Assembly (NCBI RefSeq): GCF_016127575.1
Contig: NZ_CP066020.1
Coordinates: forward strand, 90,001 to 122,000
Length of the DNA: 32,000 nt
Direction: 5' to 3'
Origin: Cupriavidus necator
Lineage (GTDB): Bacteria > Pseudomonadota > Gammaproteobacteria > Burkholderiales > Burkholderiaceae
The notes beneath the pieces were generated by a model. It was not told where the DNA came from. It made no database searches and was given only the letters and a program-made list of their open reading frames with translations. Position 1 is the first letter of the stretch, and each line of letters begins with the position of its first letter. This document shows, piece after piece, positions 1-32,000 of the stretch. The position numbers and the translations under genes are program-made.

Positions 1-840
1 GGCGACGAATTCATGGCGCCGTTCCACAAGGCCGCCCGCGGCGAAATCGATAACTTCGTGCTGGTGCTTGAAGGGTCCATTCCCAATGAGCGCATCAACG
101 GCGAGGGCTATTGGGCGGCGATGGGCACCGACCCCCAGACCCACCAGCCCATCACGATTCCCGAATGGCTGGACCGGCTCGCGCCCAAGGCGCTGGCCGT
201 GGTGGGGGCGGGCACTTGCGCCACCTATGGCGGCATCCACGCCATGGAAGGCAATCCAACCGGCTGCATGGGCCTGGCGGACTACCTCGGCTGGCAGTGG
301 AAATCCCGTGCCGGCCTGCCCATCGTGAACGTCCCGGGCTGCCCCGTGCAGCCTGATAACTTCATGGAAACGCTGCTGTACCTCTTGTACCAGCTGGCGG
401 GCCTCGCGCCGATGATCCCGCTGGACGAGGCGCTGCGCCCGAAATGGCTCTTCACGCGCACCGTGCACGATGGCTGCGATCGCGCCGGCTCGTACGAGCA
501 GGCCATCTTCGCCACCGAGTACGGCAACCCGAACTGCATTGTCAAGCTTGGCTGCTGGGGGCCGGTGGTGCAATGCAACGTACCAAAGCGGGGCTGGATC
601 GCCGGCGTCGGCGGGTGTCCCAACGTGGGCGGGATCTGCATCGGCTGCACCATGCCGGGCTTCCCGGACAAGTTCATGCCGTTCATGGATGCGCCGCCTG
701 GAGCCGTGCTGTCGTCGAACCTGATCAAGAGCTACGGCCCGCTGATTCGCAGCCTGCGCAAGCTGACCAAGGACACGCTCAACGATGAGCCGAAGTGGCG
801 GCACAACCAGCCAGTTCTCACTACCGGCTACCGCGGATAA
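1..840 (+). CDS. hofK: [NiFe]-hydrogenase small subunit, group 1h/5 (actinobacterial-type, AH); 5' end lies outside the window
   Basis: Frame 1 is open from nt 1 (GDEF precedes the first Met at 13). It carries FeS-ligand Cys motifs typical of small subunits: GTCATYGG, PGCPVQPDN, KLGCWGPVVQCN, GGICIGCTMPGFPDKF. TAA at 838-840. It sits 37 nt upstream of the large subunit gene. Confidence 0.9.
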   Translation, partial: GDEFMAPFHKAARGEIDNFVLVLEGSIPNERINGEGYWAAMGTDPQTHQPITIPEWLDRLAPKALAVVGAGTCATYGGIHAMEGNPTGCMGLADYLGWQWKSRAGLPIVNVPGCPVQPDNFMETLLYLLYQLAGLAPMIPLDEALRPKWLFTRTVHDGCDRAGSYEQAIFATEYGNPNCIVKLGCWGPVVQCNVPKRGWIAGVGGCPNVGGICIGCTMPGFPDKFMPFMDAPPGAVLSSNLIKSYGPLIRSLRKLTKDTLNDEPKWRHNQPVLTTGYRG

Positions 841-877
841 GCGGCGGGAACGCGCATTCTAAGATTTGGAGGTGGTC

Positions 878-2689
878 ATGGCCACAATCGCTGCTCCTGG
901 TGCCAGGCCGCGCGCCCAAGCCGCGCCGGGCAAGCTGGTCGAGATGAACTGGGATCCGATCACCCGGATCGTCGGCAGCCTCGGCATCTATACCAAGATT
1001 GATTTCGAGAACCGCCGCGTGGCCGAATGCTACAGCACGTCGTCCATCTTCCGCGGCTACAGCATCTTCATGAAGGGCAAGGATCCGCGCGATTCCCACT
1101 TCATCACCAGCCGCATCTGCGGCATCTGCGGCGACAACCACGCCACCTGCTCGGTCTACGCGCAGAACATGGCCTATGGGGTGAAGCCGCCGCCCATCGC
1201 GGATTGGATCATCAACCTGGGCGAGGCGGCCGAATACATGTTCGACCACAACATCTTTCAGGACAACCTGGTCGGCGTGGATTTCTGCGAGCAAATGGTC
1301 CGCGAGACCAACCCCGGCGTGTGGGAGAAGGCGAAGACCGCAGAGGCGCCGCACGCGGCCGAGCATGGCTATCGCACTATTGCGGACATCATGACGGCGC
1401 TCAACCCGTTTACCGGGGAGTTCTACCGCGAGACATTGCTGGTCAGCCGGTATACGCGCGAGATGTTCTGCCTGATGGAAGGACGCCACGTGCACCCGTC
1501 CACGCTCTATCCCGGCGGGGTGGGCACCGTGCCGACCATCCAGCTGTTTACCGACTACATCACGCGCCTGATGAAGTACGTTGAATTCATGAAAAAGGTG
1601 GTGCCGCTGCACGACGACCTGTTCGACTTCTTCTATGAAGCACTGCCGGGCTACGAGGAGGTGGGCCGGCGCCGAATCCTGCTCGGCTGCTGGGGATCGT
1701 TCCAGGATCCGAACGTCTGCGACTACAACTACCGCACCATGACCAAATGGGGGCGCGGGATGTTCGTCACGCCCGGCGTGGTGGTCGACGGCGAACTCCT
1801 CACGACGGACCTGGTCGACATCAACCTTAATATCCGCATCCTGCTCGGCAGTTCGTTTTACCAGGACTGGGATCATGAGGAAACCTCCGTCAAGAACGAC
1901 CCGCTCGGTAACGCGGTGGACCGCAAGCACCCGTGGAACCAGACCACGCTGCCGCGCCCGCAGAAGCGCAACTTCGGCGGCAACTACACCTGGGTGATGT
2001 CGCCGCGGTGGCTGGACAAGCGCACCGGCGACCATCTCGCGCTGGATACCGGCGGCGGGCCGATCGCGCGGCTATGGGCCACCGCGCTGGCGGGGCTGGT
2101 CGATATCGGATACATCAAGTCCACCGGCCACAGTGTCAAGATCTACCTGCCGAGGACCGCGCTTAAGCCGGAAGCCGAGTTCGAGTGGAAGATCCCGATG
2201 TGGAGCAACGCCATCGAGCGCGATCGGGCTCGCACCTACTTCCAGGCTTACTCGGCGGCGGCTGCGCTGTACTTCGCGGAACAGGCCCTGGCCGAGCTGC
2301 ATGCAGGCCGCACCCGCACGTTCACCGATTTCAAGGTGCCCGACGAGGCAATCGGCTGCGGCTTCCATGAGGCGGTACGCGGCGTGCTCTCGCACCACCT
2401 GGTCATCCGCGACGGCAAGATCGCCAATTATCATCCGTATCCGCCGACCCCATGGAACGCGAGCCCGCGCGACATCTACGGCACGCCCGGTCCCTACGAG
2501 GACGCGGTGCAGAACACGCCGATCTTCGAAGAGAACGGGCCCGAGAAGTTCAAGGGTATCGACATCATGCGCGCGGTGCGCAGCTTCGACCCTTGCCTGC
2601 CGTGTGGCGTGCATATGTACGTGGGCAACGGCAAGACCATCGAGCAGTCGCATTCTCCGACCTTCGGCGTGATGGCGGGGGCGCACTGA
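878..2689 (+). CDS. hofG: [NiFe]-hydrogenase large subunit, group 1h/5 (AH)
   Basis: GGAGG at 868-872 followed by ATG 878; the track's TTG at 866 lies inside the SD, so it is unlikely. N-terminal Ni-Fe ligand motif TSRICGICGDNH and C-terminal SFDPCLPCGVH, followed by a 24-aa extension (MYVGNG...MAGAH) that is the expected endopeptidase substrate. Confidence 0.93.
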   Translation: MATIAAPGARPRAQAAPGKLVEMNWDPITRIVGSLGIYTKIDFENRRVAECYSTSSIFRGYSIFMKGKDPRDSHFITSRICGICGDNHATCSVYAQNMAYGVKPPPIADWIINLGEAAEYMFDHNIFQDNLVGVDFCEQMVRETNPGVWEKAKTAEAPHAAEHGYRTIADIMTALNPFTGEFYRETLLVSRYTREMFCLMEGRHVHPSTLYPGGVGTVPTIQLFTDYITRLMKYVEFMKKVVPLHDDLFDFFYEALPGYEEVGRRRILLGCWGSFQDPNVCDYNYRTMTKWGRGMFVTPGVVVDGELLTTDLVDINLNIRILLGSSFYQDWDHEETSVKNDPLGNAVDRKHPWNQTTLPRPQKRNFGGNYTWVMSPRWLDKRTGDHLALDTGGGPIARLWATALAGLVDIGYIKSTGHSVKIYLPRTALKPEAEFEWKIPMWSNAIERDRARTYFQAYSAAAALYFAEQALAELHAGRTRTFTDFKVPDEAIGCGFHEAVRGVLSHHLVIRDGKIANYHPYPPTPWNASPRDIYGTPGPYEDAVQNTPIFEENGPEKFKGIDIMRAVRSFDPCLPCGVHMYVGNGKTIEQSHSPTFGVMAGAH

Positions 2690-3267
2690 TGAGCGGTGCC
2701 CGCACGGTCCAGGCGCAGCAGCAGCGCATCGAGGCGATGATCGCGGCACTGGAGAGCGTGGACGACAACCAGGCCAGCGCACTCGCGAGGGAACTGCTGC
2801 GGGTGGTGCTTGATCTGCATGCGGGCGGGCTCGCGCGGGTGATGGAGATCGTTTCCATGGCGGGCATCCAGGACAATCCGGTCGTCGAAGCACTGGTACG
2901 GGACCCTGCAGTCTGCGCACTGCTCAACCTGCACGGCCTGCATCCGCACGACCTGCCCACACGCGTGGCGCGCGCGGTGGAGCACATGCGGGCCGCGCTG
3001 GGCACCCAGGGCGTGACGATCGAACTGCGCGATGCCGCCGAGGAAGCCGTGCGCGTGCAGGTGTCAGGGCGGCTGCAAGGCAAGCACGCGTCGCCCGAGT
3101 CGCTGCGGCAAGAGATCGAGCAGGCCATCTTCGAGCAGGCGCCGGAAGTGGTGCGTGTCGAGATCGCCGGATTGGCCGACATCGACGTGCACGAACTGCG
3201 CTTTGTCCCGGCCAGGGAGATGCGCGGCCCGGACAGGCAAGGCCGGGTCGGGGGTGGCCAGCCATGA
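2689..3267 (+). CDS. Conserved hydrogenase-cluster protein of unknown function; NifU-C-terminal-like repeats that lack the CxxC pair
   Basis: ATG 2689 overlaps the hofG stop (TGATG). The upstream part of ORF 2452..3267 lies out of frame inside hofG. Two segments resemble the NifU C-terminal pattern by eye (LARELLRVVLDLHAGGLARVMEI; VEHMRAALGTQGVTIELRD..VRVQVSGRLQGKHAS..LRQEIEQAIFEQAPEV). The protein has only one Cys. Confidence 0.7.
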   Translation: MSGARTVQAQQQRIEAMIAALESVDDNQASALARELLRVVLDLHAGGLARVMEIVSMAGIQDNPVVEALVRDPAVCALLNLHGLHPHDLPTRVARAVEHMRAALGTQGVTIELRDAAEEAVRVQVSGRLQGKHASPESLRQEIEQAIFEQAPEVVRVEIAGLADIDVHELRFVPAREMRGPDRQGRVGGGQP

Positions 3268-3926
3268 GCGCGGGACCGTTCCCCGAGGCGCGGACCGGCG
3301 TACAGGGGTGCGGCGGCTGGGTGGCGCGCCTGCGCCAGTTCACGCGCAAGGCCGACTACGCGCAATGCGAGCTGTGCGGCGCGTCCATCGTCGCGGACCA
3401 TGCCCATCTGTTCGACACCACGCGGCGCCAATTGCACTGCTGCTGCCGGGCATGCGCGCTGCTGTTCGGCAGCCAGCAGGGATCCCGCTATCGCCCGGTG
3501 CCACGAGCAGGCCGCTATCTGGATGGGTTCCGGATGAGCGACGCACAGTGGGACGCGCTGGCGATCCCCATCGACGTGGCGTTCTTCTTCGTTGACTCGG
3601 GGGCCGCGCACGTCGTCGCGCTCTATCCGGGGCCGGCCGGTGGCACGCGCTCGCAGCTCGGCCTGGCGGCCTGGGACGACCTCGTTGCCGACAATCCCGA
3701 CCTCACGCGCATGCGTCCCGACGTGGAAGCGCTGCTCGTCTATCGCGCGCAAGGCGCCAGGGACTATTTCCTCGCGCCCATCGACCAGTGCTATGCGCTG
3801 ACCGGGCTGATCCGCGCGCGCTGGCGCGGCCTGTCGGGGGGCAAGCCGGCGTGGGAGGCGATCCGGGGCTTCGTTGCCGCGCTCAAGGCAACGGGCCGCG
3901 TGCCGGAGGGCCTGCTCCATGCCTGA
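3264..3926 (+). CDS. Conserved hydrogenase-cluster protein of unknown function with a Cys cluster (DUF5947-like by recollection)
   Basis: ATGA start/stop overlap at 3264-3267. High GC3. Motif QCELCG-x22-CCCRAC near the N-terminus. Confidence 0.75.
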   Translation: MSAGPFPEARTGVQGCGGWVARLRQFTRKADYAQCELCGASIVADHAHLFDTTRRQLHCCCRACALLFGSQQGSRYRPVPRAGRYLDGFRMSDAQWDALAIPIDVAFFFVDSGAAHVVALYPGPAGGTRSQLGLAAWDDLVADNPDLTRMRPDVEALLVYRAQGARDYFLAPIDQCYALTGLIRARWRGLSGGKPAWEAIRGFVAALKATGRVPEGLLHA

Positions 3927-4566
3927 CCTAACGTTCAGCATCAGCGCGGCCGAGGTGGCGCCGTTCGCCGCCGTGCCGCTGCTGCTGTTCAAGCTGCAGA
4001 TCGCGAACGCGCCCGCCGGCGAGGAGATCGCCAGCATCACGCTGCAATGCCAGATCCAGATCGAGGCGACCCGGCGCCGCTATGCGCCCGCCGAGCACGA
4101 TGGCCTGCAAGACCTGTTCGGCGTGCCGCAACGCTGGACGCAGACCCTGCGCACGATGCTGTGGACGCATGCAACCGTGATCGTGCCAGCGTTCTCGGGC
4201 ACCTGCGTCATCGACCTGCTCGTGCCGTGCAGCTTCGACTTCAACATCGCGGCGACCAAGTACTGCCATGCGCTGCAGGACGGCGAGATCCCGCTAATGC
4301 TGCAGTTCAGCGGCACCGTCTTCTATCGCAACGCGGACGACGCGCTGCAGGCGGCGCCCGTGCCCTGGCACAAAGAGGCCGCGTTCCGGCTGCCGGTGGC
4401 GGTGTGGCACGACATGATGGCGCGCTATTACCCGAACGGCGCCTGGCTGTGCCTGCAGCGCGAAGTCTTCGACCGGCTCGGCCGCTACAAGGCGCAGCAG
4501 GGCCTGGCGACCTGGGAGCGGGCGCTGGACGCGCTGCTCGACGGCGCCGAGGAGAAGGCATCGTGA
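3919..4566 (+). CDS. Conserved hydrogenase-cluster protein of unknown function (DUF6084-like by recollection)
   Basis: The internal ATG at 3919 (MPDLTFSISAAEV...) gives an 8-nt overlap with the preceding stop (3924-3926). The track start at 3874 would add an Arg-rich leader that overlaps the upstream gene. Confidence 0.7.
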   Translation: MPDLTFSISAAEVAPFAAVPLLLFKLQIANAPAGEEIASITLQCQIQIEATRRRYAPAEHDGLQDLFGVPQRWTQTLRTMLWTHATVIVPAFSGTCVIDLLVPCSFDFNIAATKYCHALQDGEIPLMLQFSGTVFYRNADDALQAAPVPWHKEAAFRLPVAVWHDMMARYYPNGAWLCLQREVFDRLGRYKAQQGLATWERALDALLDGAEEKAS

Positions 4567-5993
4567 ACCAGGTCGACAGCGTGATCCAGGCGGTGCTCTA
4601 CGAGGGCTACATGCTGTATCCCTACCGGGCGTCGGCGGTCAAGAACCGCCAGCGCTGGACGTTCGGCGGCGTCTATCCGCGCGCGTATTCGGTGGCGTCG
4701 GGCAGCGATCCCTGGATGACGCAGACCGAATGCCTGCTGTGCGGCGACGCCGATGCACGTGTCACGGTGGCACCCGGGTTCCTGCAGGTCGCCGACCGGA
4801 CCGTGCTGGCCGCGTCGGAGGACCTCTCGGAAGGCGGCACCGGAAACACAACTCCGTGGCGGGTGGTGCCGGTGCTGGACGTCGACGATCGCCGCTTTCA
4901 TCCGTGGCAGGAAGCCGTCGAGCGGCGGCTTGCGCTGCCGTCCATGCGGCTGGGCGAGCTGCTGGATGCGTCTCGGATCGAACCGTTCGCCTTTGCCGGG
5001 AGCGCCGAGATCGAGTTGCTGGCCGATCGCGAAGGCGTGGCACGCGGCGCGCTGCGCCGCACGCATGCCGCGCTCGTCGGCCATGTGGGGGTGGGCGCCG
5101 AGCGGGTCGATGACCGCGTGTGCAGGCTCACCGCCCGCATCGTCAACCTGACGCCGCTGGCGGACGCAGGGGCGCTCACGCGGGACGCCGCGTCGGTGTA
5201 TGCGCTGGTATCGTGCCACATGGTACTGTCCCTGGAGCAAGGCTGGTTCCTGTCGTCGATGGATCCGCCTCGCGCGCTCGCCGAGGCGTCGGCAGCGTGC
5301 CGCAACATCGGCACATGGCCCGTGCTGGTCGGTCAGGACGGGGAAGAGGGCGAGGGCGGGCATCGCACGATGCTGGCGTCGCCGATCATCCTCTACGATT
5401 TCCCGCAGATCGCGCCCGAGAGTGCCGGCGACCTGTTCGACGCCACCGAGATCGACGAAATCCTGACGCTGCGCATCCTCGCCATGACCGACGACGAGAA
5501 GCGCGAGATGGCCGCCACCGACGAGCGCGCGCGCGCGCTGCTGGCGCGCACCGAGCAGCTCGGGACGCAGCAGTTGCAGAAGCTGCACGGCGCCATGCGC
5601 CACATCCGCGGGGGCGCGGAATTGACCGAGGTGCCGGACCTGTCCGGCGATCCCGGCGCGCTGAACGAATCCGGCACGCCTTCTTCGCCATGGGCTGGCC
5701 TTGATGCAGGCCCGCGCCTGGCCTGCCTGCGGGTCGGTGGCATGGAGATTCGGGTGGGCGACCACGTTCGGCTCCGGCCGCGCTCGCGTGCGGACATCTT
5801 CGACATGGCCCTGAACGGCCAGTTGGCCACCATCGAATCCATCGAGCGCGATCTCGAAGATCGCGTGCACGTGGCCGTGACCGTCGACTGTGACCCCGGC
5901 AAGGACTTTGGGCTCGCGCGCATGCCGGGACATCGCTTCTTCTTCCGCCCGGACGAGATAGAGCCGCTGGGCGGTGCGGAGGCACAGGCATGA
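4563..5993 (+). CDS. Conserved hydrogenase-cluster protein of unknown function (476 aa)
   Basis: GTG 4563 overlaps the upstream stop (GTGA). The protein begins VNQVDSVIQAVLYEGYMLYPYR. The 5' part of ORF 4047..5993 is Arg/Ala-rich out-of-frame read-through of the previous gene. The acidic central region is followed by a segment (GGMEIRVGDHVRLRP...) that I read, speculatively, as beta-rich. Confidence 0.7.
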   Translation: MNQVDSVIQAVLYEGYMLYPYRASAVKNRQRWTFGGVYPRAYSVASGSDPWMTQTECLLCGDADARVTVAPGFLQVADRTVLAASEDLSEGGTGNTTPWRVVPVLDVDDRRFHPWQEAVERRLALPSMRLGELLDASRIEPFAFAGSAEIELLADREGVARGALRRTHAALVGHVGVGAERVDDRVCRLTARIVNLTPLADAGALTRDAASVYALVSCHMVLSLEQGWFLSSMDPPRALAEASAACRNIGTWPVLVGQDGEEGEGGHRTMLASPIILYDFPQIAPESAGDLFDATEIDEILTLRILAMTDDEKREMAATDERARALLARTEQLGTQQLQKLHGAMRHIRGGAELTEVPDLSGDPGALNESGTPSSPWAGLDAGPRLACLRVGGMEIRVGDHVRLRPRSRADIFDMALNGQLATIESIERDLEDRVHVAVTVDCDPGKDFGLARMPGHRFFFRPDEIEPLGGAEAQA

Positions 5994-6541
5994 GCGGCAT
6001 CCTGGTCGCGGGCATCGGCAATGTATTCCTCGGCGACGACGGCTTTGGGGTCGAAGTGGTGCAGCGCCTCGGCGCCCGCCAGGCCGCGCATGCCTTGCCG
6101 CCGTTTCCCGAAGGCGTAGTGGTGGCCGACTTCGGCATCCGCGGCATCGACCTGTGCTACGCGTTGCTCGACGGGGTGGACGCCGCCATCCTGGTCGATG
6201 CCACGCAACGCGGCGGGGCGCCCGGCAGCCTCTATGTGATCGAGTTGCCGATGGACGCGCAGGACGGCGACGGCGCTGGCGATCCGTACGCGTCACCTGT
6301 GCTGATGTCGCCGCATGAGATGAATCCGGCCCTCGTGCTGCGGGCGCTGCGGATGATGGGCGGCACTTGCGCGGACGTTGTGGTGATCGGCTGCGAGCCC
6401 GCCGACTTCGGGCTCGGCGAGGGCGAAGAGGGCCGGCTCGGCCTGAGCGAGCCGGTGGCGGCAGCGGTGGACCGCGCCGTTGCAATGGTCGAGGCAATGG
6501 TCGGGCGCAAGGCCGAGCAATTGTATGGACGGCCGGCGTAG
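5990..6541 (+). CDS. [NiFe]-hydrogenase maturation endopeptidase (HupD/HoxM/HybD family), presumably specific for HofG
   Basis: ATGA overlap at 5990-5993. The N-terminus ILVAGIGNVFLGDDGFG is the family signature. Size is 183 aa. Confidence 0.88.
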   Translation: MSGILVAGIGNVFLGDDGFGVEVVQRLGARQAAHALPPFPEGVVVADFGIRGIDLCYALLDGVDAAILVDATQRGGAPGSLYVIELPMDAQDGDGAGDPYASPVLMSPHEMNPALVLRALRMMGGTCADVVVIGCEPADFGLGEGEEGRLGLSEPVAAAVDRAVAMVEAMVGRKAEQLYGRPA

Positions 6542-6575
6542 GCGCGGTGGTCGTGTTCCTTGTGCAGGAGGCATC

Positions 6576-6677
6576 ATGAAAGGCTTTCTCAAGTACCTGG
6601 TCCTGCCGGCGCTGGTGGTCGCGCTGTTGGCCAATATAAAGGACATCCGGCGTTATATCCGGATACGCAGCATGTAG
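6576..6677 (+). CDS. 33-codon micro-ORF: predicted single-pass membrane peptide with a basic tail
   Basis: AGGAGG at 6566-6571, five nt upstream of ATG 6576. Product is MKGFLKYLVLPALVVALLANIKDIRRYIRIRSM. 26 of 33 codons end in G/C (my count), as in the flanking genes. It fills the protease-hypF3 gap. No homology check was possible. Confidence 0.5.
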   Translation: MKGFLKYLVLPALVVALLANIKDIRRYIRIRSM

Positions 6678-6706
6678 CTGCGCATCGCGCAGACCAAAGG
6701 CACGCC

Positions 6707-9166
6707 ATGCAAGCCTGTGCACTGCCAGTCCGGGACCGGTCCGCCGCGGTACGGCCACGCGGCGAGGAGATCCGCGTGCGCGGCATGGTGCAGGGGGTCG
6801 GGTTCCGGCCCACCGTATGGCGGCTCGCACACGATTGCGGGCTGTCCGGCTCCGTGCGCAACGACAGCGATGGCGTGCAGATCCGCGCCTGGGGCGACGC
6901 CGTGGCGCTGGACCGCTTCATTGCGCGGCTGCGGGACGAGTGCCCGCCCCTCGCGCGCATCGACGCCATCGAGCGCCGCGTCCTGGCGCAGGATGCCGAG
7001 GGCGCGGACCTGGGTGGCTTTCGCATTGTTGCCAGCGTGGGCGGGCCGGTGCGGACCGGCGTGGTACCGGACGCCGTGGTCTGTAGTGCCTGCATCGCCG
7101 ATATCGGCGACCCGCTGAACCGGCGCTATCGCTATCCGTTTGCCAACTGCACGCATTGCGGCCCGCGCCTGTCGATCGTGCGCGCGATTCCCTACGACCG
7201 CGCCAACACGGCCATGGCCGCGTTCCCGATGTGCCCGGCGTGCCTTGCCGAGTATGAAGACCCGGCCGACCGCCGCTTCCACGCGCAGCCGCTGGCCTGC
7301 GCGGCCTGCGGACCCCACGTGTGGCTCGAGCACACAGGCGGGCCGCTGGCCGCCGGCCCAGACGACGCGATCCGCGCGGCGTGGGCGCTCCTGCGCGACG
7401 GCGGGATCGTCGCCATCAAGGGCATCGGCGGGTTCCAGTTGGCCTGCGATGCCTGCAACCCCGTGGCGGTGGCGCGCCTGCGCCAGCGCAAGCGGCGCGA
7501 GCGCAAGCCGTTCGCACTGATGGCGCGCGACCTGGCGGTGATCCGCCAATACAGCGAGCCGACCGCGGCCGAATGTGGGTTGCTGCAAAGCCCGGCGGCA
7601 CCCATCGTGATCGTCCAGACGCGCAGCGACCGGCAGGGTGCGCCCCTGGCGCCCGACGTCGCGCCCGGCATCGCCGCGCTGGGGTTCATGCTGCCGGGCA
7701 CACCGCTGCACTGGCTGCTGATGGCGATGGCCGACCGCCCGATCGTGCTGACCAGCGGCAACGCCAGCGACGAGCCCCAGTGCACGGAGAACGCCGACGC
7801 GCGCATGCGCCTCGGCGCGATCGCCGATGCGTTCCTGATGCATGACCGTGACGTGGTCCGGCGCGTGGATGACTCAGTCGCGCGCGTCGTGCTGGACGTG
7901 CCCCGGGTGATGCGGCGCTCACGCGGATATGCGCCCGCGCCGCTGCCGTTGCCGCCGGGCTTCGCTGCCGCGGCGCCGGTGCTGGCCATGGGCGGCGAGC
8001 TCAAGAACACGTTCTGCCTGATGCGCGCGGGCGAGGCCATCTTGTCCCACCATATGGGCGACCTGGAAGACGCGCTGACCCATGCCGACTACCGCCGCGC
8101 GCTGACGCAATACATGGCGTTGTTCGAGCATGGCCCGCATCTGGTCGCGGTGGACATGCATCCCGAATACCTGTCCGGCAAGATCGGCCGCGACCTGGCA
8201 CGGCAGGGGCAGCTGCCGGTTGCGCAGGTGCAGCATCATCACGCGCATATCGCCGCGTGCATGGCGGAGAACCGCGTGGCCCTGGCCGCCGGCCCCGTAC
8301 TGGGCGTGGCGCTGGATGGCATCGGGTACGGTGTCGATGGCAGTCTATGGGGTGGCGAATTCCTGTTGGCGGACTACCGGGACTTCACGCGGCTGGCCTG
8401 CTTCAAGCCCGTGGGGATGCCCGGCGGTGAGCGCGCGATCCACCAGCCGTGGCGCAATACCTACGCACATCTGGCCGCCGCGGTCGGGTGGGATACCCTG
8501 ATCGCCCGGCATGCCAGCCTGGCGCTTGTACGCTTCCTGGCAACGCGCCCGCGCGAGGTACTGGACGCCATGCTTACGCGCAGCATCAACAGCCCGCTGG
8601 CCAGCTCGGCCGGGCGGCTGTTCGATGCGGTGGCGGCGGCCGCTGGCGTCTGTCCCGAGCGGGCATGCTACGAGGGGCAGGCCGCCATGGAGTTCGAAGC
8701 GCTGGCCGATCGCCGCACGCTGAGCGAGGAAGACGATGGCCGTGCCTATCCGTTCGCCATCGTGCCGGGCACGCCGGCCTGCCTGGAGCCGGGCCCGATG
8801 TGGGTGGCCCTGCTGGCTGACCTGGCGCGCGCTACGCCGGCGCCGCTGATCAGCGCGCGCTTCCACAAGGGGCTGGCGATCGCCATCGCGAGCATGGTCG
8901 CGTACCTGGCGGACTGCCCGGGCGCGGGGTGCCGCGCGGTGCCGGTGGCCCTGTCCGGCGGTGTGTTCCAGAACCGCATCCTGCTCGAACAGGTCGCCAC
9001 GCGGCTTTCCGCGCAAGGCCGCCGCGTGCTGACGCACAGCCAGGTACCCGCCAATGACGGCGGCCTCTCGTTCGGGCAGGCGGCCATCGCCGCCGCGCGG
9101 TCCCTGGGAGGCGCAGACGTTGCAGGCCAGGCAAACGCGGGCTATCGGAGTACAACATGTGCCTAG
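6707..9166 (+). CDS. hypF3: Carbamoyltransferase HypF, full length (acylphosphatase + 2 Zn fingers + YrdC-like + Kae1-like domains)
   Basis: [18 protein letters not shown] (acylphosphatase); [29 protein letters not shown] and [28 protein letters not shown] (Zn fingers); [17 protein letters not shown] (YrdC-like). The start at ATG 6707 is chosen over 6560, which would run through the micro-ORF. The exact start is uncertain. Confidence 0.9.
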
Positions 9167-9444
9167 GTATCCCCGGACAGATCCTGGAAGTGCGCGACGC
9201 CGCCAATGCCTTGGCGATGGTCGAGGTCGGCGGCGTGCGGCGCCTGATCAATATCGCCTTCATCGTGGACGACGACCACAAGGCCGAGGCTTGTGTGGGT
9301 GAATGGGTGCTGGTCCACGTGGGCTTTGCCATGAGCCGCCTGGACGAGGCGGAGGCGGCGCGCACGCTGGCGCTGCTGCATGAGCTCGGGATTGCGCAGG
9401 CCGAGTTCGACGAGATGCGCGCGGGGTCGCCGGCCCCGCCATAG
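9157..9444 (+). CDS. hypC2: Hydrogenase maturation chaperone HypC
   Basis: N-terminal [12 protein letters not shown] with the essential Cys2; [12 protein letters not shown] core. Overlaps the hypF3 end by 10 nt. Confidence 0.92.
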
Positions 9445-9515
9445 CGGGCGGGGGCAGGAGAACAGGGCGGGAGCAAGGCTGGGACGGCAGGAATCACGTA
9501 GCAAGGAGACGCGGC

Positions 9516-10205
9516 ATGCCCGGGGAAACACCACTGCAAGGGCTGTATCCATTCCTGCACGGGGAGCGGCAGGACGGCGCCAGGCTTGACGCAGCCTTAC
9601 TCGCTTCCGTGCAGCAGAAGGCCAGCGACAGCATTGACGCCAAGCGCCGCTTCTTCGAGCAGAACGGGCCCGTGGTGGTGGCGGTGGCCCAGGCAATTGC
9701 CTTGACCTACCGCAACGGCGGCCGGCTGTTTGCCATGGGCAACGGCGGGTCGAGCTGCGACGCGGCGCATATCGCGGTGGAGTTCCTGCATCCCGTCACG
9801 GCGGGTCGGCCGGCGCTCGCGGCCGTCAACCTCGTCGCGGATACGGCGATGATGACCGCAGTTGGGAACGACGTGGGCTTCGCCCACGTCTTCGTGCGCC
9901 AGCTGGTGGCGCAGGCGAGGCGCGGCGACGCGCTGATCGGTGTCTCGACCAGCGGCAACTCGGAAAATCTGCTCGCGGCCTTCGCCAAGGGCAAGGAGAT
10001 GGGTCTGGCGACCATCGGCCTGTCTGGTCACGACGGCGGCCGCATGGCGGCGAGCGCGGACCTCGATCACTGCCTGGTGGTGGACAGCGACAGCATTCAC
10101 CGGGTGCAGGAAACCCATGTTGCGATCTACCACATCCTGTGGGATCTGGTGCACACGTTGCTCGCCGAGGACCGCGGCGGGCTGGCCGCAGGAGGCGCGC
10201 GATGA
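9516..10205 (+). CDS. SIS-domain protein (GmhA/DiaA phosphoheptose-isomerase-like) embedded between hypC and hypD
   Basis: AAGGAGA SD before ATG 9516. SIS motifs FAMGNGGSSCDAAH and GVSTSGNSENL. The stop overlaps the hypD start (ATGA at 10202-10205). Confidence 0.85.
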   Translation: MPGETPLQGLYPFLHGERQDGARLDAALLASVQQKASDSIDAKRRFFEQNGPVVVAVAQAIALTYRNGGRLFAMGNGGSSCDAAHIAVEFLHPVTAGRPALAAVNLVADTAMMTAVGNDVGFAHVFVRQLVAQARRGDALIGVSTSGNSENLLAAFAKGKEMGLATIGLSGHDGGRMAASADLDHCLVVDSDSIHRVQETHVAIYHILWDLVHTLLAEDRGGLAAGGAR

Positions 10206-11413
10206 AGTACGTCGACGAATTCCGCGATCCCGCCAAGGCGCAGGCGCTGGCGCGGGAAATCCGTGATCTGGTGGCAGGCATGGGCCGCGCCAGGCGGCGC
10301 CCGCTGCAGATCATGGAGGTGTGCGGCGGCCATACGCATACGATTTTCCGCTACGGCATCCAGCAACTCTTGCCCGACGAGGTGGAGTTCGTGCATGGCC
10401 CGGGGTGCCCGGTATGCGTGCTGCCGATGGGGCGCGTCGACGACTGCGTGGCGCTGGCCGAGCGCCCCGAAGTGATATTCACAACGTTCGGCGACGCCAT
10501 GCGCGTGCCCGGCTCCCGCAAAAGCCTGCTCAAGGCCAAGGCGGATGGCGCCGATGTGCGGATGGTCTACTCGCCGATCGACGCGCTGGCGCTCGCGCGC
10601 AACCATCCGGACCGCGAAGTGATCTTCTTCGGCCTGGGCTTCGAGACCACCATGCCGAGCACCGCCATGACCGTTCTGCGCGCGCGGGCCGAGGGCGTGC
10701 GCAACTTCTCGCTGTTCTGCAACCACATCACGATCATCCCGACCATCAAGGCCATTCTCGATTCACCTGACCTGCAGATCGACGGCTTCCTCGGTCCGGG
10801 CCATGTCAGCATGGTGATCGGCACGCAACCGTACGAGTTTATCGCCCGGCACTACCGCAAGCCGATCACCGTGGCGGGCTTCGAGCCGCTGGACGTGCTG
10901 CAGTCGATGTGGATGGTCCTCAGGCAGATCGCGCAGGGCCGCTGCGAAGTGGAGAACCAGTACGGACGGATCGTGCCGGCAGCGGGCAATGCGCAGGCGC
11001 TGGCGGCGATTCAGGAAGTGTTCGAGCTGCGCGAGTTCTTCGAATGGCGCGGACTGGGCTCGATCGACTTCTCGGGTGTGCGGATGCGCGAGGCATTCTC
11101 CGCGTTCGACGCCGAGCGCAAGTTCACCGTGCCCGACGTCAAGATCGCCGACCCCAAGGCCTGCCAGTGCGGCGAGGTGCTCAAGGGCGTGATCAAGCCC
11201 CATCAATGCAAGGTGTTCGGCACCGCCTGCACGCCGGAGTCGCCGCTGGGGTCGCTGATGGTCTCGAGCGAGGGCGCCTGCGCGGCGTACTACCATTACT
11301 GCCGCATCGACACCTCCCGGCTCGGGCGACATGGCGCGCGAGCGGCCGGGCAAACGGCAACCAGGGATGCGGTTGCCAACGAGCGGGCCGCAGCCGGAGC
11401 CGGCCATGAATGA
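10202..11413 (+). CDS. hypD2: Hydrogenase maturation FeS protein HypD
   Basis: MKYVDEFRD start; motifs VCGGHTH, GPGCPVCV, GFETT, and C-terminal SSEGACAAYYHY. About 35 aa of Ala/Arg-rich tail follows the last conserved motif. Confidence 0.92.
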   Translation: MKYVDEFRDPAKAQALAREIRDLVAGMGRARRRPLQIMEVCGGHTHTIFRYGIQQLLPDEVEFVHGPGCPVCVLPMGRVDDCVALAERPEVIFTTFGDAMRVPGSRKSLLKAKADGADVRMVYSPIDALALARNHPDREVIFFGLGFETTMPSTAMTVLRARAEGVRNFSLFCNHITIIPTIKAILDSPDLQIDGFLGPGHVSMVIGTQPYEFIARHYRKPITVAGFEPLDVLQSMWMVLRQIAQGRCEVENQYGRIVPAAGNAQALAAIQEVFELREFFEWRGLGSIDFSGVRMREAFSAFDAERKFTVPDVKIADPKACQCGEVLKGVIKPHQCKVFGTACTPESPLGSLMVSSEGACAAYYHYCRIDTSRLGRHGARAAGQTATRDAVANERAAAGAGHE

Positions 11414-12473
11414 CCGTGTTCCGGTCCCGCCGGCACGCGCGGCGCGCGTGCGGGACACGACCATCAACCTGACCCACGGAAGCGGCGGCCGAGCGATGCG
11501 AGACCTGATCGAAGACGTGTTCGTGAGCACCTTCGACAATCCCGCGCTGGCCGCGCTAGAGGACCAGGCTGTGTTCCCGCTGGTCAGCCTGGCAGCCCAC
11601 GGCGACCGGCTGGCCTTTACCACCGACAGCTACGTGGTAGATCCGCTGTTCTTTCCCGGCGGCGACATCGGTACGCTTGCCGCGGCGGGAACCGTGAACG
11701 ACCTCGCGGTGTGCGGCGCGACGCCGCTGTTCCTGTCGTGCGGCGTGGTGCTGGAGGAAGGCTTGCCGGTCGACACCTTGCGCCGGGTCGCGGCCAGCAT
11801 GCAGCGCGTCGCGCGGGCAGCCGGCGTCGCGATCGTCACGGGCGACACCAAGGTGGTCGAGCGCGGCAGCGCGGACAAGCTGTTTATCAATACGGCCGGG
11901 ATCGGCGTGGTGCGCGCGGGGCTATCGATCTCCGCGCGCCATGCGCGTGCGGGAGACGTGGTTCTCGTCAATGGCTATCTTGGCGACCATGGCGCGGCGA
12001 TCCTGGTGGCCCGCCAGCAACTCGCACTTGAGGCCGACCTGCAAAGCGACTGCCGCCCGCTCAACGGGCTGGTCGCCGCGATGCTCGACGCCTGCCCCGA
12101 TATCCACTGCTTGCGCGACGCCACGCGCGGCGGCGTGGCGACAGTGCTCAACGAGTTCGCGCAGGCCTCCGGCGTGGCCATCCGCATCCGCGAGGTGGAC
12201 GTGCCGCTGCGCGAGGCTGTCAAGGGAGCGTGCGAGATCCTCGGGCTGGATCCGCTGTACCTGGCCAACGAAGGCATCCTGGTGGCCATAGTGCCGCCGG
12301 AGGATGCCGCGCGCGTGCTGGCGGCCATGCGCGCGCATCCTGATGGCAGGCAGGCGGCGGCCATCGGCGAAGTGGAGCCGGGGCCGGCGGGGCTGGTGGT
12401 TCTGCACACCGGCTTTGGCGGGCAGCGGGTTGTGGACATGCTGGTGGGCGAGCAGCTGCCGCGGATCTGCTGA
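11406..12473 (+). CDS. hypE2: Hydrogenase maturation protein HypE (carbamoyl dehydratase)
   Basis: ATG 11406 overlaps the hypD end by 8 nt. LTHGSGGRAM near the N-terminus. PurM-like body. Diagnostic C-terminal PRIC. Confidence 0.92.
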   Translation: MNDRVPVPPARAARVRDTTINLTHGSGGRAMRDLIEDVFVSTFDNPALAALEDQAVFPLVSLAAHGDRLAFTTDSYVVDPLFFPGGDIGTLAAAGTVNDLAVCGATPLFLSCGVVLEEGLPVDTLRRVAASMQRVARAAGVAIVTGDTKVVERGSADKLFINTAGIGVVRAGLSISARHARAGDVVLVNGYLGDHGAAILVARQQLALEADLQSDCRPLNGLVAAMLDACPDIHCLRDATRGGVATVLNEFAQASGVAIRIREVDVPLREAVKGACEILGLDPLYLANEGILVAIVPPEDAARVLAAMRAHPDGRQAAAIGEVEPGPAGLVVLHTGFGGQRVVDMLVGEQLPRIC

Positions 12474-12509
12474 GTGGCCGCACCCGGTGGACAGCAAGCG
12501 AAGGCCGAC

Positions 12510-12839
12510 ATGCACGAACTAAGTATCGCGAACAGCGTGGTCGAGATCTGTGCCGAGCAGGCGCGGGGCGCGCGCGTGCTCTGGGTGCAGCTCGAGATCG
12601 GCCGGCTATGTGCGGTGATGCCGGATGCTATCCGGTTCTGCTTCGACGTGTGTGCGAAGGATACGGCGGTGGAAGGCGCGGAGCTGGAGATCGTGGAGAC
12701 TCCCGGCGTGGCGCGCTGCTTGGCCTGCGGCGCCGAGTTGGAGATCGCGGTGCCGTTCGGGCAGTGCGCGTGCGGCAGCGAGAACCTGGAGTTGATCTCC
12801 GGGCAGCAGTTGAAGATCCGGCGCATGGAGGTGGCGTGA
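12510..12839 (+). CDS. hypA3: Nickel insertion protein HypA
   Basis: MHELSIA N-terminus (Ni site). Zn motif CLACG...CACGS. 109 aa. Confidence 0.9.
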   Translation: MHELSIANSVVEICAEQARGARVLWVQLEIGRLCAVMPDAIRFCFDVCAKDTAVEGAELEIVETPGVARCLACGAELEIAVPFGQCACGSENLELISGQQLKIRRMEVA

Positions 12840-13855
12840 TGTGCACGACTTGCGGTTGCGGCGATACGACGGGCGCAGTGGTCTCGGGCCCGGCAGCAGA
12901 AGGTGAACCGGCGCCAACAGCCGGCGCGGGACAGGACGTGGTGCATGCGCATCCGTATCCGGATGCCATGTCACCCGGGCCCGCGCAGGAGGCCGGCGGC
13001 ATGGTGTTGCGCAAGCATCCCGCCGACGATCATGCCGGCCACGCGGGTGCCCTCCTGCATGCGCCCATGCATCGGCGTGCCATGCATTACCACGACCATC
13101 CGCTCGAGCATGCGCACGCTCATTCCCACGAACACGCCCACGAACATGCTCACGAACATGCTCACATCCACGGCACCTCCGTCGTCATCGAGCAGGACAT
13201 CCTCGCCAAGAACCAGTGGATCGCGCAGCGCAATCGCGGCTGGCTGGCGGGGCGCTCCATTGTTGCGCTGAACCTCGTCAGTTCGCCAGGGGCCGGCAAG
13301 ACCACGCTGCTGGAACGCACCATCCGCGACCTGGGCCCGACGCTGGAGTTGACGGTGATCGAAGGGGATCAGGCCACGCTGAACGACGCGCAGCGCATCC
13401 GCGCGGCCGGCTGCCGTGCGATCCAGGTCAATACCGGCACGGGCTGCCACCTGGATGCAGACATGATCTCGCGCGCGCTGACCGCTCTCGATCCGCCGCC
13501 GCATTCAGTTGTCATGATCGAGAATGTGGGCAACCTTATCTGTCCGGCCCTGTTCGACCTTGGGGAGCAGGCCAAGGTGGTGATCCTCTCCGTGACCGAA
13601 GGCGAAGACAAGCCGCTTAAGTATCCACACATGTTCCGTGCCAGCAGCCTGATGCTGATGACCAAGACGGACCTGCTGCCGTACGTGAGCTTCGACGTGG
13701 CACGCTGCCTCGCCTGTGCGCGCCAGGTCAATCCGGACATCGCGATCCTACAGGTGTCGGCGCTGTCCGGCGCGGGAATGGATGACTGGTATCTCTGGCT
13801 TCGTACCGCCTGCGCAGGGCGTATCGCGCCGCCTGAGGACTCGTTTCCGGCGTGA
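12839..13855 (+). CDS. hypB3: Nickel-binding GTPase HypB with a long His-rich N-terminal region
   Basis: ATG 12839 overlaps the hypA3 stop (TGATG). MCTTCGC high-affinity Ni motif; HAHAHSHEHAHEHAHEHAHIH tract; P-loop SSPGAGKTT; ENVGNLICPA. Confidence 0.92.
   Translation: MCTTCGCGDTTGAVVSGPAAEGEPAPTAGAGQDVVHAHPYPDAMSPGPAQEAGGMVLRKHPADDHAGHAGALLHAPMHRRAMHYHDHPLEHAHAHSHEHAHEHAHEHAHIHGTSVVIEQDILAKNQWIAQRNRGWLAGRSIVALNLVSSPGAGKTTLLERTIRDLGPTLELTVIEGDQATLNDAQRIRAAGCRAIQVNTGTGCHLDADMISRALTALDPPPHSVVMIENVGNLICPALFDLGEQAKVVILSVTEGEDKPLKYPHMFRASSLMLMTKTDLLPYVSFDVARCLACARQVNPDIAILQVSALSGAGMDDWYLWLRTACAGRIAPPEDSFPA
13127..13162 (+). repeat. Three tandem 12-nt units (cacgaacaYgcY) encoding (HEHA)3 inside hypB3
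   Basis: Direct reading: cacgaacacgcc cacgaacatgct cacgaacatgct, followed by cac. Confidence 0.85.
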
Positions 13856-14287
13856 CCAGGGCATCGCTGGGCGGCACGTACCGGGTCGTGACTGTACAAA
13901 TGGAGTGATCCATCTGTCAGAAATGCCAGGTTCATGGTGTAGCGCGCCACGCCGTCGCGGCGCTCACGCGCTTCCGTGTGAAGCATCATGAGGTGATGCC
14001 TTGCCTACCTGCGCTAGCGAGCATATCGGGACATACCCCAGAGTCATGACGATTGAAAGCTGGCTGAAAGATCGGCTCACTACGGTTCGACCCATCCCTG
14101 CCAGCATGCGTCTGCATGCCAGGAACACCCTGCGCCTGAGGCTGCGCGCAGTGCCGCATTTCAAGTACTTTGAGGAGTATCGTTTTGCGCCTACGCAGCC
14201 CAAAGGATTAGCCTCCGGCCTGATGTTCATCCTGGTCGGGTTGGACTGTGGCCGGCTTTCATTACTGGTTAAGGAGTCGGCCAAAAA

Positions 14288-15780
14288 ATGGAACTATTCG
14301 AACACCTGGCCCTTGGATTCTCCACGGCGCTAACGCTGCAGAACCTGGCCAACTGCTTCCTCGGCTGCGTGCTCGGTACGCGTGCTGCCGGGCATCGGTC
14401 CGCTGGCCACCATCGCCATGCTGCTGCCGGTGACCTACACGCTGCCGCCGGTGGCCGCGCTGATCATGCTGGCCGGTATCTACTACGGCGCGCAATATGG
14501 CGGCTCCACTACCGCCATCCTGGTCAACCTGCCGGGCGAGTCGTCATCGGTGGTGACCACCATCGATGGCTACCAGATGGCGCGGCGGGGACGAGCGGGG
14601 GTGGCGCTGGCCACCGCCGGCATCGGCTCCTTCTTCGCCGGCTGCGTGTCTACACTGATCCTGGCAGCGTTTGCCACGCCGCTGTCGGAACTGGCGTTCA
14701 AGTTCGGCCCCGCCGAGTACTTCTCGCTGATGTGCCTGGGCCTGATCGGCGCCGTAGTGCTGGCCTCCGGTTCGCTCCCGGAGGCGGTGGCAATGATCGT
14801 GCTGGGGCTTCTGCTGGGCCTGGTCGGCACCGACGTGAACTCGGGCGCCGCGCGTTTCTCCTTTGATGTCCCTGAACTGACCGATGGCATCGACTTCGTC
14901 GCGCTGGCCATGGGCATGTTCGGCTTTGCCGAGATCATCGCCAACCTCGAACAGAAAGAACACCGCGAGACCTTTACCGATCACGTCACCAATCTATGGC
15001 CCTCCAAGGCGGACTTCAGGCGCATGGCACCCGCCGCTGCGCGGTACCGCGCTAGGCTCCATTCTGGGCATCCTGCCCGGCGGCGGTGCGGCGCTGGCTT
15101 CGTTCGCAGCTTACTCGCTGGAAAAGAAGACCTCGAAGTACTCGCAAGAGTTCGGCAAGGGCGCCATCGAAGGCGTGGCAGGTCCGGAGTCGGCCAATAA
15201 CGCCGCGGCGCAGACCTCCTTTATCCCGCTGCTGACGCTGGGCATTCCGCCCAACGCCGTGATGGCGCTGATGGTGGGCGCGATGGCCATCCACAACATC
15301 CAGCCCGGCCCGCAGGTGATGACCAGCAACCCCGCGCTATTCTGGGGCCTGATCGCCTCGATGTGGATCGGCAACCTGATGCTGATCATCCTGAACCTGC
15401 CGCTGATCGGGATCTGGGTGAAGCTGCTGCAAGTGCCTTACCGCTACCTGTACCCGGCCATCCTGGTGTTCTGCTGCATCGGCGTCTTCTCGGTCAACAA
15501 CCAGACCTTCGACGTCTTCACCGCGGCTGGCTTCGGTGTGATCGGCTACCTGTTCATCAAGCTCCAGTGCGAGCCGGCACCACTGCTGCTGGGCTTTGTG
15601 CTGGGACCGATGATGGAGGAGAACTTCCGCCGGACGCTGTTGCTGTCGCGCGGGACGTTCACTGTGTTCGTGACCGGTCCGCTGTCGCTCAGCCTGCTGA
15701 TTGCCGCCGCGCTGCTGGTTGGCATCGTTGCCCTGCCATCGATCAAGGCCAAGCGCGAGGAAGCGTTCCAGGAAGAGTAG
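14288..15780 (+). pseudogene. tctA: Tripartite tricarboxylate transporter large permease TctA, disrupted by two frameshifts; no tctB/tctC partner recognisable
   Basis: Three overlapping ORFs in frames 2, 0 and 1 together read as a TctA-family permease. They are MELFEHLALGFSTALTLQNLANCFLGCVLGT | VLPGIGPLATIAMLLP...WPSKADFRR | AWHPPLRGTALGSILGILPGGGAALASF...KAKREEAFQEE. The frame changes are near 14380 and 15020. AAGGAG SD before ATG 14288. Confidence 0.85.
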
Positions 15781-15884
15781 TGCCCAAGCGCGAAGGACCT
15801 GCGCCGGCCTTCGTGCCGGCGTATGCAGCGTGTTTGGCAAGCCGCTGATGAGCCGCTGAACGACGCGGGGCGAAGCGGTGCTGG

Positions 15885-16508
15885 CTATGCGGCCAGTGGC
15901 ACCCTCAGCGAGAACACCGCGCCACTGCCGGGCACGTTGCCGGCCTCGATGTGGCCACCATAGGCGCGTATGACCTCTTGTGAAAGAGCCAGGCCCAGCC
16001 CCACGCCCTCCGCTGTCCCGGCCCGCGCGCCGGCGCCCCGGTAGAACCGGTCAAACAGATAGGGCAGCTCGCTTTCCAGTATGCCGGGGCCCTCGTCCGC
16101 CACGCTGAGGACGGCATCCAACTGGTCGGTGGCACAGTCGACTATGATCTTGCCGCCCGGCGGCGAGAACTTTAGCGCGTTGTCCAGAAGATTGGCCAGC
16201 ACCAGGCTGACCGGCCCTCGTGCGACTTTTCCGTCAACGGGCGATGTTGCATTGACGACGAGCGTTATCTGCCGCTCGCGGGCACTGGGTTCCACACGGC
16301 GCAGCGTCTCCTGGACCACGGCGTTGAGCGCGACAGTCTGCCCGCTGGGATGCTCCTGGCCCGCGTCGAGTCTGGCCAGCATCAGCAGGTCCTCCACCAG
16401 CAGGGTCAGGCGTCCCACTTCGTCCAGGCACGACCGCAAGGTGTCCACATACTCCTGGCTGTCGCGCTGGCGCCGCAGTGTGACCTCAATCTCCGTACGA
16501 AGCCGGTG
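15885..16508 (-). pseudogene. Sensor histidine kinase, 5'-truncated (end of the dimerisation helix plus the HATPase_c domain only)
   Basis: N box LLDNALKF, G1 DEGPGI, F box FDRFYR, G2 GVGLGLA. Upstream in frame only ...GHRLRTEIEVTLRRQRDSQEYVDTL remains before the similarity stops. No sensor or TM region and no cognate response regulator. Confidence 0.8.
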
Positions 16509-16526
16509 ACCTGATGCGGCAAGTGA

Positions 16527-16790
16527 GGCATTTATCGATTCGAGAGCAAGCTGACAAGCTCAATCGGGTATTACGCGGCCTACGCGTACTATGGCATTGT
16601 GGGGAACTTCCGGGCGTTGCAGAAGGTACATAGAGCGGTGGAGCGTTACTGGCGCAAAATGCTGAGTAGCCGGAGTCGTTCAGGCGGCGTCACCTGGGAG
16701 GCATTCCAGGAAATCAAGAAGCGGTTCCCATTAATGCGACCAAAGCTGCATCTTCCCTATCGGGCGTTGCAAGCTATCGCGGTGCTGTGA
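16527..16790 (+). mobile_element. Fragment: C-terminal tail of a group II intron reverse transcriptase/maturase
   Basis: In-frame translation ...YYAAYAYYGIVGNFRALQKVHRAVERYWRKMLSSRSRSGGVTWEAFQEIKKRFPLMRPKLHLPYRALQAIAVL matches the maturase C-terminal pattern I recall (aYYGi.gN...L..f......W.k.L.rRs....tW..f). The RT domains are absent. Confidence 0.6.
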
Positions 16791-16905
16791 ATCAACTGCT
16801 GAAGAGCGTAGTGCGATATGTGGTGTTGGCTCAAATGTGGTCTTGCGGCGCCCGTGCCGCGATCCTGACGGGATCCGGCCGGCCGAACGCCACATAAAAA
16901 GCCTG

Positions 16906-17830
16906 CTACAAGGACCGGAGAAACGCCATCAACGCGGGATCTTTGGCCCACCGCCTAATCGCCTCTCGATCGCTAGCGATAGTAAGCCGCGCCAGGGCGT
17001 TAGCCTTCATCTCCAAATCAATTTCGGCGTAAACGTTGGTCGTATCGATAGAGACATGACCAAGCCACGCCCGTACTGTGTTGATATCGACGCCGGATCG
17101 AAGCAGGTGGGTCGCTGTTGAATGTCTAATGCTGTGCGGGCTGACGCGCTTGGATGCGAGCGAGGGCATATTGGCTCGCGCCTTGACAGCGTAGCGCTCT
17201 ACGACCGCGTGAATACCGAAACGCGTCAGGGGTTGCCCACAGCGATTGAGGAATACCCGTTCCTGCGGTGGTCGTTGGCCAGCGAGGTTGCACAACTCTT
17301 GCACGGTGTCGGGCCATAGCGGACACTGGCGCTGTTTCTTATCTTGCCGAGAACGCTCACGCTGCTGGAGATCGCATCGACGTTGCCGATGGTCAGGTGG
17401 GCTGCCTCGTCCGCCCGCACACCGGCATTGTAGAGAAACAGCAGCAGGGCGTAGTCACGTCGACCTTGAGATGTACGTCGATCTGGGCAAGCAAGGAGCG
17501 CATCCATTTCAGCCTTGTCGAGATAGGGCACCACCGCTCTTGTAGTCTTCTTGTACGGGATGCAGCGCAACTGGGTGCACCATTGGATATGTTCCGGGCT
17601 GTGCTCGCCAACGAATCGAGCCAAAGCATGGATAGCAGCCAGACGCTGATTCCGCGTCGCGACGCTGCATCCGCGACGGACTTCGATATCTGAGAGGAAG
17701 TCCCGGACGATCTCGGCCGACATATCTGTCATTGCCAGCCGGTCGACCGGTTTGTGGGCTTGACCTGAAACGAAAGGGATCAGTTGGCACAGCGTGTCGC
17801 GGTAGCTCTGCTGGGTGTTGCGAGCGAGGT
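16906..17830 (-). pseudogene. Tyrosine recombinase (phage-integrase family), missing its extreme 5' end and frameshifted near 17340
   Basis: N-part ...NTQQSYRDTLCQLIPFVSG...MSAEIVRDFL...TRNQRLAAIHALARFV...LGK | C-part KKQRQCPLWPDTVQELCNLA...HSIRHSTATHLL...LGHVSIDTTNVYAEID (the catalytic R, HxxR and Y are recognisable). The two parts are in different frames. There is no start codon upstream of the SAM-like domain. Confidence 0.8.
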
Positions 17831-18106
17831 TCCATCTGCTCAGGCGTGACGGTCACCGGCTTGCCAATCGTCCCTGCCGCCAGTTCTCCCTTTTCACTCT
17901 GACGCATCCAAGCCCCAAGGCTACCCTTGGGAATGCCGAGAACCTTGGCCGTGACCGCAATCGATTGGCCGGCCCTCACTTGGCGAACCGCCTCCAATTT
18001 GTATTCCTGTGTGTATTTCGCTCGCGTTTGCTTGCCTGACATGTCTTAGCTCCTTGCTCGTATTTGAACACAGGGCTAAGAACTCCACTCTTCGGGGGCT
18101 AGATCA
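17830..18106 (-). mobile_element. IS3-family remnant: left terminal region plus the first ~70 codons of orfA
   Basis: orfA stub MSGKQTRAKYTQEYKLEAVRQVRAGQSIAVTAKVLGIPKGSLGAWMRQSEKGEL...TPEQME (HTH transposase N-terminus). Similarity ends about 17835. On the - strand the element begins TGATCTAGCCCCCGAAGAGTGG at 18106, where the neighbouring IS91-type ORF loses similarity. Confidence 0.65.
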
Positions 18107-18820
18107 CCGACATCCAGCGTCATGGTCTTGTAGCGGGTGCGCCCTTTGGCCCGGTAGTCCTTCCAGCGGAAGGTCACGCCACGCTCGTCCAGGGCGAGCA
18201 GGCGCTGGTTGGAGATCGCCACGCGGTGGGTATAGCGCGACAGGTAGGCCAGTACCGCCTCGGGCCCGGCGAAGGTCGCGTGGCATAGACCACCCATTCG
18301 CGAAGCGGCGCGATCCACTGCGCGAAGGCGGCTGGATCGGCGAGCGTGGCGTAGTCACCGAAGAACCGCAATTGCCCCCGACCATGCGCGGCCTGGAGGG
18401 CCTCGAGGAAGCGGCGTCGGAACAGGCGGGAGAGCACGCGCACCGGCAGGAAGAAGCCGGGGCGGCAAGCCACCCACCGTTCGCCGTCCAGTGACAGGCC
18501 GCCGCCGGGGACGATGCCGTGCACGTGCGGATGATGCGTGAGTGCCGATCCCCAGGTGTGCAGCACCAGGGTGGCGCCAATCTGCGCGCCGAGGTGCTTC
18601 GGGTCGGCGGCGATGGTGCGCAGGGTGTCGGCGGCGACATCAAACAACAGGCCGTAGATCACCGCCTTGTTGTACCACGCGATGGCGCTGATGGGCGCGG
18701 GCAGCGTGAACACGACGTGGTAGTACTCCACGGGCAGCAGATCGTCACTGCGCGCTTCGAGCCAGCGACGTGCCGCGCTGGCTTGGCACTTGGGGCAATG
18801 CCGGTTGCGGCAGGTAATGG
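18107..18820 (-). pseudogene. IS91-family (HUH Y2) transposase fragment, truncated at both ends and frameshifted near 18275
   Basis: ITCRNRHCPKCQASAARRWL...YYHVVFTLP...LHTWGSALTHHPHVHGIVPGGGL...REWVVYA | FAGPEAVLAYLSRYTHRVAISNQRLLALDERGVTFRWKDYR...TLD. The C-terminal part is replaced by the IS3 end. Confidence 0.75.
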
Positions 18821-18840
18821 AGAGCAACCCATTACCTGCC
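18809..18840. repeat. Perfect 12-nt inverted repeat (ggcaggtaatgg / ccattacctgcc) with an 8-nt spacer, at the head-to-head junction of the two IS91 fragments
   Basis: Direct reading. Each arm encodes the homologous I-T-C residues of its own copy. Confidence 0.9.
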
Positions 18841-19072
18841 GGCATCGCGCCTGCCCGAAGTGCCAGTCGCTCGCCCGCGCGCAATGGCTCGAACACCGGC
18901 AGGCTGAGCTGCTGCCCGAGGTCGAGTATTTCCATGTGGTCTTCACGGTGCCCGACCCCATCGCGGCGCTCGCCTATCAAAACAAGAATCTCTATGACAT
19001 CCTGTTCCGCACCAGCGCCGAAACCCTGCGCACGATCGCCGCCGATCCGAAACACCTGGGCGCCGAGATCGG
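18829..19072 (+). pseudogene. Second, diverged IS91-family transposase fragment in the opposite orientation
   Basis: PITCRHRACPKCQSLARAQWLEHRQAELLPEVEYFHVVFTVPDPIAALAYQNKNLYDILFRTSAETLRTIAADPKHLGAEIG. Similarity then stops, before the HTW/HUH region. Confidence 0.7.
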
Positions 19073-19455
19073 CGGCCAGACCTCATCGGGTCCTGCTCAT
19101 AGGTTCGTAGCCGCGATCGCCAACCAAAAAAACCCTCTCCTGCGGGAAATCCGCACGCTACGTTCTGTGGGAACCGGAGGCGGGTGACTGCCTCCGGTCA
19201 CCCGGTGCTCGGGGTGCGATTCCCCGGGTCTACTTACCAAATCGGCCGCGCACCCAATGAGAGGCGCTGGCACAAGCTTGCACAGACTTGCCCGCCAAGC
19301 GGAAGCAGCCTTGCCACATCGGCCGACCCAATGGCAATGCCGCTGCCACCCGCCGGATGGCCGTTCTGGAAACGGCTTGAGCGACGTCAAGAATTTCCTT
19401 TCTCGACAAGCACTTAGCCGGGCCTCCTGGTGGTTTCCCTTAGGCCCTGCGAAAT

Positions 19456-19471
19456 TGGCGCACATCCTGCG
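19456..19471 (+). promoter_or_regulatory. Sigma54 (-24/-12) type promoter upstream of hoxF (P_SH)
   Basis: TGGCGCACATCCTGCG, with GG at 19457-58 and GC at 19469-70 exactly 12 nt apart. It ends 64 nt upstream of the hoxF ATG. The SH operon of R. eutropha is known to be sigma54/HoxA dependent. Confidence 0.7.
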
Positions 19472-19534
19472 TTCCACCTGCGCATCGAAGTGACGCACCA
19501 AGCAAGGGGCGAACATTAGTAAGGAGGAGACAAC

Positions 19535-21343
19535 ATGGATAGTCGTATCACGACAATACTCGAGCGCTACCGCTCAGACCGTACACGGCTGATCGACATA
19601 CTTTGGGATGTTCAGCATGAGTATGGGCACATTCCCGATGCGGTACTGCCGCAACTGGGGGCTGGGTTGAAGCTGTCCCCGCTGGACATTCGCGAAACGG
19701 CGTCGTTCTACCACTTTTTCCTTGACAAGCCGTCGGGCAAGTATCGGATTTACTTGTGCAATTCCGTGATTGCCAAGATCAACGGCTATCAGGCGGTGCG
19801 TGAGGCGCTCGAACGCGAGACTGGGATTCGCTTCGGCGAAACCGACCCGAATGGGATGTTTGGCCTGTTCGACACCCCCTGTATCGGACTCAGCGATCAG
19901 GAACCGGCGATGCTGATCGATAAGGTGGTATTCACCCGCCTGCGACCCGGAAAGATCACGGACATCATCGCGCAGTTGAAACAAGGACGATCGCCGGCCG
20001 AGATCGCGAACCCGGCCGGTTTGCCCAGTCAGGACATCGCCTATGTCGATGCCATGGTCGAGTCCAATGTCCGCACCAAGGGGCCGGTGTTCTTCCGTGG
20101 CCGGACGGATTTGAGATCTTTGCTCGACCAATGCCTGCTGCTCAAGCCCGAACAAGTGATTGAGACCATCGTCGACTCCAGGCTGCGCGGACGTGGCGGC
20201 GCAGGGTTCTCGACCGGGCTGAAGTGGCGGCTGTGTCGGGATGCCGAAAGCGAGCAGAAGTATGTAATCTGCAACGCCGACGAAGGTGAGCCCGGCACGT
20301 TCAAGGATAGGGTCCTCCTGACACGCGCTCCCAAGAAGGTTTTCGTCGGAATGGTTATCGCCGCGTATGCGATCGGCTGCCGCAAGGGTATCGTCTATCT
20401 GCGGGGGGAATACTTCTACCTCAAGGATTATCTGGAGCGACAGCTTCAGGAACTTCGGGAGGACGGGTTGCTGGGGCGCGCTATCGGTGGCCGGGCGGGC
20501 TTTGATTTCGATATCCGTATTCAGATGGGGGCCGGCGCTTATATCTGCGGCGACGAATCGGCGCTCATCGAGTCCTGCGAGGGGAAACGGGGCACGCCAC
20601 GGGTGAAACCTCCGTTCCCGGTGCAGCAAGGGTATCTGGGCAAGCCCACCAGCGTCAACAACGTTGAGACCTTTGCCGCCGTGTCGCGGATCATGGAGGA
20701 AGGCGCGGACTGGTTCCGGGCGATGGGAACGCCAGACTCGGCCGGCACCCGGCTGCTGAGCGTGGCTGGCGATTGCAGCAAGCCTGGCATCTACGAGGTG
20801 GAATGGGGGGTCACCCTCAACGAAGTGCTGGCGATGGTCGGAGCGCGGGACGCGCGGGCCGTCCAGATCAGCGGTCCTTCCGGTGAATGCGTGTCGGTGG
20901 CAAAGGACGGTGAGCGCAAGCTCGCGTACGAAGATCTTTCGTGCAATGGCGCCTTCACCATTTTCAACTGCAAGCGCGACCTGCTGGAAATCGTGCGTGA
21001 CCACATGCAGTTCTTCGTCGAAGAGTCCTGCGGCATTTGTGTGCCATGTCGCGCCGGCAACGTTGATCTGCACCGGAAGGTCGAATGGGTCATCGCGGGC
21101 AAGGCCTGCCAGAAGGATCTGGACGATATGGTCAGTTGGGGAGCGCTGGTGCGGAGGACCAGTCGATGTGGCCTTGGGGCCACATCGCCCAAGCCCATCC
21201 TGACGACGCTGGAGAAATTCCCCGAGATCTATCAGAACAAGCTGGTGAGGCACGAGGGCCCGCTGCTGCCATCGTTCGATCTCGATACCGCCTTGGGCGG
21301 GTATGAGAAGGCGCTGAAGGATCTGGAAGAGGTGACAAGATGA
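19535..21343 (+). CDS. hoxF: NAD-reducing soluble hydrogenase, diaphorase subunit HoxF (NuoE+NuoF-like)
   Basis: TAAGGAGGAG SD. 602 aa. GRGGAGFSTGLKW and NADEGEPGTFKD (FMN/NADH site), ESCGICVPCR (4Fe-4S). The N-terminus MDSRITTILERYRSDRTRLIDILWDVQ matches what I remember for R. eutropha HoxF. Confidence 0.95.
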   Translation: MDSRITTILERYRSDRTRLIDILWDVQHEYGHIPDAVLPQLGAGLKLSPLDIRETASFYHFFLDKPSGKYRIYLCNSVIAKINGYQAVREALERETGIRFGETDPNGMFGLFDTPCIGLSDQEPAMLIDKVVFTRLRPGKITDIIAQLKQGRSPAEIANPAGLPSQDIAYVDAMVESNVRTKGPVFFRGRTDLRSLLDQCLLLKPEQVIETIVDSRLRGRGGAGFSTGLKWRLCRDAESEQKYVICNADEGEPGTFKDRVLLTRAPKKVFVGMVIAAYAIGCRKGIVYLRGEYFYLKDYLERQLQELREDGLLGRAIGGRAGFDFDIRIQMGAGAYICGDESALIESCEGKRGTPRVKPPFPVQQGYLGKPTSVNNVETFAAVSRIMEEGADWFRAMGTPDSAGTRLLSVAGDCSKPGIYEVEWGVTLNEVLAMVGARDARAVQISGPSGECVSVAKDGERKLAYEDLSCNGAFTIFNCKRDLLEIVRDHMQFFVEESCGICVPCRAGNVDLHRKVEWVIAGKACQKDLDDMVSWGALVRRTSRCGLGATSPKPILTTLEKFPEIYQNKLVRHEGPLLPSFDLDTALGGYEKALKDLEEVTR

Positions 21344-22044
21344 GCATTCAAATTACGATCGACGGCAAGACGCTCACGACCGAGGAAGGACGAACGCTGG
21401 TGGATGTTGCCGCAGAGAACGGCGTTTACATCCCGACGCTGTGCTACCTCAAGGACAAGCCCTGCCTCGGCACCTGCCGGGTGTGTTCGGTCAAGGTGAA
21501 TGGCAATGTCGCCGCGGCATGTACGGTGCGGGTCTCGAAGGGCCTGAATGTCGAGGTCAACGACCCCGAATTGGTCGACATGCGCAAGGCGCTGGTCGAA
21601 TTCCTGTTCGCGGAAGGCAACCACAACTGCCCGAGTTGCGAGAAGAGCGGCCGTTGCCAGTTGCAGGCGGTCGGCTACGAGGTGGACATGATGGTCTCGC
21701 GCTTTCCGTACCGGTTCCCGGTCCGCGTGGTGGACCACGCGTCCGAAAAGATCTGGCTCGAGCGGGATCGGTGCATCTTCTGTCAGCGCTGTGTCGAGTT
21801 CATCCGCGACAAGGCAAGCGGCCGGAAGATCTTCAGCATCAGCCATCGGGGTCCCGAGTCGCGCATCGAGATCGATGCCGAACTGGCGAACGCCATGCCG
21901 CCGGAGCAAGTCAAAGAGGCGGTTGCGATCTGCCCGGTGGGCACCATTCTCGAGAAACGGGTCGGTTATGACGATCCCATCGGACGACGCAAGTACGAAA
22001 TCCAGTCGGTGCGCGCACGCGCGCTGGAAGGAGAAGACAAATGA
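21340..22044 (+). CDS. hoxU: Diaphorase FeS subunit HoxU (NuoG N-terminal-like)
   Basis: ATGA overlap with hoxF. CYLKDKPCLGTCRVC (2Fe-2S), CPSCEKSGRCQLQ, CIFCQRCVEF. Confidence 0.95.
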   Translation: MSIQITIDGKTLTTEEGRTLVDVAAENGVYIPTLCYLKDKPCLGTCRVCSVKVNGNVAAACTVRVSKGLNVEVNDPELVDMRKALVEFLFAEGNHNCPSCEKSGRCQLQAVGYEVDMMVSRFPYRFPVRVVDHASEKIWLERDRCIFCQRCVEFIRDKASGRKIFSISHRGPESRIEIDAELANAMPPEQVKEAVAICPVGTILEKRVGYDDPIGRRKYEIQSVRARALEGEDK

Positions 22045-22670
22045 GAGCCCCCCACAAAGACGAGATTGCGTCGCACGAATTGCCTGCGACGCCGATGGAT
22101 CCGGCGCTGGCCGCGAACCGTGAAGGCAAGATCAAGGTGGCCACGATCGGTCTGTGCGGCTGCTGGGGGTGTACCTTGTCCTTTCTCGACATGGACGAGC
22201 GGCTCCTGCCGCTGTTGGAGAAAGTCACCCTCCTCCGCTCGTCGCTGACCGATATCAAACGAATTCCGGAGCGCTGTGCGATCGGCTTCGTGGAAGGTGG
22301 CGTCTCGAGCGAGGAGAACATCGAAACGCTGGAGCACTTTCGCGAGAACTGCGACATCCTGATTTCGGTCGGGGCGTGCGCGGTGTGGGGCGGTGTGCCG
22401 GCGATGCGCAACGTCTTCGAGCTGAAAGATTGTCTGGCAGAGGCTTATGTCAACTCGGCGACTGCCGTCCCGGGCGCCAAGGCCGTCGTTCCATTCCATC
22501 CCGATATCCCGAGGATCACCACCAAGGTCTACCCTTGTCATGAGGTGGTCAAGATGGATTATTTCATTCCGGGTTGTCCCCCGGATGGAGATGCCATCTT
22601 CAAGGTGCTGGACGATCTGGTGAATGGACGGCCATTCGATTTGCCGAGCTCGATCAATCGCTACGATTGA
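22041..22670 (+). CDS. hoxY: SH hydrogenase small subunit HoxY
   Basis: ATGA overlap with hoxU. GLCGCWGCTLSF, GACAVWGG, IPGCPP (proximal cluster ligands only). 209 aa. Confidence 0.95.
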   Translation: MRAPHKDEIASHELPATPMDPALAANREGKIKVATIGLCGCWGCTLSFLDMDERLLPLLEKVTLLRSSLTDIKRIPERCAIGFVEGGVSSEENIETLEHFRENCDILISVGACAVWGGVPAMRNVFELKDCLAEAYVNSATAVPGAKAVVPFHPDIPRITTKVYPCHEVVKMDYFIPGCPPDGDAIFKVLDDLVNGRPFDLPSSINRYD

Positions 22671-22687
22671 TTAACGGAGGGTTTGTT

Positions 22688-24154
22688 ATGAGCAGAAAAC
22701 TGGTTATCGACCCGGTGACCCGCATCGAGGGTCACGGCAAGGTGGTGGTGCACCTGGATGACGACAACAAGGTCGTCGACGCAAAGCTGCACGTCGTGGA
22801 GTTCCGGGGCTTTGAAAAGTTCGTTCAGGGCCATCCCTTCTGGGAGGCGCCGATGTTCCTGCAGCGCATCTGCGGCATCTGTTTCGTCAGTCACCATCTG
22901 TGCGGGGCCAAGGCGCTGGATGACATGGTCGGCGTCGGCTTGAAGTCCGGCATCCATGTCACCCCGACGGCGGAGAAAATGCGCCGGCTCGGCCACTACG
23001 CGCAGATGCTCCAGTCCCATACGACCGCCTATTTCTACCTGATCGTGCCGGAGATGCTGTTTGGCATGGACGCGCCGCCCGCACAGCGCAACGTGCTCGG
23101 CCTGATCGAGGCCAATCCCGACTTGGTGAAGCGCGTCGTGATGTTGCGCAAATGGGGACAGGAAGTCATCAAGGCGGTGTTCGGCAAGAAGATGCACGGC
23201 ATCAATTCGGTGCCGGGAGGCGTCAACAACAACCTGAGCATCGCCGAGCGCGACCGTTTCCTGAACGGGGAGGAGGGCCTTCTGTCGGTGGATCAGGTCA
23301 TCGATTACGCGCAGGATGGCCTGCGCCTGTTCTACGACTTCCATCAGAAACACCGGGCGCAGGTCGATAGTTTCGCGGACGTGCCCGCGCTCAGCATGTG
23401 CCTGGTCGGCGACGACGACAACGTGGACTACTACCACGGCAGGCTGAGGATCATCGACGACGACAAGCACATCGTCCGTGAATTCGACTATCACGACTAT
23501 CTGGATCATTTCTCCGAAGCGGTGGAGGAATGGAGCTACATGAAGTTCCCCTACCTCAAGGAGCTTGGGAGAGAGCAGGGATCGGTGCGCGTGGGGCCGC
23601 TTGGCCGCATGAACGTGACGAAGTCGCTCCCGACACCGCTCGCGCAGGAGGCGCTGGAACGGTTCCACGCCTACACGAAGGGGCGGACGAACAACATGAC
23701 GCTGCATACTAACTGGGCACGGGCCATCGAGATCCTCCACGCCGCGGAGGTGGTCAAAGAACTGCTGCATGACCCGGACCTGCAGAAGGATCAGCTGGTG
23801 TTGACACCGCCCCCCAATGCGTGGACAGGTGAAGGCGTCGGCGTGGTCGAAGCGCCACGCGGTACCTTGCTTCACCATTATCGTGCCGATGAGCGCGGCA
23901 ATATCACGTTCGCCAACCTGGTCGTCGCCACCACCCAGAACAACCAGGTCATGAATCGCACGGTGCGCAGCGTCGCCGAGGACTACCTGGGCGGACATGG
24001 CGAAATCACCGAGGGCATGATGAATGCCATCGAGGTGGGTATTCGCGCCTACGATCCATGCCTGAGCTGCGCGACACACGCCCTGGGGCAGATGCCGCTG
24101 GTGGTCTCGGTCTTTGACGCGGCGGGGCGCCTGATCGATGAACGCGCCCGCTGA
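22688..24154 (+). CDS. hoxH: SH [NiFe] large subunit HoxH
   Basis: GGAGG then ATG 22688 (MSRKLVIDPVTRIEGHG). RICGICFVSH and DPCLSCATH, followed by a 24-aa C-terminal extension. 488 aa. Confidence 0.95.
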   Translation: MSRKLVIDPVTRIEGHGKVVVHLDDDNKVVDAKLHVVEFRGFEKFVQGHPFWEAPMFLQRICGICFVSHHLCGAKALDDMVGVGLKSGIHVTPTAEKMRRLGHYAQMLQSHTTAYFYLIVPEMLFGMDAPPAQRNVLGLIEANPDLVKRVVMLRKWGQEVIKAVFGKKMHGINSVPGGVNNNLSIAERDRFLNGEEGLLSVDQVIDYAQDGLRLFYDFHQKHRAQVDSFADVPALSMCLVGDDDNVDYYHGRLRIIDDDKHIVREFDYHDYLDHFSEAVEEWSYMKFPYLKELGREQGSVRVGPLGRMNVTKSLPTPLAQEALERFHAYTKGRTNNMTLHTNWARAIEILHAAEVVKELLHDPDLQKDQLVLTPPPNAWTGEGVGVVEAPRGTLLHHYRADERGNITFANLVVATTQNNQVMNRTVRSVAEDYLGGHGEITEGMMNAIEVGIRAYDPCLSCATHALGQMPLVVSVFDAAGRLIDERAR

Positions 24155-24635
24155 GTTTCCCTATGTGACCCTTGCCGATTTCGATGATCCGTCGACGCTG
24201 ATCTACGGAATCGGCAACGTGGGTCGGCAGGACGACGGATTGGGGTGGGCTTTCATCGACCGACTGGAAGCGGAGTCCCTCTGCTCCGGGGCGGAGGTTC
24301 AGCGGCATTATCAGCTTCACCTCGAGGATGCCGACCTGATCAGCCGCAAGAGAAAGGTGTTGTTCATCGATGCCACGAAAGATGCGTCGGTGGCGTCATT
24401 CAGCCTGGAGCGCGCGGAACCACGGATGGACTTCAGCTTTACGTCGCACGCGATCTCGATTCCGTCGATCATGGCGACCTGCCAAAGGTGCTTTCAGTGC
24501 TTGCCGGAAGTCTATGTGCTGGCGATCCGGGGCTACGAGTGGGAGCTCCGCATGGGGCTGACACCGCAGGCACGGCATAACCTGGACGATGCGATCGCCC
24601 ATTTCTCGATGCGGGCCGAGCGTCAAACCTCGTGA
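24138..24635 (+). CDS. hoxW: HoxH-specific maturation endopeptidase HoxW
   Basis: Overlaps the hoxH end by 17 nt. Family signature LIYGIGNVGRQDDGLG. 165 aa. TGA at 24633-24635. Confidence 0.92.
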   Translation: MNAPAEFPYVTLADFDDPSTLIYGIGNVGRQDDGLGWAFIDRLEAESLCSGAEVQRHYQLHLEDADLISRKRKVLFIDATKDASVASFSLERAEPRMDFSFTSHAISIPSIMATCQRCFQCLPEVYVLAIRGYEWELRMGLTPQARHNLDDAIAHFSMRAERQTS

Positions 24636-24640
24636 AATCA
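24633..24640. repeat. Target-site duplication, left copy (tgaaatca; includes the hoxW stop codon)
   Basis: The identical 8-mer recurs at 25954-25961, immediately outside the other IS end. Confidence 0.85.
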
Positions 24641-25953
24641 GGCTCTTTTGAAAAATGAGTGGGTTATGCGGCATGCGGGTTGATCGCGGAGAAGTCGAGC
24701 TTTCCGGCGATCAGGAAGATCACGGTGCGCATGGTTTTGAAGCTCACATAACCGCGGGCCTTGCGCTTGGCGGCTTGGAACAGGCCGTTGAGCGCCTCCA
24801 GGAAGCCATTGGTCTGGCGCGTCTGGGTCCATGCAACGATACCGTCGAAATGCTTGCGGATCATGCGCGCGACCTCCTTCATTGGCTCGACCTTGGATCG
24901 CATGACGTTCGTGCACCACTGCTCGAGCATTGCGGAAACAACGTTGATCTGCTTGCGCTCAAGGATTTCGCGCAACTGCTCGCGATACAGCCAGGCACGG
25001 GCAGTGCGTTTGGTCGTGACGTTGGCGATCAACGCGTCGAGATCGGCACGCTGCGCGGCTGGCAACCCGTCGCGATCCTTGAGCAGCGTCCAGCGCAGGC
25101 CTTTGAGGCTTGGATCGGTCTTCTGTTCGATACGCCGGGTCTTGTCCACGGCTGCAGAAGCGTGAGCCACGACATGGAACTTGTCGAAGGTGATGCGCGC
25201 GTTGGGCAAATGCTCGCTGACGCCCTTGATGAACGCCGGCGACATGTCGATACTGACCACCCCGATCTGCTCAGGCGCAGCGTTGTTCTCGCGCAGATGT
25301 GCAGCGAACTTGCCAACCGTGGCAGCATCCTTGCCTTCGGTCACAAACACGACCTTACGCGCGTCGGCATCAGCGACAAGCGTCAGGTAGTTGTGACCGC
25401 GCCTGTAGGACGTTTCGTCAACGGCGGCAGCGGTCACGCCGGCCAGATCGAGTTCGGCCACCGCGAGGTCGACATAGCGCTCGCAGATAGCGTACACGCG
25501 ATGCCACGACTCACCCACCGTTCTGGCTACAGCAGAAAACGGCATCTGCTGCGCAAGCGCCACCACCATGGCTTCAAACAGCAACGTGAAGCCAGAGAGC
25601 TTGCCAGCCCAGTCCGGCTCGACCAACACCACGCGGCCGTCGGGAAGCTTCACGCGTGGCGTGCGGACTTCCAGATAGCAGTCGTGCTCGAAGAAGTTCA
25701 GGTGCCGATAGCGTTTGGTCACCGTGTCGTGAACCGGGTGCCCACCGGCGACCTCCGGGTGGGAAAAGCGGCTGCCGGCGACAAAGTCAATCTGGATCGT
25801 CAACGTCTTGGTTTGCGCGTTGAAGTCGACTTCCCGGACGAACCACGGATCGCTTATGCCAAGGGCTGCTTCAAACAGTTTGCTATGCATCGCTCTTGTT
25901 GCTCTTTACCTGAAACCCGCCACGATACCACCCACTTGAAATTCAAAAGAGGC
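24641..25953 (-). mobile_element. Complete ISL3-family insertion sequence, 1313 bp (fits my recollection of ISAE1)
   Basis: Terminal inverted repeats GGCTCTTTTGAA (24641-24652) and, as reverse complement of 25942-25953, GCCTCTTTTGAA, matching at 11 of 12 positions. Both then continue to ...GTGGGT. Flanked by an 8-bp direct repeat. Contains a single 408-aa transposase ORF. Confidence 0.9.
24664..25890 (-). CDS. ISL3-family transposase (408 aa)
   Basis: MHSKLFEAALGISDPWFVREVDFNAQTKTLTIQIDF...YRRGHNYLTLVADADARKVVFVTEGKDAATV... is typical of the ISL3 family (zinc-ribbon/HTH N-terminus, DDE core). It is oriented opposite to the hox operon. Confidence 0.9.
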   Translation of the reverse strand: MHSKLFEAALGISDPWFVREVDFNAQTKTLTIQIDFVAGSRFSHPEVAGGHPVHDTVTKRYRHLNFFEHDCYLEVRTPRVKLPDGRVVLVEPDWAGKLSGFTLLFEAMVVALAQQMPFSAVARTVGESWHRVYAICERYVDLAVAELDLAGVTAAAVDETSYRRGHNYLTLVADADARKVVFVTEGKDAATVGKFAAHLRENNAAPEQIGVVSIDMSPAFIKGVSEHLPNARITFDKFHVVAHASAAVDKTRRIEQKTDPSLKGLRWTLLKDRDGLPAAQRADLDALIANVTTKRTARAWLYREQLREILERKQINVVSAMLEQWCTNVMRSKVEPMKEVARMIRKHFDGIVAWTQTRQTNGFLEALNGLFQAAKRKARGYVSFKTMRTVIFLIAGKLDFSAINPHAA

Positions 25954-25961
25954 TGAAATCA
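25954..25961. repeat. Target-site duplication, right copy (tgaaatca)
   Basis: See the left copy at 24633-24640. Confidence 0.85.
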
Positions 25962-25978
25962 GTTAGAAGGAGAACGCG

Positions 25979-26482
25979 ATGAAAGAGCAGGAAATCGACA
26001 GGATCGCAACGATGATCTACGAGGCGCCTTTGGGCGAGTATATCGGCCGGGATGGCGCTGCCATTCTTGCCGAACACGCCGCGGAAGCACGCCTCCTCAA
26101 GGGCGATGAGTTTCTCTACCGGAGAGGAGATGTCACAAGCAGCTTTTATATCGTGACCGATGGGCGTTTGGCGCTGGTCAGGGAAAAAACCAATGAGCGC
26201 ACCGCGCCCATCGTGCATGTGCTGGAAAAGGGGGACCTGGTTGGCGAGCTGGGTTTTATCGATCAGACGCCGCATTCCTTATCGGTTCGTGCTCTGGGCG
26301 ACGCCGCCGTGCTCAGCTTCAGCGCGGAAAGCATCAAACCGCTGATCACCGAGCATCCGGAACTCATTTTCAACTTCATGCGCGCGGTGATCAAGCGCGT
26401 TCACCATGTCGTGGTGACTGTCGGGGAGCACGAGAGGGAGTTGCAAGAGTACATCTCGACGGGGGGGAGGGGACGGGGTTAG
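25979..26482 (+). CDS. hoxI: SH accessory subunit HoxI (cyclic-nucleotide-binding-domain protein)
   Basis: GAAGGAGA SD. 167 aa. cNMP-binding-like beta-barrel pattern (FLYRRGD...FYIVTDGRLALV...GDLVGELGFID). Its position downstream of hoxW matches the known SH operon. Confidence 0.88.
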   Translation: MKEQEIDRIATMIYEAPLGEYIGRDGAAILAEHAAEARLLKGDEFLYRRGDVTSSFYIVTDGRLALVREKTNERTAPIVHVLEKGDLVGELGFIDQTPHSLSVRALGDAAVLSFSAESIKPLITEHPELIFNFMRAVIKRVHHVVVTVGEHERELQEYISTGGRGRG

Positions 26483-26592
26483 TCACTCTCCGCGTCCAGC
26501 TGAAATGCAAAAAAGCATATCCCTCGAGCGCCAGCGACGTGCGTCCCGTCGAGTGGTACCTCAGCGCGTGACCGACATGGTAGGAGCCGATC

Positions 26593-26934
26593 ATGCATGA
26601 GATGTCGCTGGCCGTGGGTGTGCTGCAGATCGTCGAGGACGTGGCGCAGCGCGACGGTTTTTCCCGCGTAACGGCAGTACGGCTGGAGATCGGCCGGCTG
26701 TCCAGTATCGAGCCGGAAGCGCTGCGCTTCTGCTTCGAGGAGGTAGTGCGCGGCAGTGTGGCTGACGGCGCGCGGCTGGAGATCGTGGACACCCCCGGTG
26801 CCGGCTGGTGCCTGCACTGCAGCGAGACGGTGGCGATCGGAGCGCTGTACGATCCCTGCCCGCAGTGCGGCGGCTACCAGGTGCAGCCCACTGGCGGCAC
26901 GGAAATGCGCGTCATGGATCTGGAAGTGGCGTGA
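26593..26934 (+). CDS. hypA2: Nickel insertion protein HypA
   Basis: MHEMSLA N-terminus. Zn motif CLHCS...CPQCGG. 113 aa. Confidence 0.92.
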   Translation: MHEMSLAVGVLQIVEDVAQRDGFSRVTAVRLEIGRLSSIEPEALRFCFEEVVRGSVADGARLEIVDTPGAGWCLHCSETVAIGALYDPCPQCGGYQVQPTGGTEMRVMDLEVA

Positions 26935-26979
26935 CGGAAAGCGGAAGTCACGCGGAATAGAAGACGAGGAGACAGGATC

Positions 26980-27942
26980 ATGTGCACCAACTGTGGCTGC
27001 GCCGCCGGCGAAACCCGCATCGAAGGCCAGGAGCTGGAGCATGTCGACGAGCATGCGCATGCCGACGGCACCGTCCATGGCCACGCCCCCCATCATCACG
27101 GCGAGCACGATCACGACCACGGCCCTGCCTACCGTGCCGTGCGCGGTACTGACCATCTGCATTACGGTCACGGACCCGCTGGTGCCCATGCCCCAGGCAT
27201 GAGCCAGGCGCGCATGGTGAAGATCGAGCAGGACATCCTGGGCAAGAACAACGCCTACGCGGCGCAGAACCGCCGCTGGTTCGACGAGCACGGCGTGTTC
27301 GCGCTGAACTTCGTCTCGAGCCCCGGCTCCGGGAAGACCACCCTGCTGGTGCGCACCATCGAGGCGCTGAAGTCCACCTCCAGGCTGGCCGTCATCGAAG
27401 GCGACCAGCAGACTTCCTTCGATGCCGAGCGCATCCGCGCCACCGGCGTGCAGGCGCTGCAGATCAACACCGGCAAGGGCTGCCACCTGGATGCCCACAT
27501 GGTGGGCCACGCGCTGGAGAAACTGCGGCCGGAGGACGAGAGCGTGCTGCTGATCGAGAACGTGGGCAACCTGGTCTGCCCTTCGGCCTTCGACCTGGGC
27601 GAAGCCCACAAGGTGGTGATCCTTTCGGTCACCGAAGGGGAGGACAAGCCCCTGAAATATCCTGACATGTTCCGCGCCGCCAGCCTGATGCTGCTCAACA
27701 AGTGCGACCTGCTGCCGCACCTGTCCTTCGACGTGGAGAGGGCCATCGAGTATGCGAAGCGGGTGAATCCGGACCTGCACGTGATCCGGACCTCGTCCGC
27801 CACCGGTGAAGGCTTCGACGCATGGCTGACGTGGATTGCCGATGGCCTGGCCGGCCAGGCCGCCAGGCGCAGCCAGAGCATGGAGCTACTGCGCAGCCGC
27901 ATCGCCGGGCTGGAAGCGCAACTGGCGGCGCTCAAGGTGTAG
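26980..27942 (+). CDS. hypB2: Nickel-binding GTPase HypB
   Basis: MCTNCGC; His-rich [28 protein letters not shown]; P-loop SSPGSGKTT; [10 protein letters not shown]. Confidence 0.92.
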
Positions 27943-27947
27943 CGGCC

Positions 27948-30371
27948 ATGCTGATGCCGCGCCGTCCTCGCAATCCGCGCACCGTCCGCATCCGCATCCG
28001 CGTGCGCGGCGTCGTGCAGGGCGTGGGCTTCCGGCCCTTCGTCTATCGCCTGGCGCGGGAGCTGGGCCTCGCCGGCTGGGTGCGCAACGACGGCGCCGGC
28101 GTGGACATCGAGGCCCAAGGGAGCGCCGCGGCCCTCGTCGAGCTGCGCGAGCGCCTGCGCCGCGACGCGCCGCCCCTGGCGCGGGTGGATGAGATCGGTG
28201 AGGAACGCTGTGCGGCACAGGTTGACGCCGACGGCTTTGCCATCCTCGAGAGCAGCCGTTCCGATGCCGCCGTGCACACCGCCATCGGCCACGACACGGC
28301 CGTATGCCCCGACTGCCTGGCGGAGCTGTTCGACCCCGCGAACCGGCGCTACCGCTACGCCTTCATCAACTGCACCCAGTGCGGCCCGCGCTACACCCTG
28401 ACGTGGGCGCTGCCCTACGACCGCGCCACCACCAGCATGGCGCCGTTCCCCCAGTGCCGGCCCTGTCTCGACGAGTATAACGCACCCGAGCATCGCCGCT
28501 TCCACGCCGAGCCCAACGCCTGTCCGGACTGTGGCCCCAGCCTGGCGCTGCTCAATGCCCAGGGCATGCCGGTCGAGGACGTTGATCCGATCGCCGAGAC
28601 GGTGGCGCGCCTGCAGCGGGGCGAGATCGTCGCCATCAAGGGCCTTGGGGGCTTCCATCTCGCCTGTGACGCGCACAATGCCGACGCGGTGGCGCGGCTG
28701 CGCAGCCGCAAGCAGCGCGAGGAGAAGCCCTTCGCCGTCATGGTCGCGAACCTGGCGACGGCGGCGCAGTGGGGCGACATCGGCAGCGGTGAAGCGGCCC
28801 TGCTCACGGCGTCGGAGCGGCCCATCGTTCTGCTGCGCAAGCGCAGCGGCGTCGATGGGCGGTTCGCGGGCGTGGCGCCGGGACTGGTCTGGCTGGGCGT
28901 CATGCTGCCGTACACGCCGCTCCAGTATCTGCTGTTCCACGAGGCCGCTGGCCGCCCCGAGGGCCTCGGCTGGCTCGCCCAGCCGCAGTCGCTGGTGCTG
29001 GTGATGACCAGCGCCAACCCCGGCGGCGAGCCCTTGGTCACCGGCAACGACGAGGCGGCGCAGCGGCTCACTGGCATCGCCGACGCTTTCCTGCTCCACG
29101 ATCGCGAGATCCTGGTGCGTTGTGACGATTCGGTGGTGAGGGGCGACGGCGAACCAGCGCCTCACGTCCAGTTCATTCGCCGCGCGCGGGGTTACACGCC
29201 GCGGGCGATCAAGCTGGCGCGCAGCGGCCCCTCGGTGCTGGCGCTGGGCGGCTCCTTCAAGAACACGGTGTGCCTGACGCGCGGCGACGAGGCCTTCGTC
29301 TCTCAGCATGTGGGCGATCTCGGCAACGCTGCCACCTGCGAGGCCCTGATCGAGGCGGTGGCCCATCTGCAGCGGGTGCTGGAGATCCGGCCGCAGCTCG
29401 TCGCCCACGATCTGCATCCGGACTTCTTCAGCACACGCCACGCAGCGGAGCTGGCGGCGCAATGGGGGGTGCCTGCCGTCGCCGTGCAGCACCATCATGC
29501 CCATATTGCGGCGGTGCTGGCCGAGCACGGCTCGGACGAACCCGCCATCGGCCTGGCGCTGGACGGCGTCGGCCTGGGCGACGACGGGCAGGCGTGGGGT
29601 GGCGAACTGCTGCTGGTGGACGGCGGCGCCTGTAAGCGCCTCGGTCACTTGCGCGAGCTGCCGCTACCTGGCGGCGATCGCGCCGCGCGGGAGCCCTGGC
29701 GCATGGCCGCTGCGGCGCTGCATGCGATGGGCCGCGGCGAGGAGATCGAGGGGCGCTTCCCGCGGCAGCCGGGGGCGCCGATGGTGAACCGCATGCTGGC
29801 CCAGCGGCTTAACGCGCCCCTCTCCTCCAGCATGGGCCGCTGGTTCGACGCCGCCGCCGGCCTGCTCGGCACACGGGAAACCATGGCCTACGAGGGGCAG
29901 GCGGCGATGCTGCTGGAAGGGTTGGCCGAGAGCTGGGGCGAGCAACCGTCGCCGGGCCGCCCCAAGACGGTTGCTCACTCCCTCGGGGGGGTGCCGCGCA
30001 GCGGCGGGGGTACATACAAGGCGCTGGCGCTGCCCGATGCCTGGCGCATCGATGCGGGCAACACCCTGGATCTGCTGCCGCTGCTCGAGGCGCTGTCCGC
30101 CGAAACGAATGCCGCGCGCGGCGCGGCACAGTTCCACGCCACCCTGGTGGCGGCGCTGGAAGCCTGGACCGTCGCGACCGTCCAGGTCACCGGCGTGCGC
30201 ACGGTCGTCTTCGGCGGCGGCTGCTTCCTCAACCACATCCTCGCCCGCAACCTGTGCCGGCGCCTGGCGGCGCGGGGACTGACCGTGCTGACAGCGCGCC
30301 AGCTGCCGCCCAATGACGGAGGCATTGCCCTCGGTCAGGTCTGGGTGGCGCTGCAGCGGGCGCCCAACTGA
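27948..30371 (+). CDS. hypF2: Carbamoyltransferase HypF, full length
   Basis: ATG 27948, 5 nt after the hypB2 stop. [18 protein letters not shown]; CPDCLAELFDPANRRYRYAFINCTQCGPR; CRPCLDEYNAPEHRRFHAEPNACPDCGP; GEIVAIKGLGGFHLACDA. Confidence 0.92.
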   Translation: MLMPRRPRNPRTVRIRIRVRGVVQGVGFRPFVYRLARELGLAGWVRNDGAGVDIEAQGSAAALVELRERLRRDAPPLARVDEIGEERCAAQVDADGFAILESSRSDAAVHTAIGHDTAVCPDCLAELFDPANRRYRYAFINCTQCGPRYTLTWALPYDRATTSMAPFPQCRPCLDEYNAPEHRRFHAEPNACPDCGPSLALLNAQGMPVEDVDPIAETVARLQRGEIVAIKGLGGFHLACDAHNADAVARLRSRKQREEKPFAVMVANLATAAQWGDIGSGEAALLTASERPIVLLRKRSGVDGRFAGVAPGLVWLGVMLPYTPLQYLLFHEAAGRPEGLGWLAQPQSLVLVMTSANPGGEPLVTGNDEAAQRLTGIADAFLLHDREILVRCDDSVVRGDGEPAPHVQFIRRARGYTPRAIKLARSGPSVLALGGSFKNTVCLTRGDEAFVSQHVGDLGNAATCEALIEAVAHLQRVLEIRPQLVAHDLHPDFFSTRHAAELAAQWGVPAVAVQHHHAHIAAVLAEHGSDEPAIGLALDGVGLGDDGQAWGGELLLVDGGACKRLGHLRELPLPGGDRAAREPWRMAAAALHAMGRGEEIEGRFPRQPGAPMVNRMLAQRLNAPLSSSMGRWFDAAAGLLGTRETMAYEGQAAMLLEGLAESWGEQPSPGRPKTVAHSLGGVPRSGGGTYKALALPDAWRIDAGNTLDLLPLLEALSAETNAARGAAQFHATLVAALEAWTVATVQVTGVRTVVFGGGCFLNHILARNLCRRLAARGLTVLTARQLPPNDGGIALGQVWVALQRAPN

Positions 30372-30385
30372 CGAGAGGGTAGAAC

Positions 30386-30460
30386 ATGTGCCTGGCCATA
30401 CCTGCACGCATCGCGAAAAAATTTGACAACGACATGGCCCTCATCGACCTGGGCGGCGTG
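30386..30460 (+). pseudogene. hypC: hypC stub: the first 25 codons only, then interrupted by an IS end
   Basis: ATG 30386 lies 14 nt after the hypF2 stop. MCLAIPARIAKKFDNDMALIDLGGV is a canonical HypC N-terminus. From 30461 the frame reads IS sequence (GSGQKRGANPSGKGSIVY*). Confidence 0.8.
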
Positions 30461-30534
30461 GGGAGTGGCCAAAAACGGGGGGCAAATCCGTCAGGAAAGG
30501 GGTCTATTGTGTACTGAGACTACCGGAGACCGCC

Positions 30535-31725
30535 ATGCGCATCTCGATCCAAGCCTGTATTGAGCGGGCGGGCGAACAGCCCTCTAAGGTGATTGAAGTT
30601 GCGGTGATCGAGCGCAATGCCGATGTCGCTCCGGCCTCAGGACTGGGCCTGTTCATTCGCGAGTCACAAGAGATCCTGCGACAGCTTCAGACTGTGGTCT
30701 TGACCGAGCAGGTGGACCAGTTCATCCGGATTACCGGTCGCTGTCAACTGTGCGGAGGCAGGCTTGTCATCAAGGACACAAAATCCTTGGTCTATCGCAC
30801 CGCTTTTGGCAAGGCGAGGCTGCGAAGCCCGCGCTTTTACTCTTACTGCAGCGCATGCGGTTACTGCTCAAGTAACAAGGGCACGCTTTCCCCGCTGGCA
30901 CAGGCGTTACCAGAACGCGTACATCCCCAGTGGACCTGGCTGCAGTGCCGATATGCAAGCGTGATGTCTTATCGTTTGGCACAGATCTTTCTACGCGACG
31001 CGTTTGCCGGCGGACGGGAACTCCCATGCTCGAGCGTTAAGTTGAATGTAGGCCGGGTCGGGCAGCGGCTGGAGCAAGAGGCGCAACGTGCAACGATGGT
31101 GATGTCGGCTGTGACCGCGCCACCGCGAAGCTCGCCATTAACCGGGACGCCGATTGGTCTGCAGATCGATGCAGGTTATATCAAGACGCCGCGGCAGCAG
31201 GATGGTAAGCGATGGACTCCCGTGGTCGCCTCCAAGCTGATTTGGCCCAAGACTCCTCGTACCCATGCGCATGCCTACGCAGTAGGGCATGACCCTAGCC
31301 AAGGGCTGCGTCAGCAGGCGTTCTTACAGTCTGTTGGCATCGGGCCCCAGGCCCCGGTCACAGTCATCAGTGATGGCGGCGATGATATTAGTTTCGCGTG
31401 CAAGTTGCCATCGGCAACGGCCCGCGTGCTGGACTGGTATCACATTGGCATGCACAAAGCGAAATGGCTGTTGTGGCACGGTGAGTCGAAGCGGTGCTTG
31501 GAGAGGCTGGAGTCGCTGCGACGGGACACAGGTTGGGTTGGCGCTCGCAATCCACTAGGACGCGTGATTCGTTACCTTCGCTGTTGCTCTCGCTATCTCG
31601 CAAACTATCAGCAGCGGCGGGCTCAGGGGCTGCCGATTTCAAGCGCGGGAGCAGAATCGGTGGTCGACTATGTCATTGGCCAGCGCATGAAAAGGAACGG
31701 GCACATGCGATGGACGATTCTTTGA
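30535..31725 (+). CDS. ISKra4-family-like DDE transposase, apparently missing its normal C-terminus (possible pseudogene)
   Basis: MRISIQACIERAGEQPSKVIEVAVIERN...CQLCGGRLVIKDTKSLVYRTAFGKARLRSPRFYSYCSACG...LSPLAQALPERVHPQWTWLQCRYASVMSYRLA fits the ISKra4-type N-terminal pattern I recall. The ORF stops right after ...GQRMKRNGHMRWTIL. Confidence 0.7.
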   Translation: MRISIQACIERAGEQPSKVIEVAVIERNADVAPASGLGLFIRESQEILRQLQTVVLTEQVDQFIRITGRCQLCGGRLVIKDTKSLVYRTAFGKARLRSPRFYSYCSACGYCSSNKGTLSPLAQALPERVHPQWTWLQCRYASVMSYRLAQIFLRDAFAGGRELPCSSVKLNVGRVGQRLEQEAQRATMVMSAVTAPPRSSPLTGTPIGLQIDAGYIKTPRQQDGKRWTPVVASKLIWPKTPRTHAHAYAVGHDPSQGLRQQAFLQSVGIGPQAPVTVISDGGDDISFACKLPSATARVLDWYHIGMHKAKWLLWHGESKRCLERLESLRRDTGWVGARNPLGRVIRYLRCCSRYLANYQQRRAQGLPISSAGAESVVDYVIGQRMKRNGHMRWTIL

Positions 31726-31782
31726 GCACGCGTTCACGCAGCCGGTTCTTCGAGTATGCATCAGTGCCACGCAGACCTCGGA

Positions 31783-31863
31783 GTGCCATGAGGAGGTTCT
31801 CGAATCGTCCTCGCCGTTGAGAACGGCACATCGAACCTGCAGTAGTCCATTGGCTCCACACAT
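31783..31863 (-). other. Transposase C-terminal-like motif encoded on the opposite strand inside the same IS
   Basis: The - strand reads MCGANGLLQVRCAVLNGEDDSRTSSWH. In related transposases a GA..LLq.R.a.LNG motif, as I recall it, follows directly after the M.W residues that end the + strand ORF. Confidence 0.35.
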
Positions 31864-32000
31864 GCCATATGCGGTTGTGGACTGTACGGTATAAACCGCG
31901 CCCCCGCGTTTGGCCACTCCCATTTCGATATTGGCGGAAACTGTGACCGCCATTGGCGGAAATATCGATCTGCAACAGAAAGTTCCGGTTCCTGAAAGGT

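Follow-up and report, generated by a model that had tools for sequence, protein, structure and literature searches.

The six genes PHG066 to PHG071, which lie between the structural genes hofKG and a dedicated hyp set on megaplasmid pHG1 of Cupriavidus necator H16, are an accessory set specific to the group 1h hydrogenase, and the association is very strong. We hold with moderate confidence that this block serves the oxygen-insensitive group 1h [NiFe] hydrogenase ("actinobacterial"; AH or Hhy) as an accessory module specific to it, that it forms one operon with hofKG and the hyp genes, and that it acts mainly in post-translational assembly of the enzyme. The original prediction, made from the window (the whole 32,000-nucleotide stretch analysed, identical to pHG1 at 100%), presented the block as an undescribed system; it is in fact catalogued as PHG066-PHG071, and three of its families are already Pfam DUFs. 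An earlier listing gives no function for the four ORFs PHG066-69 and enters PHG070 as the protease (Jugder 2015, PMC4377017), and homologues have been termed "conserved hypothetical proteins hhaABC" (bioRxiv 10.1101/457697). Names in the literature and databases run through the block as HhyE-like, HhaA (DUF5947), HhaB (DUF6084), HhaC, HupD and "DUF6893 family small protein", where HhaA, HhaB and HhaC are assigned to genes 2, 3 and 4 by gene order and not from a published table. The block itself is therefore already known, having been in the field as conserved unknowns since 2013-2015, and the finding adds no new object.

Organization of the locus

All six ORFs of the block are on the + strand between hofKG and hypF, with coordinates that match those predicted (Table 1). 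The five start/stop overlaps also read as claimed at every junction: TGATG at 2687-2691, ATGA at 3264-3267, the 8-nt overlap ATGCCTGA between genes 2 and 3 at 3919-3926, GTGA at 4563-4566 and ATGA at 5990-5993. The ATG of the micro-ORF at 6576 is 7 nt downstream of AGGAGG, and no terminator-like site was found on the + strand within 1-14500. The product name "hydrogenase expression protein HypE" carried by hofK in PLSDB/RefSeq is a misnomer.

Table 1. Features of the group 1h hydrogenase locus, in window coordinates.
Feature	Position	Strand	Evidence
hofK (PHG064), group 1h [NiFe] hydrogenase small subunit	1-840	+	PF14720 and PF01058; 5' end before window
hofG (PHG065), large subunit	878-2689	+	PF00374
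Gene 1, PHG066, 192 aa, NifU-like domain	2689-3267	+	PF01106, E 7e-12
Gene 2, PHG067, 220 aa, DUF5947	3264-3926	+	PF19372, E 2e-67
Gene 3, PHG068, 215 aa, DUF6084	3919-4566	+	PF19562, E 2e-89
Gene 4, PHG069, 476 aa	4563-5993	+	without Pfam or NCBIfam family
Gene 5, PHG070, 183 aa, putative HybD/HupD-type maturation endopeptidase	5990-6541	+	TIGR00072, E 1e-30; PF01750
Micro-ORF, PHG071, 33 aa, DUF6893 small protein	6576-6677	+	PF21833, E 1e-9
Dedicated hyp set	6707-13855	+	annotation of NC_005241.1
hypF	6707-9166	+	NC_005241.1 annotation
hypC	9157-9444	+	NC_005241.1 annotation
SIS-domain gene in hyp set	9516-10205	+	NC_005241.1 annotation
hypD	10202-11413	+	NC_005241.1 annotation
hypE	11406-12473	+	NC_005241.1 annotation
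hypA	12510-12839	+	NC_005241.1 annotation
hypB	12839-13855	+	NC_005241.1 annotation

The overlaps had been taken to argue for stoichiometric co-production with the enzyme, a step that fails because the same overlaps join neighbours in the hyp set (hypF/hypC, SIS/hypD, hypD/hypE and hypA/hypB), whose products are catalytic maturases; the overlaps point to one tightly packed operon, not stoichiometry with the enzyme. It is decidedly unlikely that the native holoenzyme is larger, with these products as genuine stoichiometric subunits that are lost on purification. The conserved tight coupling of genes 2, 3, 4 and 5, the very strong conservation of gene 3 across phyla and the reported precedent of HucM in the group 2a enzyme would fit such subunits, but the coupled run contains a protease, a search for 5AA5 gave the large-subunit chain only and published work has HofKG as a dimer of heterodimers.

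The opposite strand of this DNA, at 68-70% GC, has long ORFs too, as would be expected if the genes were chance ORFs or unrelated passengers, yet the probability of this is negligible and the conservation data refute it. Pfam matches exceed the curated cut-off for five of the six ORFs, the homologue clusters of genes 2, 3 and 4 number from hundreds to thousands for each gene, and gene order is kept across phyla, from which we conclude that these are real genes; the micro-ORF varies at synonymous sites and expression data have been published (PMC4377017), both of which point the same way.

Distribution and synteny

That the block is a hydrogenase-specific accessory set is borne out by synteny in 80 genomes and by co-occurrence across 72,556 plasmids. 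The order 2-3-4-5 is kept in about 77 of 80 species-level genome loci from several phyla, and the junction between genes 4 and 5 is 20 nt or less in 67 of 79. hofK or hofG was found in 71 of the 80 loci, with a contig end interrupting eight of the remaining nine. Among the plasmids, group 1h HofG, gene 2 and gene 4 occur in the same 12 records and gene 3 in 10 of these, and the order was also observed directly in one Streptomyces and one Mycobacterium plasmid. Equal frequency of the families away from hydrogenase loci, which had been set beforehand as grounds for refutation, is clearly not what was found. This exclusivity to group 1h loci and the conserved order with the protease argue for a role in assembly. 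In Verrucomicrobiota the entire block, including gene 5 and the micro-ORF, is upstream of hofKG, and six of these loci place gene 1 between hypA and hypF, which also favours assembly.

The hhyE/hhaABC/hupD clusters (HydDB nomenclature) of M. smegmatis (MSMEG_2718-2715) and T. roseum (trd_1876-1874) contain the same families in the same order beside hhySL; they differ in that gene 1 of C. necator is a short HhyE with neither the C-terminal 2xCxxC domain nor the NifU CxxC, which it has lost. The hoxM-L-O-Q-R-T-V genes of the membrane-bound hydrogenase (MBH) on the same plasmid occupy the same operon slot between structural and hyp genes, include an endopeptidase and serve aerobic assembly of an O2-tolerant enzyme, and this shared slot is a further argument for assembly. 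Homology, in contrast, is limited to the protease: no hhalign probability for genes 2-4 exceeded 1% in comparisons with HoxL, O, Q, R, T, V, X and Z, and HoxL/O/Q/T/V, HypX and the cytochrome b HoxZ were rejected as identities for them.

The putative maturation endopeptidase and the HofG tail

The original prediction saw no canonical Hyp or Hox motif in the block, which is wrong for two genes: gene 5, a TIGR00072/PF01750 protease with HybD-type metal ligands, and gene 1, with its NifU domain PF01106. PHG070 scores 106.5 bits against TIGR00072 "hydrogenase maturation protease" (cut-off 47.45) and 42.4 bits against PF01750 (cut-off 23). Its predicted metal ligands D16/D17, D70 and H109 (Glu/Asp16, Asp62 and His93 in HybD numbering) recur in 77-78 of 78 orthologues and line up with 5TTX, which together with 1CFZ is its relative in the PDB. 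These matches firmly place PHG070, at the sequence level, in the HybD/HupD endopeptidase family. With HybD, HupD and HoxM it shares the TIGR00072 score, the three metal ligands and a substrate, HofG, with a tail after DPCxxCxxH; it differs in not reaching the cut-off of any of the narrower equivalog models (hupD, hybD, hycI) and is on that ground a separate, group 1h-specific subfamily.

HofG is encoded with 603 residues, including a 24-residue C-terminal extension after DPCLPCGVH, and chain "HOFG" of PDB 5AA5 comprises residues 1-579 with His579 as the last residue. The tail is thus encoded yet absent from the crystallised protein, and this processing supports an assembly role for the block, in which PHG070 would cut off the tail once the NiFe centre has been inserted.

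PHG066 and PHG067: assembly or electron transfer

PHG067 scores 226.5 bits against PF19372 (cut-off 25), and no solved relative was found by sequence. It has the motif C-x2-C-x7-H-x-H-x10-C-x-C-x2-C and a distal Cys, and 77-78 of 78 sequences, drawn from six phyla, retain C35, C38, H46, H48, C59, C61, C64 and C176. These eight near-invariant residues, newly described here, constitute a putative Cys5His2+Cys metal site of DUF5947 that would be equally compatible with a redox-active FeS centre or a metallochaperone site. Gene 2 is occasionally fused to parts of gene 1 (P0237, P0219 and L074). The rubredoxin-type factor HoxR was rejected as an identity for PHG067 (hhalign probability 1.0% over 13 columns, with no Pfam rubredoxin match).

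Schafer 2013 proposed PHG067 as the electron acceptor, as cited in Islam 2019 (PMC6883350), where MSMEG_2717 is given as its homologue. In a tentative and somewhat unlikely reading, the whole block would be an electron-transfer and tethering chain: an FeS centre of PHG067, joined by HhyE where its cysteines are kept, takes over electrons that leave HofK at its distal cluster, the PHG071 helix holds the complex at the membrane for quinone reduction, and PHG068 and PHG069 are structural adaptors. The eight Cys/His residues and the acceptor proposal are consistent with this, as are native gels on which HhyE runs together with HhySL, cited in Islam 2019 where an electron-transfer role is favoured (PMC6883350), and the membrane association of group 1h enzymes in M. 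smegmatis and M. fumariolicum with no anchor known (PMC7174314 for M. fumariolicum); M. fumariolicum, however, is membrane-associated without genes 2-4 (PMC7174314), and a protease is always part of the block.

PHG066, the product of gene 1, scores 45.7 bits against PF01106 (cut-off 27), with residues 93-158 spanning the whole model after an N-terminal helical domain with an LHGLHP motif. It lies directly downstream of the group 1h large subunit gene and has a NifU-like domain, as in the definition of HhyE (Islam 2019), and shares 36% identity with a NifU-family protein of 301 aa encoded after hhyL in M. intracellulare. The C-terminal 2xCxxC domain of HhyE is absent from PHG066 and occurs in about 13 of 71 orthologues, which are roughly 290-317 aa long; "truncated" forms of HhyE are on record (Islam 2019, PMC6883350), and PHG066 is a truncated HhyE homologue. 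It resembles the Nfu/NifU C-terminal domain FeS carriers in its full PF01106 match and differs from them in having no cluster-binding CxxC, with "GRLQGKHASPES" in its place and C76 as the only Cys. Of 71 orthologues, 40 are without the CxxC, which most Verrucomicrobiota and some Acidobacteriota retain; all proteobacterial orthologues examined have lost the Cys ligands. This loss of the NifU CxxC in Proteobacteria is new here, and without it gene 1 cannot be a conserved FeS electron carrier, which speaks against the transfer chain and for assembly. Deletion of hhyE in M. smegmatis abolished Hhy activity staining even with an artificial acceptor (Islam 2019, PMC6883350), which again argues for assembly and against the transfer chain.

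High expression on AH induction, with PHG066, PHG067 and PHG070 within the 50 most expressed genes (PMC4377017), is also in keeping with assembly.

Predicted folds of PHG068 and PHG069

PHG068 scores 299 bits against PF19562 (cut-off 25), is 57-60% identical even to homologues from Chloroflexota and Acidobacteriota, and has R53, Y55, C104 and D107 invariant among 81 sequences. Its AF2 model (pLDDT 83.4) predicts an Ig-like beta-sandwich followed by three helices, for which Foldseek returned generic sandwich matches only (TM-score at most 0.47). PHG069 matched no Pfam or NCBIfam family and has at least 7,989 homologue clusters, every one named hypothetical. In its AF2 model (pLDDT 77.7), N-terminal helices are predicted to lead into a large beta-sandwich, next comes a helical segment that bears an invariant acidic motif, and an SH3-like barrel forms the C-terminal domain, which alone gave Foldseek matches (PetP, nitrile hydratase beta C-domain, BAH); D293, E296, D298 and E299 are invariant and H219, C246, H342 and H457 nearly so. 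The predicted folds of genes 3 and 4 matched no cofactor-binding or enzyme fold, and no solved or MBH-accessory relative was found for either. As sandwich and SH3-like binding modules they argue for assembly, and the predicted folds of HhaB and HhaC point toward chaperone-like roles.

The PHG071 microprotein

PHG071 matches PF21833 at 38.8 bits (cut-off 24.6) and is identical in sequence to AAP85824.1/WP_011153993.1, "hypothetical protein PHG071"; NCBI names one member of its cluster "DUF6893 family small protein". It is predicted to be a single hydrophobic helix with a basic C-terminal tail in the cytoplasm, the tail following the motif (P/K)(D/E)-h-x-R-Y-h-(K/R)-h-x-x-M-stop. It was detected in the cluster at 69 of 80 genome loci (E<1e-6) and also in Streptomyces and Mycobacterium, and the codons under its invariant R, Y and M vary synonymously. 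That PHG071 is under protein-level selection and occurs in the cluster in six phyla is new here.

Full-length HofK (read from genome locus L001) lacks a twin-arginine motif and a transmembrane helix, and a cytochrome b partner is missing too, features that, like a conserved transmembrane microprotein whose basic tail is expected in the cytoplasm, would suit the electron-transfer chain; without a Tat signal, AH has no need of Tat-proofreading chaperones. Purified and crystallised AH, in the work of Schafer 2013 and 2016, is said to consist of HofK and HofG only, which counts against that chain and in favour of assembly. It is unlikely, though worth stating, that group 1h hydrogenases have their missing membrane anchor in PHG071, with the PHG071 helix in the membrane and its invariant cytoplasmic R-Y...M-COOH tail docking the Tat-less enzyme directly or via PHG067 as electron relay to quinone. 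HucM, which reportedly tethers the group 2a Huc hydrogenase to the membrane, is likewise a small extra protein of an O2-insensitive, Tat-less hydrogenase that needs membrane quinone; PHG071 differs in being just 33 aa with a single helix, and the likeness is a functional analogy for which no sequence relation is expected.

Proposed role and significance

In the assembly role that we favour, PHG066 and PHG067 may help in building the subunits' metal centres in air or in protecting them, resembling in this the unrelated HoxR, HoxO, HoxQ, HoxT and HoxV of the MBH, while PHG068 and PHG069 would bind subunit precursors and hold them, as chaperones or scaffolds. PHG071 would be a small membrane protein of the same module, and its cytoplasmic tail may dock a module protein or the enzyme at the membrane. 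Several observations count against assembly: the Cys/His residues of PHG067 fit an FeS centre equally, no homology to characterised maturation factors was found when genes 2-4 were searched for it, HhyE is reported to co-migrate with HhySL, and M. fumariolicum SolV has an active group 1h enzyme without homologues of these hypothetical genes (Schmitz 2020, PMC7174314), so the module is not universally required.

Group 1h hydrogenases account for a large share of the removal of atmospheric H2 and are candidate air-stable biocatalysts, and their assembly in air, electron acceptor and membrane attachment are acknowledged open questions (PMC6883350, PMC7174314, PMC10657181) for which the block holds obvious candidates. 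What is added here are sharper hypotheses on the microprotein, the DUF5947 metal site, the HhyE ligand loss and the HhaB/HhaC folds, and such knowledge would be required to produce these enzymes heterologously. The conserved transmembrane microprotein PHG071 goes without mention in the papers on group 1h membrane association covered here; if it were the anchor, it would explain why high-affinity oxidation of atmospheric H2 depends on the membrane despite HhyS and HhyL having no transmembrane segment.

Genomic setting and operon layout

Bases 2400-6800 of the window are 100% identical to the Cupriavidus necator H16 megaplasmid pHG1 (NC_005241.1), whose coordinates equal those of the window plus 60177. 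The order annotated there runs from a nickel transporter through the small subunit, the large subunit, 'NifU family protein', 'DUF5947 family protein', 'DUF6084 family protein', 'hypothetical protein' and 'hydrogenase maturation protease' to hypF, hypC, a SIS-domain gene, hypD, hypE, hypA and hypB. Together with the name HofG, which the large subunit carries in PDB 5AA5, this order identifies the region as the cluster of the actinobacterial-type (group 1h/5) hydrogenase AH. The six forward-strand open reading frames of the block, PHG066 to PHG071, and five start/stop junctions are present as the original prediction described them.

Coordinates of the block, of other features in the window and of related features on other sequences
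Feature	Sequence	Position	Strand	Junction or remark
hofK	window	1-840		labelled 'hydrogenase expression protein HypE'
PHG066	window	2689-3267	+	TGATG, 2687-2691
PHG067 (DUF5947)	window	3264-3926	+	ATGA, 3264-3267
PHG068 (DUF6084)	window	3919-4566	+	ATGCCTGA, 3919-3926
PHG069	window	4563-5993	+	GTGA, 4563-4566; GAGGAG precedes start
PHG070	window	5990-6541	+	ATGA, 5990-5993; GGAGG precedes start
PHG071 (micro-ORF)	window	6576-6677	+	starts with ATG; 33 aa; AGGAGG 7 nt before start
Inverted repeat	window	6643-6666		8-bp stem
SIS-domain gene (PF13580)	window	9516-10205		4-nt overlap with hypD
hofK	L082, Streptomyces fungicidicus	11337-12425		labelled as in the window
hofK	L083, Mycobacterium intracellulare plasmid	3918-4973		labelled as in the window
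nuoA-H	L083	11929-19305		complete set
PHG066/PHG067 fusion	L074	8402-9292
DUF6893-like peptide	L102	621-701		short contig
DUF6893-like peptide	L108	151-249		short contig

The DNA has a GC content of 67-70% and contains long chance open reading frames on both strands, so that length by itself is no proof of a gene; the status of the six is supported by Pfam matches, numbers of homologue clusters and conserved synteny. GAGGAG, GGAGG and AGGAGG precede PHG069, PHG070 and the micro-ORF, respectively. The overlaps had been taken to argue for stoichiometric co-production with the enzyme. Since the same kind of overlap recurs at hypF/hypC, SIS/hypD, hypD/hypE and hypA/hypB, and no terminator-like site was found on the forward strand between window positions 1 and 14500, they indicate a single compact operon and are not evidence of stoichiometry. 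The inverted repeat within the micro-ORF, flagged as a minus-strand terminator-like site, coincides with D-I-R-R-Y-I-R-I codons and probably arises from the recurrence of Ile and Arg codons there.

Two further observations concern the neighbouring genes. By Pfam (PF14720, PF01058) the hofK product is a NiFe small subunit, and its 'HypE' label, shared by the gene tables for C. necator, S. fungicidicus and M. intracellulare, seems to be an error copied from one annotation to the next. The SIS-domain gene, which lies between hypC and hypD, was detected in 47 of 80 related loci and is missing from the Streptomyces cluster, and we know of no described role for such a protein in NiFe maturation.

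The block had also been put forward as an undescribed system, which it is not. It is a recognised set of uncharacterised accessory genes that already carry names (PHG numbers, hhyE, hhaABC): 'conserved hypothetical proteins hhaABC' come after hhySL (bioRxiv 10.1101/457697), a NifU-like gene after hhyL in M. smegmatis is hhyE (PMC6883350), and in C. necator PHG070 has been called a putative C-terminal protease, with PHG066, PHG067 and PHG070 among the 50 top-expressed genes upon AH induction (PMC4377017).

Association with group 1h hydrogenases

When one genome per species was scanned with a PHG069 alignment, at least 589 stretches contained relatives, and the window proteins were mapped onto the best 80. 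These loci come from Burkholderiales, other Gamma- and Alphaproteobacteria, Acidobacteriota, Verrucomicrobiota, Planctomycetota, Binatota and one Salinivenus MAG. Among them PHG068 and PHG070 were each detected in 79 and PHG067 in 77, always in the order PHG067-PHG068-PHG069-PHG070, and the junctions, judged roughly from alignment ends, measure at most 20 nt in 66 of 78 (PHG067/PHG068), 65 of 79 (PHG068/PHG069) and 67 of 79 loci (PHG069/PHG070). HofK and/or HofG was found in 71 of the 80, and eight of the remaining nine loci end at a contig edge on the expected hydrogenase side. The sole locus with room but without PHG070 and hofKG is a Chthoniobacterales MAG (L078), where the first four genes are present and neither of the missing elements lies within 4-7 kb. 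In Proteobacteria and Acidobacteriota hofKG comes before the block; in Verrucomicrobiota it comes after the whole of it, and six of those loci have the PHG066 homologue between hypA and hypF. The same gene order is found in the annotated examples from S. fungicidicus, where the counterparts of PHG066 to PHG070 are linked by 4-nt overlaps, and M. intracellulare.

On plasmids the association was exclusive: across 72,556 complete plasmids an identical set of 12 records holds a group 1h HofG (at least 72% identity), PHG067 and PHG069, and 10 of the 12 also hold PHG068. Conserved synteny and plasmid co-occurrence thus make it clear that these families are not equally common away from hydrogenase loci, and the prediction of a hydrogenase-specific accessory set stands; the block is genuine, and its link to the group 1h enzymes is robust.

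Variations in the surroundings were also seen. On S. cattleyicolor pSCAT (NC_016113.1) PHG069 and PHG067 homologues lie on opposite sides of hofG, with PHG068 undetected at E<=1e-5. On the M. intracellulare plasmid the nuoA-H set starts directly 3' of the group 1h cluster. Five Acidobacteriota loci (L023, L024, L031, L034, L039) have a second, small-subunit-like hofK match about 3.5-4 kb upstream of the true hofK.

PHG066 and PHG070 belong to known families

None of the products had been thought to show a canonical maturation motif, an assessment overturned by PHG070 and by PHG066, which contains a complete NifU-like domain. PHG070 scores 106.5 bits against TIGR00072 (cut-off 47.45), also matches PF01750, has HybD-type proteases (5TTX, 1CFZ) as its PDB relatives and conserves the three metal ligands (D16/D17, D70 and H109). 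It is a canonical maturation endopeptidase, an ordinary protease by family. Its likely substrate is HofG, which is processed: the encoded protein ends in ...DPCLPCGVH plus 24 residues, and the crystallised chain (5AA5) ends at that His, residue 579 of 603.

PHG066 (192 aa) consists of an N-terminal helical domain up to LHGLHP followed by the NifU-like fold, with one cysteine and no CxxC. CxxC is absent from 40 of 71 orthologues, mostly proteobacterial ones, and no proteobacterial orthologue examined retains it; the canonical G-x-C-x-x-C-P-S-S survives in the majority of those from Verrucomicrobiota and in some from Acidobacteriota. About 13 of the 71, like the 301-aa mycobacterial protein, also have the additional CPxC...CxxC domain found at the C-terminus of full-length HhyE. 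Its sequence thus marks PHG066 as a truncated, ligand-less homologue of HhyE, a degenerate NifU, and as such it cannot be a conserved FeS carrier. We considered whether M. smegmatis HhyE might be a fusion of NifU with DUF5947 and rejected this, as the C-terminal domain of full-length HhyE-type proteins differs (CPxC...CxxC after a 'YAY' strand) and Mycobacterium has a separate downstream DUF5947 gene.

PHG067, PHG068 and PHG069

Profile searches, which had been recommended, match PHG066 and PHG070 to the families above, PHG067 to DUF5947 and PHG068 to DUF6084. Sequence comparison of PHG067, PHG068 and PHG069 with all PDB chains gave nothing significant and hence no solved relative. Profile-profile comparison found no relationship among the three, nor any to HoxL, M, O, Q, R, T, V, X and Z, which belong to the operon of the membrane-bound hydrogenase (MBH).

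In PHG067 the residues C35, C38, H46, H48, C59, C61, C64 and C176 are kept in 77-78 of 78 sequences, Actinomycetota included, and form a putative metal site. Rare fusions (the protein homologues P0237 and P0219, and locus L074) join DUF5947 to the N-terminal helical domain of PHG066, in some cases together with NifU, and hint at an interaction or a joint action of the two proteins; the NifU part of P0237 seems frameshifted, and some fusions may be assembly artefacts.

PHG068 is the most conserved, with 57-60% identity to Chloroflexota and Acidobacteriota proteins, and its AF2 model (pLDDT 83.4) shows an Ig-like beta-sandwich followed by three helices. PHG069 (476 aa) has no Pfam or NCBIfam match despite at least 7,989 homologue clusters, and no family recurred consistently when 42 homologues were compared with Pfam at E<=1. 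Its AF2 model (pLDDT 77.7) has four parts: N-terminal helices with an invariant AVLYEGYxLYPYR...KNRQRW, a large beta-sandwich, a helical segment around an invariant acidic ESxGDLFDxTEIDEIL, and a C-terminal SH3-like barrel. Foldseek comparison of both models with the PDB, likewise recommended, yielded generic, domain-level matches only: sandwiches with TM-score <=0.47 for PHG068 (TMEM106B luminal domain, CARDB, LEA14, ASF1, arrestin) and, for PHG069, neighbours of the barrel alone (PetP, nitrile hydratase beta C-domain, BAH).

The microprotein PHG071

The micro-ORF is not an unannotated gene, a possibility we rejected: it is PHG071 (AAP85824.1 / WP_011153993.1), missing solely from the PLSDB gene table, and a closely related protein is listed at NCBI as 'DUF6893 family small protein'. 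An iterative profile search from the 33-aa peptide over all six-frame ORFs of the 80 loci found a homologue in 69 at E<1e-6, all on the strand of the block and nearly always immediately 3' of PHG070. In Streptomyces it lies between the protease gene and hypA, and in M. intracellulare between PHG069 and the protease gene; several loci have two tandem paralogues (Acidobacteriota L015, L019, L021, L024, L034 and L058; Verrucomicrobiota L056 and L072).

The peptide is a single hydrophobic helix with a basic tail and the motif (P/K)(D/E)-h-x-R-Y-h-(K/R)-h-x-x-M before the stop. Across 73 homologues the Arg is kept in 71 (codons CGC, CGT, CGG and CGA), the Tyr in 71 (36 TAT, 35 TAC) and the terminal Met in 72, and the stop is TGA in 37, TAA in 21 and TAG in 15. 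Conservation across synonymous codons points to selection on a protein rather than on an RNA or DNA element, and a leader peptide is disfavoured by the changing identity of the next gene, which may be hypF, hypA, hofK or the protease gene.

A phmmer search of 1.84 billion representatives, for which the query is too short, gave seven matches and no informative fusion. A metagenome scan by the peptide motif alone, with a narrow alignment biased to Burkholderiales-like sequences, confirmed 27 loci, 25 of them inside a hydrogenase cluster. The remaining two DUF6893-like peptides are on short contigs with no hydrogenase gene visible; on L102 the neighbour is a ubiE/COQ5 methyltransferase gene of quinone biosynthesis in convergent orientation, and on L108 it is an HbpS-like protein, so the family may not be strictly confined to hydrogenase clusters.

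Proposed roles in maturation or electron transfer

HofK lacks both an RR motif and a transmembrane helix, and the positive-inside rule would put the tail of PHG071 in the cytoplasm, on the side of the Tat-less enzyme. In the main rival reading PHG067 and PHG071 would make up an electron relay and membrane tether; its appeal is that it would account for the acceptor and the membrane association of these enzymes, and we give it roughly one chance in four. A caveat to the genomic association comes from M. fumariolicum SolV, which is reported to lack counterparts of these hypothetical genes and still to possess a group 1h enzyme that is active and membrane-associated (Schmitz 2020, PMC7174314). 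Deletion of hhyE in M. smegmatis abolished Hhy activity even with an artificial electron acceptor; that study weighs both electron transfer and maturation for HhyE, and notes 'truncated' forms (Islam 2019, PMC6883350).

We lean, by a modest margin over even chances, towards PHG066-PHG071 as an enzyme-specific module that would serve the maturation and assembly of group 1h hydrogenases. The block takes the position in its operon that hoxMLOQRTV takes in the MBH operon; the endopeptidase is always included and tightly joined; the block moves as a unit relative to hofKG; and its first gene sits among the hyp genes in some Verrucomicrobiota. The failure of an artificial acceptor to rescue the loss of HhyE, the lack of cluster ligands in proteobacterial PHG066, and the resemblance of PHG068 and PHG069 to binding modules, with no cofactor-binding or enzyme fold matched, favour the same reading. 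The family of PHG070, the processing of HofG, the exclusive genomic association and the conserved residues are shown, and all functions given here to PHG066-PHG069 and the micro-ORF are inferred. Maturation and a relay or tether are not mutually exclusive and may both hold. We prefer to see the interest of the block not in the discovery of a new object, but in an open biochemical question and a conserved microprotein.
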